Source: a phage
Direction: 5' to 3' (one strand)
Sequence record: OZ336094.1
DNA length: 64,000 nt
In this document: positions 1-64,000 of the stretch, in pieces
How positions within the stretch are numbered: position 1 is the first letter of the stretch
Layout: the number at the start of each line of letters is the position of its first letter
Translations under genes and position numbers: made by a program
The notes under the pieces: model-generated
The model's database searches: none
Seen by the model: the letters and a program-made list of their open reading frames with translations, nothing else
Told to the model about the DNA's origin: nothing

Positions 1-34
1 CGTGGATGCTATTGTTGCTAAACGCACATAATCA

Positions 35-58
35 AAGCCCCTTCGGGGGCTTATTATT
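35..58 (+). terminator. Intrinsic terminator-like hairpin (AGCCCC-TTCG-GGGGCT) with T-rich tail, downstream of a truncated upstream gene ending about nt 30
   Basis: GC stem with UUCG tetraloop followed by ttattattt; position read by hand. Confidence 0.5.
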
Positions 59-70
59 TAAGGAGATTAA

Positions 71-2890
71 ATGTATCCTATTCCTTTATTTATGTCAACA
101 ACATCAGCTTCAGTAGTAACAGCTACATCTATAACTACTTCCTCTATTGGTATTGCAATAGTTGGTGGTAAAAAACAACTGACATACACAGTTACACCCG
201 AAGATGGTGCGTTATTTGATATAGCTTTTTCATCTTCAGATAATACCAAAATGGTTATAGATAATAGTGGTATGATGGAGTTTGTTGCCGAAGGTGGTTT
301 TGATGCAATAATGACAGCTAAAAATAATTTAGGTGCTGTCTTAACTGATCAATCTGGTGGTTATGCTTCAGAATTAAGTGTGTACACTGAAAGTCTATTG
401 GCTATGGATGTAGGCACTACTCAACAGTTGGTTGCTACAATCAGTCCAGAAGGTGCTAAAGACCTTCCAGATATGGTAATTACATACACCACAACAGATC
501 CAGAAGTAGCTACTGTAAGCCCTACAGGATTAATAACTGCTCTTAAAGATGGCAATTGCCGTATAGGTTGTACTGCAACGTATCAAGGAACAGTTGTGGC
601 CTCTGATAGTTCTTATTTAGGTGTTAATGCTATTCCTGTTATTTCTAATGTAACAGCCGTGGCAAACAGCTATGGAGACGTTCGTGTTGCTTGGGATGTA
701 GCTGATCCGCTAGACGGTGATACTTATACTGTAGAAGTATTAGATTTAAGTAATAACAGTGTCCAGTGGACTACAACAACCACGAATACTTACGCCTACT
801 TTGATATCTCTGACTCTATTCCTCTTTATGGGTTTGCTCCAACATACCTTAAAATTAGCGTTAAGAGCACCAAAGCAGCAGCCGTTATCTTTAATAACTC
901 AATAGCTACAGATGATTCATTCATTAAAGAAGTTATTGTCTTTGCTGGACAAGATAACGTAAATGCACACTTTACAGAACTATCTGGTGCAAATAAAGCA
1001 GCAATGAGTAGCACAACAGCCCGTAATGCATATGCTACGCAACGTGGTTTAGCAAATGCTGAAGTTCTTCCGTTAAATACAGCTTCTGGATCATCAGCAG
1101 CAGATAAATATGCTGACGATAAAGCTGGAACAGGTACACCAGACAACTACTGGTATGATCTGGATAACACAGCAGATGGGCCATGCTTAACTAACTTTAT
1201 CACTAAAGTAACACCTTATGCAAGTAAGGTTAAAGCAATTATTTGGGGACAAGGTGAAAATGATGCTGTATCAGCATCTTCAACTGTTGCAGGTAGGTAC
1301 AGTAACACTACACGTTACCATGATGCTACGATAGCTATCTTTGATAAGATGCGTACAATAGTTCCTGCTTCTCAAGCAAAAATTGTTTGGCAGATCCTAG
1401 GACGTTCTTATTTATATGGTGTAGAAGTTAATGGTGTGGATTGGCAGAAGTACAGAAATGTACAAAGAACCATCTCTACAGCACGTGATGATGTTATCAT
1501 TGGTTCTTGGGTAGATGGTGCTGAACGTTACAGTGGTTATGTTTATGAAGAAGGTATTGATGGTCGTATCCATTATGTTTCTTCTGTATACCAAACAGCA
1601 GCTACAAAACTTGCTAAATCAGCAGCAGACGGTACAGACTTAACATCAACGTCACCTGTTTGGGTTGATATGGCTGTTCCAACTGGAGCAACAGCTACTT
1701 CCCAACCTAATCAAGATACAATTTTAGCATGGGATGCTCAAGGCTATAGTAAACACTACTTCCGTAATATTAACGTCTTAACCGCATCTGTATTAACTGA
1801 ACAAACGCTTAATACGAACAGTTATACGTTTACCTATGCAGATCAAGTAGAACAATATGGTTTTGCAGCAGGAACTACTATATTTGATGTTGCATATTAT
1901 GACGAAGCAAATGATGTGTTATCTCCTTTAGTACGTTTTAATGTTAACGTTACAGCAGGAACCGTAGAAGATAAACCTGTCGTGATGGACTATGATTTGA
2001 CGCAAGAAACTCTTCCATCAGATGTTAAGGTTAATGGTGGGAACTCTTTTGCTCGTGCTTCTGGAGATATACTTGTAGCCACTAACACCTTGGTTGCTCC
2101 GTTGGAGTATGTTGGTAATACCCCTGTAGGTAGACGTGTAACAGCTAACACAGCTTCACAAATTTTTGTCAACAACGCCTTAACAAGTGCAAGCCCGTGG
2201 GTAAAGACCAACTTAACTGTTGCAGCTTCATCTGATAAATCTCCGGCTGGAACTACTGCCAATGTATTCAAATTAACTCCGACTACAACCTCTGGTAGTC
2301 ATATCTTAACTGCAACATATACTAACGCGTACAACATATCTGCCGGACGTAACTGGTCTGCCTCTGTTTTCTTGAAAGCAAACGGGATTACTAAGGCCAA
2401 ACTAAGATTAAAAGCAGGAACTGAAGTTAATGAGGGTACTTTTGATTTAGCAGCAGGTACATTCACAGGAAGTGAAGCTAATATTATATCTATGGGCAAC
2501 GGTTGGTATCGTGCTATTCTGCATAAAACAGGGATAGCCAAACAGTCCTTCATAAGTTTTGAAATAATTGCCTTGGATGCAACTGGTGCGGAGATTTTCT
2601 CTGGAGATGGTACTAGTAACCTTGCAGTTTGGTTGCCACAGCTTGAAGGTGCTTCTACAGGAGAAACATCAAAAGCTGGATCGCCTTATGTCTGCACATA
2701 TCCTGGAAATTTAGGAGGAGTATCCTTCACTATACCAAGGAACGGACATACTGGTGTGGATGTTTACTATTCCAACGGAGACGTTGTTCGTGACGTATTC
2801 TCTGGTACGGCATCTACTTGGACAATAAACTACTCCAGCTTGTACGATTGGGGATCAGTCTTTATTACAGGTTTGAAATATTACGACTAA
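71..2890 (+). CDS. Tail fibre / tail spike protein with Ig-like (BIG2/FN3-like) repeats and a central SGNH/sialate-O-acetylesterase-like segment
   Basis: 939-aa ORF; RBS aaggag before ATG; Thr/Ser-rich N-terminus; BIG2-like segment (TTDPEVATVSPTGLITALKDGNC); esterase-like block (KAIIWGQGENDA); domain calls from motif memory only. Confidence 0.5.
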   Translation: MYPIPLFMSTTSASVVTATSITTSSIGIAIVGGKKQLTYTVTPEDGALFDIAFSSSDNTKMVIDNSGMMEFVAEGGFDAIMTAKNNLGAVLTDQSGGYASELSVYTESLLAMDVGTTQQLVATISPEGAKDLPDMVITYTTTDPEVATVSPTGLITALKDGNCRIGCTATYQGTVVASDSSYLGVNAIPVISNVTAVANSYGDVRVAWDVADPLDGDTYTVEVLDLSNNSVQWTTTTTNTYAYFDISDSIPLYGFAPTYLKISVKSTKAAAVIFNNSIATDDSFIKEVIVFAGQDNVNAHFTELSGANKAAMSSTTARNAYATQRGLANAEVLPLNTASGSSAADKYADDKAGTGTPDNYWYDLDNTADGPCLTNFITKVTPYASKVKAIIWGQGENDAVSASSTVAGRYSNTTRYHDATIAIFDKMRTIVPASQAKIVWQILGRSYLYGVEVNGVDWQKYRNVQRTISTARDDVIIGSWVDGAERYSGYVYEEGIDGRIHYVSSVYQTAATKLAKSAADGTDLTSTSPVWVDMAVPTGATATSQPNQDTILAWDAQGYSKHYFRNINVLTASVLTEQTLNTNSYTFTYADQVEQYGFAAGTTIFDVAYYDEANDVLSPLVRFNVNVTAGTVEDKPVVMDYDLTQETLPSDVKVNGGNSFARASGDILVATNTLVAPLEYVGNTPVGRRVTANTASQIFVNNALTSASPWVKTNLTVAASSDKSPAGTTANVFKLTPTTTSGSHILTATYTNAYNISAGRNWSASVFLKANGITKAKLRLKAGTEVNEGTFDLAAGTFTGSEANIISMGNGWYRAILHKTGIAKQSFISFEIIALDATGAEIFSGDGTSNLAVWLPQLEGASTGETSKAGSPYVCTYPGNLGGVSFTIPRNGHTGVDVYYSNGDVVRDVFSGTASTWTINYSSLYDWGSVFITGLKYYD

Positions 2891-2892
2891 TA

Positions 2893-2922
2893 AAAAAGGA
2901 GCCATTAGGCTCCTTTTCTTTT
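2893..2922. terminator. Bidirectional terminator hairpin (GGAGCC-ATTA-GGCTCC) between convergent genes
   Basis: Perfect 6-8 bp stem flanked by A-run upstream and T-run downstream; same stem recurs near 4066. Confidence 0.55.
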
Positions 2923-2925
2923 ATC

Positions 2926-3357
2926 TTAGTCAGTGAAAATTACGCTTACATCTTCTTTAGAAAAGAGTTTATGATCTTCACCTTTTGTCTCAAGAGTTTC
3001 ATACAGATTAAGAAGTTCTGAAACATCTTTCTCTACCAGTTTCTTCAATGTTGCAATTTTCTGTTTGCGACTCTTAATACGTTCAGCTACAACCTTACGC
3101 TGGTATCCGGCAGTACGATAACCTGAGAAAGTTACACCAGTAAGGCTTGCAGTCACAGGATCGTAGTGACGTTCAATCTGAAACTTATTAAAAGGTACAG
3201 CGTCATCACGAATAATCTTACCGCCATTACTTACTTGACGAAGACCAGTAACTTGCTCCAGTCGTGCCATAGAAATCTTTGGAGACAGACCAGAGTCCAG
3301 GTTCATACCATTGTTAATCAGTGCTTTCAGGGTGATTTTGCTGTTCAGTGTACTCAT
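2926..3357 (-). CDS. Hypothetical protein, 143 aa, overlapping the 3' end of the methyltransferase gene
   Basis: Track ORF; strong RBS (ggagga) 8 nt upstream of ATG on minus strand; no recognisable motif. Confidence 0.5.
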   Translation of the reverse strand: MSTLNSKITLKALINNGMNLDSGLSPKISMARLEQVTGLRQVSNGGKIIRDDAVPFNKFQIERHYDPVTASLTGVTFSGYRTAGYQRKVVAERIKSRKQKIATLKKLVEKDVSELLNLYETLETKGEDHKLFSKEDVSVIFTD

Positions 3358-4045
3358 TTAGTCGTTCCTCCGCTTGCTTAAAAATATTTACATCGGCTTC
3401 ACAGCCAAAGTATTCTCTACCTGTTAAAAGTGCCGCAACTTGTGTTGTTGCACTTCCAGAGAAGAAGTCTAAGACTACATCTCCTTCGTTGGTGTGTATA
3501 TTAATAAGGTCACAAAACAAAGTCAAGTGTTTTTGTGTTGGATGAAAACGATCTGCTCCTTGATAGATAGGATACTCAAACACACCCTTATGGTAGGAAG
3601 CATTGAAGGTTGGCTTCGAACCTTTAACACAAACAATAGCCATCTCTTTAGCGTTACTAAGATAGTTAACACCACTGTTGATGGGTACAGGGTTTGTTTT
3701 AATCCATTCGATAGTACGGAACATACGAAAACCAAGTGGTTCAAGGATTTCACGTAGCTCTTGGATCTTCCAGATATCATACCAAACGATGCAAGTACCA
3801 CCTTTTCTAAGCACCCTGTAGGCTTCTTTGAATACTTCTTTAAAGTAAGGAATATCTACAACATCCCAATCACCAAAGTTGTAAGATACACGGAATCTAT
3901 CCGTATCTTTTCCAGTCGGCTCTCCAGATTGAAAATTTGTGTCACGAGAAATAGCATATGGTGGGTCAGTAAGAATCAAATCTACACTATTGCTTTCGAG
4001 GGTTTGCAGGTAGTTTAATGCGGTGTTGTTTACAAATTCGCTCAT
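3314..4045 (-). CDS. DNA methyltransferase, beta-class N6-adenine or N4-cytosine type
   Basis: DPPY motif IV near N-terminus (LILTDPPYAIS) and FxGxG-like SAM motif near C-terminus (VLDFFSGSATT); RBS aaggag. Confidence 0.75.
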   Translation of the reverse strand: MSEFVNNTALNYLQTLESNSVDLILTDPPYAISRDTNFQSGEPTGKDTDRFRVSYNFGDWDVVDIPYFKEVFKEAYRVLRKGGTCIVWYDIWKIQELREILEPLGFRMFRTIEWIKTNPVPINSGVNYLSNAKEMAIVCVKGSKPTFNASYHKGVFEYPIYQGADRFHPTQKHLTLFCDLINIHTNEGDVVLDFFSGSATTQVAALLTGREYFGCEADVNIFKQAEERLNEYTEQQNHPESTD

Positions 4046-4057
4046 TATATCTCCTTC

Positions 4058-4084
4058 AAAGAAAAGGAGCCGTTAGGCTCCTTA
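4058..4084 (-). terminator. Terminator hairpin (GGAGCC-GTTA-GGCTCC) downstream of the SSB-like gene
   Basis: Same stem as the 2898 hairpin; T-run follows on minus strand. Confidence 0.5.
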
Positions 4085-4105
4085 TATTCACACAATACTT
4101 AACTA

Positions 4106-5053
4106 TTAGAAACAGTGCAGGAAGTTTCGACCATACTGCAAACCAATAGGAGCAAATGGGATATCATCATCGAAGTCTTGAACAACAGGTTCTGGTTCTT
4201 TCGGTGCTGGCTCTTTCTTCTCTACTTTTTTAGTTTCTTTCTTAACTTCTTGTACTGGGGTAGACATTCCACGGATAGCAGCAGCTACTTTATCAGACAA
4301 AGCAAGAACTTCACGAGCAGCTTCAATAATCTCTTCTGCCGTTACAGTTTTACCTGTATGATCACGACAAGCGTTAAGAATTGCGTGTCCAACTGAAGCA
4401 CCAAGATCATAGTCAGTTACATCAACGCCACGATCTTTAGCAATTTCAGCTTTCAGAGTAACAGTTGCAGATTGTACCACACCAGCCAAGTCGAAAGCAT
4501 CACCTTTTACACCAGCACGTAGAAGCTCCAGAGCGCCGTTTACAGCGTGTCCTGTTTCAATCCCTACGGTATCACGTTTTTTGTAGTTAGGCTTGCTACC
4601 GTCATTATTAGAGGGCTTATTTCCACCTTTTGAAGAGGATTGTGCTTGCTGAACACCTTCTGTTGAAAGAATAGTGATTTTACCTTTAGAGGAGTTGTAG
4701 TATGTTTTGCCATTCCATTCAGAAGGTTTAACATCCATAGTTAGTTCTACACCTTTTTCGATAGTAACCCACTTATCACCATCTTTAACTTGCAGGTTTT
4801 CATGTTCTGGGTGCAGTTTAACTTCACCTAGGCTAACCCAAACACCTTTATCATCAGCACCAGCACCTTTCTCTTTAATAAGCAGAGATGCTTTGTGAGT
4901 TGATTCAATTTTCTTATCTGGCTGACCTGCAACCTTAATATAAGAGACTTTCATTTCATCAAACTTATCTAGTTTGACATATTCAACGATACCTTCAGCC
5001 CAGAATGCTTCTTTTTTAGTACGACGGTCGATTTCAGAATTAATTACTGGCAT
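4106..5053 (-). CDS. Single-stranded DNA-binding protein-like, with SSB-type acidic tip motif DFDDDIPF followed by a 15-aa extension
   Basis: 315 aa; C-terminal region ...VVQDFDDDIPFAPIGLQYGRNFLHCF; Gly/Ser/Asn-rich linker; location in replication module. Confidence 0.45.
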   Translation of the reverse strand: MPVINSEIDRRTKKEAFWAEGIVEYVKLDKFDEMKVSYIKVAGQPDKKIESTHKASLLIKEKGAGADDKGVWVSLGEVKLHPEHENLQVKDGDKWVTIEKGVELTMDVKPSEWNGKTYYNSSKGKITILSTEGVQQAQSSSKGGNKPSNNDGSKPNYKKRDTVGIETGHAVNGALELLRAGVKGDAFDLAGVVQSATVTLKAEIAKDRGVDVTDYDLGASVGHAILNACRDHTGKTVTAEEIIEAAREVLALSDKVAAAIRGMSTPVQEVKKETKKVEKKEPAPKEPEPVVQDFDDDIPFAPIGLQYGRNFLHCF

Positions 5054-5069
5054 AAATTCTCCTCTATAA

Positions 5070-5468
5070 TTACATTACTTTAACACAAAACTCTCGTAAA
5101 AGAGTAGCGTCAGTTTCTTCCAACAGGTATTTACCAAGACCAATACCAAATCCTATTTCACCACTTTCAAAATGGAGGATTTGTATCTTTTCTCCACCAA
5201 GGTTAATTACTTTTGCTTTTCCAGGATTATCCAAAACATCTCGTATTGTATCCTGTAGTAACATAAGTTCACGTTTTGTGATAGTGGTTTCAGATATCTC
5301 TTTGTTTTCTACTCTCACTGTTAAACGGTTGTATCCACCAAAGAGACATAGTATTTGAATAAAAAAGGTATTATCTTGAGGTTCAACATCTTTTTTAGTT
5401 AGCTCAAGACGATTAGTTTCTCTACTGTAGAACGTCTCGACTAAGATTTTAGAACGATTATCTGTCAT
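5070..5468 (-). CDS. Hypothetical protein, 132 aa
   Basis: Track ORF co-oriented in replication block; no motif recognised. Confidence 0.45.
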   Translation of the reverse strand: MTDNRSKILVETFYSRETNRLELTKKDVEPQDNTFFIQILCLFGGYNRLTVRVENKEISETTITKRELMLLQDTIRDVLDNPGKAKVINLGGEKIQILHFESGEIGFGIGLGKYLLEETDATLLREFCVKVM

Positions 5469-5511
5469 TCAAGTCCTCATAATAACACACAATTATAATG
5501 TTTGTCAACAC

Positions 5512-6105
5512 TTAAATTTTAAATTCTTCATTGTTAAATGAATCCAGTGTACGTACTTCTGGTTCTTTGGGAATGAAAACGTCTTTTACAAAGCGGAACA
5601 TGGGGAAACGTTCTGCCATTTTACGGACGTGTGCTTCTTTACCTGTGTATCGGTGATTAATAGTACAAATATTAGTTTTCAGTGCAAATTCAAAATCTGG
5701 ATGATATACATAATTTTGACCATCCCAGTAACACAAGCAAATAGCTACATCAAAGTTCCATACGATTTCACTGCGTACACCTTCTTCCATGATCATAAAG
5801 TTAAACTTAAGATCTTTATAGTATGCTTCAAATACCCATTTCAAATGTGGTAGTTCGGCATAAGTGTGTTCTGTTTGCTTAGTAAGTTGTTTAACATTAC
5901 GTGCACCAACACCCAACATCAAAAATTTCTCTACTAATACGAGTGTATTGTGGTTAGGCATACGCAAGTAAATGTCAATATCTTGCGCAGGTTTCTCTAA
6001 TCGCCAGTCACGTACAGCGCCGCCAGCTACAATTGCAAACGGATCTACCAGTTGGCACATACGTAATACTTCTAAAGCTCGTACTTTTTGATCTTCAATA
6101 TTCAT
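5512..6105 (-). CDS. Minimal nucleotidyltransferase, pol-beta superfamily (CCA-adding / poly(A) polymerase head-domain-like)
   Basis: Motif AIVAGGAVRDWRL...DIDIYL resembles the GGxVRD...DxD head motif of tRNA nucleotidyltransferases; only 197 aa. Confidence 0.4.
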   Translation of the reverse strand: MNIEDQKVRALEVLRMCQLVDPFAIVAGGAVRDWRLEKPAQDIDIYLRMPNHNTLVLVEKFLMLGVGARNVKQLTKQTEHTYAELPHLKWVFEAYYKDLKFNFMIMEEGVRSEIVWNFDVAICLCYWDGQNYVYHPDFEFALKTNICTINHRYTGKEAHVRKMAERFPMFRFVKDVFIPKEPEVRTLDSFNNEEFKI

Positions 6106-6242
6106 ATTTTCTCCTATCTCTTATGGTCTTTGCGTTATTCTAGATGTTCAAACATCTAATTATGAAATGGTTTAAAAGTGTGGAACAACCTTGGCAATAA
6201 TAGATTGTCCCACATAAAAACTCCTTTAAAATCAAAGAGATG

Positions 6243-8822
6243 TCAGTGACAACTAGCCCATGAGTTACCAACATCGTAACCAGCAGTGAGAGGTACATTA
6301 AGATTGTAATACTCACCAGCTTTATTAACAGCGATAGATGCTAATTCTCCAGCACGACTGTAGGCTGTAAACCAACCACCTTTCGGAGATTCATGTACGT
6401 TAGCCCAAATCTTGCCAGTACGTTTCTCTTCCTCTTCTTTCCAGGCATTAACTTTATCCAAACATTCTTTATCAATTTTCTTTTGTTCTTCTGGATCATC
6501 AACTTGAGTCCAACCTAAAGATTCTTTAGAGAACCATTTAAAATGCACCAGATCACGAGTTACTTCAAGCTGCGCTTCATCGTGATATGCAATCATTTGT
6601 TGAACGAATGACTTATTTTTCCAGTCATCAACAAAAAAGTCAACAGCTAATCCTTCTTCTTCGATAAGATCGTCGTAGATAACCATTGCTCTTTTTGCAC
6701 AAATAACACCACCACTCTGGAACAGAGAGTTAAGTATTGCGTGTGCAGATCGTGTAGGTACTTTTCTACCATCAATACCGAGAATGTATTTCTTACCTGT
6801 TTTAACCCAAAAATCATGCAGACGTTCTTTAAGAAGCGCAAGAGGTTTTGCAGCTTCCCAGAAAGCATCGTATACAAGCTGTCCTGTATACATATCACTA
6901 CCTATAGTTTTTGCTACTTTTGCAGCTTGAGCACCATAAGTAATACCATACTTAACAGATTTAGCAGGGCTTCGTTCAAACTTACGACCAATAGTGTCAG
7001 AAATACGTCGAGCCATCATTGTATGAACATCATTAGGTTTTTCCAATAATAGAGCATTACAATATTCGTGTGGTTCTTGCTCGTACCGCCAACAGTAGTG
7101 TGATTCTATTTTTGCCTCAAGAGAATCAAAGTCATAACCAATTTGGAAGTATTTTGGAACTTCTACACCAAATAAGTTACGCATTTCATATCCGTACAGA
7201 GATGTTACACGTGGGATATTTGCTACTAACCTATGTTTCATACGAGACGTAGCTGCATCACACGTTGCAGCAGGAGTTGGTATACGACCATCAGCCCTTA
7301 CTGCCGCCAGATAACCTTTATCGTAATCCTCTTCATCTTCTTCCCAATCAGCACCACCCCCTAGAATAGAGTTCCTACGGTGTTTATACGTAAGATACTG
7401 CACAATCTGCGTAGCATAAGGAAACTTTTCACCTAGTGCTTCCAAGTTAGGACAAATATCTTTCTCTTGCCCTTTTGTAAAGGAAGGGTTAGTAAGCACT
7501 TTAACACCACGACCTTTAGCTTTAGCAATACGATCTCTTAGTTTCCATTCCAAAGTTTCTGGTGTGCACTCTAGATGATCACATCTGTCCTGGCAGAAGT
7601 TAGATGCTAACGTTTGATCAACATAGTCACGAATAGCTTTCTCCATTTGTGCTTCATCTTTCTTAATCTTAGTGCCAGATTTAAGAGTGATATCTTTATC
7701 TTTGTATTCAGATGGACTCCAACCTAAACCAACTAACCAGTTTTTAATATGTGTAGTGTCGTCTAAAGTAGCAGGTACTGTAGGATCACAAATAGGTTCT
7801 TCTGCTGGAATAGGTAGTTTAAACTCCTTACCTAATGCAAATAGCCACCAACCATCTTCTTTTTGTACAAGTTCACCAGAATGTTTCTCTGCAAACTTTA
7901 TCATGTTACTTGAAGGTTCACCATTCTTTTTAAACTGTAGTTTAGGTGGAATGAATGATTTCAAATAACCTTTGGTAGCAGGTTTAGGAGGTAGCACAGG
8001 TTCTGCCTCTAAACGACATGCTTCCATTCGAGCATCCAGATCACGAATATTATCTTCTGCTTGTTTCATATTGAAAGCAAAGCCACGGTGCTCTTGACGT
8101 GTAATAATATCAGCTACACGTTGTTCTAAGTTAAATGGTTCAGACCACTTATTATAATCACCCCACTCTTCCATCAAATAACGGAACACTGCGGTGTTAG
8201 CTTTGTTATCGTAAATACAGTAATACAGCATATCTGCTGCAAATGTTTTAAATCTTTCAGTTTCAGGAATGTTTTTTCTAAAATCAATTTTAACATCCCC
8301 TCCAGCTTTCTTAGATAACTCTGCCAGACTATGACCACCGAAGCGATCAGGGTTTAGTGTCTTACTTAAGATCATAGTATCACAAATTTCAATGTTACTA
8401 TCACCCCAAGTATTGTACTTAACACTGTAGTTGAGTTTAAAAAATAATTTAATTGCCAGTAAGTCGAAGTTAATGATGTTGTGTCCAACTACTTTGGTAA
8501 TTTTATAGTTTGAATTACCTTTAAATTTACCTGTTCCATTTACAAAATCAGGAAAATCTTTAAGAGGGAAATGGGTATATTCTAAATGCTCATATTCCTC
8601 CAGTCGGTATTCATACTTTCCGTCAGTCTCAACATACGGACGACCATCGAAAAGATATTTATCACCATCATGGAAAGCAATAATCTCTCCAGTATCATGA
8701 CTTTCGCACACAATACAGTGCATTGCAAAACTATCTTTTAAACGATATGGACTTGCCAAGTAATCTACACTTTCGTCATTAAGCAAGTTGTTACTTTCAA
8801 TGTCGAAAGTAAAAGCTCCCAT
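6243..8822 (-). CDS. DNA polymerase, family A, with N-terminal 3'-5' exonuclease domain
   Basis: Exo motifs FDIE, GHNIINFD, YYCIYD; polymerase motif A-like DFDSLEAKI, motif B-like KSVKYGITYG, motif C YHDE; RBS ggaggg. Confidence 0.8.
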   Translation of the reverse strand: MGAFTFDIESNNLLNDESVDYLASPYRLKDSFAMHCIVCESHDTGEIIAFHDGDKYLFDGRPYVETDGKYEYRLEEYEHLEYTHFPLKDFPDFVNGTGKFKGNSNYKITKVVGHNIINFDLLAIKLFFKLNYSVKYNTWGDSNIEICDTMILSKTLNPDRFGGHSLAELSKKAGGDVKIDFRKNIPETERFKTFAADMLYYCIYDNKANTAVFRYLMEEWGDYNKWSEPFNLEQRVADIITRQEHRGFAFNMKQAEDNIRDLDARMEACRLEAEPVLPPKPATKGYLKSFIPPKLQFKKNGEPSSNMIKFAEKHSGELVQKEDGWWLFALGKEFKLPIPAEEPICDPTVPATLDDTTHIKNWLVGLGWSPSEYKDKDITLKSGTKIKKDEAQMEKAIRDYVDQTLASNFCQDRCDHLECTPETLEWKLRDRIAKAKGRGVKVLTNPSFTKGQEKDICPNLEALGEKFPYATQIVQYLTYKHRRNSILGGGADWEEDEEDYDKGYLAAVRADGRIPTPAATCDAATSRMKHRLVANIPRVTSLYGYEMRNLFGVEVPKYFQIGYDFDSLEAKIESHYCWRYEQEPHEYCNALLLEKPNDVHTMMARRISDTIGRKFERSPAKSVKYGITYGAQAAKVAKTIGSDMYTGQLVYDAFWEAAKPLALLKERLHDFWVKTGKKYILGIDGRKVPTRSAHAILNSLFQSGGVICAKRAMVIYDDLIEEEGLAVDFFVDDWKNKSFVQQMIAYHDEAQLEVTRDLVHFKWFSKESLGWTQVDDPEEQKKIDKECLDKVNAWKEEEEKRTGKIWANVHESPKGGWFTAYSRAGELASIAVNKAGEYYNLNVPLTAGYDVGNSWASCH

Positions 8823-8912
8823 TCTCCCTCCTTAAAATATTTCTAAAGTCTTAATTTGTTAATACTGTACCACAAATTAATTGTTTTGTAAAGGGGCTTT
8901 CGCCCCTTCTTG

Positions 8913-9308
8913 TTATTTATTGTCAGCACTTAGTTGTACTTTAATAAGGCAATTAGGGACACCATTGGTATTTCTCAAGCCTACACGTTCAATTTTAACA
9001 GTGCCTGTCAAACCATTAAAAGTGGAAACAATGTTATTAATGTTTTCATCCTTACTAGTGATATCAAGAATAACTTTATCACTGACATTTTTCAACATAC
9101 GATCTACAAGCTCTCCCACAAAACCACTGGTAGTTTGAATGAGAAGGTATAGACAACCATCCTCAAACCACAAATGTTCACCATAAGCATAACCGTATGG
9201 TTCTAATTCTGATCCGTCTTGAAATTTAAACTTAGCAATAGTTTTCGTATAATCATACGCTAAAGCAGAAGGGCATACCCCATAGAGGATGTTTTCGTTG
9301 TCTTTCAT
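8913..9308 (-). CDS. Hypothetical protein, 131 aa (start refined to internal ATG with RBS)
   Basis: Track ORF 8913..9437 overlaps primase-helicase 3' end; internal Met 44 preceded by aaggag and lies just downstream of the primase-helicase stop. Confidence 0.45.
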   Translation of the reverse strand: MKDNENILYGVCPSALAYDYTKTIAKFKFQDGSELEPYGYAYGEHLWFEDGCLYLLIQTTSGFVGELVDRMLKNVSDKVILDITSKDENINNIVSTFNGLTGTVKIERVGLRNTNGVPNCLIKVQLSADNK

Positions 9309-9318
9309 ATTTTTCTCC

Positions 9319-11091
9319 TTAATAAGAACCAGCAGAAATATTTTCTGGGTTACTTGTGTATTGATCGTAATCGTGAAGTGTAGCTGTTTTAATCTCATAG
9401 AAGAAACTACCTGCTGCACCAGTCTCTGAGAACTCACGGTTCTTTAGAATGTAGCAATATGTGCGGTTACGTTCCATAGGATCTTCAGCTTGTTTATCCC
9501 GCTCCAGCGCAATTGTAATACCAGCACCTTTAGCAAGGAAGCTACTACCCATTGCATCATCTTCTACAATATGTTCATTACTATTGTTAGAAGACTTTTT
9601 AACGTGTGAAATTACAACAATGGTTATTGCGTACTCTTTCATAATGCGTTTCAGCCACGTCGCAAGTTCCTCTTGTTGTGACACGTCCATACCAGAAAGC
9701 AAGTCAGAATAAGGGTCGATAACAAGAATGGTTACTCCGAAATAAATAATCATTTCCAGAACCTTCTCTTTAATCACATCTACGTTAGCTCCACGATCAT
9801 CACAAACATAGAAACGTGGTGTTCCATCTTCCCGTTCGTAAAAATCACGAATCTTTTCTTCATTATCTTTTAAAATCTTTTCCTTCTCTTCTTTCGTTTT
9901 ACGGTGAAGAGGGATATGCAAGAATGAAGACAGTAAGTTACGAGAATACTTCTTATACGTTGCCTCCAAAGATAAAATACCAAGAGTATGTTCTGGGTGT
10001 GCAAGAATAATGTGTTTCGTAATCTCGTTAACCAACAGTGTCTTACCGATACTTGTTTTTGCAAGTATAACAGTAATTTCTTCTTCTACCAAGCCTCCAC
10101 CTAACATATTCGAAGCAACACGCATGAATGGAGGAAGGGTGATCATTTTAGCTTCCAGGCATTCCAAGGCTGCTTCATACAGTACGTTAGAAGCGTAAAC
10201 ACCAGCAGGTGTGTACAGTTTAGCTTTGAAAAAGCGATCAATAAAATGATCAATTTTTCCTTCTACTAGTGCCTGGTTAGGATCTTTAACATCCGTTAGT
10301 TCCATCACGTAAACTTTATTACGTGGTAAGATTTTAACACATTTCTCAACTGCTGCACGTCCAGCTTCATCATTATCCATACATAGAACAATCTTTTTAA
10401 ATTGATCTAAGAATTTATAACGATGTTGAAGCTGCTTATGCAGAGATGTTTCGCCACAAGTACCAGATACTACAGCAGGAACAGGATATTTACCACCCTT
10501 GTTATAATCTTTTAGCATCTGTGTTGCAGCCAGCATATCATGTTCACCACCAACGATTAGAATAGTACCGCTGTGGTTACGATATTTAAACTCACCAAAA
10601 AGATCACAATCCTTTCCTGTTTCACCGATAGGATGTGAGAAATCTTTTGGATCGATACGTTGTTTATACCCAGCAATATTGTAATCTTTAGTTGTAGGGT
10701 ATAGTGTTGAAATTACTTCGCCAGTAGCTTCATCGTACATATAGCGTACACCGAAAGGCTTAGAGATATCTTCACGAATACCGCGATAACCTTTTGGATT
10801 AGTTCCAGTGCTGGCTTTTAGTTTATCATGTACTTCTGGATTAAACTCACTACCCAAGATATCCTCCTCTTCAATTTCTTCGCCGTGTGCATTTAACCAT
10901 TTTTGATCAGGGATAGTAAAGCCACAAGAAAAACAATGTGCGCCTCGATGATCTTCATCGGCATCTAAGCCATATACCATCAAATTGTTTTGTGATCGAT
11001 CACGCCCTCCTTTCATACAACGAGGACACCCAGTATGTCCTTCTTGACTTAAATCAATGTTATACCCATATTTATTTACAACATAAGACAC
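9319..11091 (-). CDS. Primase-helicase (T7 gp4-like): N-terminal zinc-ribbon primase plus DnaB-like helicase
   Basis: Zn-binding CPRC...CFSCG at N-terminus; Walker A AKTSIGKT in C-terminal half; 590 aa. Confidence 0.75.
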   Translation of the reverse strand: MSYVVNKYGYNIDLSQEGHTGCPRCMKGGRDRSQNNLMVYGLDADEDHRGAHCFSCGFTIPDQKWLNAHGEEIEEEDILGSEFNPEVHDKLKASTGTNPKGYRGIREDISKPFGVRYMYDEATGEVISTLYPTTKDYNIAGYKQRIDPKDFSHPIGETGKDCDLFGEFKYRNHSGTILIVGGEHDMLAATQMLKDYNKGGKYPVPAVVSGTCGETSLHKQLQHRYKFLDQFKKIVLCMDNDEAGRAAVEKCVKILPRNKVYVMELTDVKDPNQALVEGKIDHFIDRFFKAKLYTPAGVYASNVLYEAALECLEAKMITLPPFMRVASNMLGGGLVEEEITVILAKTSIGKTLLVNEITKHIILAHPEHTLGILSLEATYKKYSRNLLSSFLHIPLHRKTKEEKEKILKDNEEKIRDFYEREDGTPRFYVCDDRGANVDVIKEKVLEMIIYFGVTILVIDPYSDLLSGMDVSQQEELATWLKRIMKEYAITIVVISHVKKSSNNSNEHIVEDDAMGSSFLAKGAGITIALERDKQAEDPMERNRTYCYILKNREFSETGAAGSFFYEIKTATLHDYDQYTSNPENISAGSY

Positions 11092-11103
11092 ATGATTCTC
11101 CTA

Positions 11104-11373
11104 CTAAAATGATTCGTTTGTCTCCATAATATATTGCATTTCCAAATCTTCCATATGTTTCTTAAATTGGTAAACAATTTCCGATGGGGAAATATCTATA
11201 TCAAAAAGTTCTTTTGTACCAGAATAAAATCTAATACCATCAACAATAAGACCACCATAATAATCCCAATCACTTTCTCGTGAGAAAGGATTAGGTTCTT
11301 CATAATAGTAATCTACTTCAACAATAATAGGTTCTTTATTATCTTGTTTATACTCAAAATCAAAAGTGTTCAT
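11104..11373 (-). CDS. Hypothetical protein, 89 aa
   Basis: Track ORF; acidic; start overlaps upstream gene stop. Confidence 0.4.
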   Translation of the reverse strand: MNTFDFEYKQDNKEPIIVEVDYYYEEPNPFSRESDWDYYGGLIVDGIRFYSGTKELFDIDISPSEIVYQFKKHMEDLEMQYIMETNESF

Positions 11374-12317
11374 TATAAATCCTCGATAAGCAGTCTGCGG
11401 GTTTCATTTAAATCATCAATATTGTAGTTATCTCTTACATACTTAGCAAGAGCCAATCCTTTCTCAATACAAACATCAGGAGATTCGATTAAGTATTCTA
11501 CAATATCTTTCCACTCTTTAACTGAATCAGCAAAGAAGATTAGATCTTTAAATTCTTCAGTATAATAGTTCTCTCGTGGAGAACAGACGAGTGGCAAACC
11601 TTTAGCACCAGCTTCAAGAATTTTTAAATTACTTTTGGCATTATTAAAATGATTATTTACTAATGGAGCTATGGAGATTTGATGACCATCGTATGCTTCC
11701 ATATAACACTCATAAGGACGAATACCTTCATAAACACAATCTGGTTGAATATCTTCTTTAATTTGCAACCATTGAGCACTACTTAACTCTTCGTGATCTC
11801 TACGAAATCCACATAAAGTTAAATCTTTACCAAAACCAGGAAGAATTGCTAAATCATGTTTATGTGTTTCACTTCCCGCCCAAACCAGTGGACTTTTAGA
11901 ATAACGGTCTTTCGTAAGAACAAACTGTCCTTCATCAAAAGGTAGTCCGTTAGGCACAATATGTACATTATCATTGTATTGGCTTAATTCAACCTTTAAT
12001 GCCGGAGTTGTTGTAGTTACAAGATCGCTTCTTTCAAGGAACCATTTTAGGTCATCTCGGATTTGATTTTCAAATAATCCTTCAAGCATATGCCCTTCAG
12101 GAATAATTAAAGAATCATCCAGATCCATTACCAATTTAAACCCAAGTTGTTTAAGAGCCAGGAAACCTGGCTTTCCACGTGTTGGTACTCCATTGAACAC
12201 AAAAATATTATGCTTAGGATTAATGGTCAGTTTGCGTTTATATGGCAAAATGATTCTATGAAAATCACATACACTATACTTTTCATTTCCGCGTGTGTCA
12301 AGAATAATATTAGGCAT
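11373..12317 (-). CDS. Putative GT-B fold glycosyltransferase (paralog 1)
   Basis: C-terminal motif KILEAGAKGLPLVCSP resembles the nucleotide-sugar-binding E..G..EA.A.G.P motif of GT1/GT4 enzymes; paralogous to 12329..13342. Confidence 0.45.
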   Translation of the reverse strand: MPNIILDTRGNEKYSVCDFHRIILPYKRKLTINPKHNIFVFNGVPTRGKPGFLALKQLGFKLVMDLDDSLIIPEGHMLEGLFENQIRDDLKWFLERSDLVTTTTPALKVELSQYNDNVHIVPNGLPFDEGQFVLTKDRYSKSPLVWAGSETHKHDLAILPGFGKDLTLCGFRRDHEELSSAQWLQIKEDIQPDCVYEGIRPYECYMEAYDGHQISIAPLVNNHFNNAKSNLKILEAGAKGLPLVCSPRENYYTEEFKDLIFFADSVKEWKDIVEYLIESPDVCIEKGLALAKYVRDNYNIDDLNETRRLLIEDL

Positions 12318-12328
12318 ATAGCTCCTTA

Positions 12329-13342
12329 TTAAAGACTTTCAATAACTTGACGACGCAGTTCATTGGCATCTGCAAGATTATAATTAAGACGAACGTGTTC
12401 TGCAAGCATCATACCACGATCTTCTGTGTATCTAGGGTTCCTCATTAGCTTGACAACTTCATAATGCCAAGATGCTTTAGAGTCTGCATAGATAACAGCC
12501 TTTGCATCTACCGGATTGAAGTACGGCAGCACAGGAGAACAGATAATAGGAAGACCCTTTGCACCTGCTTCCAAAATCTTCAAATTGCTTTTACAGTTGT
12601 TGAAGTCATTATCTACCAGAGGAGCAATTGCAATACTGTGACCGTCATACACAGACATATACTCACCTAAATTTTTAATAGCTGGTTTATACTGTGCATT
12701 TGGAATTTTACGTTTTATTTTAACCCACTCCGCAGTAGTTAGATACTGACTGTTATTTCCAACAGGTGCAGAAGGATACACTTCATACCCTGCAATTGTC
12801 AATAGTGTATCATCAAATGTATTAGCTACAAGAGATAAATCAGGTTCATGGCTTGCTCCTCCAGCCCAAACAATAGGTGTGTCAGAATAACGGTCTTTTG
12901 TTAAAGTAAATTGACCTTCGTCGTAAGGCAGTGCGTTTCTAATAACGACAACATTACGATTTAAATGACGAATTTTGTAAGCTAGGTATTCTGTTGTTAC
13001 TGTAACAACATCTGCTAACTTAACCATCTCTACAATAGTTTTTGAGTGATTAGTAAATACGCCAGCCATATAATGTTCAGGATTAAGCGAATAAAAATCA
13101 TCTAAATCAACAATAATCTTAACACCTTGTGCCTTCAGGCGTTTAACTTCGTCTGATCCACGAGAATACACTCTATTAAAAACTAAAACGTCTTTCTTAG
13201 GCTTAAACGTATTTCCCGCAAATGGCATTACAATACGATGGTAATCACAACCACTGCCTAACTTATTATCACACTTAAGTACAGGAGTATTAGGATTTAC
13301 CATATTTTTGAGCCTCCTCATAAGAGATAAAAGTTTTACCAT
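12329..13342 (-). CDS. Putative GT-B fold glycosyltransferase (paralog 2)
   Basis: Shares motifs with neighbour (DLDD, LTKDRYS, PIVWAGG, KILEAGAKGLPIICSP); tandem paralog. Confidence 0.45.
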   Translation of the reverse strand: MVKLLSLMRRLKNMVNPNTPVLKCDNKLGSGCDYHRIVMPFAGNTFKPKKDVLVFNRVYSRGSDEVKRLKAQGVKIIVDLDDFYSLNPEHYMAGVFTNHSKTIVEMVKLADVVTVTTEYLAYKIRHLNRNVVVIRNALPYDEGQFTLTKDRYSDTPIVWAGGASHEPDLSLVANTFDDTLLTIAGYEVYPSAPVGNNSQYLTTAEWVKIKRKIPNAQYKPAIKNLGEYMSVYDGHSIAIAPLVDNDFNNCKSNLKILEAGAKGLPIICSPVLPYFNPVDAKAVIYADSKASWHYEVVKLMRNPRYTEDRGMMLAEHVRLNYNLADANELRRQVIESL

Positions 13343-14053
13343 TGCGAAGATCCTCCAGTGATTGTTTATATTGTTCCCAGTTTACACCAATCCCCTGTTC
13401 TTTCTCTTCTTTTGACAGATTCGCAAAAGGTAAAGGATTATCTCCAAACACATCGTCAGGATGGATAAACGCCATAATTCGAATAGGACATGGTACACCG
13501 AGAATGCCTCGGTTCAAACCTGCCAGTGGAACGCGCTGAATCCACTCTGCATCTTCATATCCATAACCGTGGGTGTATGAGCGGAAATAGCCAGCTTTCT
13601 CAATAACTGCACGGGAATACATACCAAACTGGCACATACCTAGTTCCCAAATAACCACCTCCCCTTCAATACCTTTTACTTTATCTTTAAAGTATTCAGG
13701 CATACCAAAGAAATCCCAACCATTTTCCTTTGCCTCTCCCCTTCAATACCTTTTACTTTATCTTTAAAGTATTCAGGCATACCAAAGAAATCCCAACCAT
13801 TTTCCTTTGCCTGTTTTACAAAATATGTTTCCCACCCTGGAACAACAGGATAGCAATCATCATCAAAAATAAACCAGTAGTCATACCCTTCATCATAAAA
13901 CTTTTTCATCAGTTCATTACGGGCATATGCAACACCTTTTCGTTCACGATCATACTGTACAACAAAAGTAGCATTAGGATCAGTCACAAGATAATCTTTA
14001 AGAGGACGCTTACCTACAGTAATAACACCAACACCAATTTTTGTATTTTCCAA
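13290..14053 (-). pseudogene. GT-A-like glycosyltransferase gene disrupted by a 77-bp perfect tandem duplication (frameshift)
   Basis: Track ORFs 13676..14053 and 13290..13703 both encode GMPEYFKDKVKGIEGE; removing one repeat copy restores a single ~237-aa ORF with a DDD motif (YDYWFIFDDDCYP). Confidence 0.6.
13659..13812. repeat. Perfect direct tandem duplication, 2 x 77 bp, inside a coding sequence
   Basis: Identical copies at about 13659-13735 and 13736-13812 (ctccccttcaatacc...ttttcctttgcct); 77 is not a multiple of 3. Confidence 0.85.
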
Positions 14054-14062
14054 AATAACTCC

Positions 14063-14626
14063 TTAAATAATTTTATTCATGTCTTGACAATGTAAAAGGT
14101 GTGAAACAGCTTTTCTAGGATCATCATTACCTAAACGGTATGTGTGAAATAAATATAACCCACGTAGTAAACCTAGCCTTTTATTGTTAGCGTGCAATGC
14201 TTTAGAGAAAATTATATCAAACTGTATTGATCTTTCCTCAAAAGGGATTTCATTCCACAGACTCTTACGAAAGAGAAGAAAGAATCCTGCTAAGATAGCA
14301 TCTGTAGGTACTTCCTCTATTGAGTTTCCCCATTCTAGATGTGCTCTTTTTGCAATCTCAATGTGGTGTAATATATTCGGATCTTCACTTCTTTCATTAT
14401 TAAATAATTGATATGTTGATCCCAATCTGTTACAAGATGCACCAAGAACATCAAAATCAGGATTTGAACGGACAATTGATTCCAGCCAAGCAGGTTGTTC
14501 TGGAAGAAGAAACATTGTATCAATGTCTCTTAGGCAAATCCAACTATCTTCTGGTAAGACACTTATTGTGTCATTGATACCTTTTCCAATATCTCCAGAA
14601 AGATAGGGAGTTATGTGAAATATCAT
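14063..14626 (-). CDS. Hypothetical protein, possible nucleotide-sugar transferase
   Basis: 187 aa; DxD-like segment WICLRDIDTMF; sits in the glycosyltransferase cluster; weak call. Confidence 0.3.
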   Translation of the reverse strand: MIFHITPYLSGDIGKGINDTISVLPEDSWICLRDIDTMFLLPEQPAWLESIVRSNPDFDVLGASCNRLGSTYQLFNNERSEDPNILHHIEIAKRAHLEWGNSIEEVPTDAILAGFFLLFRKSLWNEIPFEERSIQFDIIFSKALHANNKRLGLLRGLYLFHTYRLGNDDPRKAVSHLLHCQDMNKII

Positions 14627-14683
14627 ACTCCCTCCGTATTATTACTTTAGCATTTTTAGACTAAAAAGTCCAAATGGTTTTAC

Positions 14684-14878
14684 CTATTGATTACGTTTTG
14701 CGAGTTCCATTTGGATAGCTAAACTGTGATCTCGTGCTTCCATATACTCTTTATATGTTTCATTAAGATGATCACGACAAACATCACGCAGTTTAATCAG
14801 TTTATCTGTAGGGATACCACTAAGATCATCCCAAGATTTTACAACTTCACCAGTATCATTGATCCCAATGGTTTTCAT
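14684..14878 (-). CDS. Hypothetical protein, 64 aa
   Basis: Track ORF in co-oriented array. Confidence 0.4.
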   Translation of the reverse strand: MKTIGINDTGEVVKSWDDLSGIPTDKLIKLRDVCRDHLNETYKEYMEARDHSLAIQMELAKRNQ

Positions 14879-15086
14879 CTACAACCTCCTTAATTGCTAC
14901 AGCACAGTTTTTGCAGATACACTGCCCTTTACCTTTAGAAATCTGGATGTAAGGTTCATTTTCATTTTCGCCCTTACGTGAGTCATATATTACAGTATTG
15001 AAGCACACAACGCAAATATTTTTTAAGATTGTATACTTATCAACTTTCTTTTTTGTTTTAAAGTTAACTTCAATAACATCAGCCAT
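14856..15086 (-). CDS. Hypothetical zinc-ribbon protein, 76 aa (start refined)
   Basis: Two CxxC pairs (CVVC...CKNC); internal ATG overlaps upstream stop (TGATG coupling). Confidence 0.4.
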   Translation of the reverse strand: MADVIEVNFKTKKKVDKYTILKNICVVCFNTVIYDSRKGENENEPYIQISKGKGQCICKNCAVAIKEVVDENHWDQ

Positions 15087-15364
15087 CAGTGTAACACTCC
15101 CAGTATGTTGCTTTGTGACATAACCATAGAACATTCAACATTATCGTGACTACGTGAAAAACGTTCCCAAACCTCTTCATCGACTCGTAAAGCTATACAA
15201 GGATAGACGTTATCATTGATCATTTCAATTGAATAAACATCCATATTGTCTTCGTCTTCGATGAACATCATTGCAAACTGTTCTAAATGTTTCCTAATGT
15301 AATGTACATCCTCTTCTGTAAGACCAATAACAAGATAACTTGCAACGATAACGCCATCTTTCAT
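15086..15364 (-). CDS. Hypothetical protein, 92 aa
   Basis: Track ORF; acidic. Confidence 0.4.
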   Translation of the reverse strand: MKDGVIVASYLVIGLTEEDVHYIRKHLEQFAMMFIEDEDNMDVYSIEMINDNVYPCIALRVDEEVWERFSRSHDNVECSMVMSQSNILGVLH

Positions 15365-15374
15365 CTATATCTCC

Positions 15375-15884
15375 TTAGCGATAGAATTGATGTTCTTTGT
15401 AGCGGTACACTAGAACCATATCTTTTTCCCAGTGTGCTCTTATTGTAGATTTTTTAAAGTATAATGCTCCTTTTGTAATATCTAATGCAATTCGTAATTC
15501 TGGAAAATGCGTATCGAGATAAAGTAGACGTTCTGCTATAGCCTTAGCTTCCTTCCACTTATCACGTTCCATAACGTTGAATGTCTTTGTGTAAGAGAAT
15601 TGTCCTTTTTGAAACAAAACTTCTTTTATAGTATCAGGGAAATATGAATCTCTAGCCCTATTCAATACTACATTACCAACAGCAGACATACCGCGCTTTC
15701 CTTGATTACGACTTTCTGCATAGATTGCACAAGCTAATAGATTTTCTTTACTATCACGCTTTGTACACTTGTGAACTACTTTAGCAGTTTTTACGTTTGC
15801 AGCTTCGGCTTGCGCCACAACAGGTGTAAATGTAAAAGCAGTTAAGGATAGTAACGCAATTGCGACAAAGGTTTTTATTGACAA
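15375..15884 (-). CDS. Secreted cell-wall hydrolase, SleB/CwlJ family; candidate endolysin or lytic accessory enzyme
   Basis: N-terminal signal peptide (FVAIALLSLTAFTFTPVVAQA); motifs AIYAESRNQ and GMSAVGNVVLNR typical of SleB-type hydrolases. Confidence 0.6.
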   Translation of the reverse strand: MSIKTFVAIALLSLTAFTFTPVVAQAEAANVKTAKVVHKCTKRDSKENLLACAIYAESRNQGKRGMSAVGNVVLNRARDSYFPDTIKEVLFQKGQFSYTKTFNVMERDKWKEAKAIAERLLYLDTHFPELRIALDITKGALYFKKSTIRAHWEKDMVLVYRYKEHQFYR

Positions 15885-15977
15885 ACTTGCCTCCTATTTT
15901 GTTAAACGAACTTTTATTGTAACACAGAAGAGGCTGTTTTGCAAGTGGAGGGGGATAATCCCCCCTCTTACACCCTG

Positions 15978-16580
15978 TTAGATGTTGTAAACCTTCGTAT
16001 GAGTTACTACACCATCTTCTACAAAATCAATACGTTCTTGATCCGTAACTAGTGCAGACAATACTTTAAATTTAATTGTTACACGTTCAAAAGCTGGTTG
16101 ACCATCTTTAAGATAATTATGTTCAGTTGTTACTGTCTTGTTTACAAAATCAACTTTTGCTTTACCGTTTTCGCGTAGGTGGAATGTTTTTCCTGCTTTG
16201 TACACAATTTCAACATTACCTTCGAGAGTAATTCCTTCAAAAAGTTCACCCTCTTCTTCATTTTCTTCATTTTTGAACAGACGACGAAACTCTTCCATAT
16301 CAAGATAAACAACATCTTCAGAATAACTATCAGTAAGGTATGTCTTACCATCCATTAACCCGAAATATTGCCAGATTGCAGAATAAACATCACTAGTTGA
16401 TCCAAGGGTTTCTCTGAGTTTAGTTCCACGGATTACTTCATAAACTTCAAAATTGAAACCAGACTGCAAAGCATTAAACAGTACATCACTAACTTCTAAA
16501 GCATAATCTTCATTGTTGTCAATATCCACAAGAAAATTACCGCTACGAATAAGTTTTTGACCTTCTAAAGTAATACCCAT
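15978..16580 (-). CDS. Hypothetical protein, 200 aa
   Basis: Track ORF adjacent to TerD-like gene; no motif recognised. Confidence 0.45.
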   Translation of the reverse strand: MGITLEGQKLIRSGNFLVDIDNNEDYALEVSDVLFNALQSGFNFEVYEVIRGTKLRETLGSTSDVYSAIWQYFGLMDGKTYLTDSYSEDVVYLDMEEFRRLFKNEENEEEGELFEGITLEGNVEIVYKAGKTFHLRENGKAKVDFVNKTVTTEHNYLKDGQPAFERVTIKFKVLSALVTDQERIDFVEDGVVTHTKVYNI

Positions 16581-16599
16581 TGTTTTCTCCTCTTTTATT

Positions 16600-16626
16600 T
16601 AAAATATGCGCCCCGAAGGGCGCTAT
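16600..16626 (-). terminator. Terminator hairpin (GCGCCC-CGAA-GGGCGC) downstream of the TerD-like gene
   Basis: 6-bp GC stem with tetraloop, T-rich tract follows on minus strand. Confidence 0.5.
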
Positions 16627-16632
16627 GATTTA

Positions 16633-17229
16633 TTACTCGAACCAATCGTCGCCAGCGCCAAACGCTTTAACTACATCATAAATGTCAAGTCCAGCTTTAC
16701 CTACACCATATGCTTTCAGTTTCCATTCGCTATCTTCCCGCACCAGGGAGGCAACGTGGCAAATGGTGTTACCTGCAAGTTCTGGAGCCAAGAAATCAAA
16801 ATCCAGCAGTTCAACGTTACGTTCATCATCGAAGATTTTAAGGAAACCTTCGGTAGCGTGACCAAGGCGTTTTTTACCCGTTTCGTCATCAATAGTAATT
16901 ACGAATGCAATTTCCTGTGCTTCAGCAGAGATATTATCCAGTGTAACATCAATCTGCTCCATCTGTCCTACACCGTCACGAACATCTTCACCTGCAAAAG
17001 TAGAACGTTCAGGATCAAATTTCTGTGCGTAGCATACCAGGTGGCGAGGAGACAACAGTTCCGGCAGACCAGATGCATTGTGTCGGCAAATCAGAGCACT
17101 AACATCCAGATCCAGTTTTTCGTTAGATTTCCAAGAGAATTCCAGACGAATGCGTTTCAGTGCTGGTGCAATCTTTTTCAGAGAAACTTTTTCGCTAGAA
17201 CCTTTTTTCAGGGAAATTTTCTGAGTCAT
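16633..17229 (-). CDS. terD: TerD-family protein (tellurite-resistance / stress-response TerD domain)
   Basis: 198 aa, typical TerD size; segments LDLDVSALIC and FAGEDVRDGVG...IDV resemble TerD Ca-binding motifs; RBS aaggag. Confidence 0.6.
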   Translation of the reverse strand: MTQKISLKKGSSEKVSLKKIAPALKRIRLEFSWKSNEKLDLDVSALICRHNASGLPELLSPRHLVCYAQKFDPERSTFAGEDVRDGVGQMEQIDVTLDNISAEAQEIAFVITIDDETGKKRLGHATEGFLKIFDDERNVELLDFDFLAPELAGNTICHVASLVREDSEWKLKAYGVGKAGLDIYDVVKAFGAGDDWFE

Positions 17230-17301
17230 AATTTATTATCTCCTTTGTTGTTAATTTACGTTGTCTATTTTACTAATCTTTTCTACAAAGTCAAGCGTTT
17301 T

Positions 17302-18096
17302 TTACGCTTTTGCTCCAAATTTTTTAACCCACTCACCAAACTCTTCGGATAGCAGTTTATCGTAAAGTTCTTCGTCAGACAAGGACAAATCTGCAATACC
17401 GATAAAATCAACATTATCGTATTCTTTTGCCAAGTCTTTCAGGAATTTAAAGTTTGCATTGCCTACACCAACCATAAACCAGTAAACAGGAGTGTTGCGG
17501 TGTTTGTTCAGCAAACTACGTACTGCTGAAGTATCCATGTTCTCCCCGTCAGTTTGGAAGAAAATCATTGCAGGAGTACGATCAACTTGTGCATCAGTAT
17601 CTACAACCTGTTCTACAACAGTACGTGTAACTTCTACACGTTCTTTTTTACCAGTTAGTTTAGCAAGGAAACCCTTAGCCGGAACTTCTTCATACTCAAC
17701 GACTTCGCGTGTAATATTTTTCATAGGTACACTACCGAAGTATGTATCATAGATCTCTTGCATTACTGGGGCATAAGCTGTACCACCATTGATGCAAACA
17801 TTAGACATACAAGAGCCGACATAATCATCATATACATCAGCCGTTGCAGGAGGCAGTTCAAAAGAAGAACTATTGAAAGCCCACATGTCAATCTGTGCAT
17901 TATCATCAAACTTCATACCAAACGGCAGCAGTTTACCTACAAAATCACTAACAGTGCCATCACGATACAGCTCACACATACTACCCGAAATATCTAAGGC
18001 ACTACCGACACGAAGAACAACATCGTTAATCTTTTTCTTACGCAGAGATACGGTAAGAGTTTCTTGACGTTTTTTAAGACTGATTTTATTGGACAT
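17302..18096 (-). CDS. von Willebrand factor A domain protein (TerY-like)
   Basis: MIDAS motif DISGSM near N-terminus; 264 aa; adjacent to TerD. Confidence 0.6.
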   Translation of the reverse strand: MSNKISLKKRQETLTVSLRKKKINDVVLRVGSALDISGSMCELYRDGTVSDFVGKLLPFGMKFDDNAQIDMWAFNSSSFELPPATADVYDDYVGSCMSNVCINGGTAYAPVMQEIYDTYFGSVPMKNITREVVEYEEVPAKGFLAKLTGKKERVEVTRTVVEQVVDTDAQVDRTPAMIFFQTDGENMDTSAVRSLLNKHRNTPVYWFMVGVGNANFKFLKDLAKEYDNVDFIGIADLSLSDEELYDKLLSEEFGEWVKKFGAKA

Positions 18097-18097
18097 A

Positions 18098-18367
18098 TTA
18101 TTTCTCCTTTCTGAGTGTAATGTTAGTAACTTCTAAATCCACTTCTACCATTTCTGTATCATACGAAATACAGCTAAGTTGACCTCTTTGCGAACCGTTC
18201 AGACACATTGCTTGGTTTGTATTAACCTTAATAAACACTAAGTTTCTGAACGTATCTAAACCAGAATCTTGATAGGCAACATAATATACAAATGTATCAC
18301 CTACGTCAAGTTCTCCAAAACATTTAGGTTCATCTGATTTGTCGTCTTTGATATTAAATTTAAGCAC
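18098..18367 (-). CDS. Hypothetical protein, 89 aa
   Basis: Track ORF in co-oriented array. Confidence 0.4.
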   Translation of the reverse strand: MLKFNIKDDKSDEPKCFGELDVGDTFVYYVAYQDSGLDTFRNLVFIKVNTNQAMCLNGSQRGQLSCISYDTEMVEVDLEVTNITLRKEK

Positions 18368-18923
18368 TGTCTTCTCCTTTACCTGCTCTCAAGCCTAAAT
18401 AGAAAGCCTCTCTGGTGATCTTTTGCAACTCGTTTAAAGAGATAGTTACAACTAAATCATCTTCAATTTCTAGCTTTGAGTCTTCTTCTGTCTCAATGCA
18501 AGTATTATGCACTTTGTGGTAAGGATTGTCAACACGTTTAAATTTATTATTTTCAGTGCTGAAGAAGCAATCTGGATCTTCTTCCCCATCACCCCAACCC
18601 TGGTTAGGATCTTCTTCAGATCTTTCTGTTGGGATCTCGCCTGTAAAGTGCTCTTCTAATACCAGAGCAATCCCATCTCCAAGATCGGAAGAGAACATCA
18701 AATTACAAACTTCTTCCCAAGGCATAGACCACTTAAATCTTTTACGATTGCCATGTTTATCTTCTTCGTTAGAGAAAACACTACCATAGCTATCATAATT
18801 CCCATACATCTCTTCGACTACCTTACCACCTTTCAAAAGAAATAGGTAGCAAGGAGAGCCATCGAAAGAGGTAGAAAGAGCAGCATTACCAGACTCTTTG
18901 CACAAGAAACTAAAACACCCCAT
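18360..18923 (-). CDS. Hypothetical protein, 187 aa
   Basis: Track ORF; acidic C-terminal half. Confidence 0.45.
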   Translation of the reverse strand: MGCFSFLCKESGNAALSTSFDGSPCYLFLLKGGKVVEEMYGNYDSYGSVFSNEEDKHGNRKRFKWSMPWEEVCNLMFSSDLGDGIALVLEEHFTGEIPTERSEEDPNQGWGDGEEDPDCFFSTENNKFKRVDNPYHKVHNTCIETEEDSKLEIEDDLVVTISLNELQKITREAFYLGLRAGKGEDSA

Positions 18924-19123
18924 TATACACCAGCCTTAAGATCAATTAAAGCCAAAGTTGTTTCAGAGTGTGTTTGCTCGTCTACAGGTGCAGTCATATG
19001 ATAATACAAAAAATCTTCGGCATCATACCAATCTGATTCTTGACCTTGTTTCCAACCATCAATGAAAGCATCTTCCACAATGGTTTGCAATTCTTCACGA
19101 GTTAAGTGAATATCTTTACTCAT
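18923..19123 (-). CDS. Hypothetical protein, 66 aa
   Basis: Track ORF; stop/start overlaps with neighbours. Confidence 0.4.
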   Translation of the reverse strand: MSKDIHLTREELQTIVEDAFIDGWKQGQESDWYDAEDFLYYHMTAPVDEQTHSETTLALIDLKAGV

Positions 19124-19329
19124 TACACATTCTCCTCTTTTACCAATTCCATTGTTGAATTGTCAAAACCATCTTTAGAAGAATAGGTATAGACAGAACG
19201 TAGTTCTCGCAGGACAGTGAATACATTAGGATCATCTAACCAAGCATCCTGGAGGAGAACATAACGATCTTCATTGTCATATTGAACAGCAATCATAGAA
19301 CCAGACAGTTTGTAAATTTTAATATTCAT
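19123..19329 (-). CDS. Hypothetical protein, 68 aa (start refined to Met 10 with RBS aaggag)
   Basis: Track ORF 19123..19356; internal ATG preceded by aaggag. Confidence 0.4.
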   Translation of the reverse strand: MNIKIYKLSGSMIAVQYDNEDRYVLLQDAWLDDPNVFTVLRELRSVYTYSSKDGFDNSTMELVKEENV

Positions 19330-19342
19330 AATATATTTCTCC

Positions 19343-20446
19343 TTAAAGTAGACCACGTTTAACAGTTTGAATCATACCATCTTCAAGAGATTGCACTTCT
19401 TGAATGTAATCAATACGAGCAGCACGGGCTTCAGTGTTGATTCGGTTAGTTTCTTCCAACATTTTAACTAAGTTTTCTTGATCACGACGCAATGTTTCAA
19501 TATCCAATACTTGACGATTAGCAAGTTGTGTAGCTTCAATTTGGTTTTGTGCAGCCAGATCACTACCCATTGCAATAGCAGCATTAAATTCATTCAGTAC
19601 ATTGTTCTGTGTATCGGCTGCTTTCTTCTGGCGTAGACTTTCAATATACATAGAAAAGTTTGCAGAGTAAGCAGGAATAACATTATTCACAATATTACGG
19701 GCTGATCGCATCAAACTTGCAGATACTTTCTGCATACTTTGTACACGTGGCCCCATCTGAACACACAGTAAACGCAAGGCTTTCAGATCTGCAATACGAA
19801 TTTCAAGCAGATCCATAGTATCACGAGTACGTTGACGCTCTTCTACTTCATTTTCAGGTAGTGTATTAAGGCGAACTTCTTCTTTTTCATAAGTAGCTGT
19901 TAGAAGCTCTATATCCCTGTTTAAGCTAAGAGCATATTTTGCAATAGCTTCCTCTAAACGTTGCAGATATCGTAAAGAATCTTCTTCTTTTTTCAAGTCT
20001 GTTTGGAGTGTCTTTACCAAACCTTCAATACGGTTATTGATGGTGTCAAATTCTCCAAACAAATCTTCTTTCATACCTAAAACTTTCTTAACTAGTTTAC
20101 CTAAACCTTTAGATTGTTTAATAGAGTTAGGATCAAGTTGCTTTGCTTGCTTAATAAGCGCAGTTAAACGTTCACTCATTTCATCTCCCTGAGATGAACG
20201 CTGGTGTTTAAGCACTTCAGCATTAAGGTTACGAAGAGTAAGTCCTGCATCAGCACCAACCTGTTCAATCTCTTCACGAGACATTGGAGGCAGCATTTGT
20301 ACAGGGCGTGCAACAGCAGGGGCATATACAGGGCTTGCATCCATAGCACTTGGAGCAAACAAAGACTTACTTTTTTCTGTTGTTGCCGTGAATACACTCA
20401 TTTCAGACGGTTTGCTTTTTACGGCACTGATAAAAGGACTGGACAT
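19343..20446 (-). CDS. TelA-like toxic-anion-resistance family protein (coiled-coil)
   Basis: 367 aa, size and predicted coiled-coil character of TelA; context with TerD, vWA and TerC; call is context-weighted. Confidence 0.4.
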   Translation of the reverse strand: MSSPFISAVKSKPSEMSVFTATTEKSKSLFAPSAMDASPVYAPAVARPVQMLPPMSREEIEQVGADAGLTLRNLNAEVLKHQRSSQGDEMSERLTALIKQAKQLDPNSIKQSKGLGKLVKKVLGMKEDLFGEFDTINNRIEGLVKTLQTDLKKEEDSLRYLQRLEEAIAKYALSLNRDIELLTATYEKEEVRLNTLPENEVEERQRTRDTMDLLEIRIADLKALRLLCVQMGPRVQSMQKVSASLMRSARNIVNNVIPAYSANFSMYIESLRQKKAADTQNNVLNEFNAAIAMGSDLAAQNQIEATQLANRQVLDIETLRRDQENLVKMLEETNRINTEARAARIDYIQEVQSLEDGMIQTVKRGLL

Positions 20447-20514
20447 TCAATTTCCTCCATATTCTTTAGTAAATGGTGATACCTCTGTACCACCATCATA
20501 ACACAAGTTAAGTA

Positions 20515-21366
20515 TTAAACAAACATATCTAAATAATTTGTAGTAATAAATGCTCCATCTGCTTCCAGATTAACATAACCCGTGGTATTAGTAGTTAAGA
20601 AATCCAGATCGAAGGACTCTTTAACACCCCGTACCTCAACACGAGAGATATCGAATACAGGTAGTGTAACAGCCTCTTCGTGCAATACCGTACCTTTGTA
20701 GGTTGCCTTAATGATAAACTTGATATTACCTGTTCCAGCATCATATAAAACACTTTCAAACCCTTTGAGAGTATATTTATCACCAGAAGTGAAGTGCAAA
20801 GTTGCTTTGTTTACAGTACGTTTCTTACGAGGAGTTCCTTTCACACGTTTATGATCACTACGTTTTTTGTATTTAGGAATGAATACAAACGATACACTCT
20901 CAAGAAAGGTATCAACATCAAGGATTTTAATATCCTCTGTTGCAGCAAATTTTGAAGTCGTTGCATCAAAATGCTTTTCCCTGCGATCATACATAAAGAT
21001 ATCAAACCGATCTTCTAAATCAAACAAATTATGTATTTTAATTTCAGAATGCTTGCGCATTGCAGCAACCTTGAACTCTTCAAAACGTGGGTGTTCTACA
21101 AGTTCTTCAAGTTTTACACCAAAGACAGTATATTGCTTCGAAGTCTTTTCTGGTGTTGGCATTACAGAAGCATAGTCCCCGATTGCGCTCTTAAAGCAAA
21201 ATTGTTCTTGACCTGTATTTTTACCAACGAATTTACAGTATTCGTCATTGTGCATACTTTCCTTAGTAGTACCAACAAACTCAAAACCATCTTTATTCTT
21301 CTCAAGAATTTCTTGATTAAAAATCCAACCTTCCAGGCGATACACTTTACCAACTTCTAGTTTCAT
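20515..21366 (-). CDS. Hypothetical protein, 283 aa
   Basis: Track ORF; no motif recognised. Confidence 0.45.
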   Translation of the reverse strand: MKLEVGKVYRLEGWIFNQEILEKNKDGFEFVGTTKESMHNDEYCKFVGKNTGQEQFCFKSAIGDYASVMPTPEKTSKQYTVFGVKLEELVEHPRFEEFKVAAMRKHSEIKIHNLFDLEDRFDIFMYDRREKHFDATTSKFAATEDIKILDVDTFLESVSFVFIPKYKKRSDHKRVKGTPRKKRTVNKATLHFTSGDKYTLKGFESVLYDAGTGNIKFIIKATYKGTVLHEEAVTLPVFDISRVEVRGVKESFDLDFLTTNTTGYVNLEADGAFITTNYLDMFV

Positions 21367-21401
21367 CTGTTTCTCCTTCTTATTTAATCTGTATTAAATT
21401 A

Positions 21402-21992
21402 TTAACGACGACGTGAGCTACTAAAACTACGTTTCGACGAAGAATAACTTTTCGAAGACTTACTATAAGAGCTAATAGGGCTTGAGTAAGACTTACGAGC
21501 AGAGTAATCACTATTCACTTTTGTTGTTGACGGGCGTGAATACGTTTGTACACTTTGCTGCTTAATTGTGTTTTGTTTAGTGGTTGTATATGTATTCCCT
21601 TGTTTATCATAAAAACGATGCTTTTGTGTTGTATATGCTTTACTATTAGTTGTAGGAGCAGCGTTGTTATTGATAATTGTTGTATTGCTACCGCCATCTC
21701 TATAACCACCACCGCCACTATTACCACTCAACATATGACCAAGAAGCATACCTGTAGCAAACTCACCTACACCAGAAGAACCACTACCGCCTCCTTGCAC
21801 AACAACTGTTGAAGGTTGTGCAGGTGCTGCTTGAACAACTTGAGGTGCAGGCTGATTTACATATTGTTCATCTACCATCTGATTTGGTGTTTGTTGGTAA
21901 CGTTGATTTTGTACATTTTCAGAATCATCACAACCTACCAGCAATGCACTACCTAAAACAACTGCAACAATAAAAGATTTAATGTTTTTCAT
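21402..21992 (-). CDS. Putative lipoprotein with Ser/Tyr-rich low-complexity C-terminus (start refined)
   Basis: Signal peptide with lipobox LVGC (MKNIKSFIVAVVLGSALLVGCDD); RBS gagagg; Gly-rich and SYSS-repeat tail. Confidence 0.5.
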   Translation of the reverse strand: MKNIKSFIVAVVLGSALLVGCDDSENVQNQRYQQTPNQMVDEQYVNQPAPQVVQAAPAQPSTVVVQGGGSGSSGVGEFATGMLLGHMLSGNSGGGGYRDGGSNTTIINNNAAPTTNSKAYTTQKHRFYDKQGNTYTTTKQNTIKQQSVQTYSRPSTTKVNSDYSARKSYSSPISSYSKSSKSYSSSKRSFSSSRRR

Positions 21993-22185
21993 TTGTAACC
22001 CTCTCATTTAAAGTCTCAACACAATTTTTAAAATCCCTAGAGAAACAATACATCTGTTCTCCGTTCCTGTTGATAGTAATTGTATGGTTATCAATATATG
22101 TTGTCAAGATAAAAATCAAACAAAACAACCCTAGAGCAAAACAAATATTTTCAAACAGAATCCAAAGAACACGTAAAACCACCAT
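21979..22185 (-). CDS. Hypothetical small membrane protein, 68 aa
   Basis: Hydrophobic N-terminus; RBS gaggtg; overlaps start of lipoprotein gene. Confidence 0.35.
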   Translation of the reverse strand: MVVLRVLWILFENICFALGLFCLIFILTTYIDNHTITINRNGEQMYCFSRDFKNCVETLNERVTNEKH

Positions 22186-22199
22186 CAGATCACCTCAAC

Positions 22200-22219
22200 A
22201 AAGCCCCCGAAGGGGCTTA
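22200..22219 (-). terminator. Hairpin (AGCCCC-CGAA-GGGGCT) downstream of the TerC-like gene
   Basis: GC stem with tetraloop; weak T-tail. Confidence 0.4.
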
Positions 22220-22224
22220 ATGAA

Positions 22225-23202
22225 TTAAGCAACAGTCTGGTCTTCTTTTTCAGGGAAGATTAAACTTGCAACAACACCCAACCCAAGAGTACCTAACACA
22301 ATATACATACTGATCGTCGGATCAATGTGTGCTGGCAGGAAACTGACTTTTGCGTGCAGAGTTTCTGCAAACGGGTGATACATCAGTTTTACACCCACAA
22401 ACACCAGGACTACGATAACTGCTTTCTCCAGATGAACCAAATACTTCAGTGCAACACTAAGAACAAAGAACAGAGCACGTAAACCTAAGATTGCACAGAG
22501 CATCGAAGAGAACACCAGTAGAGGTTCTTGTGTCACTGCAATTACTGCTGGAACAGAGTCTACTGCAAAGATTACGTCAACCATTTCCATTACAAACACA
22601 CAAACCAGAGCCGGAGTTGCTACACGAACACCATTTTTGATTGTGAAGAACTTCTCACCATCCATCTGATCAGATACAGGGAACAGCTTACGAACAATGC
22701 GAGTAGCCCAGTGTTTAGAGTAATCAACTTCTGCATCATTATCTCCAGCGAATACCATTTTAGCCGCACAGAAAAGGATGACAGCACCGAAGAAGATATT
22801 AACATACCAGCCCAAACTCAACAAGTAAGTACCTACTGCTACAAACACACCTCGGAAGACAATCGCACCTGCAATACCCCAAAGTAGAATCTTGTGCTGC
22901 AAGTGTGTGCTTTTAATACCAAAACTTGCGAAGACTGCCACAAATACTACTAAGTTATCTACAGAAAGAGATTTCTCCAACACATACCCACTCAAAAACA
23001 AGCTCGCAAAATCAGCACCGTGTTGGAAGTATACAAAACCATAGTAGGCTAATGATACCCCAATCCAGAAAATTGACCAGCCAATTGCAGATTTAAATGA
23101 AATTTCTTTGTTTTCTCTGTGTCCAAAGAAGTCAATACAAATCGACAAGACTAAAATACCCACTAAAACAACCACATCAATAATTGGGAAACCCAGTTGC
23201 AT
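22225..23202 (-). CDS. terC: TerC-family integral membrane protein
   Basis: 325 aa with multiple TM segments; motif EKSLSVDNLVVF matches the conserved TerC signature. Confidence 0.6.
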   Translation of the reverse strand: MQLGFPIIDVVVLVGILVLSICIDFFGHRENKEISFKSAIGWSIFWIGVSLAYYGFVYFQHGADFASLFLSGYVLEKSLSVDNLVVFVAVFASFGIKSTHLQHKILLWGIAGAIVFRGVFVAVGTYLLSLGWYVNIFFGAVILFCAAKMVFAGDNDAEVDYSKHWATRIVRKLFPVSDQMDGEKFFTIKNGVRVATPALVCVFVMEMVDVIFAVDSVPAVIAVTQEPLLVFSSMLCAILGLRALFFVLSVALKYLVHLEKAVIVVLVFVGVKLMYHPFAETLHAKVSFLPAHIDPTISMYIVLGTLGLGVVASLIFPEKEDQTVA

Positions 23203-23219
23203 TCTTTTCTCCTCTTTAA

Positions 23220-23238
23220 TGCGGAGGACAATCCTCCG
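23220..23238 (-). terminator. Hairpin (GCGGAGGA-CAA-TCCTCCGC) between an upstream small gene and terC
   Basis: 8-bp stem; no strong T-run, may be an RNA-stability or attenuator element. Confidence 0.35.
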
Positions 23239-23279
23239 CTCTATGTCTTATACTATAAACTGTTTTTAAAGAAAGTCAA

Positions 23280-23528
23280 CTAGTTCAGTTCTGTAATTTT
23301 AAGTTTATCTTCTTTGTTAATGATAGGGAAAGCTACAGCATCACCTACGTCATCAATAAAGCAAATAGCAATACCACCTTCCACTTTGCTAATCTGACCA
23401 TTAAAGGCGTGATACGGGGCAGGAACTTGATCTCCATCTTCAAGGAGAATAGCCTCGTAAACCTTGCCGATAGTACAATCACGAGTGTTTCTAAATTTTT
23501 CAAGCACTTCAACATTTACTTTACGCAT
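23280..23528 (-). CDS. Hypothetical protein, 82 aa
   Basis: Track ORF. Confidence 0.4.
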   Translation of the reverse strand: MRKVNVEVLEKFRNTRDCTIGKVYEAILLEDGDQVPAPYHAFNGQISKVEGGIAICFIDDVGDAVAFPIINKEDKLKITELN

Positions 23529-23542
23529 ATAAAAATCCTCTC

Positions 23543-23749
23543 TTATTTGTTAGATTGAAAGATACCACGAAGTACCGCAAGAATGAACGTCACACAGACT
23601 ACACTCCAAAACGTTACAGGAACATGATGCCAGTCTAAGCCGATAATGTCAATCATATAATTGTATGCTAAAAGCAGTAGCCAACTAGGGATTAACACAA
23701 TCAAGAACACAACAATAAAACAACCTAATACTGCTAAAACACCTGCCAT
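23543..23749 (-). CDS. Hypothetical membrane protein, 68 aa
   Basis: Two predicted TM helices. Confidence 0.4.
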   Translation of the reverse strand: MAGVLAVLGCFIVVFLIVLIPSWLLLLAYNYMIDIIGLDWHHVPVTFWSVVCVTFILAVLRGIFQSNK

Positions 23750-23758
23750 ACTTTCTCC

Positions 23759-24475
23759 TTATTTCAGTTTGTAAACAATTACATTTAAACCTTTGTTTAC
23801 TAGAGTTTCTTCGATCATAAGTTTTACAATATTCCAAGAACCTCCAGCCAAACCACAACCAAGCATTGGTAAACCTACAATTTTACCGCCTGAAGATACA
23901 ACATCGTCTCCCATACTATCTAACGCATTGTAGATAGCTTCATAATTCAGGTCACGCTTACCTTCCTCACGACGACTATAACCATATTGTCCATATAAAT
24001 TATAAATTGTCAAATTGTTTTCTGTATACTTGGTAAACGTACCTAATTTTTTATAATCACCACGTTTAGTGGCACAATCTGCTTTAAACGCACCAGGCCA
24101 CTTACTTTTAATTTTTGGTGCAATACCACTACCCATAGTGCAAAAACAGTTACAGCAGTGTGCTATAGCGTCTATATCGCCTCTCTCGGCTGCTGCTAAA
24201 AGATCACCGTATACCTCAATGATACCTGCTGGATAACTTGTTACAATTTCATCTTCCCAGTACATTTTCTCTACACCACCGATCAGTGCAAAGTTTTGTG
24301 TAATGCGATCATCAATATAGTTAAGACCTGAAACATACACAGCATATTCATCCTGTGCTGTAATACCTTGTACACGAATTCTTAAGACACCATCTTTATC
24401 TGTTGCTACACGCCCAAAATCTTTTTCTGTAATATTGGTGATAGGATCTCCGAAAGTCATTACTTTATTAGACAT
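23759..24475 (-). CDS. Macro-domain protein (ADP-ribose binding/processing), start refined
   Basis: Segments DAIAHCCNCFCTMGSGIAPKI and GLPMLGCGLAGGSW resemble macro-domain motifs (VNAAN..GGGV..AI and FP.I.TG.YG.P); internal ATG with RBS aaagggga overlaps PRTase stop. Confidence 0.5.
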   Translation of the reverse strand: MSNKVMTFGDPITNITEKDFGRVATDKDGVLRIRVQGITAQDEYAVYVSGLNYIDDRITQNFALIGGVEKMYWEDEIVTSYPAGIIEVYGDLLAAAERGDIDAIAHCCNCFCTMGSGIAPKIKSKWPGAFKADCATKRGDYKKLGTFTKYTENNLTIYNLYGQYGYSRREEGKRDLNYEAIYNALDSMGDDVVSSGGKIVGLPMLGCGLAGGSWNIVKLMIEETLVNKGLNVIVYKLK

Positions 24476-25325
24476 AATAATCCCCTTTAACATTAGATTT
24501 GTTGATAATGTTGCTTTCAAAAAATTGACGTAGGAAATCAAAGTTCTCTTTATATTTTTCAATATTATTGTAGCCTTCTGCAAGGCAACCAAAGAACAGT
24601 TGTTCTACATAATACAAAGGAAGCTGTGAAAGTGCAATTTTAAAATCAACTTCGCTTTGACTCATTAGATACTTAATAGGACGAACCAAACATTTAGCAT
24701 CAGTTTCTTGCTTAATCATTTTAATAAAAGCTGCCAGGTTATTGATGTAGTTGAAGTTAAGTGCAGCTTCGGTGTTGGCTTCTGTACCTTCATACTTTGC
24801 AAAGTACAGGAAAAACGTATCGTTTTCAACACCTTCTTTGTCTAAAATTTCAATAAGTTTTTCTTCGTGCGTTCCTGTAATATTAACATCATCAATGAAA
24901 ATCAGAGTTTTATTACCCCAGAAATCACGATTGATAGAGAAAGTGTCACCATCGATCAAAGCCTTACGATCTTCTTTGCTAAGAAATCCATAATCATTGA
25001 TATAGCTCACTTTACGATGAACGATATCCCACTCCACGGCTTTACCTCCTTTGATAGAGATTAGGTAGTTGAGGTGATCTACAAAATGTTCAGATAACAC
25101 TGTAGCTGCATTTTTCACATAGTTATATGGAGATGGAATAACAACAAAACTTTCATTTACCAGTCGTTCTTCATACTTGGAAAAGAAACTTTCAGCCAGA
25201 ATGCGCCCCATTCTTTTTGCTGCCTGGTTACTACCAAACTTTAGCTTGGAATAATCTGCAATGTTAAATTTTGCTTCCTTCAGGTTAGTAAAAGTATTAG
25301 CAAAATGTTGAATTTGATTACGCAT
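24468..25325 (-). CDS. Phosphoribosyltransferase (PRTase)-domain protein
   Basis: PRPP-binding-like motif TLIFIDDVNITGTHEE. Confidence 0.55.
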   Translation of the reverse strand: MRNQIQHFANTFTNLKEAKFNIADYSKLKFGSNQAAKRMGRILAESFFSKYEERLVNESFVVIPSPYNYVKNAATVLSEHFVDHLNYLISIKGGKAVEWDIVHRKVSYINDYGFLSKEDRKALIDGDTFSINRDFWGNKTLIFIDDVNITGTHEEKLIEILDKEGVENDTFFLYFAKYEGTEANTEAALNFNYINNLAAFIKMIKQETDAKCLVRPIKYLMSQSEVDFKIALSQLPLYYVEQLFFGCLAEGYNNIEKYKENFDFLRQFFESNIINKSNVKGDYYV

Positions 25326-25974
25326 TAATAAGTTCCTCTTTTTTAAGTTTAGCCAACAAGTCTTCTGGATTAATAATATGACAGAACTTCATCCCTATGT
25401 CAACAGCTTTTCCATCATAAATCAAACTATCTCCAACGTGTAAAATCTCCTCTGGTGCGAGATCAAACGTTACCATTTCATCAAAAGAGAGTTTAAAAAA
25501 CCTGGGATCTGGTTTACACAAGCAAAACTCATCAGAAAAATGCATAAAATCGAATGGTAATTTTGTCAAGCCAGAATATACAGCTAAGAAACTACCAGGT
25601 ACAAAATTGGTATTGCTCTTAATACTCAAAGAATAGGTTGAACTTAGCTCTTCCAACTTCTTGCAAAGTTCAGGATTCAATGTTGGAGGATGTTTTATAA
25701 ACATTGCTAAACAGTCTCTTTTTAACCCATCCACTTTATCAAGATCAATGTTCAAACGAGTAGAAAGTGTTACCCAAGCATCCTTAGACGTTCCACAAAT
25801 GCCTTTTTCTGCTTTTAAATCCAGGAGAGTTTTTACCTCTTTATATACGGTAGCTGCTTCTACCTCAGAACAAGAGGCATACTCGGCAATAACCTTGTTG
25901 CGTTCTTCTGCATACAAAGGATTAGCAGTAATAAGAGTATTCCATACATCAAAAGAAATATGCTTAACAGTCAT
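25318..25974 (-). CDS. HAD-superfamily hydrolase-like protein (start refined)
   Basis: N-terminal ISFDVWNTLI (HAD motif I-like) and C-terminal VGDSLIYDGKA (motif IV GDxxxD); motif I lacks the second Asp. Confidence 0.45.
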   Translation of the reverse strand: MTVKHISFDVWNTLITANPLYAEERNKVIAEYASCSEVEAATVYKEVKTLLDLKAEKGICGTSKDAWVTLSTRLNIDLDKVDGLKRDCLAMFIKHPPTLNPELCKKLEELSSTYSLSIKSNTNFVPGSFLAVYSGLTKLPFDFMHFSDEFCLCKPDPRFFKLSFDEMVTFDLAPEEILHVGDSLIYDGKAVDIGMKFCHIINPEDLLAKLKKEELINA

Positions 25975-25976
25975 TT

Positions 25977-26132
25977 TTAATCCTCCGTCCAAAAGAATAT
26001 CATCTGCTTAATTTTATTGATCTCTTGATGTAGTAACTTTCCAGCATGTGATTGATCTTTAATATTGACAGCAAGAATTTCAAGCTCCGTTAGTTTTTCT
26101 TGGATAGCTTTATATTCATCATCTGTAAGCAT
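25977..26132 (-). CDS. Hypothetical small protein, 51 aa
   Basis: Hand-translated ORF (MLTDDEYKAIQEKLTELEILAV...), RBS aggggaag; below track size cut-off. Confidence 0.35.
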   Translation of the reverse strand: MLTDDEYKAIQEKLTELEILAVNIKDQSHAGKLLHQEINKIKQMIFFWTED

Positions 26133-26143
26133 TTTCTTCCCCT

Positions 26144-26347
26144 TTAGAATGGTAATCTTTGTATGTCACTTATCCCCACACCAAGAAGTCTAGCAATATC
26201 CTTATCTAAAAGCAACTCTTTTTGTTCTAAAATGTTAATCAGATCTCCTAATACTTCTTTAATGTCACGATCATTTTTAGCAACGTGACCACCTGCGGTA
26301 TCAACTTTATCTTTAAAAACAAAATAATGATCCATAATACCCTCCAT
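26144..26347 (-). CDS. Hypothetical protein, 67 aa
   Basis: Track ORF. Confidence 0.4.
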   Translation of the reverse strand: MEGIMDHYFVFKDKVDTAGGHVAKNDRDIKEVLGDLINILEQKELLLDKDIARLLGVGISDIQRLPF

Positions 26348-26352
26348 ATAAA

Positions 26353-26378
26353 TAAAGGAGGCTTTCGCCTCCTTTTAT
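26353..26378 (-). terminator. Terminator hairpin (AAGGAGGC-TTTC-GCCTCCTT) downstream of AAA+ ATPase gene
   Basis: 8-bp stem, tetraloop, T-rich flank. Confidence 0.5.
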
Positions 26379-26381
26379 CAC

Positions 26382-27542
26382 TTAGTAAGAACGACCACCA
26401 AACACATACTCTGTGTAGTTTTTACGTTCTTTGTTTTTAATAACAACTTCAATGTTGTTACCTTTATCATCGGTGAACATAAAGTGATAACCGTCACCAC
26501 CCATTGTACGAATGTGTTTTTCATCATACGTTAGCAAGATACGGTCTACACCCCAGTAGTAGTCACCTTCTTCATCTTTATCTTCTACAGTAACGATCCC
26601 TTCCATTTCAGGAAGATGCTCTTCTCCTGACTTATGATCTACAGCTACAACATAACGATTACCGCTAAACAAACCTTGTGCTGTCATACCGTCAATATCG
26701 GTATCTGACGAAACATCTCCTGTACGATCTACACCGTTAACTTTCAGAAGTTTAACTTCTTTTGCAGCATAGCGGTGTTCAGTAATACTGATACCCATTA
26801 ATGCAAGTGCATCAGAGAATTTGTCATTAGGGTAACGGTTAAGTTCTTCTACTAATGACTGAACAATATCAAAGTTCAAATCCACGGAGAGATTATAAAG
26901 CGTTTCAAAATCTGGTAAGAAGGCTTTGTTCTCCAGATTTTTAGCCAGATAATCATCCATAGTAGCTTTAGGTAGTTTCTTATAGCTAAAACTGTAGAAA
27001 ATACGGCTAGGACGATTACGCAAAAATTCTGATACATAACCATCATTTTTAGTCAATACAAACAGTTTGTCGTAGCCACCAACACCATCCAGCAGGGTAA
27101 GCAAACCATCTTGTGCATCTTTTTCAGCATACAGTTTATCAAATTCATCGATCATAATCATCACAGGTTGTGTGATTTTAGACATAAAGTTGATAAAGCC
27201 TTCACCATTAAAAGCACTACCGATAGAAATAGTAGGAATACCCATTTCACGAAGAGCAGAAGACAGCATTTTAGCTTGCAAAGTTTTACCGCTACCTTTC
27301 GTACCCTCAAGGAGAACACCTGTGTTTTTACCTTTGCGGCTAAGGAACGTCTTGATAATACGTTCTGATTTATCATCAGTATCACCGTATGTTACTGAAG
27401 GGACTTCCATATCGTTTTTAGGATACAGGAAGAACTCGCCACTTTGAGTAACACCTACACCAAAAGTTCCTGCTGGAATTTCTTCAATATCTGTACCAGA
27501 CTTCTGACGCAGGAAGATTTGATTGCCGAATACTGTAAACAT
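26382..27542 (-). CDS. AAA+ ATPase (classical-clade-like), paralog A
   Basis: Walker A GTKGSGKT, Walker B IMIDEFDK, sensor-1 LTKN, SRH-like LRNRPSR; paralogous to 42038..43165. Confidence 0.6.
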   Translation of the reverse strand: MFTVFGNQIFLRQKSGTDIEEIPAGTFGVGVTQSGEFFLYPKNDMEVPSVTYGDTDDKSERIIKTFLSRKGKNTGVLLEGTKGSGKTLQAKMLSSALREMGIPTISIGSAFNGEGFINFMSKITQPVMIMIDEFDKLYAEKDAQDGLLTLLDGVGGYDKLFVLTKNDGYVSEFLRNRPSRIFYSFSYKKLPKATMDDYLAKNLENKAFLPDFETLYNLSVDLNFDIVQSLVEELNRYPNDKFSDALALMGISITEHRYAAKEVKLLKVNGVDRTGDVSSDTDIDGMTAQGLFSGNRYVVAVDHKSGEEHLPEMEGIVTVEDKDEEGDYYWGVDRILLTYDEKHIRTMGGDGYHFMFTDDKGNNIEVVIKNKERKNYTEYVFGGRSY

Positions 27543-27562
27543 AGTTTTCTCCTCTATTTAAT

Positions 27563-28033
27563 TTAGTCAGATTCCCAAATGTTGTCTTTCTTAACCCACA
27601 TTCGTTGATTATCTGAACCTCTATAACGTTTCGTTGTTGGTTGATTCATATCATACTTACCATCTATCACTATGTCAACCAGTTTTTTAATTTTTTCTGG
27701 AATTTCTTCAAAAAGATATCCTGTATATAAAACAATATCTTTTTTGTTTCCAAAACAATCTCTTACCTTCTCAAGAACATACTCTACAGTATCAATGTTC
27801 TCTTTGTCAAGAGGTTCACCACCTAAAACTGTTAATCCTTTAATGAAAGGTCGAGATAAATCTTTCAAGATAAGATCTAATGTTTCAGCAGTGAACTCTT
27901 GTCCGTAGTTATACGACCAGGCTTTCTGGTTAAAGCAGCCACGGCAACCGTGGCTACAACCGCTCACCCACAAAGAGCATCTTACACCGTCACCGTTGAG
28001 CATGTCAACAGGTTCATATCCGGCGTAATTCAA
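27563..28033 (-). CDS. nrdG: Anaerobic ribonucleotide reductase activating protein (radical SAM)
   Basis: Cys cluster GCSHGCRGC (CxxxCxxC); 156 aa; immediately downstream of nrdD. Confidence 0.8.
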   Translation of the reverse strand: MNYAGYEPVDMLNGDGVRCSLWVSGCSHGCRGCFNQKAWSYNYGQEFTAETLDLILKDLSRPFIKGLTVLGGEPLDKENIDTVEYVLEKVRDCFGNKKDIVLYTGYLFEEIPEKIKKLVDIVIDGKYDMNQPTTKRYRGSDNQRMWVKKDNIWESD

Positions 28034-29829
28034 AAGTGTTTCTCCCTTTCTAGTACCTCTTGCATTTTACCTTTATTATAAGGGCGAGAGTTAGGGGCAG
28101 AAAGGTATCCTGACACTCTTCTGATCACAGATATGGATTCTTCTTCATGATTACCGCAACTTGGACACTCGAAGCCTTTAGCCGTTGCTTTAAATTCACC
28201 ATGAAAACCACATTTGAAACACTGATCTACAGGTTGGTTCACACCAAAATAAGGAATTTTGTTGTAGGCATAATCTACAAGAGTTTCCAGTGCTTGCAAG
28301 TTATGTTTAAGGTTTGGTGTTTCTACATAACCTATGTTCCCACCATTACTGATTTGTGCAAAACCTTCCTCATAATCCCACTTTTGGAACGGGGTAGTGT
28401 GCATCCACACAGGTTGATGGAAAGAGTTTGTCAAGTAGTCACGATCAATAGAACCAGGATAGCGATCATTTAATGCTTTGGCAAATTTATAGCACAAGGA
28501 TTCTGCTGGTGTTCCATACAAACTAAAAGCTAAACCAGAACGTTCTTTAAATGTGCCACAGATATCCTTCATATATTGAAGGATGTTTTTACCCATTGCT
28601 TTTGGATTGGTGTTACCTGGGTATAAAATCTCCATAGCTTCTGCTAAACCTACATAACCGATACTAATAGAGGCATAACCACCTTCAAATAGTTTACCAA
28701 TCTCTTCATTAGCTTCTAGTCGAGCTAAAGCCCCTTCCATAAACAATGTAGGGTTTTGAGATGCTTTGGTATGTCTGATACGGTTAACACGTAGCATATG
28801 TGCCTTATACGCCATCTCCATATGTTGTTCCAACAATTCAGTAAATAAGATGCCCTTTTCACGGGACTCTGCTGCAATGATAGGTAAGTTTAAAGAAACT
28901 ACGCCTAAGTTGAAACGACCATCATATTTTTCACCTTGCTCTGTTGCATAGTATGACAAGAAGCTACGGCAACCCATGCTTGTGACGCGACCATCTGAAG
29001 ATCCTGTAACTTCTTTGTTTAAAGGTACAGAGATAAAATCAGGATAAATGCGTTCAGCACAACACTCCATCGCCAGTTGCTTCAGATCATAATTTGGATC
29101 GCCAGCTTTCATGTTAACACCATCTTCCAAGAAGAAGATAACTTTAGGAAACACAGGAGTTACCCTATCTTTTCCTAATCCTTGTTTGTGCACCATTAGG
29201 TAGTTTTTAGTGATCATTCTACCAAAAGCAGAGGTATCCAAACCTAAACTAATTGTTATAAAAGGTGACTGACCATTTACACTCATTAGAGTGTTCACCT
29301 GGTAGATTAAAGTTTGCATTGCATCATAGACCTGTTTATCTACCATACGCATAGCAATATCATAATCGCCAACATCGGCATATATTTTATTAAAACTTGC
29401 TTTAACGTATTGACTAAGCCCAGTATCAACATGTGCACAAGTTTGTCCACCATATTGGCTAGAAGCTACTGCTTGAATAATTTGAGTTAGGACAGTAGTC
29501 GCTACACCGATAGATTTTGGTTTTTCAATATGTGCATTACCAATACGGAAACCGTTCTCAAGCATATCTTGGTAATTTACCAGGCAACAATTAGTTAAAG
29601 GTGAGAGTAAATAATCTAAATCGTGGATGTGACCATACCCACTTTTATGCCATTCTGCTAAATCTTCCGGTAAAATATGGGTCATTGCCATGTGCTTGCT
29701 TAGGATACCTGCTAGTAAATCTCGGTGAGTATTAACAATCATTGCAGGTTTGTTTGCATTTTCACGAGTAAATTCTTCGGATGTTTGTTCGAGGAATCCG
29801 ATTACATCCTCATATAGTTTTTGGGTCAT
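28030..29829 (-). CDS. nrdD: Anaerobic ribonucleoside-triphosphate reductase
   Basis: 599 aa; C-terminal glycyl-radical motif RRVSGY and Zn-ribbon CFKCG...CPSCG. Confidence 0.85.
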   Translation of the reverse strand: MTQKLYEDVIGFLEQTSEEFTRENANKPAMIVNTHRDLLAGILSKHMAMTHILPEDLAEWHKSGYGHIHDLDYLLSPLTNCCLVNYQDMLENGFRIGNAHIEKPKSIGVATTVLTQIIQAVASSQYGGQTCAHVDTGLSQYVKASFNKIYADVGDYDIAMRMVDKQVYDAMQTLIYQVNTLMSVNGQSPFITISLGLDTSAFGRMITKNYLMVHKQGLGKDRVTPVFPKVIFFLEDGVNMKAGDPNYDLKQLAMECCAERIYPDFISVPLNKEVTGSSDGRVTSMGCRSFLSYYATEQGEKYDGRFNLGVVSLNLPIIAAESREKGILFTELLEQHMEMAYKAHMLRVNRIRHTKASQNPTLFMEGALARLEANEEIGKLFEGGYASISIGYVGLAEAMEILYPGNTNPKAMGKNILQYMKDICGTFKERSGLAFSLYGTPAESLCYKFAKALNDRYPGSIDRDYLTNSFHQPVWMHTTPFQKWDYEEGFAQISNGGNIGYVETPNLKHNLQALETLVDYAYNKIPYFGVNQPVDQCFKCGFHGEFKATAKGFECPSCGNHEEESISVIRRVSGYLSAPNSRPYNKGKMQEVLEREKHF

Positions 29830-29837
29830 TAATCCTC

Positions 29838-29872
29838 CGTGGAAAATAAAAGCCAGCTTAATGCTGGCTTTA
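29838..29872 (-). terminator. Intrinsic terminator (AGCCAGC-TTAAT-GCTGGCT + T-run) upstream of nrdD
   Basis: 7-bp stem followed on minus strand by tttatttt. Confidence 0.6.
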
Positions 29873-29918
29873 GGGTGGATCTTTATTTTAAATCTTTTTC
29901 GTAAGATTGTCCTTGATC

Positions 29919-30869
29919 TTAGTCAAGGTTTTTGGTAATACGTGTACAACCGTCAGAAGTCAAACCGTCAACTTGAGTTTCCCAAGTGCCATGAATATTT
30001 CGGAACAATGTTGTTACACCTTTTGGTTCATTAATAATGATTGCCATAACAAGTTTAGGATCGATAACAGACATAATCTTTTCCTCAATACCCTCTGTAA
30101 TAACATTATTACGCACAATATTAATTACATCTTCTTGTACAGTAAGAGTGCTTACGTTCTTAAGAGTATATACCTGCTGCGTAGTGTAAATGATACGAAC
30201 ATAACTTACAGAACGAGTAGGCACAGGTTTACGTGGACGACGAAAACGTGGTTTTGGTGAAGATTCAGTCTTACTTTCATTTTTTGAATAATACTCCTCA
30301 AACAGTTTAGTAAATGTTTTTACATCAACTACAAACCGATCTTTCCTATATGGAGAATTCTTATGTGCACCATTAATACCACTGTTTTCATCGAAGAAAG
30401 TAATGTTTTCTTCAGTTGAATATGTTAGATAATGGTCTGCATCTTTCCAATGTGGTTGTGGACAATGCGGATTACAAACGGAAAGCAGATAACTAATATC
30501 TTCTTCCGTTGCACTAGTATCCAGGAAACACGTATTATGCACAGTCAGTTGTACTTTTGCAACCATATCCATTTCTTTATCCTCGTTGGCAAGATATTCA
30601 GTACGAATAATCTCCAGAAAACCTTCAGGTGTTACTTCCATAAATGTGTATTCAGGGTGAAGTTCCATATATTCAAATCCACAACCATCTAATTGCTGTA
30701 GGAAGTTAGGATAGAAGAACAAGTCATTAACACTATGAATCAGATCATTGATTTCTGCTTCAGATGTGTAACCAAAACTTTTGTGAATTGCTTCATTAAG
30801 AATATGCAGGATACCCATCTCTTCTGCTGCTTTTTTAACTTCCAGTTTATTAGCGTAAAATGCAATCAT
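29919..30869 (-). CDS. Hypothetical protein, 316 aa
   Basis: Track ORF; no motif recognised. Confidence 0.45.
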   Translation of the reverse strand: MIAFYANKLEVKKAAEEMGILHILNEAIHKSFGYTSEAEINDLIHSVNDLFFYPNFLQQLDGCGFEYMELHPEYTFMEVTPEGFLEIIRTEYLANEDKEMDMVAKVQLTVHNTCFLDTSATEEDISYLLSVCNPHCPQPHWKDADHYLTYSTEENITFFDENSGINGAHKNSPYRKDRFVVDVKTFTKLFEEYYSKNESKTESSPKPRFRRPRKPVPTRSVSYVRIIYTTQQVYTLKNVSTLTVQEDVINIVRNNVITEGIEEKIMSVIDPKLVMAIIINEPKGVTTLFRNIHGTWETQVDGLTSDGCTRITKNLD

Positions 30870-30886
30870 TATGTTCTCCTTCTAAA

Positions 30887-31321
30887 TTAGTTTAAAATTT
30901 CTTTGGCAATGGTAGAAGCAAGTTTTCCATCATATTGATTAGGATACTCTGCTTTAAGGTGTTTCATCATATCTGGCATTTTCTTGCCTGTCAAGGCAAA
31001 TTCTTCAGCAATCGCTCGAAGGTCATCTTCAGATAGCATTTCTGGTAAATATTTTTCCAGGGTGGTGATATCACGCATAGCTCGCTCACATTTGCTAATG
31101 GAGGCATTAACTTTCTTAAGCGAGTCTAGTTCCTCTTTAGCGTGTGCAATACCAATCTTAACAATGTTAATCATAATATCATCTTCTGATTTATTCAGAT
31201 TTGCCTTTTGAGTACGAGCAAGGTCAAACTCACCAATAATATTAGTTAACAAAGCAAAAGCACCCTTATCGGTTGTACGTGCTAAGATACGATCTGCTTT
31301 CATTTGTGTCACAATAGACAT
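30887..31321 (-). CDS. GatB/YqeY-domain protein
   Basis: 144 aa; pattern LSEDDLRAIAEEF...GKKMPDMMKHLKAEY resembles the YqeY/GatB C-terminal domain. Confidence 0.45.
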   Translation of the reverse strand: MSIVTQMKADRILARTTDKGAFALLTNIIGEFDLARTQKANLNKSEDDIMINIVKIGIAHAKEELDSLKKVNASISKCERAMRDITTLEKYLPEMLSEDDLRAIAEEFALTGKKMPDMMKHLKAEYPNQYDGKLASTIAKEILN

Positions 31322-31333
31322 TCTATTCTCCTC

Positions 31334-31906
31334 TTATTTGCTAATGCTTTGAATCTTATTTACAACACGGTTTATTGCCAGTGAAGCCCTAGGCTCCGCA
31401 ATACCTGTTGCATAGATATAAGGATGACCTTTTGGAGACTCCCTCATACCGAATGAACCTAATTCTAAACCATATTCATCCTCTACGTCAACCCCAATAT
31501 TAGTGGGTACTAAATATGTTTTAACTCCATAATAAGTAGAGAAGAAACAGCGCATAGAGTTAGCATACTCTTCAATTGTAGCATCAGGGTAGAACTCAAT
31601 CAACTCCAATTTCAAGAAAATATTAAAATGGGTATCATCTAAATTTTCTTCTGTGCGGTAACATGGTGTTAGTGCCATATACGGATTACCTGCTGCAAAT
31701 TCAAAACCATCCTTCTCCATTTGCAGGAAAGATTGTTCTGCACTAGCTACATAGTATTTACCGTTAGGATGCCCTAATGGGCGATCCTCTTTATTTTCTG
31801 GTAGTGTATACGCCAGTATATCAGCATCCACGAGATATGGAACTTCTAACATTTGTGCAAATCGACCATAGTAATCAATAGCTTGAGCTATTACTGCAAC
31901 ATTCAT
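31334..31906 (-). CDS. Class II aminoacyl-tRNA-synthetase-like catalytic-core protein (AsnA/EpmA-like paralog)
   Basis: Motif-2-like LTPCYRTEENLDDTHFNIFLKLELIEFY and motif-3-like GIAEPRASLAI; only 190 aa, so a truncated core. Confidence 0.35.
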   Translation of the reverse strand: MNVAVIAQAIDYYGRFAQMLEVPYLVDADILAYTLPENKEDRPLGHPNGKYYVASAEQSFLQMEKDGFEFAAGNPYMALTPCYRTEENLDDTHFNIFLKLELIEFYPDATIEEYANSMRCFFSTYYGVKTYLVPTNIGVDVEDEYGLELGSFGMRESPKGHPYIYATGIAEPRASLAINRVVNKIQSISK

Positions 31907-32154
31907 GATCGACCTCCATTGCGGAATGCACGTTTAGTAATGTTTGACATAGTGATCAAATCTTGAAGCGTCATACCAGGAAAATGCTGTTCAAGAACAC
32001 CTTCAACAGCGCCTACAATATCTGATAACTCAATAAGTTGCATCAGCTTGCAATCTTGATCAATAGCATCTTGAAGTTCATAAAGCTCTTCTTGAATCTT
32101 AGCAACAGAACCATATTCCTCTTTGCTAATCTCCTTCAAATGATACCCTGCCAC
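31903..32154 (-). CDS. MazG/HisE-like nucleoside triphosphate pyrophosphohydrolase domain protein
   Basis: 83 aa; EExxE...D pattern (IQEELYELQDAI...ELSDIVGAVEGV). Confidence 0.4.
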   Translation of the reverse strand: MAGYHLKEISKEEYGSVAKIQEELYELQDAIDQDCKLMQLIELSDIVGAVEGVLEQHFPGMTLQDLITMSNITKRAFRNGGRS

Positions 32155-32164
32155 TTTAACCCCC

Positions 32165-33901
32165 TTAGTTTACCAGTTTATTTATGTCTGGTAAAAGATT
32201 TATTTCACCTAAGAAATCACCTTCACCTTCCTCTAGCCAACTCTCATATGCTTGTGCATGATTATAGTTACCATCAAAAGAATCTGCAACAAATTTTTCT
32301 ACAGTTTTTCGAGATGTGCCAGCGCCAAATACACCAAGTTTAATACCATTGATCGGTAAAGTGGTGCTTGTTGGTACTTTCTCTGTTGCAACACGATTGA
32401 TATCTATAATCTCCTGTACGGTTGTGTTCCATTGTAAGCATTTAACACAACGGGTATGCGCTACATACAGTAGGTTTCGCTCTGCCTCTTCTAGTCCTAC
32501 CCATTCACCAGTCTTTTTATCATAGTTGGAAGGAAAATCATTAGCAACAATAACCTGATCCCACTCCAAACCTTTAGACTTGTGTGCTGTAGTCAATGTG
32601 ACTTTTGCTGTAGGAGAATTTCTATGCGTTCTAAGTGTATGTGCTATAGTGTTTGCCTTACCAGAAACTACGATGTTTAACAAGCGTTTAGCATCTGGAT
32701 CAGCCTCTGCACACTCAACAAATTCATCCCAGTCTGCGTAAGGTAATACAGTTTCATGTTTTACTTTCTCAATATCTCCTCTCCGAAGAGCATTAACACT
32801 ATCTACCATAGAGATAAAATCCCTGGTATCTACGTTAATAATAATTTCTTCCCCATCTGCAATACGATCCATTGCCTCCATAAGCAAGGTTAAATTCTTG
32901 CGAAAGATGATAGTGTAAGGTTTTGTATAGTCTACAACATCTGATTTGTAGCTACCTACTACAGTATCAAAGCCTTTACCAACCAAAGGGTGACGCAAAG
33001 GTTCTTTATCGCTTAAAATCATATTGGCAATGTTTGCCACTTTGGGGCCAAAACGGAAGCAAGCAGTTAATGGAAGCTCTGCCCCATATGTAGATGTTTC
33101 CTTCATCATATTTTGGCTTCCACGGAACTGGTAGATGCTCTGATATTCGTCACCCACCACTACTACTTGTTTTGCAGATTTAGCATTTCGCAGAATAGAC
33201 AAGAATGCAGGGTTAACATCCTGGAATTCATCACCAAAAATAATATCATAACCAAGATCAGCACCAGACAATTCAAACAATTTTACATAGGTGTCATGCG
33301 TCATCAAAGTATCTGTGTTAGGATCGATGCGCTCTCGCCACAATTGTTTTGCATACTTAACTACTTCTGTAATTAGTTTGTGTTCGTTAATACCTTTTCT
33401 TTTAATATCTGCAAGATGTACACTAGGAAAATGTTTACGGCTGATAAAAGGATCATCCGAAAATTCAAACTTACCTACGGTTTGCTTGATCATTAAACCG
33501 ATCATAGCACGAGTTAAAAGTGTTTTCCCTCGTTTATCAATAAGATTATTAATCTTAAATTTCTTTGCTATCTCGCTACCTGTACCTGCAACGTTAACAT
33601 ACTGTCCTTCTGGTCGTGACAGTTTTGCACGTAAACGATGATCCAGGAATTGATAGCAAATAGAATGCAATGTACGGCATTCTACATTTAGTGGCATCTT
33701 ACGTCGTGCTTCTTCTGCCATGCTTTTATTGAAAGCTAAGTAAAGAATGCGATCTTCTGTACTGTTAGCCAGCAAATAAAGTGTTGACGTTTTGCCTGAT
33801 CCAGATTTAGCTTGGATAGTTAAAAAGCGATGGTCTGGAAAAGCCTCCTTAATAGCTGTTTGCTCTTCTGTTGGAGTGAAGCTCAACTCTTTCTTAGCCA
33901 T
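32165..33901 (-). CDS. UvrD/Rep-family (SF1) DNA helicase (start refined)
   Basis: Walker A AKSGSGKT, motif II GDEFQD; about 579 aa from refined start. Confidence 0.7.
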   Translation of the reverse strand: MAKKELSFTPTEEQTAIKEAFPDHRFLTIQAKSGSGKTSTLYLLANSTEDRILYLAFNKSMAEEARRKMPLNVECRTLHSICYQFLDHRLRAKLSRPEGQYVNVAGTGSEIAKKFKINNLIDKRGKTLLTRAMIGLMIKQTVGKFEFSDDPFISRKHFPSVHLADIKRKGINEHKLITEVVKYAKQLWRERIDPNTDTLMTHDTYVKLFELSGADLGYDIIFGDEFQDVNPAFLSILRNAKSAKQVVVVGDEYQSIYQFRGSQNMMKETSTYGAELPLTACFRFGPKVANIANMILSDKEPLRHPLVGKGFDTVVGSYKSDVVDYTKPYTIIFRKNLTLLMEAMDRIADGEEIIINVDTRDFISMVDSVNALRRGDIEKVKHETVLPYADWDEFVECAEADPDAKRLLNIVVSGKANTIAHTLRTHRNSPTAKVTLTTAHKSKGLEWDQVIVANDFPSNYDKKTGEWVGLEEAERNLLYVAHTRCVKCLQWNTTVQEIIDINRVATEKVPTSTTLPINGIKLGVFGAGTSRKTVEKFVADSFDGNYNHAQAYESWLEEGEGDFLGEINLLPDINKLVN

Positions 33902-33902
33902 T

Positions 33903-34379
33903 TCAACCTCTCTTAATTTGTTTAACAAGCATAGGAACAAAATCTCGTTTTAAAATTTGTTCAATAATATGATCAGGTAGCTGTTGGAAATTATAATTAA
34001 AAGCTACTGTCTCACCTTTAGGTGTTTCTACCCGCACATATAACATGTTACGAAGTTTATCCACTTGTGCTGTATATTCTAAACCATGTAATTGATGCAT
34101 TGCAAACATCAAATCATCAGTTTCAGTTTGGAATCTATCATTTGCTTGCATTAAGGACAAGGTAAAAGGTAGATTTTCCCTAAGAGCCACCTTCTTAGGA
34201 ACTAGTGAAGGAAAATACTCACCAATAACTTCCTGTGTAAGCTGGATACACTCTTTTTCAAGTTGGTTTTGTTCCTTAAGTTCACAAACACTTTTTTGTA
34301 AAGTGTTAACCTCTTTTTGCAAAGCTGCTAGTTGAGCACTTAACTTTCTTTTTTGATTACGACCAAAACGTTTAGACAT
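33903..34379 (-). CDS. Hypothetical protein with N-terminal coiled coil, 158 aa
   Basis: Track ORF; heptad-like N-terminus. Confidence 0.45.
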   Translation of the reverse strand: MSKRFGRNQKRKLSAQLAALQKEVNTLQKSVCELKEQNQLEKECIQLTQEVIGEYFPSLVPKKVALRENLPFTLSLMQANDRFQTETDDLMFAMHQLHGLEYTAQVDKLRNMLYVRVETPKGETVAFNYNFQQLPDHIIEQILKRDFVPMLVKQIKRG

Positions 34380-34387
34380 ATTTCCCC

Positions 34388-34903
34388 CTAGTAAAACCCT
34401 TTAACAATCTGTATTAACTCGGCACAACGGTTGACCAACTTTTCCTCATACAATACACGTTGTGGCATATGTTGTATAATATACTCCATTTGCTCATGCC
34501 ATGTCCACTTCTCTTTTTTGTCTGGGATAACATCACTAGCACGAGAATTATCTTTTAATGTTTGTATAATCCAATTGCTTGGAAAGTGCTCTCCACCTTT
34601 CTTAAATGGTTTATAGTGGCCTAGAGTAAATTGAGAATCCCCTGTTAGAGCACCCAATTTATTTAGATGGATAATCAAACTACGAAACACGTAGTATTCA
34701 TAGATGTTATCCACCGTATAGCAAGCATAATATTTCAAGATGCCCTTATCTCGCGGATACTTACCAACATCCAGATTGCACCAGTTAACATTTTCTGGAT
34801 CATAGTGGTGTTCCTTAAGCCATATCTCTCTTTCATCAAAGTCTGGATATATTACCGCCCTGCTTACAGAGTCAACAAGTGGAGATTGAGCATCAAAAAA
34901 CAT
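34388..34903 (-). CDS. Hypothetical protein, 171 aa
   Basis: Track ORF. Confidence 0.45.
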   Translation of the reverse strand: MFFDAQSPLVDSVSRAVIYPDFDEREIWLKEHHYDPENVNWCNLDVGKYPRDKGILKYYACYTVDNIYEYYVFRSLIIHLNKLGALTGDSQFTLGHYKPFKKGGEHFPSNWIIQTLKDNSRASDVIPDKKEKWTWHEQMEYIIQHMPQRVLYEEKLVNRCAELIQIVKGFY

Positions 34904-34924
34904 TATATTTTCCTTATTGGTTTG

Positions 34925-35290
34925 TTAAACGTTTTCTAAATCTTTTAAGGCATTACCCAACGTTAGAACAATAACATCGTTTGCTGCCTCTTCCCCATTG
35001 ATATTGGTGAAATTTGGTGTGACAAAAGTAACCATATAAAACTCGTCCACCTGGAAGACAGCAATAACACCATCCATCTTAACATCTTGACGAAAGGAAA
35101 AACCAATCATCTTCTCTTGCAAAGGCATATCCCCTTCCTTCATTACCGCTAGGGAGTTTTCAGGAATGTTATATTTATCTGATCCGATGTAGATGTACGT
35201 AATGTTATCTTTATCGTGATGATACAGGGTTGCTTTTTCCATATCTAAACCTGACAGATCAAATACGTTAATTTCTTGTGTAGTCTTCAT
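34925..35290 (-). CDS. Hypothetical protein, 121 aa (start refined to ATG with RBS ggagga)
   Basis: Track ORF 34925..35365; internal Met preceded by ggaggatattt. Confidence 0.45.
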   Translation of the reverse strand: MKTTQEINVFDLSGLDMEKATLYHHDKDNITYIYIGSDKYNIPENSLAVMKEGDMPLQEKMIGFSFRQDVKMDGVIAVFQVDEFYMVTFVTPNFTNINGEEAANDVIVLTLGNALKDLENV

Positions 35291-35654
35291 AAATATCCTC
35301 CCAAATCCAATAATCATCTGTGTAAGTAGGATGCCTTTTATCCCACTCTGCTCTAGCCCAAGCAACCGCTGCTACCAACACATCACCATGACAAGGTTGA
35401 GGTGCGCAGAAGCAAACTAAGTCTTTCCCTTCTAATTCTAACAAATCCTCAAGAGTGATTTTACCACAACGAATTTGTTCCCACAACCACTCTTTATATC
35501 TTTGTATAGTTGATCCTCGTGGTTCATCATCCTTTAACTTAAAAGGATTTGCAAACTTTGAGGCTTTTAACCCCATATGAGGCATAGCTCTGCCAATGTA
35601 CACTGCACCTTCAGGTATTACTTTACCTAAGTGGTAAAAATTTAATACTTTCAT
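35268..35654 (-). CDS. DUF4326-like protein
   Basis: Segments YIGRAMPHMGLKASKFANPF and CFCAPQPCHGDVL match my recollection of the DUF4326 signature; start refined to Met 9 adjacent to upstream stop. Confidence 0.4.
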   Translation of the reverse strand: MKVLNFYHLGKVIPEGAVYIGRAMPHMGLKASKFANPFKLKDDEPRGSTIQRYKEWLWEQIRCGKITLEDLLELEGKDLVCFCAPQPCHGDVLVAAVAWARAEWDKRHPTYTDDYWIWEDIYEDYTRN

Positions 35655-35655
35655 A

Positions 35656-36006
35656 TTAACCCAAACACATCTGTGCAATCAAACCCTGTATAAATTTATT
35701 AGCTTCTTTACTGTCGTAGTCAGTCTCTTCTGGATATCCATCTTCATCGTACACAACTGTACCTTCAATATACCCTGCCTCAATTAAGGCGCGGATCATA
35801 TCAAATTGCCAGCATGAGTTACCAAATGGACGTTTACCATTAAAACACTCTTCTTCTCTCCATAACGTAGAGAGTAGTTGTCGGAAATATTCCCGTACAG
35901 TAACAGTACCAAGATCTGAATCCTCAAACATAACATCCAGGGCATCAGGATTGCTTTTCTCTACATAAGGAATATATTTAACACCATTAATAGTTACATC
36001 AAGCAT
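35656..36006 (-). CDS. Hypothetical protein, 116 aa
   Basis: Track ORF. Confidence 0.45.
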   Translation of the reverse strand: MLDVTINGVKYIPYVEKSNPDALDVMFEDSDLGTVTVREYFRQLLSTLWREEECFNGKRPFGNSCWQFDMIRALIEAGYIEGTVVYDEDGYPEETDYDSKEANKFIQGLIAQMCLG

Positions 36007-36369
36007 TTATTTCTCCTTATCATCATATTCTAGGAACATATCTGCACGATATGCTTTACGCTCTTCAAACTTAGCAGGATCTACAACAATAAGCAATACA
36101 AGGTTAACATCTAAATACTTCTTAACAAATAGAAATAAATCTTTTCCACAGTTAAAACCTACACCAGTATAGGCATCCCCATATTGATCTACTGATTTAA
36201 TCTTCTTACTAACCGTACACTCTATGCTATTCTTTTCTTCTTGGTATAAGGCTTTCCCACCCCAATATGTAAAGAATTTAGTACCGTCAGCACCAAGTTT
36301 AAAACCTTCTGTTGCATGTCCAGCAAATGAAAGTAAACATAACCAAGTAATCATCAGGTACTTTAGCAT
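36007..36369 (-). CDS. Hypothetical secreted/periplasmic protein (start refined)
   Basis: Signal peptide MLKYLMITWLCLLSFAGHA; RBS gggtgg. Confidence 0.45.
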   Translation of the reverse strand: MLKYLMITWLCLLSFAGHATEGFKLGADGTKFFTYWGGKALYQEEKNSIECTVSKKIKSVDQYGDAYTGVGFNCGKDLFLFVKKYLDVNLVLLIVVDPAKFEERKAYRADMFLEYDDKEK

Positions 36370-36370
36370 T

Positions 36371-36853
36371 TTAACCACCCAATTGCAAATGTTTAGAAAG
36401 AACAATATCCCATTGATCACCACAGCCGTTATCTATGCGGAACATAATGTACGTATCATCTTCTTCTACGACATACCGTACCTCATAGGAATTACAACAG
36501 CCTTCCCAATTTTTAACAGCCTCTGGTGTATCATGTGTAAGAATTTCATTACCATCGTATGACCAAAACAAAGGGGTAAGGTTTTCGAAGGTCAGTGAAG
36601 TAGGGTTTACTTCATCTTTAACTGCTTCCTCATATTCTTTATGCGTTTGTACTGCTTTAGTTAGTGTACTCATGTCTATCTCCTTTTCTCCTTCTTGACT
36701 ATGGAGGATAGCGAACTCTCTAAATTCCACCTCACGCCATGTTTTCAGGTAGTGCTTTATAATTTGATCAACATCTGCCTGTTCAACGTTACTTTTCAAG
36801 CAATAGTAATCATGGTCTTCACCCATTCTACCCCATATGCTATACATTGTCAT
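36371..36853 (-). CDS. Hypothetical protein, 160 aa
   Basis: Track ORF. Confidence 0.45.
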   Translation of the reverse strand: MTMYSIWGRMGEDHDYYCLKSNVEQADVDQIIKHYLKTWREVEFREFAILHSQEGEKEIDMSTLTKAVQTHKEYEEAVKDEVNPTSLTFENLTPLFWSYDGNEILTHDTPEAVKNWEGCCNSYEVRYVVEEDDTYIMFRIDNGCGDQWDIVLSKHLQLGG

Positions 36854-37121
36854 CTGATTGATCCTTTACATTGTTCTTGGCATACACAGGAATAACATCA
36901 TTGTGATCTTTATTACTTTCATCTGTTAAAGCCCAAAACAATTTACCTGCTGGATGTTTAAAGATGTAAGCAATAGGTTCCTCTTCCTGGGCTTCTTTGC
37001 TACGGATACCATCCCGCCAGGCAAGCCAAGTGTAGATCATCATCTCTTGACGTTCTTCTTCATTAGGCCACAGATGTGGTAGAAAGTTTTTATCAAACCA
37101 TTGCTTAAACTCTTCAGTCAT
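36840..37121 (-). CDS. Hypothetical protein, 93 aa
   Basis: Track ORF. Confidence 0.4.
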   Translation of the reverse strand: MTEEFKQWFDKNFLPHLWPNEEERQEMMIYTWLAWRDGIRSKEAQEEEPIAYIFKHPAGKLFWALTDESNKDHNDVIPVYAKNNVKDQSDDNV

Positions 37122-37131
37122 AATCTACTCC

Positions 37132-37296
37132 TTAGCGTACAAAGTTAACTTCTGCTTCTTTCAGTTTTGACACTTCTACATAACCACCATGATCATCTTT
37201 AATCCATTCTTTTCCTTTACGGATGATAACAGGATATGTAGAGTGAGTAAGTTTAGGTACAGATCTTTTTGTTTTAGTGATAGAAATGTTTTGCAT
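37132..37296 (-). CDS. Hypothetical small protein, 54 aa
   Basis: Hand-translated (MQNISITKTKRSVPKLTH...), RBS aaggag; below track cut-off. Confidence 0.35.
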   Translation of the reverse strand: MQNISITKTKRSVPKLTHSTYPVIIRKGKEWIKDDHGGYVEVSKLKEAEVNFVR

Positions 37297-37422
37297 AGTA
37301 ATCTCCTTAGTAAATTTTACATAGAGTCTAGATTATTTAGTAGATAGAGTCAATAACTAATTACTGTTAGATCTGTATTCTGTCTTCCATTCACAATGGT
37401 AAACTTCAACAGGTTCTAACTT

Positions 37423-37623
37423 TCAATGTTCAGGAACTAATTCAGGACAATATCTACAAAAGAGAAATAGATAGATAACTAAGACAGGTATTAAATAGTA
37501 AAATGGTATACGATCATAACCATACTTATGAGATAACATGTAGACATATAGATAGGGTATAACAATTAATCCTATAACTATAAGTAAGAAGAGAAGTATA
37601 AACCTTAGTGTAGTAACATCCAT
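37423..37623 (-). CDS. Hypothetical membrane protein, 66 aa
   Basis: Two hydrophobic segments. Confidence 0.4.
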   Translation of the reverse strand: MDVTTLRFILLFLLIVIGLIVIPYLYVYMLSHKYGYDRIPFYYLIPVLVIYLFLFCRYCPELVPEH

Positions 37624-37787
37624 AGTATTCTCCTATACAGTAATATACTCTGTTCCTGCCCCTCCATGAGTGACAGGAACAATATCTATAGAGAATACTA
37701 ACTCGCTTCGCTCGTCACCTTTCAGGTTTAGGGTAGCATGTTTTTCTGAAAAAGTCAATACTCTCCACAAAACTTTACAAAATACTT

Positions 37788-38060
37788 TTACATAGGTACA
37801 ACAGAATCTGTTTTGAAGTCGTACATATGATTTACACCTGTGATTTTTGACATAGAGATTGCACGTTTAGCACCTGCAATTACCTGGTCTGTCTTCTTAA
37901 TCTCTTCACGGAACTTACGTACAGTTAAAGAGAAGAAACGATGATCCATCCATTGACGATTCACACGATCACGCTTGAAGTGACGGAAATCTTCAATCTG
38001 CTTATTGCGCAATCGGCGCAGTACATGCAATAGTTGATAGTAAGGGTGTTTATTTTTCAT
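37788..38060 (-). CDS. Hypothetical basic protein, 90 aa
   Basis: Track ORF; Arg/Lys-rich. Confidence 0.4.
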   Translation of the reverse strand: MKNKHPYYQLLHVLRRLRNKQIEDFRHFKRDRVNRQWMDHRFFSLTVRKFREEIKKTDQVIAGAKRAISMSKITGVNHMYDFKTDSVVPM

Positions 38061-38063
38061 AAA

Positions 38064-38492
38064 TTATTCTCCAAATCGAAAGTCGTCAATATCATCAAAC
38101 CATACACAATAGCGAGTCCTTTCTTTTTCTGTTGCAGACATTGTTTCAACAGCTTTAGGACTAAGCACAACAGGAATGTAACGAATAGGTCGTTCATAAT
38201 AGTAGCCATACTTTTCTGTATTAGCTGCCTCAAAGACTTTACGGCGTTCTTCAAGATCTTCTATGGTGAATCCTACCATATAACCATCATATTTGCTACC
38301 CCATCCTTCCTCACTTTCAACAATTGGGATATAAAAGCCGTTACGCGTCCCTGACACTGATTTTTCTTGAGCCTGAAGGCAAGCCTCCCATCCTGCTTTA
38401 AAGACGTTATAGAGCGATTTACGCACGTTATGAGTGCCGCTTTCGCTTGCTGGATAGAGTTCATTAAACTTGTCTTGGATTTGTTGTGTCAT
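38064..38492 (-). CDS. Hypothetical protein, 142 aa
   Basis: Track ORF. Confidence 0.45.
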   Translation of the reverse strand: MTQQIQDKFNELYPASESGTHNVRKSLYNVFKAGWEACLQAQEKSVSGTRNGFYIPIVESEEGWGSKYDGYMVGFTIEDLEERRKVFEAANTEKYGYYYERPIRYIPVVLSPKAVETMSATEKERTRYCVWFDDIDDFRFGE

Positions 38493-38635
38493 ACTCGCCC
38501 CTTAGTGATTATTTGACCAGCTAAACAAATAGCTTGTAGTACAATAAAGAAGTAGCCTAATTTTACACTACCCAATACCCAGAATGCAATGTTTGCAAAC
38601 AAACAAAAAGCAATATTAAGTCTAAAGAATAACAT

Positions 38636-38836
38636 TTAATCCCCTTCATATTTAGGTAAAGGCATATATGCCACAATAGGAGGGTAATCAAAGTGAAAAT
38701 GATGGTTCACCACAATAATCTTACCAGACATACTTTTATGCACTTCACAATACCCTTTTCCACCATCTTCCATTACCACCACATACTCACCTAGTGGGAT
38801 ATCGTATGGATCTTCTACTTTTACCCATTCTGTCAT
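38636..38836 (-). CDS. Hypothetical protein, 66 aa
   Basis: Track ORF in overlapping array. Confidence 0.4.
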   Translation of the reverse strand: MTEWVKVEDPYDIPLGEYVVVMEDGGKGYCEVHKSMSGKIIVVNHHFHFDYPPIVAYMPLPKYEGD

Positions 38837-39102
38837 TTTGGAAACACCTCTTGTCCATCTTCATGCATTTGTAGTAAAGTTTCACAGATTTCATACACAT
38901 CTTGATATGTTACAACTGAGAGATCAGATTCTTGATCTTCGACAAGCATAGCACAAAGAGCTTTAATGTCAATACCTTTACAATGTTCCGTAGCTATACG
39001 GTACATTTCACCATCCTCCCAAACAATTGGTTGCGGAAGCAAAACGTCTGTACCATCTTCACAAGTTACAATGTAGTCTGCAATATTATCACGAATTTTC
39101 AT
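38833..39102 (-). CDS. Hypothetical protein, 89 aa
   Basis: Track ORF, 4-nt overlap with neighbours. Confidence 0.4.
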   Translation of the reverse strand: MKIRDNIADYIVTCEDGTDVLLPQPIVWEDGEMYRIATEHCKGIDIKALCAMLVEDQESDLSVVTYQDVYEICETLLQMHEDGQEVFPK

Positions 39103-39356
39103 TGTACTACCCCCTTAAATCCAGATGTGCTGCCAGTTTTAACTTTTGCTTTAAGATGTTCCAACTCTACCATAGGTGTTGCTACTTGTATAGGATTTTC
39201 CTCAACCTCATGGATATAATATTCATAATAAGCATACTTACCAATAGAATGCAGATACTTAATTGCATGTTCAGGCGAATCTGCTTCGACATACCCTAAA
39301 TCTTTTGTGGTACGACCTTCGCAATCACCTTCGGTAGTTACATGATAAAGTGTCAT
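39099..39356 (-). CDS. Hypothetical protein, 85 aa
   Basis: Track ORF. Confidence 0.4.
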   Translation of the reverse strand: MTLYHVTTEGDCEGRTTKDLGYVEADSPEHAIKYLHSIGKYAYYEYYIHEVEENPIQVATPMVELEHLKAKVKTGSTSGFKGVVQ

Positions 39357-39517
39357 AAAACCTCCTCATAGTAAGGTAAAGCCTTGATCAGTTGTTCTGA
39401 AGTGCCATTTTGCACCCACGTAACACCCTTGTCAACAGAAACTTACCCTTTTTTGTCAATAAATTTACGCAGACAGCCAGTGAACTTATTTTTGTAGATA
39501 GCCATGTTTACTCCTTG

Positions 39518-39874
39518 TTACATCCACAGATTATGAAAATACTTAGCAAACAAAATGCGACCTTCTAAACGATCTTGCCGCTGTTTTTCATTAACTTCTT
39601 CTGGTGGAGTTGAGTCCTTAAAAGAAGACTCTATTTTTTCAAGAATTTCTAACCAGTGTTCTGCTGCTCGTTCTTCCATATAAGGTAGATAGTCACCTTT
39701 AGCGTGTGGGTACATCCGACGAAGTAACCCACTAGGAATTTTAACATTGTTTGTGGCTATCACTTTTGCACGATATGCAGAAAGTGCATTGTAGATCAGT
39801 TTACTTAGTGTCACATCTAAGTCAAGAAGATCACTCTCTTCAAATTGAATTTCATCGTGTACAATTTTCATCAT
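39518..39874 (-). CDS. Hypothetical protein, 118 aa
   Basis: Track ORF. Confidence 0.4.
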   Translation of the reverse strand: MMKIVHDEIQFEESDLLDLDVTLSKLIYNALSAYRAKVIATNNVKIPSGLLRRMYPHAKGDYLPYMEERAAEHWLEILEKIESSFKDSTPPEEVNEKQRQDRLEGRILFAKYFHNLWM

Positions 39875-40155
39875 GCTTTCTCCCGATCTGCCTCTAATTT
39901 CAATAAGAAAGCTGTATACTCTTCCGAGCCTTGGTGTAAAAACATGCGATAAGAGCTTACTAGTTTCTTCGTTGTCGTATAACGTTCCATTTCCCCAACA
40001 ACACCTCCACCCAAGGTGTAGAGCACAACACCCTCAAACCCAACATGAGTTACTACTTCAATCAAATCTGTGTTATCCCAATGGTAGTTAGGTGACACAA
40101 TAAGATCGCCAACTGCCAATTTAATGTTTGCTGCTTCGTCTTGTGAATAGTACAT
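39871..40155 (-). CDS. Hypothetical protein, 94 aa
   Basis: Track ORF. Confidence 0.4.
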   Translation of the reverse strand: MYYSQDEAANIKLAVGDLIVSPNYHWDNTDLIEVVTHVGFEGVVLYTLGGGVVGEMERYTTTKKLVSSYRMFLHQGSEEYTAFLLKLEADREKA

Positions 40156-40167
40156 TTTGTTCTCCTC

Positions 40168-40458
40168 TCACATTAAGACACGTTTTGTATTGATGGGGGC
40201 ATTGTCGAACATGTTTATCACTTTGTCAAGTTTGTGTATTAACTCGTTCGTAATGTTCCACTCTTTGTATGATCTCCATTGCTTCTTATTCTCACCTACC
40301 TGGTGTAAAACTTTGATTGGTGCGTTCAAACGTACATTGCGTTCTTTATCCTCTTCAAAAGAGGCTAACCATTTTTCGTTATGCCCATGAACAGCAATAA
40401 TAATGCCAAAACCATCAAAAGTTTCTGTAATATTCTTAGTTGCTAGTGTGATGTTCAT
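40168..40458 (-). CDS. Hypothetical protein, 96 aa (first gene of the minus-strand block)
   Basis: Track ORF next to the divergent intergenic region. Confidence 0.4.
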   Translation of the reverse strand: MNITLATKNITETFDGFGIIIAVHGHNEKWLASFEEDKERNVRLNAPIKVLHQVGENKKQWRSYKEWNITNELIHKLDKVINMFDNAPINTKRVLM

Positions 40459-40517
40459 ATCTAACCTCTTTTGTTACGATACACACAGAGTACCAGAAAT
40501 TAATTTCAGATCAAGTA

Positions 40518-40547
40518 TTGACATACTGTTTTATTGTGCTAATCTTA
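40518..40547 (+). promoter_or_regulatory. Sigma70-like promoter (TTGACA-N18-TAATCT) at the strand-switch region
   Basis: Exact TTGACA at about 40518; AT-rich spacer; precedes RBS gaggag and ATG at 40578. Confidence 0.4.
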
Positions 40548-40577
40548 ATGCATACACAAATGAGAGGAGATAAACGA

Positions 40578-41129
40578 ATGCAAAACACCGATCTGACTTG
40601 GATAGAAGCCAAAGAAGCAATGTTAAAAGGCAAGCGCGTTAAACATAAATACTTTTGCGAAGGAGAATGGTTTGAAATGCGTAACCGATCCATTGTAGAT
40701 GAAAAAGGGAATGACATGCAACAATGGTTCAAAAATGAAATTTGGCAGGGAACAGGTTGGTCTATAGTTGAAGAGCAGCCTAGCCCAAGCGCACTGTTTA
40801 GCCCTATTATGTATCGCGTTATCGGTGCTTTAGTTGTTGATCACGGGATTGCAGTGGAAAAAGAATGCTGGGAAGAGGTATCTTTTTTCAACCTGGCTTC
40901 TTATGCAAAAAGCCATATGCACTTGTTTGAAGAAGGGGATGAATTTGTTCTTCGTATGCGATATGGCAAAGAATTCAGATTACCACTTGATAACGATGTA
41001 GACACTGTTGTAAAATGGTTAGCAGAGCATTATGCTTACGATGCAATTTGTGGTCGCAGCTTCGGCAACGAACGCTGGGACATGATTTGTGAAAAATATG
41101 ATTTTGAGCCGGAATACGGAGTTTTATAA
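40578..41129 (+). CDS. Hypothetical protein, 183 aa (start refined)
   Basis: Track ORF 40518..41129 begins at a TTG inside the promoter; ATG at 40578 has RBS gagaggag. Confidence 0.5.
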   Translation: MQNTDLTWIEAKEAMLKGKRVKHKYFCEGEWFEMRNRSIVDEKGNDMQQWFKNEIWQGTGWSIVEEQPSPSALFSPIMYRVIGALVVDHGIAVEKECWEEVSFFNLASYAKSHMHLFEEGDEFVLRMRYGKEFRLPLDNDVDTVVKWLAEHYAYDAICGRSFGNERWDMICEKYDFEPEYGVL

Positions 41130-41380
41130 TGTTAAGCATCAAACCTAAAATGATAACAGAAGACGAAGCAGACTTTATTTTCAAATGTGGACGTGTATGG
41201 AGAGAATTCACAAAAGGAAATGAAGTGGTGGTTGTTGTCGAACACAAGATATCTATTCAGGATCTGTTTGGACAATATGTTGATGTTATTAAATTAGGTA
41301 TTGACAAAGGTTTAGTTGAGGTGTTAACCTTAGATCAAGTTGAAGCAGAGCATCTCGATAAAGTAGTGGTTGAATTTTAA
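41129..41380 (+). CDS. Hypothetical protein, 83 aa
   Basis: Track ORF; TAATG stop/start overlap. Confidence 0.45.
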   Translation: MLSIKPKMITEDEADFIFKCGRVWREFTKGNEVVVVVEHKISIQDLFGQYVDVIKLGIDKGLVEVLTLDQVEAEHLDKVVVEF

Positions 41381-41400
41381 AATACAGATGGGAGAAAGGT

Positions 41401-41574
41401 ATGAGTTTCTTTGTTACAGTATTTATGGCTATCTGGATTGTAGTCTCACTCGTTCTTTTCCTGGTGGGTTGTCTGGAAGAGATTAAGAAAGCGGTTATTT
41501 GCGGTTTCTTTGGCTTTATTATCTCTCCTGCCTGGATGTGGTTCTTCATTATGATTGGTTTCCTTAAAAGGTAA
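41401..41574 (+). CDS. Hypothetical small membrane protein, 57 aa
   Basis: Hand-translated (MSFFVTVFMAIWIVVSLVLFLVGCLEE...), RBS gggagaaagg; two hydrophobic segments. Confidence 0.4.
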   Translation: MSFFVTVFMAIWIVVSLVLFLVGCLEEIKKAVICGFFGFIISPAWMWFFIMIGFLKR

Positions 41575-41588
41575 GTGAGGAATAAAGA

Positions 41589-42026
41589 ATGAGTAAAACA
41601 AACGCAATCGCAGATAAAGCAACGGATGTACTTCTGAACATGGTTAACGTCACTATTCAAACAATGAGTGATGTTGTGGAGTTTGGAAAACAACAAATTC
41701 CAGAAGTAATCCATCAATTGTTAGTGTGGAAAGCAGTATCCGCAGGTTTATGGCAACTTTTTAGTATTTGCTTTATGTTTATTACTTTTATTGCTGTGCG
41801 GAACCTCGTAAAAGCAATTAAAGATAAAGAATGCCTGTGGTCACGAGATCGCTATGGTGAAGTATCTGCTTTACCTATTGTTGGCCTTGTTGTCTGTGCT
41901 TTCTTTTTCTTTTTAGGACTTGTTATTTTCTTTTCGAATTTTGATTGGCTAAAAATCATTATTGCACCAAAAGTGTATCTGATTGAATTTGCTGCTGATT
42001 TAATTCGTTCATCTCAACAAAAATAA
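41589..42026 (+). CDS. Hypothetical membrane protein, 145 aa
   Basis: RBS gtgaggaat; three or four hydrophobic segments. Confidence 0.5.
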   Translation: MSKTNAIADKATDVLLNMVNVTIQTMSDVVEFGKQQIPEVIHQLLVWKAVSAGLWQLFSICFMFITFIAVRNLVKAIKDKECLWSRDRYGEVSALPIVGLVVCAFFFFLGLVIFFSNFDWLKIIIAPKVYLIEFAADLIRSSQQK

Positions 42027-42037
42027 AAGGGGTTAAA

Positions 42038-43165
42038 ATGAAATACACGATTTATGGTGATATTGTAAGTGTAAATAAAGATATGGGCGTGGAATCTAAC
42101 TATCTTCCACCTGGATTCTATACTGTTAGTCGTGATCCCCTTGGCAATTACTTTTTAAGCCGTGGTAATCTAACAGGTGTACCGGATGTTCTGTATGGTG
42201 AAACAGAAAAACGAGCAAATCACGTTATTCGTACATTCCATCGCCGGAGTGCACAAGGTAAAAATACAGGTTTGCTCCTGACAGGCACTAAGGGCAGTGG
42301 TAAAACTATGTTAGCCAAACTCATTAGTCGTGACCTTGTAGAAGAAGGTATTCCAACTATTATGGTTACTCAAGCCTACAGTGATGCTAATTTCATTGAA
42401 CTTATTAGCAAGATCACAGACAAAGCAGTGATTATTTTTGATGAATTTGATAAAGTATATGAGAAGAAACAAGATCAAGAAGCACTTCTCACTTTGTTAG
42501 ATGGTACTGGCAGTGGTAATAAACTGTTTATTCTAACTAAAAACAGTGGCTTTATCTCTGAATTCTTTCTAAATCGTCCTAGTCGTGTGTTTTATAATTT
42601 TAATTATGATAAAATCTCACTAGAAACTATGATTGACTATTTAGATAAAAACCTGGATAACAAAGCACACTTTGATAATTTCCAAAGGCTTTGGGATGTA
42701 AGTTTAGAGTTGTCCTTTGATGTGATCCAAGGTATAGTAGAAGAACTTAATTTCTACCCTGATTTATCCTTTAAAGAATGCATCTCTATGATGGGCGTTT
42801 CTTTGGGTGGTGGTAATAAGTGGGATATCAGCAGCGTTGTTATTAATGGGAAACTTCAGAAAGTTAGCTGGGTATCTAGTTGGCATAACTTCACACCTGC
42901 AATCTTTTTAGGTGGCTCGTGCACACTAGACGTGTACTTGTCATCTCCAAGTGATGCAGACTCTAAAGAAGCCCTTGCTAATAGCTCTTACGTGGTTTTT
43001 GATGATGAAGGAGATGCTCGAATTCCATTGAATGCGACAAAAATGAAAGCAGATCTTATTACAGGCGGTAAAATCGTTGTGTTTAGTGATGATCCAGAAG
43101 ATTCTTTCCGTATTGTTCTGGAACCAACTATCACCAATGGTGCAACTTTGGCAAGCGTGTTTTAA
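42038..43165 (+). CDS. AAA+ ATPase, paralog B
   Basis: Walker A GTKGSGKT, Walker B IIFDEFDK, LTKN, LNRPSR; about 45-50% identity by eye to 26382..27542. Confidence 0.6.
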   Translation: MKYTIYGDIVSVNKDMGVESNYLPPGFYTVSRDPLGNYFLSRGNLTGVPDVLYGETEKRANHVIRTFHRRSAQGKNTGLLLTGTKGSGKTMLAKLISRDLVEEGIPTIMVTQAYSDANFIELISKITDKAVIIFDEFDKVYEKKQDQEALLTLLDGTGSGNKLFILTKNSGFISEFFLNRPSRVFYNFNYDKISLETMIDYLDKNLDNKAHFDNFQRLWDVSLELSFDVIQGIVEELNFYPDLSFKECISMMGVSLGGGNKWDISSVVINGKLQKVSWVSSWHNFTPAIFLGGSCTLDVYLSSPSDADSKEALANSSYVVFDDEGDARIPLNATKMKADLITGGKIVVFSDDPEDSFRIVLEPTITNGATLASVF

Positions 43166-43181
43166 GTAAGCCAGCAAATAA

Positions 43182-43206
43182 AAACCCGCTCCGGCGGGTT
43201 TTCTTG
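43182..43206 (+). terminator. Intrinsic terminator (ACCCGC-TCCG-GCGGGT + T-run)
   Basis: GC stem followed by tttcttgtatt. Confidence 0.55.
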
Positions 43207-43239
43207 TATTGATGCCAGATTTAATAAGAGGAGTAATAG

Positions 43240-44412
43240 ATGACAGCACCAAAATCATGGGAACAATATAAAGAAGAATTAACACCCCTTGCTAAAAATC
43301 GCAATATTCAAATCCTGGGTTATGTTGGTGAATGGAAAGGGAACAAGACTAAACTTAAGCTATCTTGCCCTAAACATGGAGAGTGGAACACCACGAACAT
43401 TAATGATTTTAAGAAGGGACGTGGTTGTCCTATCTGTTCTGGTAAGAAGCCGTTAACATGGGAAACAGAATTGCCGATCTTGGAAGAGATAGCACAGAAG
43501 AGGGGGTATCAGGTGTTAGGGTACGTGGGAGAATGGAAAGGGAATAAAACAAAACTTGATTTGTTGTGTCATTGTGGTAATAAATGGGATACTACAAGTA
43601 TTAACAATTTTAAACGTGGTAGCGGTTGTCCACAATGTAAGAGGGAGAGACAAACAATGTCCGACGATCAACATATTGCAGATTTCTTTTCTACAGGGGA
43701 ATTTAAGGAAGGCACTATCTTCACCAATACAGGGAAACGTAACAAGCGTGATACAGTATGGATGGTTGAGTGTCCTGTTTGCTCCCATGATGAATATGTT
43801 CAAGCAGGTGTTTGTGATGGTAAATTTTACTCTGCAGGACATAACCTTAAACAAGGGTATATTCCGTGTCGTTGTGGGAACTATCAGTATACAGAAGACC
43901 AGATCACCTATAGGGTAAAAAAGGAAGTAGAAGGGAAAGGGTATGTCTGGGTAGATTGGATTACCAAACCCTCTTCTATAGGTAAGTTTAAATATCTTTG
44001 TCTTGTGCATGGTGAGCAGATAGGGAGTGCTCGTAATTTATTAAGCCTCGGTCAAGGTTGTCCACAGTGTGCTGGTCATAATCAACAGCAATTATATATT
44101 AATATTGTTAAAGATAATGATATTATAGTTGCTCTTAAGTTTGGTATATCTAAAGATAGCGATAGACGATTAAACGGTCAAAATAGCCGTAATCTGTTTT
44201 TTATGGAGCGTATTTGTTTATATGATTTTAGCACAGTGAAACAATGTAGGGCTGCTGAAAGAGCTATAAAGAAAAAATTAAAAACTGGTATTTTAACGGC
44301 AAGAGAGTTGAAAGATGGTTATACAGAAACAGTAAGTGTTTCTGATTTGGAAAATCTTCAAAAAATTATTACACAATATGGTGGCAAATTAGTATACAGT
44401 AAGGAGATGTAA
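43240..44412 (+). CDS. Zinc-ribbon repeat protein with C-terminal GIY-YIG-like (T5orf172-type) domain; possible nuclease / homing-endonuclease-like
   Basis: Repeated modules LGYVGEWKGNKTKL..C..G.W.T..IN.FK.G.GCP.C; C-terminus LYINIVKDNDIIVALKFGISKDSDRR resembles GIY...YIG spacing. Confidence 0.35.
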   Translation: MTAPKSWEQYKEELTPLAKNRNIQILGYVGEWKGNKTKLKLSCPKHGEWNTTNINDFKKGRGCPICSGKKPLTWETELPILEEIAQKRGYQVLGYVGEWKGNKTKLDLLCHCGNKWDTTSINNFKRGSGCPQCKRERQTMSDDQHIADFFSTGEFKEGTIFTNTGKRNKRDTVWMVECPVCSHDEYVQAGVCDGKFYSAGHNLKQGYIPCRCGNYQYTEDQITYRVKKEVEGKGYVWVDWITKPSSIGKFKYLCLVHGEQIGSARNLLSLGQGCPQCAGHNQQQLYINIVKDNDIIVALKFGISKDSDRRLNGQNSRNLFFMERICLYDFSTVKQCRAAERAIKKKLKTGILTARELKDGYTETVSVSDLENLQKIITQYGGKLVYSKEM

Positions 44413-44964
44413 ATGCGGATTACTGATAAGTATGTGTTCTTCTTCTCGGCAAAAGATGAATTTAGCAACTGGTATCTATCATCTTTTATTGAACCTTTAG
44501 CTCCCAAGTATAATAATTCTATTACAAGTTCTGTTGAATTTACTTGTGTGGAACAATATATGATGTGGAGAAAAGCATGTTTGTTTTATGATTACAACAT
44601 TGCATCTTCTATTTTAACCGGAGATCTAAGATATACAGGAGAAAAAGAACAGGCATATTATAAGCGACTAGGTAGATTAGTTAAAGATTACGATGAAGCT
44701 ACTTGGACTTCTTTACGGGAGAAGATTGTCAAGCGTGGTTTGTATCTTAAATACACACAAAATGAAGATCTCAAAAATAAACTTATAACCTACGCAGATA
44801 AGGAGTTCGTAGAGGCAAGCCCTTATGATTCTATTTATGGTATCAAAATGGGGATGTGGGATCGTGATGTGGAAAATAAGGACTGTTGGAAAGGACAAAA
44901 TCTTTTAGGAAAATGGCATACAGACCTTGCTGTTTATCTAAAAACACAATCTGATATTTCCTGA
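44413..44964 (+). CDS. NADAR (YbiA-like, DUF1768) domain protein
   Basis: FFFSAKDEFSNWYLSSF, EQYMMWRKACLF and SIYGIKMGMWDR align with YbiA motifs (FYSTSDDYGDFSNF, EHYFQAQKF, DAYWGDGGHG). Confidence 0.55.
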   Translation: MRITDKYVFFFSAKDEFSNWYLSSFIEPLAPKYNNSITSSVEFTCVEQYMMWRKACLFYDYNIASSILTGDLRYTGEKEQAYYKRLGRLVKDYDEATWTSLREKIVKRGLYLKYTQNEDLKNKLITYADKEFVEASPYDSIYGIKMGMWDRDVENKDCWKGQNLLGKWHTDLAVYLKTQSDIS

Positions 44965-45180
44965 TATTTTGAAAATTTTTATTTTTATAAAAAGGGGTGT
45001 GGGTTTCATGTACGGAAATTCACCCTCTGCACAGTATATCCAGAGTAAGTAGTATTCTACACCCTGTTAATAAAGTATTTAATTTGTTTGTTGGACTATG
45101 GTATCTGATCTTTAAAAGACATACTATCTCTTAACTACTACTTATAACAGAACAGTAAAATCATTTTTATAAAAAGTACA

Positions 45181-45382
45181 AAATTATTTAAAGTTTTTAC
45201 AGATTTTTGGGTACAAATTTTGAAAATGAAAAGTTCAAGTTTGGTCAAAATTATTTAAAGTTTTTGTACGTATTTCTGTCCAGATTTTGAAAATGAAAAC
45301 TTCAATTTTTTAAAAATTCCCCAGTTTATTTAAAGTTTTTTTGCCTTTTTCCGTAGAAAAATCAAAAATGAAAAGTTCAATT
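45181..45382. repeat. Three imperfect direct repeats of about 66-76 bp, each with TATTTAAAGTTTTT and TTGAAAATGAAAAGTTCAA blocks
   Basis: Seen directly; conserved blocks with 34-37 nt spacing; ORF-free AT-rich DNA. Confidence 0.7.
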
Positions 45383-45401
45383 TCGTGTTTTTATAGGTGT
45401 G

Positions 45402-45515
45402 TTAATGAGAATCATTTTCGTTTGTAAATGAGAATCATTATCATTTAACTATGTAAGTGATAATCATTCTCAGTAAGAGAATGAGAATCATTAGCAAATG
45501 AGAATTTTCTCATTT
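45402..45515. promoter_or_regulatory. Array of five or more palindromic AATGA-GAA-TCATT boxes (Fur-box-like)
   Basis: AATGAGAATCATT x3, GTGATAATCATTCTC, and perfect palindrome ATGAGAATTTTCTCAT; one base from the Fur core AATGATAATCATT. Confidence 0.5.
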
Positions 45516-45776
45516 AGAGAATAACGCGCAGGGGCGGTGTTTGTCTCGCGCTCCCGTGTCCCCTCGCCATACAATAAGAATAGCATAACCAACAACAAAA
45601 GCAAGCGATTATTTTTATCTTTACATTTCTTTACAAATTTATTTTAGACGAGCTACCGGCGATCAACCTTCCAACCAGTGCCCCCTGGTATGTTAGCCCC
45701 GCCTTTACGCCGTGGGGGTGGCGTTTCCTCTTCTGTATGTAAAACAGTATAAGCCCGATCCCTGGGCTTGTCAAGA

Positions 45777-46043
45777 TTATTTTTTGTTTTCTTGCCAGGA
45801 TAGGACACCTAACCAAAAATACATGTCGCCCCGCGCCCCTGGCGGGATCTTGCTTTCCCCGCCGCCACTGCAAGCCCATAGATAACCATTAGCGAACGGA
45901 TCAAAATGATCTATTTCTTCCACCTTATGATCGCCCAGGTTGAGAACGGTTTCAACCTTTAAGCCCGTTGCGCTTGCTACCTGGTGCACCGTGCCGCCTT
46001 GCCAGCCTAATGAGTGCATGAGGTGTAGAGTAGTATTTGTCAT
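45777..46043 (-). CDS. Hypothetical protein, 88 aa, in a GC-rich segment
   Basis: Track ORF; RBS aaaggg; local GC well above genome average; adjacent out-of-frame ORF 45631..45879 suggests possible frameshifted remnant. Confidence 0.3.
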   Translation of the reverse strand: MTNTTLHLMHSLGWQGGTVHQVASATGLKVETVLNLGDHKVEEIDHFDPFANGYLWACSGGGESKIPPGARGDMYFWLGVLSWQENKK

Positions 46044-46156
46044 GGTATCGCCCTTTCTTTGATGTGCGCCCTGGTTGGCGCGGTAGAAAGATAATAGCCC
46101 TTTCCTTTATAGATAGCAAGCAAAAAAAAAGAAATGAAAAAAAGATTAAAAAAGGG

Positions 46157-46185
46157 GTTGACGTTCCTCACCTGGTAGCGTATTA
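46157..46185 (+). promoter_or_regulatory. Sigma70-like promoter TTGACG-N17-TATTAT
   Basis: Good -35/-10 with 17-nt spacer; no canonical ORF immediately downstream. Confidence 0.4.
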
Positions 46186-46313
46186 TTCATCTTGTCGAGG
46201 GGGGCGAGGCACAACGACAATAAACAAAAGGAGGGCGCAATGTAGGACGGGCAAAGGTGAGGATCTCCATAATCCACCGTCACAATAACATTACTTATAA
46301 AAGGTTGATAACG

Positions 46314-46409
46314 ATGATCAAGAAAGAAAACAGCTTGACGGTTGGAACGATTAACGCTATCATTCTTGCCGTTCCATTTTGGATTGTAGTTGCGGTTATT
46401 ATTTTTTAA
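46314..46409 (+). CDS. Possible small hydrophobic peptide, 31 aa
   Basis: Hand-translated MIKKENSLTVGTINAIILAVPFWIVVAVIIF; weak RBS. Confidence 0.2.
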   Translation: MIKKENSLTVGTINAIILAVPFWIVVAVIIF

Positions 46410-46417
46410 AAATATTC

Positions 46418-46473
46418 TTGACAACGTTTTTTAATCTGATAAGATGTATCACATAGGGCGGCAATAGTGCCGC
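46418..46473 (+). promoter_or_regulatory. Promoter + 5' stem-loop cassette (TTGACA-N16-TAAGAT; hairpin GCGGCA-ATAG-TGCCGC)
   Basis: Member of repeated cassette family; followed by purine-rich RBS and ATG at 46498. Confidence 0.55.
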
Positions 46474-46497
46474 TCATAACAGAAGAGAGAAATAATC

Positions 46498-46770
46498 ATG
46501 GCATCATATAGCGCATCAATGATCGTAATGGGCATCACTGGTAAACCTATGCGCGGTGGCGGATCTTTCGCTAACATCAATATTGATGGGCGTTTATCCC
46601 TGGATGCAGCGATCACCGTGGCACGGGAAACATTTAAAAAAGAATGTAATTTCAATAAACAAGATTATCTCGGTTTCGCTATTGAAAAAACCGCGCGATT
46701 TGTGGATTATAAAAGCCCGAAAATGATCGACACTACACTAAAAGCGCAAGATGTAGCGTTTTTGCTTTAA
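46498..46770 (+). CDS. Hypothetical small protein, 90 aa
   Basis: Track ORF directly downstream of cassette. Confidence 0.5.
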   Translation: MASYSASMIVMGITGKPMRGGGSFANINIDGRLSLDAAITVARETFKKECNFNKQDYLGFAIEKTARFVDYKSPKMIDTTLKAQDVAFLL

Positions 46771-46773
46771 GTC

Positions 46774-46833
46774 TTGACACTGAAAAATAATTTGGTAATA
46801 TATACTCCATAAGGCGGGAAATGGTTTCCCGCC
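46774..46833 (+). promoter_or_regulatory. Promoter + 5' stem-loop cassette (TTGACA-N16-TAATAT; hairpin GGCGGGAAA-TGG-TTTCCCGCC)
   Basis: 9-bp perfect stem immediately after -10; ATG at 46859. Confidence 0.6.
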
Positions 46834-46858
46834 AGGCCATCAAAGAAAGGGTAACACA

Positions 46859-47221
46859 ATGAGCAAGCAAATCAATACTATCATGTTAAACCTGGTATCT
46901 TTCCGCGACGACGTGAAAAATCTTCCACGTGATGCAGTGGATGCACGGATCGAAAGCTATCGCTCACAGATCGCAACGCTACCGCTAAAACGTGATCAAC
47001 ATGCCGCTAATATGATGCTTAATGCTATGCTTAAAAAGATGATTCAATGTGATCTTACCCTGGCTTATGAATATGCTGGCGATCTCTTTGTAACATATAG
47101 CAAGCCCGTACCAGGTATGAGCACAACGGAAGAATTGCATGCCTTAAATCTGCGACAAGATGCATGGGATAACATGCGCCGTGTTATGGTATGGGTAGAA
47201 AGCGGTAAAATTTACGAATAA
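46859..47221 (+). CDS. Hypothetical small protein, 120 aa
   Basis: Track ORF downstream of cassette. Confidence 0.5.
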   Translation: MSKQINTIMLNLVSFRDDVKNLPRDAVDARIESYRSQIATLPLKRDQHAANMMLNAMLKKMIQCDLTLAYEYAGDLFVTYSKPVPGMSTTEELHALNLRQDAWDNMRRVMVWVESGKIYE

Positions 47222-47227
47222 AAACGG

Positions 47228-47280
47228 TTGACATTGCACTAAAACCTGATAAGCTATCTTAAAGCGGGAATAGTTCCCGC
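47228..47280 (+). promoter_or_regulatory. Promoter + 5' stem-loop cassette (TTGACA; hairpin GCGGGAA-TAG-TTCCCGC)
   Basis: Cassette family member; ATG at 47300. Confidence 0.55.
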
Positions 47281-47299
47281 TTACATAGGATAAAACTTT

Positions 47300-47446
47300 A
47301 TGAAACAATATGTAATGAGTATTCACACCAAAAACGGCGCTACTGTTACGACTCCGGCACGGTTTGCACTTGTAAACCGTTGCAAGAGACTAAAACGAGA
47401 GCTAAAAAACAACCGTGCAACGGGCTTTAAACGCTGGGGAGGATAA
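47300..47446 (+). CDS. Hypothetical small basic protein, 48 aa
   Basis: Hand-translated MKQYVMSIHTKNGATVTTPARFALVNRCKRLKRELKNNRATGFKRWGG; downstream of cassette. Confidence 0.4.
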   Translation: MKQYVMSIHTKNGATVTTPARFALVNRCKRLKRELKNNRATGFKRWGG

Positions 47447-47448
47447 TC

Positions 47449-47709
47449 TTGTTTTTTCTAAAAGTTTTTGATAATGTGATCGCTTTTGAACATGCTGCAA
47501 CGTTCAACCTGGCGAGATACGCTATCAGGTTTAAAGATAATGTTTATCCCCGTGCTGGCGGCGGTTACACTATTTTTAATCATCGCAACGCGCAACTGAC
47601 TGATATAACTAATCCAGATCCGGGAGTGTATCGCATAGGCTGGCTACCGTCAAAAGACGCGGCAAGCATGTTTAAGGTATGTAAACTACTAACAGAAGAG
47701 GCAAATTAG
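47449..47709 (+). CDS. Hypothetical protein, 86 aa, probable TTG start
   Basis: Track ORF without in-frame ATG near start; RBS ggggagga upstream of TTG; uncertain. Confidence 0.3.
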   Translation: MFFLKVFDNVIAFEHAATFNLARYAIRFKDNVYPRAGGGYTIFNHRNAQLTDITNPDPGVYRIGWLPSKDAASMFKVCKLLTEEAN

Positions 47710-47710
47710 C

Positions 47711-48265
47711 ATGGGGCGTGAGTATGTGATCCAGTCCTGGGTAAAGCATGACGCTAATGATCCGCGCATAATACCAGATGACATGATCGATCACATGGTA
47801 GGGTATAGCGGGGAGCAGATAGGAAATCGAGCGGCAAAGAGCAACGGCAACACAAAGGCGCGATCTGTTCGCCCTGGTTGGCTGGCAAATGGTAACGCTG
47901 ACATTGCAAGCGCCGCAGATCCAAGCGATGACGCTAAAAATAATCCCTTATACAGCATTGATCCGGCTTTTAAGGTGTTAGAAGAATATCCCGCTAAATT
48001 AGCCGCACTAGATAAAGCATACGAAGAAAAACGCATGGCATGGACGGTATACAACACCGCTAAAATGGTGCTAGATGCAAAATTGATTAAAGCCCAGGAG
48101 AAGATCAATAAACTTGTTGCAGTAGCGCAAGAGGAAGACCAGGACGACCAGGAGGAAGAGGAAGAAATCATGCCTACCCTGGAAGAGGAAGAGATCCAGC
48201 CATACATGCCGACGGAAGAGGAAAAAAGACAAGCCCTAAAAAATTATGAAAATTGTCTTGTGTAA
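47711..48265 (+). CDS. Hypothetical protein with acidic C-terminal tail, 184 aa
   Basis: Track ORF; poly-Glu/Asp tract (EEDQDDQEEEEE). Confidence 0.5.
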   Translation: MGREYVIQSWVKHDANDPRIIPDDMIDHMVGYSGEQIGNRAAKSNGNTKARSVRPGWLANGNADIASAADPSDDAKNNPLYSIDPAFKVLEEYPAKLAALDKAYEEKRMAWTVYNTAKMVLDAKLIKAQEKINKLVAVAQEEDQDDQEEEEEIMPTLEEEEIQPYMPTEEEKRQALKNYENCLV

Positions 48266-48267
48266 GG

Positions 48268-48323
48268 CTTGACATATGCGAACAAGCCCCGTAATATGTA
48301 CCACATAAAGCGGGGCAACGCCC
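48268..48323 (+). promoter_or_regulatory. Promoter (TTGACA-N17-TAATAT) + short hairpin (GGGGC-AAC-GCCCC)
   Basis: Cassette variant; a second promoter TTGACA-N16-TATAAT lies at about 48346-48373. Confidence 0.5.
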
Positions 48324-48345
48324 CATAAGGTGAAATAAAAAATCA

Positions 48346-48373
48346 CTTGACACCTGAAATCAGTAAGCTATAA
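48346..48373 (+). promoter_or_regulatory. Sigma70 consensus promoter TTGACA-N16-TATAAT
   Basis: Exact -35 and -10 hexamers. Confidence 0.6.
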
Positions 48374-48411
48374 TGCTTATATAGATTGAAACATGACTAA
48401 GGAATAAAAGC

Positions 48412-48591
48412 ATGGCTATTATTGCAAAGACTGAGATCGTAGGTTTAGATTCTATCATCCTGGCATATGAGGAAGCTATAGAAATGTATGTGGTTTCCTA
48501 TGGTGATTATATCCGTGAATATAAATCTATTGATCTAGCTTTTGAATGCTATATTCGCCAGGTCAATAAAGCATATGATGATTATCGTTAA
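48412..48591 (+). CDS. Hypothetical small protein, 59 aa
   Basis: Hand-translated MAIIAKTEIVGLDSIILAYEEAIEMYVVSYGDYIREYKS...; downstream of consensus promoter. Confidence 0.45.
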   Translation: MAIIAKTEIVGLDSIILAYEEAIEMYVVSYGDYIREYKSIDLAFECYIRQVNKAYDDYR

Positions 48592-48610
48592 AAGTTTTAG
48601 TCTTGTGCTA

Positions 48611-48639
48611 TTGACAACGAACGATAGTACAAGCATAAT
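48611..48639 (+). promoter_or_regulatory. Sigma70-like promoter TTGACA-N17-CATAAT
   Basis: Exact -35; no hairpin in leader. Confidence 0.5.
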
Positions 48640-48686
48640 AACTTTTATCGGGAATACTCCTAACTAATCAAAAGAGATTAAAGACT

Positions 48687-49052
48687 ATGGCTAAAAATAT
48701 CAATGTTTCTGCTTATGCTACCCTGGCTAACACTGCTAAAATTGAACTATCCAGCATTGAAGCGGTACATATTAGCGCCCGTCGCTGGTTTCAAAAGTCT
48801 TATGGTAATACTTATTTCTCTTTGATGGTTGACGTTGAGATCGGCGGTAAACTGATTGAAGTCGTTAACGTTCCGTTTCAATATGGTTATGGTGATCATT
48901 TTGATACCGTTGCCCTAGAAGAGTTTAGCAAGGTTATCAACCTGGAAGGTAAAGAGTTTTCAAATTATGCATACCTTTCCCGTTTTTGCCGTGATAATGG
49001 GATCGCTGTATACAGTCATGCAAGCGATGTTAAACGTAAAAAAGATTTATAA
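48687..49052 (+). CDS. Hypothetical protein, 121 aa
   Basis: Track ORF. Confidence 0.5.
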   Translation: MAKNINVSAYATLANTAKIELSSIEAVHISARRWFQKSYGNTYFSLMVDVEIGGKLIEVVNVPFQYGYGDHFDTVALEEFSKVINLEGKEFSNYAYLSRFCRDNGIAVYSHASDVKRKKDL

Positions 49053-49058
49053 AAAGCA

Positions 49059-49116
49059 TTGACAGCACGAATAAAAAGCATATAATACTTATATCGAGAG
49101 CGGGAATAGTTCCCGC
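49059..49116 (+). promoter_or_regulatory. Promoter + 5' stem-loop cassette (TTGACA-N16-TATAAT; hairpin GCGGGAA-TAG-TTCCCGC)
   Basis: Exact consensus hexamers; cassette family. Confidence 0.6.
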
Positions 49117-49140
49117 CTCACTGAAAAAGAGATTAACATC

Positions 49141-49380
49141 ATGGCTAAATCTAAAATGTTCTTAGGTCACAAAAACAAAACTCATTGGAATGTAAGCCTT
49201 TGGATCAACAACGATGAAGGTTTTTATAATCTTGCGCGTGAATTTATCGCAGCTAACACCAATAAGAATGACGCAGCGCGGGATATGATGTTATTTCTTG
49301 AAAGTATGGATCAAGATAAAACGCCAGACGGATTCAAGTTCAGTAAAACCGCGATCCGTGCCGCTATGGTTGGAATGTAA
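49141..49380 (+). CDS. Hypothetical small protein, 79 aa
   Basis: Track ORF downstream of cassette. Confidence 0.5.
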   Translation: MAKSKMFLGHKNKTHWNVSLWINNDEGFYNLAREFIAANTNKNDAARDMMLFLESMDQDKTPDGFKFSKTAIRAAMVGM

Positions 49381-49475
49381 AGGAGGTATAAAAATGAAAC
49401 ATCGTTCGACCTATCTCACAAAACGTTTTAGCTTAGATCATAAGTTAGGCTATTACGGAAGAAATAGAAAATAAT

Positions 49476-49535
49476 TTGACACTGTTTAAAATTCTGGTAT
49501 AGTTTATCACATAGGGCGGGAAATGGTTTCCCGCC
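49476..49535 (+). promoter_or_regulatory. Promoter + 5' stem-loop cassette (TTGACA-N16-TATAGT; hairpin GGCGGGAAA-TGG-TTTCCCGCC)
   Basis: Cassette family. Confidence 0.6.
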
Positions 49536-49557
49536 AAATCAAAGAAAGGTTATCATT

Positions 49558-49785
49558 ATGGCTATCGTTATTGTTCGCGTATCCGGTACGGTTGGAAGCT
49601 CCCAGGTAGTAGCAGTTATCACAGAGAAGAAAGGGGATGATCTTCACTCCTCCTTGAATAGCTGGGCGGTCGCTAACTTTGGGCAATGGTCGAGCGTTGA
49701 GTACATCGAATCCTACCAGGTGCCAACGATTAGCCTAACCGATCTAAATGTTGATCGCTTGTTGTGCCTGGATCAATTAAACTAA
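49558..49785 (+). CDS. Hypothetical small protein, 75 aa
   Basis: Track ORF downstream of cassette. Confidence 0.5.
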   Translation: MAIVIVRVSGTVGSSQVVAVITEKKGDDLHSSLNSWAVANFGQWSSVEYIESYQVPTISLTDLNVDRLLCLDQLN

Positions 49786-49793
49786 AAATAATA

Positions 49794-49849
49794 TTGACAA
49801 GATAACTAAAATCAGTAAAATGTAATGCATAGGGCGGCAATAGTGCCGC
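49794..49849 (+). promoter_or_regulatory. Promoter + 5' stem-loop cassette (TTGACA-N16-TAAAAT; hairpin GCGGCA-ATAG-TGCCGC)
   Basis: Cassette family. Confidence 0.55.
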
Positions 49850-49872
49850 TCCTAGTGAGAGAGATTATCAAG

Positions 49873-50088
49873 ATGGCTAATATCCGCACACTGTTAAAAA
49901 ATGCAAGTCAAGTTTTATTTTCAGATGACGAGTATTTCAACAAAGACATTACAGGCGTGAAAAATTTAAAAGACGTGAAGGATGTTATCGGTATCCGTGG
50001 ATCTTTACGTAAAGGTGACATATACGGTAACAAGGTGCAATATAAACTGTCAAAAGATTATGATTTTACTTTGACATTTATTTCATAA
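49873..50088 (+). CDS. Hypothetical small protein, 71 aa (start refined)
   Basis: Track ORF 49825 start lies inside the 5' hairpin; ATG at 49873 follows purine-rich RBS. Confidence 0.5.
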   Translation: MANIRTLLKNASQVLFSDDEYFNKDITGVKNLKDVKDVIGIRGSLRKGDIYGNKVQYKLSKDYDFTLTFIS

Positions 50089-50094
50089 AACCGC

Positions 50095-50155
50095 TTGCAA
50101 TACTGCAAAAATAAAGTAAACTGTATTCATCAAGGCGGTGGAATAGCCCACCGCC
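50095..50155 (+). promoter_or_regulatory. Promoter-like (TTGCAA-N16-TAAACT) + 5' stem-loop (GGCGGTGG-AATAGC-CCACCGCC)
   Basis: Cassette variant. Confidence 0.45.
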
Positions 50156-50178
50156 TAACAAAGAGAAGAGGAAACATC

Positions 50179-50349
50179 ATGATCACTTTCGCTACCCGTG
50201 AAGCCGCTCGCAACGTTGCACGTAAAGTTAACGCCGCCAACCTGGGCGCTACGCTTAAAGCCCCGGTAAAAGATGAATCAGGTAAATGGATCTTCCCTGG
50301 TCTGCGTCACGCTGATAAGCTGGGAACGTTAACGCTAAAAAATAAATAA
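50179..50349 (+). CDS. Hypothetical small protein, 56 aa (start refined)
   Basis: ATG at 50179 after RBS agaggaaac; track start at 50095 lies in promoter. Confidence 0.45.
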   Translation: MITFATREAARNVARKVNAANLGATLKAPVKDESGKWIFPGLRHADKLGTLTLKNK

Positions 50350-50356
50350 AATCCGC

Positions 50357-50415
50357 TTGACAGTAGCATCATTTATAAGTAAAGTAACAACAACGGCGGG
50401 AAATGGTTTCCCGCC
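50357..50415 (+). promoter_or_regulatory. Promoter + 5' stem-loop cassette (TTGACA-N17-TAAAGT; hairpin GGCGGGAAA-TGG-TTTCCCGCC)
   Basis: Cassette family. Confidence 0.6.
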
Positions 50416-50435
50416 ATCAATAAAGAGATAAGATC

Positions 50436-50795
50436 ATGAAATCAGTAAAAGCAATTAAAACTTACATTGTGTCGGCTATTTCTTTTGATGGTACTACAAC
50501 CGAAAAAGAAAAGATCACCGAACTGATGCGCCGTTTTAACTCTGAATACTGGTATCCCGATAATCAAAAACGTTACAATTATAACGTGATCAAGGCGATA
50601 GCCTCATGGTTACAAGGTTTACCGTCAGACATTAACATCGCCTTTGATTATAACGAGATTGATCATTTATTAATTGAATGGAAGTACATAAAAGAAACAA
50701 GCAAAGAAACAACCGTTACCCGTGAGCGGGAAAATTATTGGTTATATATTGCAAGCATGATCGTAATCCTGGCAAAACAGCATAACGTGGCGTAA
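50436..50795 (+). CDS. Hypothetical protein, 119 aa
   Basis: Track ORF downstream of cassette. Confidence 0.5.
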   Translation: MKSVKAIKTYIVSAISFDGTTTEKEKITELMRRFNSEYWYPDNQKRYNYNVIKAIASWLQGLPSDINIAFDYNEIDHLLIEWKYIKETSKETTVTRERENYWLYIASMIVILAKQHNVA

Positions 50796-50810
50796 TTAAG
50801 AGGAAGAAAC

Positions 50811-50948
50811 ATGAACGCATCACAGCAGATCGAAAAATTCAACCGCAGCAAGGCGCGTAAAGATTGGAACGAAGAGATCACCAAAAAAGGCGACAAGCGG
50901 AACAAAACAAAGAGAGATCGCAGCACAAAAAGATACTGGAACGAATAA
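50811..50948 (+). CDS. Hypothetical small basic protein, 45 aa
   Basis: Hand-translated MNASQQIEKFNRSKARKDWNEEITKKGDKRNK...; RBS agaggaag; followed by terminator. Confidence 0.35.
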   Translation: MNASQQIEKFNRSKARKDWNEEITKKGDKRNKTKRDRSTKRYWNE

Positions 50949-50949
50949 C

Positions 50950-50980
50950 AAAAAAGGGCGCAATAAGCGCCCTTTTAGCT
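50950..50980 (+). terminator. Intrinsic terminator (AGGGCGC-AATAA-GCGCCCT + T-run)
   Basis: Same stem as terminators at about 55167 and 56319. Confidence 0.6.
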
Positions 50981-51067
50981 TATATAGAGGCTTGTTACCC
51001 ATAGGCAATGGTAACGCCAGGATAAGCCTATAAATCAACGTTAGACGGCTTTACAGGAGCTTTAAAA

Positions 51068-51250
51068 ATGAAATTAGACGAAATAAGCAAGGCACTAGCC
51101 CAGGGGCAAAGGTTATGCGCCCGATATCGTGATCAATATGGCTTCATAACTAGCGGCGTGATCCTGGGGATTGAAGGCAATAAGATTTTTATTGACACGT
51201 TGAAAAACGTTGTATATAGTGACAATATAATCTCAATAAAACATATATGA
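51068..51250 (+). CDS. Hypothetical small protein, 60 aa
   Basis: Track ORF. Confidence 0.45.
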   Translation: MKLDEISKALAQGQRLCARYRDQYGFITSGVILGIEGNKIFIDTLKNVVYSDNIISIKHI

Positions 51251-51258
51251 GGCAAGAA

Positions 51259-51660
51259 ATGAAAAAATTATTGATCGCTGGTTTAATCTCTTTTGGCATG
51301 GTTGGAACATCTAGCGCGGCGATATCCTCCACAGTAGCAGAATTAAGCGCCGTTGATGCAATGGAAAACGTCATGCTTATTAATAATGCGATCCCCGATG
51401 AAATCATGGAGGATTCACACATGATCGCTTATGGTGCTGTTACACAACTAACGGCAAAAATAGATAAATCTATTGTTAACGGCTTAAATGAAGATGTGCC
51501 ATGTGAAATTATTACCAGTGTGCTGACTACTCAAAATTTTACGCCGTGGTTAAAAAGTATTCAAAAAGTACACAGTACAGCCGCAGATCGTAGCAATGAA
51601 AAACTAGTGTCAGCACTTGCAACGTATACCCTAGCAAAATGCACCGAGATAAAAGATTGA
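51259..51660 (+). CDS. Hypothetical secreted protein, 133 aa (start refined)
   Basis: Signal peptide MKKLLIAGLISFGMVGTSSAA; RBS tgaggcaag. Confidence 0.5.
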   Translation: MKKLLIAGLISFGMVGTSSAAISSTVAELSAVDAMENVMLINNAIPDEIMEDSHMIAYGAVTQLTAKIDKSIVNGLNEDVPCEIITSVLTTQNFTPWLKSIQKVHSTAADRSNEKLVSALATYTLAKCTEIKD

Positions 51661-51685
51661 CAACATAGAAAGCACGTTATAAGAT
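51657..51685 (+). promoter_or_regulatory. Sigma70-like promoter TTGACA-N17-TAAGAT
   Basis: Exact -35; RBS aaggag follows. Confidence 0.5.
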
Positions 51686-51707
51686 ACACACAACAAAGGA
51701 GAACTAC

Positions 51708-52010
51708 ATGAACGGCATAGCTAAAACGTTTTTTCTTTTTTCTGGTGTAAATGATCCATCAATAAAAGTCGATAGTGTAAAAGAAAACAATACTATCACC
51801 GCTAAATTGTTTCAAGATGAAACAAATAACGTGCTAATCATTAATCTTAAAGAAATAACGAAAGGTTATTATACTATTGCTTACCATGCAATCTATCGTG
51901 CTGGTACTAGTGAGGAAGTGCAAACAAGCAACAACGAAAGCGCGGCACTACCTGGTGATCTGGTGCTGGGCGTTATCAGTTTAATTGTCAATGATTTTTT
52001 TAAGGAGTAA
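51708..52010 (+). CDS. Hypothetical protein, 100 aa
   Basis: Track ORF; RBS aaggag. Confidence 0.5.
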   Translation: MNGIAKTFFLFSGVNDPSIKVDSVKENNTITAKLFQDETNNVLIINLKEITKGYYTIAYHAIYRAGTSEEVQTSNNESAALPGDLVLGVISLIVNDFFKE

Positions 52011-52014
52011 AACC

Positions 52015-52110
52015 ATGCCCTATTTACATTTATTTTTCGGTATCTTATTGACAGGATCTTTTTTCTTCTGTATGCTTGTTTCTATTGTAAACCACGTTTT
52101 AAGACATTAA
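52015..52110 (+). CDS. Hypothetical small hydrophobic peptide, 31 aa
   Basis: Hand-translated MPYLHLFFGILLTGSFFFCMLVSIVNHVLRH; RBS aaggag. Confidence 0.35.
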   Translation: MPYLHLFFGILLTGSFFFCMLVSIVNHVLRH

Positions 52111-52119
52111 GGAAACAGC

Positions 52120-52239
52120 ATGAAAATTATTCCCGTACAATATAGCGTAATAAATCCAGCATACGAGGAAGGAAGGAAAACAAGCATGGCTTTATGTTGT
52201 ATTGCTACTATAGCCATGTTGTTATACATTGTGTTTTAA
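52120..52239 (+). CDS. Hypothetical small peptide with hydrophobic C-terminus, 39 aa
   Basis: Hand-translated MKIIPVQYSVINPAYEEGRKTSMALCCIATIAMLLYIVF; RBS aaggaaa. Confidence 0.3.
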   Translation: MKIIPVQYSVINPAYEEGRKTSMALCCIATIAMLLYIVF

Positions 52240-52268
52240 TAGGTTTTATAGTTGTACGCTTTAAAGGC

Positions 52269-52296
52269 TTGACAATTTTTTGTTATGCTTTAAACT
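52269..52296 (+). promoter_or_regulatory. Sigma70-like promoter TTGACA-N16-TAAACT
   Basis: Exact -35. Confidence 0.5.
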
Positions 52297-52339
52297 ATAT
52301 CTTGAAAACGGCAAAGGCCGCAAACAAAAGGGTAAAATT

Positions 52340-52663
52340 ATGAAATCTGTGATCGGTGTTTATTTGGATAACTCTGATTTTTTCTATCATCGCGCGCGTT
52401 TACTTGATGCTATTGAAATGATAGAATCAGGCTTTAAAGAGTATCGCCTTGCACATGATGACCTGGAAGCATTACAGGGCAATAGTGTTTTTACATTGCA
52501 AGCGAAAGCACTATGCAAAAGCCGGATCGAGATTGCAAGTAAAAAGATACAACGCGGCATGTCCTGGTTGCGCACCGCAGAAATCAACATGGGGCAATGG
52601 TACGGCGAAAACTTAGAAAATAAACGCACTTTTGTAAATGTAGAAAATCTTAAAGATTATTGA
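52340..52663 (+). CDS. Hypothetical protein, 107 aa (start refined)
   Basis: ATG at 52340 after RBS aaaagggtaaaatt. Confidence 0.5.
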   Translation: MKSVIGVYLDNSDFFYHRARLLDAIEMIESGFKEYRLAHDDLEALQGNSVFTLQAKALCKSRIEIASKKIQRGMSWLRTAEINMGQWYGENLENKRTFVNVENLKDY

Positions 52664-52725
52664 TTGACAGCACACCTAACAGATAGTATATTGTATCTCA
52701 TAGAGCGGGGAAATGGTTTCCCCGC
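52664..52725 (+). promoter_or_regulatory. Promoter + 5' stem-loop cassette (TTGACA-N17-TATATT; hairpin GCGGGGAAA-TGG-TTTCCCCGC)
   Basis: Cassette family. Confidence 0.6.
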
Positions 52726-52745
52726 CTTAACAGAAGAGATAAGCT

Positions 52746-53030
52746 ATGAAGATCACAAAAGCACTTTCCAACTATGCAGCACGTCGCGGATTATGTTTAA
52801 CCGTTGAAAATTTAGGGAAAGAAGATTTTTTGTGCTTTTGGGAGCTTGAGAATGATAATGAGTGGATCTTCTCTTATTCTATCTGCGAAGATCAAAACGG
52901 TTGTTTATTAACCTGGCGCGGTAATATCTATCTACCGGAAGAAATCAAAGAAGAATTACCAGGCACGATCATGACTGAGAAACAGCTTAAGGAAGTGATC
53001 AATTTTGTAGGGCAAAACATTAAAAAATAA
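52746..53030 (+). CDS. Hypothetical protein, 94 aa
   Basis: Track ORF downstream of cassette. Confidence 0.5.
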   Translation: MKITKALSNYAARRGLCLTVENLGKEDFLCFWELENDNEWIFSYSICEDQNGCLLTWRGNIYLPEEIKEELPGTIMTEKQLKEVINFVGQNIKK

Positions 53031-53031
53031 T

Positions 53032-53091
53032 TTGACACTAGGCAAACAACGTAGTAAAGTTTATCACATAGGGCGGGAAATGGTTTCCCGC
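53032..53091 (+). promoter_or_regulatory. Promoter + 5' stem-loop cassette (TTGACA-N17-TAAAGT; hairpin GCGGGAAA-TGG-TTTCCCGC)
   Basis: Cassette family. Confidence 0.6.
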
Positions 53092-53114
53092 TCACAACAG
53101 AAGAGAAACAAATC

Positions 53115-53285
53115 ATGATCCCAACTATGTTTTATGTATCGCGCAAAGGTCACAATATTTTTTGGTCTGAAGATTTAAATGAAGCCATGACGTTTGCCCG
53201 TGATCGTGTTGCTATCGGTGGCGTTAACATTACTGTAACCGATGAAAACGGCATTGAATACTATAACGGCGACGATGAAGAGTAA
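53115..53285 (+). CDS. Hypothetical small protein, 56 aa
   Basis: Hand-translated MIPTMFYVSRKGHNIFWSEDLNEAMTFARDRVAIGG...; downstream of cassette. Confidence 0.45.
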   Translation: MIPTMFYVSRKGHNIFWSEDLNEAMTFARDRVAIGGVNITVTDENGIEYYNGDDEE

Positions 53286-53292
53286 TTAATAA

Positions 53293-53313
53293 GGCGGGGG
53301 AGTATTCCCCGCC
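53293..53313 (+). promoter_or_regulatory. 5' stem-loop of cassette type without recognisable -35 (GGCGGGGGA-GTA-TTCCCCGCC)
   Basis: Same hairpin family; may mark an RNA processing or stability site. Confidence 0.45.
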
Positions 53314-53332
53314 GTCAATAAAGAGGTAAATC

Positions 53333-53602
53333 ATGAAAATATCTTTGGACGTTGCAATCAAGGCCATTGAATCCGGTTACACCCTGGTAAAAGATGATAA
53401 GGCTAAAACCGTGCACCACGTTAACAAGGAAACAGGCGAAAGCATGATCACATATAAAACCGCCTATTTTCTCCAATCAGTAGCAGATCCGCGCGTACAA
53501 CGCCAGGTTACGGCGGCTATTGCTAAAAAATTATGTGCTTTACAGGGTACAAGTTTTAACGAGATCGCCCCGTGTTTTGACTGGTCGAGCTTGAAAAAAT
53601 AG
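53333..53602 (+). CDS. Hypothetical protein, 89 aa
   Basis: Track ORF. Confidence 0.5.
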   Translation: MKISLDVAIKAIESGYTLVKDDKAKTVHHVNKETGESMITYKTAYFLQSVADPRVQRQVTAAIAKKLCALQGTSFNEIAPCFDWSSLKK

Positions 53603-53603
53603 T

Positions 53604-53659
53604 TTGACAACAATTATAAATCGGGTAGAATGTATTTCGTAGGGCGGCAATAGTGCCGC
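53604..53659 (+). promoter_or_regulatory. Promoter + 5' stem-loop cassette (TTGACA-N16-TAGAAT; hairpin GCGGCA-ATAG-TGCCGC)
   Basis: Cassette family. Confidence 0.6.
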
Positions 53660-53682
53660 TCACAACTAAAAGAGAAATCAGC

Positions 53683-53877
53683 ATGGCGCTTAAAAAACTA
53701 ACAAGCAATACTCGTTGGGATGAAATCGACGGAGAAGTTTACATTTTCGCCCGTAAACCAGGTGATCAAAAATGGTCAAAGGCTTTTACTTGCCACCCTG
53801 CAACAATAGACCTGATAAAAAGGGAAGGTTTACGTGAAGCGGTAGCAAGAAGTTTACTGATCCCTTATAAAAAATAG
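53683..53877 (+). CDS. Hypothetical small protein, 64 aa (start refined)
   Basis: ATG at 53683; track start lies in hairpin. Confidence 0.5.
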   Translation: MALKKLTSNTRWDEIDGEVYIFARKPGDQKWSKAFTCHPATIDLIKREGLREAVARSLLIPYKK

Positions 53878-53878
53878 T

Positions 53879-53940
53879 TTGACAATACGCGGTTATCTGG
53901 TAAAGTGTACGACATAGGGCGGGGCAATAAGGCAACGCCC
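53879..53940 (+). promoter_or_regulatory. Promoter + 5' stem-loop cassette (TTGACA-N16-TAAAGT; hairpin GGGCG...CGCCC)
   Basis: Cassette family, divergent loop. Confidence 0.5.
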
Positions 53941-53958
53941 ATTAATGAGGGTAGAATC

Positions 53959-54063
53959 ATGTTAGAGAAAATTTTCACGGTTGTAATAGTTGGCCTGGCG
54001 TTATCGGTTGGATTGGTTGCAACTATGGCTAACATGATCCTATCTTCCCACGGTATTGGATAA
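53959..54063 (+). CDS. Hypothetical small membrane peptide, 34 aa
   Basis: Hand-translated MLEKIFTVVIVGLALSVGLVATMANMILSSHGIG; downstream of cassette. Confidence 0.4.
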   Translation: MLEKIFTVVIVGLALSVGLVATMANMILSSHGIG

Positions 54064-54073
54064 GGTGAATCAA

Positions 54074-54289
54074 ATGATCACGAATAAGACAGGTAAAACA
54101 GAATTTTTACGCGGCTTGCAAATAGGTAAACCTGAGATCTGGCATTGCACTAAATCCGCGCATAATGAAATGAAAGATTTTACCGCTACTTTACAACGTG
54201 TTAAAATATCTATCACGCAGAAAAAAGCCTTGTTAGTAGTAGAAAACGAGATACCGCAAACCATTATTATTGTCGAGCGTACAGCATGA
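54074..54289 (+). CDS. Hypothetical small protein, 71 aa (start refined)
   Basis: ATG at 54074; track start 54056 is TTG. Confidence 0.45.
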   Translation: MITNKTGKTEFLRGLQIGKPEIWHCTKSAHNEMKDFTATLQRVKISITQKKALLVVENEIPQTIIIVERTA

Positions 54290-54672
54290 AAACTGAAATC
54301 ATTATTGAAATCATCAACGGTTATAAAGAAGCCTTTATTTTTGCTGAATCAGCCAGGGATCATGAAGGCTATTTTATTGATAACTTAGACGATTATGATT
54401 TTTCAGATCAAGCCCATCAGCGGATCATTCATGACGTAGCGGCTTATTGTGATGCCAATGATGCTGCTATCTCTGAGGCAATGAGCGACGGCGCTACAGC
54501 AAACCAGATCGGGAATGATTTACATTTTACCCGTAACGGTCACGGCGTAGGCTTTTGGGATCGCCCTGAAATATACACTACTAACACCGCCAACCGCCTA
54601 ACAAATGCAGCTAAATTAATGCCATCGGTGCATGCTTACATTGGTGAAGATAATTTGATTTATATTGAATAA
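54286..54672 (+). CDS. Hypothetical acidic protein, 128 aa
   Basis: Track ORF; ATGA overlap with upstream gene. Confidence 0.5.
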   Translation: MKTEIIIEIINGYKEAFIFAESARDHEGYFIDNLDDYDFSDQAHQRIIHDVAAYCDANDAAISEAMSDGATANQIGNDLHFTRNGHGVGFWDRPEIYTTNTANRLTNAAKLMPSVHAYIGEDNLIYIE

Positions 54673-54678
54673 AAAGTA

Positions 54679-54737
54679 TTGACACCGATCCCCAATATGT
54701 TATTATTTACCACGTAGGCGGGAAATGGTTTCCCGCC
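54679..54737 (+). promoter_or_regulatory. Promoter + 5' stem-loop cassette (TTGACA-N16-TATTAT; hairpin GGCGGGAAA-TGG-TTTCCCGCC)
   Basis: Cassette family. Confidence 0.6.
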
Positions 54738-54760
54738 AGGTAATCAAAAAGGTAAATACT

Positions 54761-55150
54761 ATGCGCAACCTGGTTTCTGTTTCTAACGTTGAAAAATTCC
54801 AATCTTTACAGGGTATCGTTAACAACGTAGCGCCTTTTTTAATCAATGGCTTGATTGCAAAGATGAAAAATAAACATCATGCGGCATGGTCTGCTTACTG
54901 CTTTGATAATGATGAAAAAGCGGCTGAAATGATGTTAAATATGCTGTTAGACAGTGTAGAATCATCTTTACCGGAAAACATCGCAGAAGAGATCACCTAT
55001 CGTTATAATATGGCGATCACTTACCAGGAGGTTGCGCAATTTAATATGATGGATGATGACGAACAACAGGATCAGGAAATGTTCTGGGAGTATGCAGATC
55101 GTCAATCGGCTTTTGATGAAAAGTTAGCGATGTATTATAACGAATATTAA
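54761..55150 (+). CDS. Hypothetical protein, 129 aa (start refined)
   Basis: ATG at 54761 after cassette; track start 54725 lies inside hairpin. Confidence 0.5.
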   Translation: MRNLVSVSNVEKFQSLQGIVNNVAPFLINGLIAKMKNKHHAAWSAYCFDNDEKAAEMMLNMLLDSVESSLPENIAEEITYRYNMAITYQEVAQFNMMDDDEQQDQEMFWEYADRQSAFDEKLAMYYNEY

Positions 55151-55162
55151 TACACGGTAAAA

Positions 55163-55192
55163 GAAAGGGGCGCACTAAGCGCCCTTTTTTGT
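55163..55192 (+). terminator. Intrinsic terminator (GGGGCGC-ACTAA-GCGCCCC + T6)
   Basis: Strong GC stem and tttttt. Confidence 0.65.
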
Positions 55193-55534
55193 ATTCTTTT
55201 TCACAATGGAAGCGACACGTAAAGAATAGGCGTAAAGGTGGCGTAAAACCATCTAAAACCGACTGTAACCGCTTAAACAAGGTAGGAATGATTAATCACC
55301 TTACCAGGATGAAAAAGCTGTTATAAAGCTATCTAGAGCGTTTAAAGCACATAGGAAATAATTTGCTTTTTATCTTGCCTTTTATCCTGCTTTTGATTAT
55401 TATTATGGAACGGGCGGCACCTGGGGACAGGGGAAGATAATCACCGGAAGATCCCGCTATATATTAATAGCTAATATCTATCAAACAACAAAACATCAAA
55501 GGAATAAACTATCAAATCTTTACAATCCTACCTA

Positions 55535-55594
55535 TTGACACCGGATCGCCCTTATACTAAGATGTATCACGTAAGGCGGGAAGTGGTTTCCCGC
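55535..55594 (+). promoter_or_regulatory. Promoter + 5' stem-loop cassette (TTGACA-N17-TAAGAT; hairpin GGCGGGAAG-TGG-TTTCCCGC)
   Basis: Cassette family. Confidence 0.55.
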
Positions 55595-55613
55595 TCAATA
55601 TAGGAATCATATC

Positions 55614-55844
55614 ATGATCGAACAAATTAAACGCGCTGAAGCTATTAACGGCAATGTGATCTATTCTGTCAGCAATAACGAAAAAGGCGTACCCTATGCA
55701 GCGGTGATAGTACAGCCTGACGGTGATTATTGGTTTACTGTATACGGATCTTATTCTTTTGGGCGTCCAGTACATGATAAAATTTTGAAAGTAGCTAATC
55801 CCACTGGGAAGAATATCACAGCAGAAAAATTTTATAAAAAATAG
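55614..55844 (+). CDS. Hypothetical small protein, 76 aa
   Basis: Track ORF downstream of cassette. Confidence 0.5.
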   Translation: MIEQIKRAEAINGNVIYSVSNNEKGVPYAAVIVQPDGDYWFTVYGSYSFGRPVHDKILKVANPTGKNITAEKFYKK

Positions 55845-55919
55845 CTTGCTTTATTTCTTCTGTTAACTTATAGTTATCGCGTAGGGCAAACAATTTTAAA
55901 CGGTAAACGAGGAATCACC

Positions 55920-56303
55920 ATGAGCAATATCATCAACCTGGCGGCTACTGTAAACGGTAAAGACTTTAACGGCGCTGTAGACCGTGATCCTATGTGGTGC
56001 TTATCAGTGTTTAAAGGCGATCTGGTTGAAGTTAGAACAACCGAAGGGTATAGCGATGATTATAAATGCGAGATCCATTTACACAACTGGTACACGGGTA
56101 AAACTTATGCGCTGAATCATGCGTTTATCGGCAAGGTTGAATATAGAGAAATGATCGACGAAGAAACGGGGCAAGATTTTAGCGAGCATGTTTATATTCG
56201 TTCCGAGACATTAGCCGAACGTTTGATCGAGAAAATGAAAGCAAAAAATAAAATTAATTTAACTCATTGGATTGATATAACAAACGATCCTGCTTATCAG
56301 TAA
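55920..56303 (+). CDS. Hypothetical protein, 127 aa
   Basis: Track ORF; RBS acgaggaat. Confidence 0.5.
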   Translation: MSNIINLAATVNGKDFNGAVDRDPMWCLSVFKGDLVEVRTTEGYSDDYKCEIHLHNWYTGKTYALNHAFIGKVEYREMIDEETGQDFSEHVYIRSETLAERLIEKMKAKNKINLTHWIDITNDPAYQ

Positions 56304-56316
56304 ATAACATTTCATA

Positions 56317-56346
56317 CCAGGGCGCACAAAGCGCCCTTTCTTTTTA
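56317..56346 (+). terminator. Intrinsic terminator (AGGGCGC-ACAAA-GCGCCCT + T-run)
   Basis: Same stem as 50955 and 55167 terminators. Confidence 0.6.
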
Positions 56347-56548
56347 CCTAAATAAAGATGATAGCTTTTACCTATCAAGAACGTTCACCGAAAAAAGTGA
56401 ATAGATCGCGGTATCGAGCTAATCAAGGAGCAGATGAACAACCATACCATGAAGATCATAAGGCGCTTACAGCGTGTTTTAGACCGCTTATTTTTAATTT
56501 CTTCATGCAACTATCTGGCAAAAACAGCCTTTTTCTCATCTTTCCTCT

Positions 56549-56626
56549 TAAATGATAATCATTCTTATTTATAGCTGATTATTTATGCAATAAACTGCAT
56601 AATGCAATAATGATAATCATTCTTAA
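56549..56626. promoter_or_regulatory. Two exact AATGATAATCATT palindromes (Fur-box core) in an ORF-free AT-rich region
   Basis: ttaaATGATAATCATTcttat and caataATGATAATCATTcttaa. Confidence 0.5.
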
Positions 56627-56986
56627 CTTAAGACCATCTAACTTATAAAATAATAAGTTATCTAACTAAATTAAAGCTAATTATCTTACTTTTATTTATA
56701 ACATACTGTTACTATCTTATTGATAACTTTATATTAAACAACAATAATCAATGTAAATCATTACTAAGCTAACTATAATCTATCTAACCCTTAAAACTAT
56801 AACTATAATCTATCGAATTGTTGCACAAAGTAACTATTAAATTGTTAGTAACATTGCTAAATAATTAATATCCTATCTATTTATGATCTAATCTTTACCT
56901 TCCTATTTATCACCTAACTAATCATTCCATATAGTAATCATTTCATACAATAACTATAACAAGAAATATAATTCGCAAGCGTATCA

Positions 56987-57182
56987 TTAGCAGCCTATGC
57001 CGGACACATAGGCGGCTAATAATAACGCAACTACACACCCCACATAATAACCATCACCGATAGTCATTATTTGTGCTTATGTAGCTTGCAACAACTGCAA
57101 GCGCAACAATATACAATTGTATATTGTATCCCTTACATTGTTGCGGTGCGTTATTATTAGCTAATGTTTAGAACATTGGCTA
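56987..57182. repeat. Cluster of three long palindromes in a roughly 1.4-kb non-coding region
   Basis: TTAGCAGCCTATG-N7-CATAGGCGGCTAA; perfect 20-bp palindrome CAATATACAATTGTATATTG; TAGCTAATGTT-TAG-AACATTGGCTA. Confidence 0.7.
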
Positions 57183-57465
57183 TAATATAAGCTAAATAAT
57201 AAGCTATACAATAATAAACATCGTGAATAATGATGCTGATGATCATAATGCGCCACCTTCCAGGGGGGCGCTATGTGAACACAAAGAAATCTTTCTTGTC
57301 AAGAAAAATATTAACACTATTGCGCAAAATTATTTATATATGAATAGATGGTTTTTCATACTATTGCCCCCATATAGCCTATCATTTGTTGAGCCTACTT
57401 TCTTAAAAGCGCAATAAATCAGAATTATCTTGATTTTTAGGGCGTTTTATAGTACAGAAAATATG

Positions 57466-57487
57466 CAAATGATAATCATTATCAGCT
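57466..57487. promoter_or_regulatory. Near-consensus Fur box (gcAAATGATAATCATTATCagc)
   Basis: 17 of 19 positions match GATAATGATAATCATTATC. Confidence 0.5.
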
Positions 57488-57639
57488 ATCTTCCACGGGT
57501 GGCACTATTTCACGCCAGATCATTTCATTTGGCAAGGTGTATATAGATGTTTAGACTTGCCAAGCCATTGATTTACTTAGAATTTATCTGTTTTGTTGTG
57601 AGTAGTACCTTTCTTGCTCAGAAAATAATCAAAAGTCTT

Positions 57640-57672
57640 ATAAGTCATTGAATGATAATGCAAATGATAATT
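57640..57672. promoter_or_regulatory. Tandem GATAAT-type hexamer array (gAATGATAATgcAAATGATAATTATTCTCATTg)
   Basis: Overlapping Fur-like hexamers. Confidence 0.45.
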
Positions 57673-58053
57673 ATTCTCATTGATATTTGAGGGGGACGGT
57701 CGGCAGAAATCGGGGGGCGCTGAAAATCGCGTTAAGCACCTCTCGCAAGCGAGCAGTATTTTGCGGCAAGTTATTGATATTATTGACTTTACGCTTATGA
57801 AAAGGGGGGTGTGTCGAAATAAATCGGGTATACCGGAAAATTTTTGTGGTATAGATATTTATTTGTCTATATTATGTACAAAGGGGTGTGTTAAAAATAA
57901 TAGGTATATATAGAATAATTGATAGGGAAATCCTATACTAATCCCTATACTAATTCCTCCATTAATGATGTTCCTATGTTACTGTTCTTGTAATAGATGA
58001 AAAGACGCTGTATGATGTGTGGCATGAAACGTAAACTTATAAAGGAGTCTGAT

Positions 58054-58431
58054 ATGTGTGTTCCTCTTAGCAGTCCACTGCTGTTAGAATTTTACAAAGC
58101 ATGGATGCAAGATCATTCCTCAATGCATCGTGAGAATGTTGGTTTGTGTATTTGCCTTATGGATTATCTGGCAACCACTATGTCAAAGAAAAAACCTACG
58201 CAAGAAGATATAGAACATTTCAAAATGGTTCGCAGTAAAACGCTGGAAGAGATGAAATTGCAATTCACGTGTGCTGGGCTATCCTCCTTCCTGCCCTTTA
58301 ATGATGATCTTCTGTGTTATGAAGATGAAGGTAAGAAACATTCTTGCCATACTAACCCAGAGAGATTGCAGTGGGTGAAAGATCGTATTGCCGATTCATG
58401 TTTGGTGTTAGGGGGTGGTAATGAAAAGTAA
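58054..58431 (+). CDS. Paralog-family protein 1 (start refined), 125 aa
   Basis: Shares LLEFYK.W, GLC.CL.DY, FTCAGL, LPFN, CHTN..RLQWVKDRI with three other genes; RBS aaaggag. Confidence 0.5.
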   Translation: MCVPLSSPLLLEFYKAWMQDHSSMHRENVGLCICLMDYLATTMSKKKPTQEDIEHFKMVRSKTLEEMKLQFTCAGLSSFLPFNDDLLCYEDEGKKHSCHTNPERLQWVKDRIADSCLVLGGGNEK

Positions 58432-58789
58432 TATTCCGTTGAGTAGTGCAGCTTTAATACGATTCTATAAAGCATGGATTGCCAACCATCCGGCAATGAA
58501 TCGCACAACGAGTGGCTTGTGTGGTTGTCTGGTAGATTATGTAGATGATTTTGTTGGTGAGGTAACTAGAGAAGAAGATAAAAGATGGCGTGATCGTTTG
58601 TTGGATAGTTTGAAATACGAAATGAGGAAACAATTTACATGTGCAGGACTGGACTACAATCTTCCGTTCAATGTAGATTGCATGGATTACCTTTCAGAGT
58701 GTATAGACTTGGCGTGTCATACCAACACGTTACGTCTTCAATGGGTGAAAGACAGAATCGAAGATGCAAATAATGCTTGCATTGAATAG
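58421..58789 (+). CDS. Paralog-family protein 2 (start refined), 122 aa
   Basis: Same motif set; RBS gggggtgg; overlaps upstream stop. Confidence 0.5.
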   Translation: MKSNIPLSSAALIRFYKAWIANHPAMNRTTSGLCGCLVDYVDDFVGEVTREEDKRWRDRLLDSLKYEMRKQFTCAGLDYNLPFNVDCMDYLSECIDLACHTNTLRLQWVKDRIEDANNACIE

Positions 58790-58860
58790 AAATGCCTGTA
58801 CACTGTGTTCCATAAGATATGCAATATCGCGCATAACAAAACTACTAATGAGAGGTGTAA

Positions 58861-59319
58861 ATGAAAACTGTATCTTTGTATCTTGCTAACACGGAGCGTG
58901 TACATAATCTTGTAAAAGAATGCGGTGTGAGTGTTCAATTTAACATAGGAACGCCTTCCGTGGTGACAGGCAGTGAGATGTGTGTTATTGATTTCATCAA
59001 TGAATATTTTCGTGGGAAGCCTATTGCTCGTCACTTCATTCGAGAAATGCGAGATGTACAACAGGATTATGAATTCTACCCAGAAATTTGTGAACGCTAT
59101 GAAACGATTCTTAGTTCTGTAGAAGATCCAGATACCAGTGAAACAGGTGTTTCCCACTTGCTGTGGATGTTGAATGAAATTCAGGATGGGTGTAATGGTA
59201 TGTCTGAAACCAAACGCCATCGTTGGTTAGGCTATATTCAGGGTGTTATGGTTATGAAAAACCTTATTACAGTGAATGATGAACGTAATGCTACACGCCC
59301 CGTCTTTAATGGAGCATAA
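58861..59319 (+). CDS. Hypothetical protein, 152 aa
   Basis: Track ORF; RBS gagaggtg. Confidence 0.5.
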   Translation: MKTVSLYLANTERVHNLVKECGVSVQFNIGTPSVVTGSEMCVIDFINEYFRGKPIARHFIREMRDVQQDYEFYPEICERYETILSSVEDPDTSETGVSHLLWMLNEIQDGCNGMSETKRHRWLGYIQGVMVMKNLITVNDERNATRPVFNGA

Positions 59320-59320
59320 C

Positions 59321-59536
59321 ATGAAAAGCATTCAGGTGTGTATTGAAAATAATTGTGGTTATCTGGGATTGACACATGTTGCTTTCCCTCTTATGTTAGA
59401 TGCCGATATCGCTTACAGCGGAGTTGCTTATGTGTCATTCAAGACAATGAGCCAAGTACCTGGCTGGAAGTGGGAAGTAGTTGATGTTGTTGAAGGAGAA
59501 GACTATGTTTTCCTTCCACACGAATATACTGTTTAA
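59321..59536 (+). CDS. Hypothetical small protein, 71 aa (start refined)
   Basis: ATG at 59321 directly after upstream stop. Confidence 0.45.
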   Translation: MKSIQVCIENNCGYLGLTHVAFPLMLDADIAYSGVAYVSFKTMSQVPGWKWEVVDVVEGEDYVFLPHEYTV

Positions 59537-59551
59537 AAAGAGGAAAAGAAG

Positions 59552-59728
59552 ATGGATAAAGAGACTACTGTGTACTTAGTAACAAAGAATACCCCAGGCT
59601 GGAGCCAATGCAGCACTGTACCTTACAAAATCTGTGCAACATTAGAACTAGCACAACGTGCAGAAGCAGAAGTGAATGCCATGCAATACAGCTATGGTGA
59701 AATCATTCCTTTTACTCTTGAACAATAA
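59552..59728 (+). CDS. Hypothetical small protein, 58 aa
   Basis: Hand-translated MDKETTVYLVTKNTPGWSQCSTVPYKICATLELAQRAEAE...; RBS agaggaaaag. Confidence 0.4.
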   Translation: MDKETTVYLVTKNTPGWSQCSTVPYKICATLELAQRAEAEVNAMQYSYGEIIPFTLEQ

Positions 59729-59739
59729 GGAGTTGTGTA

Positions 59740-60192
59740 ATGTTTGAAATTGGTAAAGTGTATCGTTTTAAAAACCCATCTTACATCCGTAAGTTTGCTA
59801 ACGTGTCTGAGTGCAATAGCAGGATTGCTTCTTTTTTAGGTGATTCCTATTTTCGTGTATTAGATGTGGATGATTGGTATGGTGTCACTGCTTTGCAATC
59901 CTTAGCAGGAGAACAAGAAATTATCGCTCAAAATGAAGGAGACTTTCTTCAGTGTTACACGTTGCTTGCAAAAAGTGAGTTTGAGTATTTTGTAGAAGTA
60001 TTGGAGGAAGCACCAAAAAGTAAACACGAAGAGAAATACCTGCTTGTAGTGGATGGAGTTCCGATCATGGAAACCACCTCCCGTGAGGAAGTTGAAAAAG
60101 AGGCGAAACGTTACAAGCTGGATCGTACACAGAGTGTAGTTGAAATCTATTCTCTTGTTGGTGTTGCAGATATTAGTGTGAACATCGTATAA
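59740..60192 (+). CDS. Hypothetical protein, 150 aa
   Basis: Track ORF; RBS aaggag. Confidence 0.5.
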   Translation: MFEIGKVYRFKNPSYIRKFANVSECNSRIASFLGDSYFRVLDVDDWYGVTALQSLAGEQEIIAQNEGDFLQCYTLLAKSEFEYFVEVLEEAPKSKHEEKYLLVVDGVPIMETTSREEVEKEAKRYKLDRTQSVVEIYSLVGVADISVNIV

Positions 60193-60195
60193 TAT

Positions 60196-60408
60196 ATGTG
60201 TAATGACAGATACATTCTTCGTGTATCTGATAAGTCTCCTATGTTTGACTGGCGGGGCTGGTGGCTACTAGCTCCGATGCAAGGTCTGACAGACGTGGAA
60301 AAGGAGGCTTATGTGTATACAAAAGAAGAGATAGAAGATAGCCTTTATTTGACAGATAACATTAAGAATGGTATCTTTGAGTGTAAATTGAAAGGAGAGG
60401 AAGAATGA
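60196..60408 (+). CDS. Hypothetical protein, 70 aa
   Basis: Track ORF. Confidence 0.45.
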   Translation: MCNDRYILRVSDKSPMFDWRGWWLLAPMQGLTDVEKEAYVYTKEEIEDSLYLTDNIKNGIFECKLKGEEE

Positions 60409-60704
60409 CTATTACAGAAAAACTGCGCTGTATTGCAAAGCAAAGTGGAGAAGGTTTATGGTTTCCTATTGAGGAAATTATTCAGGACTGTTATGATCAG
60501 GCTAAGACTGGCAAATACTCCAAAGCATTTAAACCGTCTGTTTTCGGTTTGGATGACTATCCAAAAAATGAACAAGCAAAGAAACGACAAGTTGATTTGA
60601 TTGATCTTGCTATGGAAGCACTACGAGAGCATGGGCTTAGTAAGGTGTATGCTTTAAACACCAAAGAGGGATTTGTAGATTCAGTGATCGTAGACTGGTA
60701 TTAA
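60405..60704 (+). CDS. Hypothetical protein, 99 aa
   Basis: Track ORF; ATGA overlap. Confidence 0.45.
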   Translation: MTITEKLRCIAKQSGEGLWFPIEEIIQDCYDQAKTGKYSKAFKPSVFGLDDYPKNEQAKKRQVDLIDLAMEALREHGLSKVYALNTKEGFVDSVIVDWY

Positions 60705-60713
60705 GGAGAAGTC

Positions 60714-61082
60714 ATGCAAGAGAATAGTAAAGTGTGTAGCATGAAAAGCAGCCCCTATTTGCTAGAATTTTATAAGTGGTGGTTAGAACAAGAAGATACA
60801 AACTTTAGCAAAAAGCATTATGGTCTTTGCACGTGTCTTGTAGACTTCTTATACAATATTGCTTGGATAAAAGATGTTGAGAGTGTATCAAAGCTCCAAT
60901 CCTCTGTACGAGAGGAAATGAAGGAACAGTTTAAGAAAGCGGGTTTGAACCATTTACATCCGTTTAATACGGATTTCTCGCACTACTTTACGGAAACAGA
61001 GCTAGGCATTGCACACCTTAATAAAGAACGTGTACAATGGGTGATTGATCGTATTCGTGATATGGAGGAATGCAATGATTAA
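60714..61082 (+). CDS. Paralog-family protein 3, 122 aa
   Basis: YLLEFYKWW, GLCTCLVDF, HPFN, HLNKERVQWVIDRI; RBS aaggagaag. Confidence 0.5.
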   Translation: MQENSKVCSMKSSPYLLEFYKWWLEQEDTNFSKKHYGLCTCLVDFLYNIAWIKDVESVSKLQSSVREEMKEQFKKAGLNHLHPFNTDFSHYFTETELGIAHLNKERVQWVIDRIRDMEECND

Positions 61083-61284
61083 GTTTAAAACTTTCTGTGC
61101 AATCACTGTTTGTCTTATTCTTGCATACGTGTTATTCTCTAGTATCATTCGTTTAGGTGAGTATATGGCAAGAGAAGCTCGTGAAAGTGAAGCTAAAAAA
61201 GAACAGTGTATTGTGTTAAAGCATCAAAGGGATGCTGAAAAATTTCTTGAACAGGATTGTGGGCGCTATGTGAATTATAATTAG
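61075..61284 (+). CDS. Hypothetical membrane-anchored protein, 69 aa (start refined)
   Basis: N-terminal TM helix (FKTFCAITVCLILAYVLFSSII). Confidence 0.45.
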   Translation: MIKFKTFCAITVCLILAYVLFSSIIRLGEYMAREARESEAKKEQCIVLKHQRDAEKFLEQDCGRYVNYN

Positions 61285-61293
61285 GAGGGAAGT

Positions 61294-61542
61294 ATGTTAG
61301 ATATTTTTACCTTTGATCGTGTTGGTACACCGATTACCGAAGAAGAACGTACCAAAATTGAACAAGAATTGGATGCTTTACGTGCGTCTCTTACAGACAC
61401 AGCCTCACTACAACGTGAAGCTGCACATCTCACAGAGATCACTGGTATTCAGTGGAGCACGGAGTGGGTTGTAATTACAATTGAAGCGGATATTTGGGGA
61501 CATGAAGAGACGCTACGTACCGGAGTAGTAACGGTTTGGTGA
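61294..61542 (+). CDS. Hypothetical protein, 82 aa
   Basis: Track ORF; RBS aggaggg. Confidence 0.5.
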   Translation: MLDIFTFDRVGTPITEEERTKIEQELDALRASLTDTASLQREAAHLTEITGIQWSTEWVVITIEADIWGHEETLRTGVVTVW

Positions 61543-61588
61543 TAGATGTTATTCTTTTGTGTTTCTTGATATATAAATAGGAGGGTTT

Positions 61589-61813
61589 ATGGTAAAACGT
61601 CTGGAATGGGATGCGTGTACTGCTCACGCTTGTCACTGTGATATTGTTGAAGATCCTAATGGAGAGATGGTGTATTATGAGGATTACGAAGCATTGCGCA
61701 ATGCTGTGATTGCTTTGCTGGATGATATTAGCTCACGCTATCCAGGACAACAATTCACGTGTCCACATATCCAACTATTAGCCGAACTTACGGAGTATCC
61801 AAGTGTTCCATAA
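61589..61813 (+). CDS. Hypothetical protein, 74 aa
   Basis: Track ORF; RBS aggaggg. Confidence 0.5.
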   Translation: MVKRLEWDACTAHACHCDIVEDPNGEMVYYEDYEALRNAVIALLDDISSRYPGQQFTCPHIQLLAELTEYPSVP

Positions 61814-61814
61814 T

Positions 61815-61982
61815 ATGGGTGTCCCTGAACAACTGCTCTTTATTGTAGGATTAGTAGGCTTATTGGCGGCTGGCGCTAAAGCCGCTTCTCACACGCATCA
61901 CATAATGTTAAGATTTCTGTTCCTACTCCCTTCTATCCTTGTATTATTAGTCATATTGATTGATAACATTTTTCACAATTAA
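61815..61982 (+). CDS. Hypothetical small membrane protein, 55 aa
   Basis: Hand-translated MGVPEQLLFIVGLVGLLAAGAKAASHTHHIMLRFLFLLPSILVLLVILID... Confidence 0.35.
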   Translation: MGVPEQLLFIVGLVGLLAAGAKAASHTHHIMLRFLFLLPSILVLLVILIDNIFHN

Positions 61983-61991
61983 GGAGAGGTT

Positions 61992-62576
61992 ATGAGTAAA
62001 ATTATACCAAGCAGTTATGAATTATTGCAGTTTTATGTATATTACTTAGACTGGGTTAATAGATCGAATGTTAAAGACAATGCGATGTTTAGTAAAAACA
62101 TCTGTTTAACAGAAAGTATCTTCCGTTATTGGCACACAGGCAGAAAGTGTACACACAGTGAAGCTATGCGCATTGTAGGTGAATACCTGGAGCAATTGCA
62201 AAAAGCAGAACTTCCTGTCCTTCACCCATTCAACGAATCTAAAGAAGAATTAGAACAAGAGTGTAGAGAAGGTAAGTGCCATTTAAATGAAAAACGTATC
62301 GAATGGGTGAGGCAACGTTTAGCCGATGCAGGAAAGACTCCTAGTGACTCTGACTATACGTGGTATGATGTAGAGGGTTTAGTTCAAGGTTTTGAGGCTT
62401 GTGCTATAGATAATACCAACTTTGCCAAAGTTTTATGCGAGGCGTATGACCTGGCAGATAAAATCCGAAATCACGGATGGAAACAAGAGCATAAAGAATC
62501 ATATGAACGCCTTGACAAGATTTTCAAACAGATCTATTCTAACCACAAAGAGATGTTCCAAATGGAGGATGTGTAA
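61992..62576 (+). CDS. Paralog-family protein 4 (divergent, with C-terminal extension), 194 aa
   Basis: ELLQFYVYYLDW, LHPFN, CHLNEKRIEWVRQRL; RBS aaggagagg. Confidence 0.5.
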   Translation: MSKIIPSSYELLQFYVYYLDWVNRSNVKDNAMFSKNICLTESIFRYWHTGRKCTHSEAMRIVGEYLEQLQKAELPVLHPFNESKEELEQECREGKCHLNEKRIEWVRQRLADAGKTPSDSDYTWYDVEGLVQGFEACAIDNTNFAKVLCEAYDLADKIRNHGWKQEHKESYERLDKIFKQIYSNHKEMFQMEDV

Positions 62577-63262
62577 TGAAAGAGATTATGTTTGAAGGGC
62601 ATCGTTACGAAGTTCCAGACAATGCAAATTTCATGGCTCGTGATATCACTGGAGATGTGTTCTGGTTTGAAGATGAACCTGTGTTTTCTTCGAACAAACA
62701 CTGGTTTTCACAACAATCTTCTTCGGAAAATATGACTTTTGGCTACGTAGAGCCTAAAGTGCGCTGCAAAGCAGCTTCTTCTTTGGTAAAAATTTCCCAA
62801 GATGATCAAGAAAATACTCCAGATGTTGTTAGTGCACTACTGAAGTACATTGCAGAACTTGAGAAGAAAATTAAAGAAGCAGAAACTAAGGTGAAAGCAC
62901 GATCAGCCATCATTGAAGCTATGTCTGAACGTATCTTAGAGCTAGAAGATTTGTGTGGAGAGGCTTATCAAGTGGTTGGTGCGCTGGCTTGTGAAGCACA
63001 AATGTTTGAAACTTCAGAACAAGTTTCACATATGTTAGATAATTTGAGTGAATGTAAAATGATTCATGATGATGTATTGCCATTTTGTTGCAATGTTAAC
63101 AAAACAGAGCAAACACAAGATTCAGAAACAGTTTATGTTCCGCTAATGTGTGTTCCAGATCATCTAAAAGGTGTATTCTCTTGTAAATGGTCGCTGTTGA
63201 GCGTTACTAATTGTGGTGAAAACTATTCTGCCAACATTGAATTGCTAAAACACGTTAAATAA
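62576..63262 (+). CDS. Hypothetical protein with central coiled coil, 228 aa
   Basis: Track ORF; heptad-rich segment (ALLKYIAELEKKIKEAETKVKARSAIIEAM). Confidence 0.5.
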   Translation: MKEIMFEGHRYEVPDNANFMARDITGDVFWFEDEPVFSSNKHWFSQQSSSENMTFGYVEPKVRCKAASSLVKISQDDQENTPDVVSALLKYIAELEKKIKEAETKVKARSAIIEAMSERILELEDLCGEAYQVVGALACEAQMFETSEQVSHMLDNLSECKMIHDDVLPFCCNVNKTEQTQDSETVYVPLMCVPDHLKGVFSCKWSLLSVTNCGENYSANIELLKHVK

Positions 63263-63272
63263 GGAGAGTAAT

Positions 63273-63677
63273 ATGTGGTCTGTTAAAATCAAATATAATG
63301 CGCAGTATTATGGTGGAAAGCCTTACGAAGTTGTTATTTGTGACTGTATCTCTAAAGAAGTTGCACAGCTTTGTGGCGCTGGTGTTAGTGAAGCTATGAA
63401 CAAAATGCATAACTCGACTGTGCGTTACCTGGATCAAGATATTCCAGAAGATGTAAATGACTATGCTTACGAAGTTATTTACAGTGAAGGTAAGAAGCTC
63501 TCTATTGAAGATGCACTTAAAGCACTACCTGCTATGTGCAGCCCAACGCCAGAAGCAGTTAAAGAGGTTTTACCAGAATCCAACCCCGATGAATATGCTT
63601 CTATGGTTGCTTCAGATATGTGGAATCTCTGTCGAGAAACTATGATTAAAAATCTTGTGGAAATGGCGCATGAGTAA
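63273..63677 (+). CDS. Hypothetical protein, 134 aa
   Basis: Track ORF; RBS aaggagag. Confidence 0.5.
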   Translation: MWSVKIKYNAQYYGGKPYEVVICDCISKEVAQLCGAGVSEAMNKMHNSTVRYLDQDIPEDVNDYAYEVIYSEGKKLSIEDALKALPAMCSPTPEAVKEVLPESNPDEYASMVASDMWNLCRETMIKNLVEMAHE

Positions 63678-63888
63678 AACACACTTTATACATCCGTTTG
63701 ATCCAAAGAACAAGGCGGTTATACACCGCCGTTGGACTGAAACGCGCATTACAAAATGTCCTGTGCCAGCAGCACAGGAATATAACAAAACATATAAAGC
63801 AGAATTTGTGGAGTACACCTTTGTAAATAACAAAGGGAAGGAGGTTTATGTTCCAGAATACTGCCTTTGGATAAAATGGGAGGAATAA
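63670..63888 (+). CDS. Hypothetical protein, 72 aa (start refined)
   Basis: ATG overlapping upstream stop (ATGAGTAA); track start 63655 is TTG. Confidence 0.45.
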   Translation: MSKTHFIHPFDPKNKAVIHRRWTETRITKCPVPAAQEYNKTYKAEFVEYTFVNNKGKEVYVPEYCLWIKWEE

Positions 63889-64000
63889 TGCAAACATTTT
63901 TTATCGACAAGTTCAATAAAAGTATGAACACGTGGATGGCAACATTCACTATGCAATTTGCGTCATTTAAAGAAGCTCAAGAATGGTGCGATCAACACAA
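63888..64000 (+). CDS. Hypothetical protein, N-terminal fragment running off the window
   Basis: ATG overlapping upstream stop (TAATG), open to window end (MQTFFIDKFNKSMNTWMATFTMQFASFKEAQEWCDQH...). Confidence 0.4.
   Translation, partial: MQTFFIDKFNKSMNTWMATFTMQFASFKEAQEWCDQH

Follow-up and report, generated by a model that had tools for sequence, protein, structure and literature searches.

Chloroviruses and giant viruses decorate their major capsid protein independently of the host, using their own glycosyltransferases (e.g. PBCV-1 A064R) together with sugar-nucleotide enzymes that include those of rhamnose synthesis. In mycobacteriophages, virion glycosylation has been described for clusters of several soluble phage glycosyltransferases (Che8 gp108-110 and Corndog gp38; Freeman et al., 2023, via PMC12363180 and PMC11256854), and Che8 gp110 is reported in both sources to be essential for capsid glycosylation. 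The locus analysed here is likewise a cluster of several soluble phage glycosyltransferases and resembles the mycobacteriophage genes further in that relatives of its first protein are fused or adjacent to Methyltransf_24 domains and in that it is mobile and looks dispensable. It differs from them in the Gram-negative hosts, the GT-B enzymes and the dTDP-rhamnose pathway of its carriers, whose virion glycans are putative. With the chlorovirus and giant-virus machinery it shares virus-encoded glycosyltransferases and sugar-nucleotide (rhamnose) enzymes, and giant-virus GT-A proteins were found among the BFVD fold matches; those viruses, however, are eukaryotic and use other enzymes.

The analysed stretch of 64,000 nucleotides (the window; record OZ336094.1) belongs to a Justusliebigvirus (phi92-like) coliphage approximately 99.8% identical to phage Paula. 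Four minus-strand glycosyltransferase ORFs (14626-11373), encoding a GT2-like GT-A, a GT-A with a DDD motif and two GT-B enzymes, were found exactly where the preliminary description had placed a four-gene glycosyltransferase-like cluster (11373-14626). All four proteins match PHROG glycosyltransferase families with E-values of 1e-78 to 1e-149 and are glycosyltransferases, an annotation that is not new, the cluster being carried and already annotated in 56/56 relatives. The primase-helicase gene follows on the same strand (11091-9319), and no terminator-like sites were detected between about 16.6 kb and 8.9 kb. The cluster had been described as downstream of the primase-helicase and polymerase genes, which holds in plus-strand coordinates only; because transcription runs on the minus strand, it lies upstream (5') of both. 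The phage rmlBACD genes are located elsewhere in the genome, in the nucleotide-metabolism region. In a relative, RmlB, RmlA, RmlC and RmlD all score above the NCBIfam equivalog cut-offs, giving a complete dTDP-rhamnose pathway, and RmlD and the glycosyltransferase genes show the same taxonomic distribution among phage records.

The first gene (14063-14626, minus strand, 187 aa) is labelled 'GT4' here, a name that does not refer to CAZy family GT4. Its product had been listed as a further possible sugar transferase and matches phrog_14179 ('glycosyltransferase', E 5.5e-113), with no match for the protein of the window itself in Pfam. The family comprises about 1,200 50%-identity clusters, in the alignment of which the DxD motif (RDIDT) and residues D34, D36, T37, N66, R67, H161, Y163 and R164 are invariant. 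In some distant relatives the domain matches Glycos_transf_2, Glyco_tranf_2_3 or Glyco_tranf_2_5 (Pfam), and fusions to TOD1_MUCI70, GT2 or Methyltransf_24 domains are frequent. By this indirect route, through the relatives and the DxD motif, 'GT4' is predicted to be a small GT2-like GT-A glycosyltransferase.

The second gene (GT-A; 13290-14053, minus strand; phrog_2456, E 1.2e-78) encodes a protein of 228 aa in relatives, is intact in phage PaulScherrer (bas60_0050) and is split in the window into ORFs 13676-14053 (125 aa) and 13290-13703 (137 aa). The frame is shifted by a perfect tandem repeat of 2 x 77 nt (13659-13812; copies 13659-13735 and 13736-13812, 100% identical), and deletion of one copy in silico restored the 228-aa protein of the relatives. 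Of the single GT-A-like DDD gene, 'duplicated', proposed previously, the motif (FIFDDDCYP) was recovered; the gene, however, is not intact. All 56 related records are single-copy, with no second 77-nt copy in any, the duplication junction was not found in IMG/VR, and no microhomology flanks the repeat. The largest k-mer used by SPAdes by default is 77, and SPAdes node names appear in the annotation of Paula, the closest relative. The duplication is probably an untrimmed assembler overlap and the split gene an assembly artefact rather than a real knockout. The protein displays the motifs R...DDD...ED, of which DDD and ED are invariant in the family alignment. An AlphaFold (AF2) model of the 78%-identical homolog P0121 (pLDDT 88.6) has the Rossmann-like GT-A fold and the DxD-type motif of the GT-A class, and its top PDB matches were STIV A197, WrtF, LH3, TarP and RmlT (E 4.5e-6 to about 1e-3).

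The third and fourth genes, GT-B2 (12329-13342, minus strand, 337 aa) and GT-B1 (11373-12317, minus strand, 314 aa), are tandem paralogs with 41% identity over 324 residues (E 4e-83); the pair carries KILEAGAKGLPLVCSP and KILEAGAKGLPIICSP, as expected from the shared motif noted earlier. The start of GT-B2 is probably M14 (13303), since the protein is annotated with 324 aa in relatives and pLDDT is low over residues 1-20 of the model. GT-B1 matches Pfam Glyco_trans_1_2 (PF13524) with 26.9 bits, above the cut-off of 25, and the matches of GT-B2 to Glyco_trans_1_4 and Glyco_trans_1_2 fall under the Pfam cut-off. The AF2 model of GT-B2 (pLDDT 93.7) adopts a GT-B fold, and its best 50 PDB matches in Foldseek are all GT-B enzymes, mostly CAZy GT4-type, with GlgM, BshA, MshA, PglA, TreT, SdgB and TarM at the top (E 1e-9 to 1e-7). 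The two-Rossmann fold and C-terminal nucleotide-sugar-binding motif are those of the CAZy GT4-like class of GT-B enzymes. With BshA, MshA, GlgM, PglA, SdgB and TarM, the phage proteins share the fold (Foldseek TM 0.5-0.6) and the motif LKILEAGAKGLP, which corresponds to the latter half of the EX7E region; however, sequence identity is only 12-17%, EX7E is not conserved at its first glutamate, the phage enzymes are shorter (about 310 aa), and their family is nearly all phage-borne. The motif K-S-N-L-K-x-L-E-x-G is invariant in this family. Of the two copies, GT-B2 more closely resembles the single GT-B that other phages carry (43-47% identical in loci L007, L009, L010 and L015), and GT-B1 is a diverged tandem paralog (34-39% identity to GT-B proteins from other phages). 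Both are present in Justusliebigvirus, Phapecoctavirus and L022, and GT-B is single-copy in a Klebsiella relative, L023 and L025.

The order of GT4, GT-A and GT-B is kept at 35-47% identity in several unrelated small phages; the cassette is portable. In a Pseudomonas alliivorans prophage (L009) it is flanked directly by the major capsid gene on one side and the head-tail connector genes on the other, with overlapping ORFs on the strand of the late genes, and in an Enterobacter huaxiensis prophage (L007) between lysis genes and HNH/terminase/capsid genes. GT-A and GT-B lie between holin and terminase in a Pbunavirus-like phage (L010-12), and GT-B, with or without GT-A, is found just upstream of terminase, portal and capsid in phages with a lambda-E-type capsid (L017, L018). 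Streptomyces phage Zuko has a dehydratase-like gp4 and a GT-B gp5 just ahead of terminase and portal, and Cellulophaga phage phi18:2 encodes, between its portal/MuF and protease/capsid genes, a fused glycosyltransferase with a GT4 domain that adjoins a Methyltransf_24 gene. The cassette is also repeatedly linked to 4,6-dehydratase-type sugar enzymes, a dTDP-glucose-4,6-dehydratase-like enzyme being located within or beside it in L007, L023 and Zuko. Throughout the large-myovirus lineage (the window, L015, L022, L023 and L025) it stands beside the primase-helicase and DNA polymerase genes.

The best reading, to which we assign a probability of roughly 0.45, is that of a portable cassette glycosylating virion proteins. 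The four enzymes (two GT-A, two GT-B) would form a glycan-building cassette whose donor is a nucleotide-activated 6-deoxyhexose, here presumably dTDP-L-rhamnose from the phage rmlBACD genes. The rhamnose-containing sugars are most likely placed on a putative non-DNA target, probably virion proteins, where a short glycan would be built on capsid, decoration or tail components in the manner of the Che8 glycosyltransferases and could serve as a surface glycan coat. Modification of virion or host glycans, named only as an alternative in the preliminary description, is better supported than modification of DNA, since in unrelated phages the cassette sits within or beside packaging and head modules and no route to a hydroxylated base could be recognised. 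That location is nevertheless suggestive rather than decisive, because the pre-terminase slot commonly holds accessory genes, and late expression would also suit DNA modification before packaging, which counts against the virion reading, as does the cassette's position next to the primase-helicase and DNA polymerase genes throughout the large-myovirus lineage. No common acceptor protein was identified, because the carrier phages have unrelated capsid families, and the literature, as far as it could be searched, yielded no direct evidence that virion proteins are glycosylated in a phi92-like phage. The fold matches do not point to a particular acceptor: phage glycosyltransferases that modify DNA likewise match BshA, MshA, PglH, TarP and a chlorovirus capsid glycosyltransferase.

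A connection with mycobacteriophage virion glycosylation comes from the second gene. The N-terminal domain of Llij gp96 is a homolog of GT-A (pairwise E 2e-11, about 25% identity), and a tblastn search with GT-A returned 341 Mycobacterium phage records (E about 1e-7) at the right genome end. Llij gp96 belongs to the cluster F locus with the ortholog of Che8 gp110; two genes away from it is Llij gp98, which is 84.5% identical to Che8 gp110. Pairwise BLASTP of GT-A against Che8 gp108, gp109 and gp110 and of GT-B2 against gp108 gave nothing significant, nor did hhalign comparison of the GT-A and GT4 family profiles with gp109 and gp110. As judged from these alignments, the putative link to Che8 runs only through Llij gp96.

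Alternatively, the enzymes, being cytoplasmic, could modify a host glycoconjugate (LPS core, enterobacterial common antigen, NGR glycan or a lipid-linked intermediate) and so block receptors, which would mean superinfection exclusion or progeny spared adsorption to cell debris. Structural neighbours of GT-B2 do include enzymes of lipid-linked and cell-wall glycans (PglA, PimB' and TarM), and TarP, RmlT and WrtF are among the matches of the GT-A model. Several surface glycans are recognised by phi92-like phages, the GT-B proteins bear the name 'putative disaccharide synthase' in the BASEL annotation, and the presence of the cassette in prophages would be in keeping with lysogenic conversion. 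However, no version of the cassette includes a membrane-spanning component, flippase or Gtr-like partner, and in prophages its genes are inside and co-oriented with the late structural operon, unlike an independently expressed moron. Expression at a late stage would leave little time for envelope remodelling, and the cassette is common to phages of Pseudomonas, Enterobacter, Escherichia and metagenomic hosts with differing envelope glycans. Taken against virion glycosylation, we consider this explanation unlikely.

A transfer of rhamnose or other sugars onto a hydroxylated DNA base, as by the T-even glucosyltransferases, was the reading preferred in the preliminary description and had already been suggested (Olsen et al., 2020; PMC7552041); the location of rmlBACD in the nucleotide-metabolism region speaks for it. 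We judge it improbable. The likeness to the T-even enzymes (T4 alpha-GT and beta-GT; T2/T6 beta-glucosyl-HMC-alpha-glucosyltransferase; the TET-associated glycosyltransferase TAGT, PF20691) consists of phage GT-B and GT-A genes among DNA-metabolism genes, here on the same strand as the adjoining primase-helicase and DNA polymerase genes and with the whole stretch from about 16.6 to 8.9 kb free of terminator-like sites, and of a weak, partial match over the nucleotide-binding/DDD segment of GT-A, whose R...DDD...ED motifs resemble those of DNA-modifying GT-As. The latter match is to the TAGT profile (23.3-24.3 bits, E 3e-5), under the gathering cut-off of 27.5 and confined to profile positions 36-96 of 205, and to phrog_842, the beta-glucosyl-HMC-alpha-glucosyltransferase PHROG (E 5e-5). 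The proposed profile and structure comparison showed no similarity to the T4 enzymes: with E-values of up to 1 allowed, neither GT-B matched the Pfam models for AGT or T4 beta-GT, no glycosyltransferase was matched when all PDB sequences were searched with the GT-B2 single sequence and family profile, and the T4 enzymes are absent among the best 50 Foldseek PDB matches of the GT-B2 model. Known DNA-modifying GT-Bs also match BshA and MshA, which weakens the weight of that last absence. The donor in the phi92-like phages would also differ, probably being a dTDP-6-deoxyhexose rather than UDP-glucose.

Neither the gene content nor the biology of these phages favours DNA as the acceptor. The genome does encode a Dcm-like C5-methyltransferase and a divergent ThyX-like protein; however, the thymidylate synthase of a relative is ThyX-type and the Dcm-like methyltransferase of PaulScherrer (99% identical) has no accompanying oxygenase. 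Neither the annotated genes of PaulScherrer nor a Pfam scan of 66 of its hypothetical proteins (106 aa or longer) revealed a hydroxymethylase of the ThyA type, an oxygenase of the TET/JBP or 2OG kind, or a dNMP kinase. The lack of a hydroxymethylase noted for the window extends to this search, and no route to a hydroxylated base can be recognised. In the small phages, base-modifying genes were likewise absent within 8-10 kb of the cassette, with no TET/JBP dioxygenase or hmC pathway in L007, L009, L010, L017 or L018. Three of the four glycosyltransferases are acidic (pI 5.1-5.6). The placement said to mirror that of T-even DNA glucosyltransferase genes is a weak argument, because unrelated phages carry the same cassette in or next to packaging and head modules. 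Unlike the T-even phages, phi92-like phages have restriction-sensitive DNA according to published phenotyping, in which restriction-modification systems affected them exceptionally strongly although they encode 'a putative dTDP glycosylation machinery' (PMC8594841), and Druantia III and ARMADA II hit them and spare the hypermodified Straboviridae (PMC13463889). No nucleoside analysis of phi92-like virion DNA was found in the literature.

Least probable of all is that the cluster makes a soluble glycoside or a conjugate of some small molecule, perhaps in connection with a neighbouring Ter-type stress cluster (phosphoribosyltransferase, HAD phosphatase): the best GT-B fold matches make such glycosides (BshA, MshA, GlgM, TreT and tetrahydrobiopterin glucosyltransferase), and the cluster is linked to Hydrolase_2, TerD, vWA-TerF, TelA and TerC here and in the distant L022 and L023, with phosphoribosyltransferase and HAD genes a few kb further on here and in close relatives, but this linkage probably reflects shared descent, because Ter genes are absent wherever the cassette sits outside the large-myovirus lineage, and four glycosyltransferases suggest an oligosaccharide, not a single glycoside.

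Downstream of GT-B1, an acidic 89-aa ORF (11104-11373, minus strand; pI 4.1) whose start overlaps the GT-B1 stop matches phrog_4240 (E 8e-35), which PHROG labels as of unknown function. Its membership of the cassette is uncertain; no homolog was found next to the cassette in L007, L009 or L010. Within the large-myovirus lineage it is kept after the GT-B gene, with ORFs of 83-89 aa at this position in L022, L023 and L025, and a 47%-identical homolog follows GT-B in Klebsiella phage phi1_175008.

Four consecutive open reading frames on the minus strand (14626-11373) make up the glycosyltransferase cluster and are transcribed in the order GT4 (14063-14626, 187 aa; a label for the small first gene, not the CAZy family), GT-A (13290-14053, split in the window and 228 aa in relatives), GT-B2 (12329-13342) and GT-B1 (11373-12317). 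GT-B1 and GT-B2 are 41% identical (E 4e-83) and both carry the motif KILEAGAKGLP, while GT-A carries the motif FIFDDDCYP. PHROG families named glycosyltransferase were matched by all four proteins at E 1e-78 or better, and GT-B1 scored above the Pfam Glyco_trans_1_2 cut-off. An AlphaFold model of GT-A, built on a 78%-identical homolog (pLDDT 88.6), displays a GT-A fold with structural matches to STIV A197, WrtF, LH3, TarP and RmlT, and the GT-B2 model (pLDDT 93.7) matches the CAZy GT4-type GT-B enzymes GlgM, BshA, MshA, PglA, SdgB and TarM. Reading frames, PHROG, Pfam and folds thus bear out the preliminary description of a four-gene glycosyltransferase-like cluster with two GT-B paralogs and a DDD-containing GT-A gene; its placement downstream of the primase-helicase gene is wrong in the direction of transcription, in which the cluster lies upstream. 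GT4 itself matched no Pfam model, and a profile comparison of its protein with the GT-A family was non-significant; within the GT4 family (~1,200 cluster representatives) the DxD motif is invariant, and in relatives GT2-type models recognise the domain, which there occurs in fusion with other glycosyltransferase or methyltransferase domains. None of the four proteins was assigned to an NCBIfam family, and no glycosyltransferase was matched when PDB sequences were searched with GT4, GT-A and GT-B2 by single-sequence and profile methods. All four genes are named glycosyltransferases in RefSeq, and the BASEL annotation gives two as 'putative disaccharide synthase' and two as 'putative glycosyltransferase'. 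Promoter-like sites in a scan barely exceeded the shuffled expectation, and a terminator scan returned no terminator-like site inside the cluster.

Positions 11000-15000 are matched at 95-100% identity by 56 phage records, which are Justusliebigvirus (phi92-like) coliphages of the Stephanstirmvirinae or entries mislabelled as Campylobacter phages. The latter (MG065639, MG065656, MG065689 and related records) are 146,366 bp long and give Campylobacter jejuni as the host; their GT-B1, GT4 and RmlD proteins are ~99% identical to those of the window coliphage, and they are probably contaminants or mislabelled entries. The closest record, Escherichia phage Paula (LR865361.1), differs from the window over 26 kb by 40 substitutions and one 77-nt insertion. 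The substitutions are unevenly spread, with 39 in approximately 1-13700 (of those listed first, many fall at 4.0-4.6 kb) against a single one in the following 12.2 kb (approximately 13800-26000), which suggests a recombined patch.

The 77-nt difference is a perfect tandem duplication (13659-13735 and 13736-13812) that splits the GT-A gene; once one copy is removed, the gene again encodes the 228-aa protein of the relatives' annotations. The repeat was absent from all 56 relatives and its junction from IMG/VR, and no microhomology flanks it. The default largest k-mer in SPAdes is 77, and exactly such a repeat arises when a genome is re-linearised with a contig-end overlap left untrimmed. As SPAdes node names are also present in the Paula annotation, the duplication is probably an assembly artefact, likely an untrimmed contig-end overlap. 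A natural frameshift or slippage event was ruled out, since the repeat adds 25 codons and 2 nt, lies in no slippery context and is unique to the window. Nothing reliable can be learned from it about GT-A function, and the split gene should not be taken as a natural knockout.

A large protein collection contains more than 400 members of the GT-B family; among the best 120 matches, four lie in NCBI genome assemblies and the remainder come from metagenomes or read-archive assemblies. The gene order of the window (GT4, GT-A, GT-B) recurs in unrelated phages at 35-47% identity; GT-B2 is the copy nearest to their single GT-B, and GT-B1 is a lineage-specific duplicate. In a Pseudomonas alliivorans prophage the cassette separates the major capsid gene from the head-tail connectors, its overlapping reading frames sharing the strand of the late genes, and in an Enterobacter huaxiensis prophage the order is lysis genes, GT4, a dehydratase-like SDR, GT-A, GT-B, HNH, terminase and capsid. 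A Pbunavirus-like phage has holin, GT-A, GT-B and terminase, phages with a lambda-E-type capsid carry GT-B with or without GT-A directly 5' of terminase, portal and capsid, and in Streptomyces phage Zuko a dehydratase-like gp4 and GT-B gp5 are followed by terminase and portal. Cellulophaga phage phi18:2 encodes a fused glycosyltransferase with a GT4 domain within the head module, adjoining a Methyltransf_24 gene. Only in one broad lineage of large myoviruses (the window phage and the carriers L015, L022, L023 and L025) does the cassette stand beside primase-helicase and DNA polymerase A genes, and a Ter-type cluster is also linked to it in that lineage. A larger glycan-building locus may exist in the metagenomic phage L024 (region 9973-14346), where genes for four unannotated proteins (279-359 aa) and one nucleotidyltransferase-like protein come after a GT-A/GT-B pair and immediately ahead of the baseplate genes.

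The RmlB, RmlA, RmlC and RmlD proteins of a relative all score above their NCBIfam equivalog cut-offs. Among phage records the taxonomic distribution of RmlD is that of the glycosyltransferase genes, a co-distribution that largely reflects shared descent. Independent support comes from the Enterobacter prophage, L023 and Zuko, whose cassettes contain or adjoin a gene for a dTDP-glucose-4,6-dehydratase-like enzyme, from which we infer, as the most reasonable donor, a 6-deoxyhexose, here dTDP-L-rhamnose.

The best-supported mechanism would be a portable glycan-building cassette using 6-deoxyhexose donors and acting on a non-DNA acceptor. Virion proteins appear the most likely acceptor (probability roughly 0.45), because the cassette lies in the late and head modules of small phages, has no base-hydroxylating partner and is linked to mycobacteriophages. 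In a tblastn search, GT-A had matches close to the right genome end in 341 Mycobacterium phage records (~26% identity, E ~1e-7). In mycobacteriophage Llij the match falls on the N-terminal domain of gp96; two genes away lies gp98, which shares 84.5% identity with Che8 gp110. Two reports (PMC12363180, PMC11256854) describe gp110 as essential for capsid glycosylation and the Che8 capsid and tail tube proteins as glycosylated. Direct comparison of the window's tested proteins with Che8 gp108, gp109 and gp110 gave no significant resemblance. The context argument for virion proteins is weakened because accessory genes commonly occupy the slot upstream of terminase. Capsid families differ among the carrier phages; the only shared acceptor candidate among them is the lambda-E-type capsid, found only between phi92-like phages and L017 (31% identity), and decoration proteins compared among carriers showed no similarity. 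Structural matches of the predicted models confirm both fold types (GT-A and GT-B) but cannot reveal which acceptor is used, because published DNA-modifying phage glycosyltransferases have the same structural neighbours. Three of the four proteins have an acidic pI, a weak argument against DNA as the acceptor. Host envelope glycans are a possible, though doubtful, acceptor.

Glycosylation of phage DNA has been proposed before: Olsen et al. 2020 (PMC7552041) reported that phi92-like phages and phapecoctaviruses encode a complete dTDP-rhamnose pathway and proposed rhamnosylation of hydroxymethylated nucleotides. Neither GT-B protein resembled T4 alpha-GT or beta-GT in profile or sequence searches, and these enzymes were not among the top 50 structural matches of the GT-B2 model. 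GT-A scored 23-24 bits against the 27.5 cut-off of the TET-associated glycosyltransferase family (TAGT, PF20691), with the match confined to the nucleotide-binding/DDD third of the model, and its R...DDD...ED motifs are generic to GT2-like enzymes. The absence of a hydroxymethylase, previously noted for the window, extends to the 99%-identical PaulScherrer genome (MZ501100.1), in which neither the full annotation nor a Pfam scan of 66 hypothetical proteins of at least 106 aa revealed a ThyA-type hydroxymethylase, a dNMP kinase or any 2OG oxygenase, TET/JBP included. The genome encodes a Dcm-like methyltransferase without a partner oxygenase, and a thymidylate synthase of the ThyX type. The latter (128024-128995 of MZ501100.1, outside the window, annotated 'thymidylate synthase', 323 aa) is divergent and its activity putative, scoring 31.5 bits on Pfam Thy1 and 35 bits on NCBIfam thyX, far below the 88-bit cut-off. 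Maffei et al. 2021 (PMC8594841) found phi92-like phages 'exceptionally susceptible' to RM systems 'despite a putative dTDP glycosylation machinery'. Given the missing hydroxylase and kinase genes, the ThyX-type synthase and the published restriction sensitivity, the T-even-like hypermodification proposed in the preliminary description is unlikely, and the 2020 suggestion of rhamnosylated DNA is unsupported by genome content or phenotype. A soluble glycoside as the product is improbable. Very improbable is DNA glycosylation by the cassette and phage-made dTDP-rhamnose through chemistry free of ThyA- or TET-type hydroxylases, in which the divergent ThyX-like protein or Dcm-like methyltransferase sites might take part and the modification might be too sparse, or its sequence context too restricted, for the restriction systems examined to date to be blocked; if true, this would represent a novel type of phage DNA modification.

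As both the genes and the DNA hypothesis have been published before, the finding as originally stated is ordinary; the cross-phage cassette and the virion glycan it implies are a modest, directly testable lead. A literature search returned no experimental study of these genes, nor of virion glycans or DNA nucleosides in phi92-like phages. Virion-protein glycosylation, if confirmed, would be the first such system in phages of Gram-negative hosts, on a cassette common to many phage lineages, and with unrelated phages carrying that cassette, virion glycosylation would become a general property of phages and not an actinophage curiosity. The phi92-like and phAPEC8-like phages, which are broad-host-range therapy candidates, would then wear a rhamnose-containing glycan coat that, by analogy with Che8, could alter antibody recognition, stability or mucus binding.

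Directly upstream of the glycosyltransferase genes lies a Ter-type stress cluster (15375-25974, minus strand) with genes for a SleB-like cell-wall hydrolase (15375-15884), TerD (16633-17229), vWA-TerF (~17302-18096), TelA (~19343-20446) and TerC (~22225-23202), after which come macrodomain/phosphatase, phosphoribosyltransferase and HAD genes (~23759-25974). The core Ter genes are likewise linked to the cassette, primase-helicase and PolA in the distant relatives L022 and L023. A sign change of the GC skew near ~40000 marks a switch from minus- to plus-strand transcription, which separates the replication/Ter module from a block of small early genes. The DNA polymerase A gene (6243-8822, minus strand, 859 aa) is uninterrupted in the window and in Paula, and that of PaulScherrer contains an intein within a 1,104-aa precursor.

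Follow-up and report, generated by a model that had tools for sequence, protein, structure and literature searches.

A perfect 77-bp tandem repeat that splits a glycosyltransferase gene in a phi92-like Escherichia phage record is most likely an untrimmed assembly overlap

Introduction

Glycosyltransferases are classic targets of phase-variable contingency loci, in which a change in repeat copy number shifts the reading frame of a gene for a surface or modification enzyme, and spontaneous duplications in phages and bacteria usually form between short direct repeats. Perfect repeats are also generated by short-read assembly. The default final k values of SPAdes are 55, 77, 99 and 127, and the largest default k is 77 for reads of up to 150 nt and 127 for longer reads. 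SPAdes contigs of circularly permuted phages have been found with an identical 77 bp at both ends (PMC9409062), and repeats of ~79 bp in short-read Shovill/SPAdes phage assemblies were identified, by Sanger sequencing, as artefacts in most of those phages (PMC10438801).

The window analysed here, the whole stretch of 64,000 nt taken from sequence record OZ336094.1, contains two adjacent, identical 77-bp copies within a gene that resembles a GT-A glycosyltransferase. A sequence-only reading of the window interpreted this arrangement as a very recent event, and offered as explanations a reversible on/off switch, a genuine pseudogene and, last, an assembly artefact. The evidence reported below best supports the last of these three options.

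Results and Discussion

The phage and its glycosyltransferase cluster

The window is from a Justusliebigvirus (phi92-like, Stephanstirmvirinae), an Escherichia phage with E. coli as host. The nearest record is that of phage Paula (LR865361.1), from which the first 35 kb of the window differ by 40 substitutions plus exactly the 77-bp insertion, and to which the remaining 30 kb are 99.7% identical. Thirty-six of the 40 substitutions fall in 4047-8633, within a hypothetical gene and the DNA polymerase gene, with one substitution in the 21 kb beyond this region, a pattern in the sequence that looks like a recombination patch.

The insertion is located in the homologue of phi92 gp165, the third gene of a four-gene glycosyltransferase cluster that extends from gp163 to gp166 (Table 1). 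The gp163-like and gp164-like genes (window 11373-13342, minus strand) both match phrog_7162 with E values below 1e-140 and share a 102-nt stretch, repeat family D7, that is 74% identical between them; their paralogy therefore points to an old tandem gene duplication within the cluster. In related phages, the gp164-like gene is annotated as encoding 324 aa from an internal start. A search of the literature for the function of this cluster found nothing specific.

Table 1. Coordinates in the window of the repeat copies, the split gene and the neighbouring glycosyltransferase genes.
Feature	Position	Strand	Details
Copy 1 of the 77-bp unit	13659..13735	.	Tandem Repeats Finder; matches copy 2 letter for letter
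Copy 2 of the 77-bp unit	13736..13812	.	Tandem Repeats Finder; string identity with copy 1
N-terminal fragment ORF of the gp165-like glycosyltransferase	13676..14053	-	125 aa, TTG start
C-terminal fragment ORF	13290..13703	-	137 aa, internal ATG start
Whole phi92-gp165 / Paula_0153 homologue	13290..14053	-	687 nt, 228 aa after removal of one 77-bp copy
phi92-gp164-like glycosyltransferase, downstream neighbour	12329..13342	-	phrog_7162
phi92-gp166-like glycosyltransferase, upstream neighbour	14063..14626	-	phrog_14179, 187 aa
phi92-gp163-like glycosyltransferase, gp164 paralogue	11373..12317	-	phrog_7162; repeat family D7

Structure of the repeat

Direct string comparison identifies an exact head-to-tail repeat of 2 x 77 bp at 13659-13812, and Tandem Repeats Finder reports a single array at the same position (period 77, 2.0 copies, 100% matches, 0 indels, score 308), so the perfect tandem duplication described from the sequence alone is borne out. 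On the plus strand, copy 1 extends from CTCCCCTTCAATACC to CCTTTGCCT, and at the copy-to-copy junction, 13735/13736, CCTTTGCCT is followed directly by CTCCCCTTC (also written as CCATTTTCCTTTGCCT followed by CTCCCCTTCAATACC). Identity at a period of 77 extends over exactly 154 nt, with no extra matching base on either flank, and there is therefore zero microhomology at the junction. This is the sole perfect long repeat in the 64-kb window, and a 31-mer that spans the junction occurs once in the window and in none of 100 shuffles. Inspection of the locus for other long direct or inverted repeats, and for a simple-sequence tract, found none.

As 77 mod 3 is 2, the additional copy shifts the reading frame by 2 nt, as had been stated, and the peptide MPEYFKDKVKGIEGE is indeed encoded twice. 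The division of the gene into two minus-strand ORFs, 13676-14053 and 13290-13703, is also confirmed, with the final 20 codons of the 125-aa ORF located out of frame, across the junction. The size predicted for the restored protein, ~237 aa, requires correction, as deletion of one copy results in a gene of 687 nt that encodes 228 aa. This 228-aa protein is identical to the corresponding proteins of phages Paula, arall and PaulScherrer.

The restored gene product

With one 77-bp copy removed, as is needed for an end-to-end match, residues 3-221 of the restored protein align with positions 2-239 of the 239 in the PHROG 2456 'glycosyltransferase' profile (E = 1.2e-78). Residues 64-66 (D64-D65-D66) are invariant in 18 sequences down to 35% identity, and this DDD conforms to the DxD motif of metal and nucleotide-sugar binding. 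To stand in for the restored protein, a homologue with 78% identity was modelled with AlphaFold2 (pLDDT 88.6, pTM 0.87), and nearly all of the top PDB matches that Foldseek returned for this model are GT-A glycosyltransferases, with modest TM-scores of 0.3-0.5. The best match is STIV A197 (E = 4.5e-6), followed by WrtF, CHSY3 (chondroitin synthase), the LH3 GT domain and TarP. A sequence search of the PDB was empty.

The profile match, the invariant DDD and the predicted, Rossmann-like GT-A fold of the modelled homologue support the assignment of the gene product as a GT-A-like glycosyltransferase, in agreement with the sequence-only reading. In these three respects the gene resembles phi92 gp165 and the other members of PHROG 2456, and it belongs, as an ordinary member, to a known family of phage GT-A glycosyltransferases; it differs in being split as written in the window. 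The Pfam family TAGT (TET-associated glycosyltransferase, PF20691) was also considered but, as the score of 23.3 bits, obtained with residues 16-75 only, is below the gathering cut-off of 27.5, the protein was not assigned to this family.

Search for the duplication in related genomes and metagenomes

Related genomes were searched for single-copy variants, a check that had been proposed with the original description, and the segment is present as a single copy in all 56 related phage records. These align to the 1001-nt region that includes the repeat over 921-924 nt, that is 1001 minus 77. A 100-nt query centred on the junction never gave a one-piece alignment in related records and, in the 52 records that matched both halves of the query, the halves map back onto <=77 nt. 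The junction 31-mer is absent from IMG/VR and from the JGI metagenome and GTDB genome contigs, and the 125-aa fragment that includes the junction is absent from a gene-position index and from a collection of ~15 billion proteins. Intact 228-aa alleles are present on >400 contigs, with five alleles alone present on 38, 264, 66, 32 and 10 contigs, respectively. All 17 distant homologues (35-78% identity; 209-240 aa) have the segment as a single copy, and an intact, single-copy gene of 685-687 nt is present in 10 of 11 further contigs examined. The two-copy state occurs in this window only; everywhere else examined, the segment is single-copy.

Four records with a 'Campylobacter phage' title (MG065639.1, MG065645.1, MG065656.1 and MG065689.1), all UNVERIFIED, unannotated and with Campylobacter jejuni listed as the host, are 97.6% identical over the locus to this group of E. 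coli phages. The host given for these records is probably erroneous or a result of contamination.

Untrimmed overlaps in related records

The ends of nine sampled Justusliebigvirus records were compared, and in four (Paula, pEC-M2929-1AR.1, KKE7M and PATM; accessions LR865361.1, OP177727.1, PQ356295.1 and OX090893.1) the first and last 127 nt are exactly the same. Of the other five, one (arall, MN850584.1) has an overlap of 19 nt and four have none. The Paula record is a raw SPAdes contig, as documented by 'NODE_1_length_146554_cov_304.445' in its annotation, and its 127-nt end overlap splits the gene for a glucose-1-phosphate thymidylyltransferase, which was marked as pseudo by the submitters. 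The pEC-M2929-1AR.1 record is flagged as circular and, given the overlap, therefore contains 127 surplus bases; read through the origin, it would show a perfect 127-bp tandem duplication. The record for Eryne, which has no overlap, begins at the large terminase gene, a hint that some records of the group have been re-oriented. Untrimmed k-mer overlaps are, based on this sample, widespread in the genus, and result in false pseudogenes at record ends and in false 'recent duplications' in records that are rotated or treated as circular.

Other lesions in gp165 homologues

A look-up of the 137-aa C-terminal fragment as an exact, separate product identified only two ENA metagenome contigs, L005 and L006, which have different lesions. 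L005 (ERZ28591284, HAYD20-1_SAMN10722261_METAG-scaffold_75), from an infant-gut metagenome, is from a different strain, and the sequence upstream of its deletion junction is 98.3-99.3% identical to the window. It lacks the equivalent of window 13813-14063, 251 bp that span the start and N-terminus of gp165, with the junction at L005:3545. The sequence there reads ATTATTT-A-GGCAAAGG (junction sequence ATTATTTAGGCAAAGG). Downstream of the junction, L005 begins at the first base of the 77-mer, in the minus-strand reading and with a 1-nt ambiguity, and the deletion breakpoint is thus the repeat-unit boundary, 13812/13813, to within 1 nt. The look-up returns only alleles in which the internal ATG starts the called gene, leaving ~120 nt of possible breakpoints, and the chance of an exact coincidence is therefore estimated at ~2%. 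The L005 junction is absent from IMG/VR, and an examination of the locus for a cause of the 13812/13813 breakpoint found no long repeat or structure, with a microhomology of 0-1 nt.

The possibility that the join in L005 is a scaffolding-gap artefact was rejected because the junction is within a continuous 1128-nt segment, away from N gaps. Elsewhere, L005 does have a gap of 251 N, the length of the deletion, which we regard as a coincidence.

The lesion in L006 (ERZ26178400 NODE_22059, 1.37x coverage; L006:277-290) is unrelated and consists of a loss of 22 nt from the N-terminal part of gp165. In a third contig, L008 (Logan SRR8428005_187, 139 kb; L008:1086-1773), a T5 to T6 homopolymer change causes a frameshift just upstream of the DDD motif. 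The L006 and L008 lesions could each be either a real inactivation or an assembly error. From these sequences, gp165 is occasionally found broken, although such alleles are rare beside the >400 that are intact, and some may be assembly errors. Genuine inactivation of the gene is therefore not, in itself, implausible.

Origin of the repeat

We consider it very likely that the 77-bp duplication is an untrimmed end overlap from a SPAdes assembly with k = 77, and so an error in the record. A circular or circularly permuted genome would close on itself in the de Bruijn graph at a final k of 77, and would be emitted as a linear contig with its first k bases present again at its end. This overlap would become internal if the contig were then rotated untrimmed, for example when re-oriented to a chosen start gene, or, alternatively, if the record were treated as circular and read through the origin. 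Position 13735/13736 would then be the former contig end and start, one copy would be a surplus k-mer overlap, and the true phage genome would be single-copy, with an intact gp165-like gene encoding a GT-A glycosyltransferase of 228 aa. That SPAdes assembled this genome, and that the contig was then rotated or read across its origin, are both inferred.

A k-mer overlap is expected, therefore, to generate perfect copies with zero microhomology, at an arbitrary position within a gene, and to be unique among relatives. The observations conform to this expectation. The length of the repeat is k-mer-sized, with a period of 77 and a periodic region of 154 nt; the two copies match at every base, and microhomology at the junction is zero; related genomes close as circles, as documented by the identical first and last 127 nt in four of nine records; and the additional copy is missing from all 56 related records, with no trace of the junction in three DNA collections or of the peptide encoded across it in a protein collection. 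The repeat differs from a SPAdes terminal overlap in that the copies are adjacent and internal, which requires the rotation or read-through, and from the overlaps in the related records, which are 127 nt and at the record ends, in being 77 nt and internal. The artefacts confirmed by Sanger sequencing (PMC10438801) are similarly short, perfect repeats of approximately k length inside phage assemblies, but they are present in T7-like phages, near true direct terminal repeats, and are ~79 nt rather than 77 nt in length.

The alternative that a genuine, very recent 77-bp tandem duplication occurred in the phage stock, generating a fresh gp165-like pseudogene that was tolerated because the gene would be dispensable during laboratory propagation, is unlikely. 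The duplication is present in the sequence as given, the independent lesions in L005, L006 and L008 suggest that loss of gp165 is possible in the wild, and the breakpoint is common to L005. However, a genuine duplication would have to match a default SPAdes k in length by chance, the junction lacks microhomology, untrimmed k-mer overlaps are common in the genus, and the duplication is in no other genome or contig searched. Two of the other lesions are, furthermore, from low-coverage or scaffolded metagenome assemblies, and these lesions surfaced in a search that could return only broken alleles. With a length equal to a default k, and no related record or metagenome contig that carries the duplication, the interpretation as a very recent biological event is unsupported. 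The coincidence with L005 is also consistent with 13812/13813 being a genuine, recurrent breakage or template-switch site in phi92-like phages, a very unlikely explanation, in which the same nucleotide would have been joined to a partner upstream here, which gave the 77-bp duplication, and to one downstream in L005, which gave the 251-bp deletion. If this were so, gp165 would be a rearrangement hot spot at which the gene is inactivated, and might also be a contingency locus for a glycosylation function of the phage. The coincidence could also be accommodated by an assembly overlap. The 77-mer is exactly the first k-mer common to the wild-type and L005-type deletion paths at k = 77, and the point at which SPAdes opened the circle could have been set by a low-frequency deletion variant, or by chimeric reads, in the sequenced lysate, but this would require that an identical deletion arose in two different strains.

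That gain and loss of a 77-bp copy, by slipped-strand events or homologous recombination, serves as a reversible on/off switch for a modification glycosyltransferase is highly improbable. Loss of one copy restores the frame exactly, and a perfect 77-bp direct repeat could, in principle, be deleted; as in phase-variable contingency loci, a change in repeat copy number would throw the gene for a surface or modification enzyme out of frame. Such loci have, however, short simple-sequence tracts and vary recurrently, whereas the 77-bp duplication here is single and unique, and the locus has neither a tract prone to slippage nor homology at its flanks. As there is also no microhomology from which to remake the same duplication, the OFF state could not be precisely re-created. 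A switch predicts that both states recur, but only the single-copy state was found in the 56 isolates and >400 contigs, leaving the proposed switch without support, and all the arguments against a real duplication also apply. It is extremely improbable that the virion genome is linear and has the 77-bp unit as a true, short direct repeat at each end, and that this sequence was rotated as if it were circular. This would give the same picture, and the segment break at the unit boundary in L005 could mimic a physical end. The unit is, however, within a conserved gene, none of the 56 related records starts or ends at the unit, and their origins are scattered. The relatives close as circles, with k-mer overlaps at arbitrary positions that fit circular permutation, and the L005 junction is inside a contiguous segment rather than at a contig end.

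On the best-supported reading, an assembly overlap, the 77-bp duplication is most likely not a real genomic feature, and its main value is as a data-quality flag. The record would then be 77 bases too long, with a glycosyltransferase gene that is split in error, and one 77-bp copy should be trimmed, and the intact 228-aa glycosyltransferase annotated, before comparative or functional inferences are drawn. A perfect two-copy tandem repeat of 55, 77, 99, 127 or 141 nt could be used as a filter in genome scans. A real duplication would amount to a modest finding, namely that an accessory gene had recently become a pseudogene.

Other features of the window

Scans of the window for tRNAs and for Rfam families returned no matches. 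Several other repeats are present. Between 46405 and 55606, there are 5-6 dispersed repeats, separated by 0.4-3.8 kb, in which a conserved GC-rich hairpin (GGGCGGGAAATGGTTTCCCGCC or GGGCGGCAATAGTGCCGCTC) comes after a sigma70-like, promoter-like TTGACA...TA(A/T)GAT/TATAGT stretch. Based on their sequences, these look like repeated units of an early promoter plus a 5' stem-loop. At 45163-45383, an AT-rich unit of 67-75 nt is repeated three times in tandem, imperfectly (72%; period 67 and 82% matches in Tandem Repeats Finder), and is adjoined by a 23-nt tandem repeat at 45400-45446, forming an intergenic repeat cluster.

Beside the DNA polymerase gene, a 197-aa ORF (5512-6105, minus strand) occupies the place in the gene order that, in homologous contigs, belongs to the gene for a 197-aa product with a precomputed match to Pfam PF26128 (Gad2). 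The exact DNA polymerase encoded in the window was found only on a 4-kb Logan contig, which is from a different strain with 24 mismatches to the window. The polymerase has a length of 859 aa in the window, as in most relatives, whereas one ENA contig (L014; ERZ27282657 k141_61033, 5495-8809) encodes a version of 1104 aa, and the annotation of PaulScherrer (MZ501100.1) lists an 'intein-containing DNA polymerase precursor'. These differences in the encoded sequences suggest that the DNA polymerase genes of this phage group are polymorphic for the presence or absence of an intein.

Follow-up and report, generated by a model that had tools for sequence, protein, structure and literature searches.

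A Ter-type accessory island with a HAD-PRTase_3 cassette in Escherichia phage Paula

The window analysed in this study, a stretch of 64,000 nucleotides (record OZ336094.1), originates from Escherichia phage Paula, a virulent, phi92-like Justusliebigvirus (100% match to LR865361.1). It carries a Ter-type accessory island of phi92-like phages, which can be classified by its gene content as a genuine but reduced Ter system, because unrelated large phages and bacteria also have six of its genes (TerD, vWA-TerF, TelA, TerC, HAD, and PRTase_3) together in a single contiguous cluster. We give a probability of roughly 0.5 to the reading that this island conditions the envelope of the infected cell, with PRTase and HAD making a ligand and the macro-domain protein being a separate anti-DarT2 gene.

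As judged from terminator-like hairpins, the island naturally extends from approximately 16608 to 26375, and therefore gp188 and gp189 (25977–26335) join the range described in an earlier note on this sequence, which had started at TerD and ended at HAD. The island corresponds to gp172–gp189 of phi92, and all seven genes named there are encoded on the minus strand at the coordinates listed below. Three co-oriented units can be distinguished. Unit 1 has the order gp189-gp188-HAD-PRTase_3-macro-gp184-gp183; unit 2 starts with a host-type promoter and comprises TerC-gp181-gp180 (lipoprotein)-gp179-TelA-gp177-gp176-gp175-gp174-vWA (TerF type); unit 3 consists of TerD alone, with a promoter-like site of its own at 17267–17294 (promoter scan). 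The features are as follows:

16608–16623, no strand assigned: GC-rich bidirectional hairpin directly after TerD, downstream boundary of the island (hairpin scan)
16633–17229, minus: single TerD-domain protein (Pfam 5e-28; matches to PDB 2kxt and 3ibz)
17302–18096, minus: stand-alone vWA-TerF-like protein with intact MIDAS (Pfam 7e-39)
18098–19329, minus: homologues of gp177, gp176, gp175, and gp174, four small acidic ORFs conserved in the subfamily (homologue comparison)
19343–20446, minus: TelA-family protein (Pfam 5e-34)
20515–21366, minus: gp179 homologue, 283 aa, lineage-restricted (profile and homologue comparison)
21402–21992, minus: gp180 homologue, predicted lipoprotein with lipobox LVGC; low-complexity body rich in Gly, Ser, and Gln
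21979–22185, minus: gp181 homologue, 68 aa, one predicted N-terminal TM segment (TM prediction)
22225–23202, minus: TerC/Alx-type integral membrane protein with about 8 TM segments (Pfam 1e-38; TIGR03718)
23221–23279, minus: sigma70-like promoter TTGACT-16-TATAGT, then GC-rich hairpin, in the TerC 5′ leader (promoter and hairpin scan)
23280–23528, minus: gp183 homologue, 82-aa ORF (Paula annotation)
23543–23749, minus: gp184 homologue, 68 aa, two predicted TM segments, conserved across Stephanstirmvirinae (TM prediction)
23759–24475, minus: macro-domain protein of the SCO6735/BT1257/TARG1/DarG class (Pfam 3e-7)
24468–25325, minus: PRTase_3, ComF-like type I phosphoribosyltransferase (Pfam 1e-41)
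25318–25974, minus: HAD-superfamily hydrolase of the PRTase_3-linked subfamily (Pfam 1.3e-5; NCBIfam HAD-IA models)
25977–26132, minus: gp188 homologue, 51-aa ORF, genus-restricted (Paula annotation and locus comparison)
26144–26335, minus: gp189 homologue, 63 aa, opens the enzyme transcription unit (annotated as 'putative transcriptional regulator')
26354–26375, minus: terminator-like hairpin and T-run 3′ of the AAA-ATPase gene, upstream island boundary (a terminator according to the Paula annotation)

The domain assignments of the earlier note were all backed by Pfam; HAD scored marginally below the cut-off (26.1 versus 26.4 bits), was also matched by several NCBIfam HAD-IA models and has all four HAD motif positions. 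Domain calls and the recurrent cluster likewise bear out the proposed link of a Ter-type neighbourhood to a PRTase and HAD enzymatic module. Nine uncharacterised ORFs are located between the named genes, where at least eight had been counted, and they include the lipoprotein (gp180) and small membrane proteins (gp181, gp184) described before. In contrast, Pfam and NCBIfam profiles detected no TerB, TerZ/A/E paralogues, ATP-grasp, or TIM-barrel lyase among the island proteins, so that the set cannot be called complete.

About 133 sequenced Stephanstirmvirinae genomes have the island conserved, and the co-conservation expected in related phages was found as identical gene order in phAPEC8 and other members of the subfamily. 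Among the records of the phage collection, 55, 55, and 54 at Justusliebigvirus level and 77, 78, and 78 at Phapecoctavirus level contain TelA, vWA, and PRTase, respectively. Because TelA, vWA-TerF, and PRTase_3 are each present in only 157–245 of 50,697 phage records, their co-location is far beyond chance. Purifying selection acts on all island genes, the within-genus dN/dS of the named genes being 0–0.15. Clusters of the six-gene type were also found in the Pedococcus chromosome and several MAGs, and Caulobacter, Brevundimonas, and Rhizobium phages have both the cassette and Ter genes, located far apart in the genome.

A model of bacterial Ter/TelA stress-response systems was reportedly put forward by Anantharaman, Iyer and Aravind in 2012, and yceCDEFGH of Bacillus subtilis is a cluster of the TerD-TerC-TelA type. 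The Paula island shares TerD, TerC, TelA, and a TerF-type vWA with yceCDEFGH and terZABCDEF (IncHI2 plasmid R478, E. coli O157), and the linked PRTase and HAD 'nucleoside-like metabolite' module with bacterial Ter systems, of which the Pedococcus cluster contains PRTase_3 and HAD. It differs by its virulent phage carrier, its single TerD protein with a degenerate Ca2+ motif, a vWA not fused to a TerD domain, the presence of one PRTase only, and the lack of TerB, TerZ/A/E, TerW/X/Y, ATP-grasp, and TIM-barrel lyase. The suggestion of host takeover or counter-defence restates a published hypothesis of the Aravind group. Also, the island as such is no discovery, since the Paula genes are already so named in GenBank and phage Ter systems with PRTase and HAD have been published, namely for Acinetobacter phage vB_AbaM_ME3 (Iyer et al. 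2021, PMC7824862). Further phage-borne Ter operons were described in Caulobacter jumbo phages (same study), Klebsiella phage phiKp34 (PMC8386662), and Pseudomonas phage phiPsa374 (PMC9796965), with superinfection exclusion or stress tolerance as proposed role (PMC7824862, PMC8386662, PMC9796965). Paula has in common with them a TerC, TerD, TerF-vWA, and TelA hub in a virulent phage; however, it is a non-jumbo E. coli phage with a genome of 146 kb, nine lineage-specific small ORFs are interspersed, and cassette and Ter block lie on either side of a backbone macro gene, whereas in the Caulobacter phages they are tens of kb apart.

Among the Ter proteins, motif alignment indicated the loss of the acidic GDGDD stretch from the Ca2+-binding motif of TerD, a new detail at the sequence level which makes a metal-sensing role of this protein uncertain. 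The vWA protein carries the MIDAS motif noted earlier, with D35-x-S37-x-S39, T106, and D183 invariant in 15/15 homologues. For TelA, a low-confidence AF2 model used for secondary structure only predicts an all-helical protein whose helices are very long and whose N-terminal ~56 aa are disordered, and no relatives were found among solved structures. TerC reached 323 bits with TIGR03718 (cut-off 246) and has the conserved residues D82/N83, E206, D209, and D215. The promoter in its leader matches the position of an annotated host-type promoter in phAPEC8; no riboswitch was found in this leader.

HAD adjoins PRTase_3 in 49 of 54 loci, and the two form a universal two-gene cassette. Motif I of HAD reads S-F-D-x-W-x-T, with Trp replacing Asp+2; D9 is conserved in 47 and W11 in 46 of 49 sequences, S120, K154, D182, and D187 are further conserved positions, and the best PDB match (2om6) has an identical FDVWNTL. 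The Trp in this PRTase-linked family is a new detail, as read from the alignment, and because such a HAD is without the Asp+2 general acid/base, it cannot be taken for granted that it acts as a simple nucleotide phosphatase. PRTase_3 has an invariant PRPP loop (DDVxITGTHE) and can be confidently assigned to the type I fold; it is ~12–13% identical to any solved PRTase and differs from ComF-like and other type I PRTases by an extra C-terminal helical domain (residues ~197–279). The deposited name 'orotate PRTase' found no support from any specific match.

For the macro protein, the best matches were SCO6735 and DarG (PDB 5e3b 3e-15; NCBIfam and PADLOC DarG 1e-13). Its N109 and Q163 are conserved and align with Asn27 and Gln85 of SCO6735, which are essential for dT-ADPr-DNA hydrolysis there. 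The protein has the macro fold of SCO6735, DarG2, TARG1, and AdfM, the latter a likewise phage-encoded macrodomain countering DarTG2. It differs by the missing Lys of DarG, TARG1, and AdfM, the missing Asp of TARG1, the lack of a DarT-binding C-terminal domain, and an N-terminal extension of ~85 aa present only in Justusliebigvirus. A macro homologue is present in 2,973 phage records and mostly stands by itself. The gene belongs to an older backbone common to Ter-less Vequintavirinae, and we consider it most probably not a part of the Ter system but an independent putative anti-DarT2 function, a SCO6735-type hydrolase removing DarT2-type ADP-ribose from DNA.

The earlier note had instead combined macro, PRTase, and HAD to a three-gene enzymatic module, of which the HAD-PRTase_3 pair stands and the macro gene does not. 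A single 9-kb system, in which the three enzymes form one pathway for an ADP-ribose- or nucleoside-like metabolite sensed by the Ter membrane proteins, is in our view quite improbable. The overlapping stop and start codons are real 8-nt ATGnnTAA junctions (HAD to PRTase, ATGCGTAA; PRTase to macro, ATGTCTAA), thereby implying co-expression from which functional coupling could follow, the HAD-PRTase-macro order is common to both genera of the subfamily, and on the unrelated contig L015 a distance of 6 kb lies between a macro gene and a Ter, HAD, and PRTase cluster. However, macro is absent from the clusters of L009, L019, L021, L023, L024, and L028 and from the bacterial loci, another gene separates it from PRTase in L013, and in the Vequintavirinae phage CR9, with no Ter genes nearby, it is followed after one gene by the same SleB-type hydrolase as in Paula. 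Its closest characterised relatives also act on ADP-ribosylated DNA or protein and not on free metabolites.

The cassette could also be an autonomous nucleotide-pool or counter-defence module, for example making or destroying a nucleotide or consuming PRPP, functionally unconnected to TerD, TerC, TelA, and vWA and adjacent to them by clustering of accessory early genes. In rhizobial genomes and at 15 of the 23 unrelated viral loci, the cassette has no Ter gene nearby; in a Rhizobium phage the neighbour is NMN adenylyltransferase/Nudix and in XaC1-like phages a DUF2828 protein, the PRTase fold is also that of regulators, ComF, and the ShosT toxin, and the natural, viable isolate JLBYU50 has kept its Ter genes and lost the cassette, the latter being a new detail. 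Nevertheless, we regard this autonomy as unlikely, because Ter clusters directly enclose the cassette in at least six divergent phage contigs and in bacteria of three phyla, and cassette-bearing phage lineages encode vWA-TerF and TelA at other genomic sites. Of 23 non-related viral loci, 7 have their nearest Ter gene at a distance of less than 1.5 kb (rough binomial 2e-7), as in L021 with the order TelA-vWA-TerC-HAD-PRT-TerD. Tellurite or other metal resistance for the infected host would match the deposited product names, and plasmid ter operons need TerC and TerD families for Te resistance; yet with TerB and the TerZ/A/E paralogues missing, the reason for which the authors on a comparable phage cluster thought it unlikely, and no lasting host to protect because the phage is virulent, this is very hard to believe.

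According to the preferred reading, conditioning of the envelope, TerC as an Alx-type divalent-cation exporter would enter the inner membrane after infection, and TerD, the MIDAS-vWA, and the long-helix TelA would assemble below it. PRTase_3 would join PRPP to a base or nucleophile, and from this product HAD would make a nucleoside-like ligand or signal for the TerD-vWA-TelA complex. Thereby, the infected cell would be conditioned in its envelope and cation balance, which may shield the infection and shut out later phages or colicins in the manner of the plasmid ter operon. In bacteria, the ter operon inhibits phages and confers resistance to colicins, and terC influences plaque size and the resistance to Zn and Mn; for phage Ter genes, the literature yielded no experiment. 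Against this mechanism count the absence of TerB, the link between sensor and enzymes in the published model, the frequency of cassettes distant from Ter genes, and the viability of JLBYU50.

Small ORFs also accompany the cassette in other loci. A gp189 homologue is kept upstream of HAD in phAPEC8, L013, L014, and L016, and gp180 homologues are located a few kb away from HAD-PRTase in L004, L008, and L019.

The region 16633–25974 on the minus strand is equivalent to genes gp172–gp187 of phage phi92. The genome of Escherichia phage Paula (LR865361.1; Stephanstirmvirinae, Justusliebigvirus) is 100% identical to window positions 16000–26500, while the identity there is 98% for phi92 and for over 50 further relatives. 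Deposited names already exist for the key genes, namely 'putative stress protein/TerD family protein', 'VWA domain-containing protein', 'toxic anion/tellurite resistance protein' and 'tellurium resistance protein TerC' on the Ter side, and 'phosphatase/macrodomain protein', 'phosphoribosyltransferase' and 'HAD-like hydrolase' on the enzyme side. All ORF positions of the earlier note were confirmed, and its domain calls were reproduced by Pfam searches for TerD (PF02342, 5e-28), the vWA-TerF-like protein (PF10138, 7e-39), TelA (PF05816, 5e-34), TerC (PF03741, 1e-38), the macro domain (PF01661, 3e-7), PRTase_3 (1e-41) and HAD (1.3e-5, marginally under the Pfam cut-off and backed by NCBIfam HAD-IA matches and conserved HAD motifs). 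The MIDAS assigned to the vWA protein is invariant (DxSxS, T, D; 15/15). Also the uncharacterised ORFs, the lipoprotein and the small membrane proteins were recovered: nine ORFs had no Pfam or PHROG function, gp180 carries a lipobox, and one and two transmembrane segments are predicted for gp181 and gp184, respectively. The genes and transcription signals of the island are as follows.

26354–26375, hairpin with T-run after the upstream AAA-ATPase gene
25318–25974, minus strand, HAD-like hydrolase
24468–25325, minus strand, PRTase_3
23759–24475, minus strand, macro domain
between gp183 and TerC, sigma70-like promoter TTGACT-16-TATAGT and, between it and the TerC start, a leader hairpin and then a strong RBS
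22225–23202, minus strand, TerC
19343–20446, minus strand, TelA
17302–18096, minus strand, vWA protein
upstream of TerD, promoter-like site
16633–17229, minus strand, TerD
16608–16623, GC-rich bidirectional hairpin after TerD

Because of the boundary hairpins and the promoter sites before TerC and TerD, the island reads as three units, gp189-gp188-HAD-PRTase-macro-gp184-gp183, TerC…TelA…vWA, and TerD. In phage phAPEC8 (Phapecoctavirus), a host-type promoter is annotated at the position equivalent to that between gp183 and TerC. The stop/start overlaps described for the enzyme genes were found to be 8-nt ATGnnTAA junctions, both from HAD to PRTase and from PRTase to macro. Control of the Alx-type TerC by a riboswitch was considered and rejected, since neither the yybP-ykoY/Alx type nor any other Rfam family matched at E ≤ 1 in 15000–29000 and the leader comprises only about 50 nt.

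The co-conservation expected in related phages was found. In phAPEC8, HAD, PRTase, macro, a small transmembrane protein and TerC…TelA…vWA…TerD lie between NrdDG and a SleB-type endolysin in the same order as in Paula, and most of the small island ORFs have homologues there as well. Homologues of TelA, vWA and PRTase in the phage collection numbered 55, 55 and 54 at the Justusliebigvirus level and 77, 78 and 78 at 60–80% identity. Within the genus, all island genes are under purifying selection, with dN/dS ≤ 0.15 for all named genes and 13–17 synonymous but no nonsynonymous differences in TerD and PRTase. TerC is 94% identical on the amino acid level between Justusliebigvirus and Phapecoctavirus at a dS of 0.79, compared to dS > 1.5 for its neighbours, and it provides the only long DNA-level match between the two genera (86–88%). 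This high conservation suggests a recent exchange of TerC. At the gp175 position of L011, the IMG/VR copy of phage PD06, the match extends over 31 codons only in a relative that is otherwise 97–100% identical, which suggests that gp175 is disrupted or replaced there.

Paula TerD matched PDB entry 2kxt at 9e-15, and its alignment with Klebsiella TerD covers the whole protein. At residues ~78–92, the canonical Ca2+ motif GDN(R/L)TG(E/A)GDGDDE is not preserved, and Paula and all Stephanstirmvirinae carry AGEDVRDGVGQME instead; the acidic GDGDD, kept in most other phage and bacterial TerDs of the comparison, is lost in this subfamily and reads GVGQME. TerD paralogues without metal binding are known from bacteria. 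TerC scored 323 bits with TIGR03718, above the trusted cut-off of NCBIfam, which places it in the TerC/Alx subfamily, and has the conserved acidic membrane motifs D82/N83, E206, D209 and D215. The PF05816 match of TelA spans 306 residues; a solved relative was not found, and the single-sequence AF2 model (pLDDT 59, pTM 0.40) is usable only as a sign of long helices.

The island is, however, not the complete set the earlier note had seen in it. Operons of the terZABCDEF type (R478/O157) encode the paralogues TerZ, A, D, E and F plus TerB, whereas the Paula island has one TerD-domain gene and lacks TerB: no Pfam match to TerB was obtained at E ≤ 0.01 among the 20 island ORFs, and PHROGs returned unknown-function families only. 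The ATP-grasp and TIM-barrel lyase genes of full Ter versions are also absent from the island. The Paula island is thus a reduced Ter hub.

To analyze the linkage of the enzyme genes to the Ter genes, 54 PRTase_3 loci were collected from phage records, IMG/VR contigs, metagenome contigs and bacterial genomes, and their ORFs were searched iteratively with the Paula island proteins. For bacterial genomes, a scan with a single PRTase sequence gave no matches, whereas an alignment-based scan did. In 49 of the 54 loci, PRTase_3 has a HAD gene of the same subfamily as its neighbour, in most cases immediately upstream, and the two genes form a fixed cassette. Among the 23 viral loci outside the Stephanstirmvirinae, TerD lies within 10 kb of the cassette in eight and the nearest Ter gene less than 1.5 kb away in seven; a random-placement binomial gives 1e-3 and 2e-7, respectively, as rough values uncorrected for relatedness. 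The gene order varies between these loci, being TelA-vWA-TerC-HAD-PRT-TerD in L021 and L015, TelA-HAD-PRT-vWA-TerC-TerD in L023 and TerC-vWA-TerD-TerD-TelA-HAD-PRT in L019. The same cluster is found on a Pedococcus chromosome with TelA, four TerD genes, TerC, vWA, HAD and two PRTases, and it is partly present in MAGs of Bacteroidota and other groups. In Caulobacter, Brevundimonas and Rhizobium phages, both sets are present, with the cassette far from the vWA-TerF and TelA genes. On the basis of the 54-locus comparison, TerD, vWA-TerF, TelA, TerC, HAD and PRTase_3 constitute a recurrent functional neighbourhood, and exactly this neighbourhood has been proposed for Ter systems, including those of phages, by the Aravind group.

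The three-gene enzymatic module of the earlier note therefore holds for the HAD-PRTase_3 pair, which is recurrent and linked to Ter genes, but not for the macro gene, which stands beside PRTase only in Stephanstirmvirinae and has a more distant copy in L015 and XaC1-like phages. Macro homologues are carried by 2,973 phage records, in most of them on their own. Cronobacter phage CR9 (Vequintavirinae) has macro, one further gene and then the SleB-type hydrolase that is also found at the flank of the Paula island, and no Ter genes are located near macro in an 18.5-kb stretch. Therefore, macro and the SleB-type hydrolase belong to an older shared backbone. In Paula, the ~7-kb block from TerC to TerD lies between the two, and the HAD-PRTase cassette lies just upstream. 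The 8-nt overlap shows that PRTase and macro are expressed together, but they need not act in one pathway.

According to Pfam, PDB and DarG models, the macro domain belongs to the ALC1/TARG1-like class, its best characterised relatives being SCO6735 (5e3b, 3e-15), BT1257, TARG1 (3e-10) and DarG (models, 1e-13); DarG, for the macro domain, was also the only defence-system match in PADLOC. The ADP-ribose that DarT places on thymidine in DNA is removed by SCO6735, which lacks the TARG1/DarG lysine and for which Asn27 and Gln85 are essential (PMC9411070). In the alignment (chain numbering offset +20), these residues correspond to Paula N109, present in 11 of 11 phage homologues, and Q163, present in 10 of 11. 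Where DarG, TARG1 and AdfM have the catalytic Lys and TARG1 has Asp, the Paula protein has Gln and Ala, as does SCO6735. It also differs from DarG in that it matches only positions 4–147 of the 338-position DarG model, DarG having in addition a C-terminal DarT-binding domain, and the island contains no DarT gene. A phage macrodomain, AdfM, has been shown experimentally to defeat DarTG2. From these residue and gene-content comparisons, the most economical reading is that the macro protein acts as an independent anti-ADP-ribosylation factor, and among phage factors against DarT2 it is a good candidate for a second class, of the SCO6735 type. The Justusliebigvirus protein carries an N-terminal extension of ~85 aa (residues 1–85) without any family match, which is absent from the Phapecoctavirus protein (157 aa) and the Vequintavirinae copies.

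PRTase shows the PRPP-binding loop (hydrophobic run, two acidic residues, xxTGxT) and the PRT fold of type I enzymes and is ComF-like. Phage NAD+ reconstitution of the NadV/Nampt type (PMC9503650) uses a type II TIM-barrel nicotinamide PRTase together with an adenylyltransferase; neither is encoded in the Paula island, and NAD+ salvage was ruled out as the role of its type I PRTase. In the partner enzyme, D9, S120, K154 and D182/D187, i.e., the nucleophilic Asp of motif I, motifs II and III, and the acidic pair of motif IV, are conserved in at least 47 of 49 sequences. Motif I reads S-F-D-x-W-x-T (residues 9–13), with Trp at Asp+2 in 46 of the 49 members of the PRTase_3-linked subfamily, so the general acid/base usual at this position in HAD phosphatases is missing. 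The only solved relative, the uncharacterised archaeal protein 2om6, shares this motif as FDVWNTL. Because of this Trp, the PRTase_3-linked HAD may not be a plain, routine nucleotide phosphatase.

Elsewhere the cassette has other neighbours. In XaC1-like jumbo phages, the next gene encodes a ~530-aa DUF2828+DUF7788 protein, and Ter genes are lacking at that site (10967–12562 in locus L008; 15941–17527 in L004). In Rhizobium phages, genes for NMN adenylyltransferase/Nudix and PnuC are located beside the cassette or at a distance of a few kb (locus L005 of RHph_TM61, 5857–6420; L007, 20132–21809), a possible hint at pyridine-nucleotide chemistry; such neighbours were not seen in Paula. In rhizobia, the cassette has HipA, OmpW and a ClpP-like protein as neighbours, from which no hint at its function was obtained.

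A natural deletion is present in JLBYU50, a Justusliebigvirus isolated on K-12 MG1655. About 2.4 kb are missing (window ~24137–26590 versus 12759–14082 in OK272470.1). The lost DNA comprises gp189, gp188, the HAD and PRTase genes, the N-terminal half of the macro gene and a portion of the AAA-ATPase gene; the TerC-to-TerD block is intact. The cassette is thus not required under laboratory conditions and can be separated from the Ter block, and JLBYU50 represents a ready-made cassette-minus control.

What has been shown concerns gene content and motifs, operon signals and synteny, and selection and linkage; the following mechanism is inferred. The island would be expressed early from host-type promoters; TerC may export cations across the inner membrane; a membrane-associated complex may be assembled from TerD, the MIDAS-vWA protein and TelA; and PRTase_3 and HAD could produce a nucleoside-like ligand. 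Thereby, the infected envelope would be stabilised and secondary phages or colicins excluded, an outcome proposed by analogy with plasmid ter operons, which confer phage inhibition and colicin resistance, and with terC, which affects plaque size and Zn/Mn tolerance. Our literature search found no experiments on any phage-borne Ter copy. A more far-reaching reading, in which TerC, TelA, vWA-TerF, TerD, PRTase_3 and the Trp-type HAD are a self-contained minimal Ter machine whose enzymes make a ribosylated small molecule sensed by TerD/vWA/TelA at the membrane, so that large virulent phages seal the cell against superinfecting phages or colicins, is tentative, with a probability of about 0.25.

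If true, the island offers a tractable entry to the decades-old question of Ter function, since E. coli K-12, on which Paula-type phages grow, lacks a ter operon, and JLBYU50 provides a natural isolate without the cassette. Ter systems are widespread and tied to virulence, metal tolerance and phage inhibition, and the question of their molecular function dates from the 1990s. The compact hub with HAD-PRTase_3 is under purifying selection in ~133 E. coli and Klebsiella phages manipulable on K-12, and a K-12-infecting phage carrying it is a convenient test system for Ter proteins. Experiments may be guided by the separable cassette, the HAD without the usual Asp+2 and the macro protein as anti-DarT2 candidate. 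The Paula island is no new kind of system: the system type, its presence in virulent phages and the PRTase+HAD link have been published, and the island itself is already annotated. What appear new, and modestly so, are the backbone origin and SCO6735-type nature of macro, the Trp-type HAD, the degenerate TerD metal motif and the JLBYU50 deletion.

Several further genes and records deserve mention. The gp171 homologue (15978–16580) encodes a 200-aa acidic protein just outside the terminator-like hairpin after TerD; the unrelated contig L019 has a homologue, placed between its TerC and vWA genes, phAPEC8 has none, and gp171 is possibly an occasional Ter-associated gene. Homology searches with gp171 and gp179 returned only near-identical phage proteins. 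The gp181 gene for a small transmembrane protein overlaps the start of the lipoprotein gene gp180 (21402–22185 for the two genes together); the gp180 product has a Gly/Ser/Gln-rich body and homologues 3–4 kb from HAD-PRTase in XaC1-like phages and L019. The overlap and the endolysin gene ~6 kb downstream prompted the idea of a spanin pair, which was rejected since gp181 lacks the length needed to cross the periplasm and the XaC1 gp180 homologues lie far from the annotated spanin; we regard gp181/gp180 as an envelope-directed pair with superficial likeness to spanins. A series of glycosyltransferase-like genes (12000–14626), annotated as such in JLBYU50 and phAPEC8, lies downstream of the endolysin region, and one of them (13676–14053) gave a weak, sub-threshold match (3e-5) to a TET-associated glycosyltransferase. 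DNA-level matches to the island were also obtained in five 'Campylobacter phage' records with C. jejuni as host (MG065639, MG065645, MG065656, MG065689 and MG065650). Phages A150, A145, C3 and A110a contain the full island at 98% identity, as in E. coli phi92-like phages, and B15 (MG065650) only ~580 bp of the TerD region at 79%, like a Phapecoctavirus. The C. jejuni host label of these records looks doubtful, and the records of 'Acinetobacter phage ABPW7' and 'Pseudomonas phage PsgM04F' likewise look Phapecoctavirus-like.
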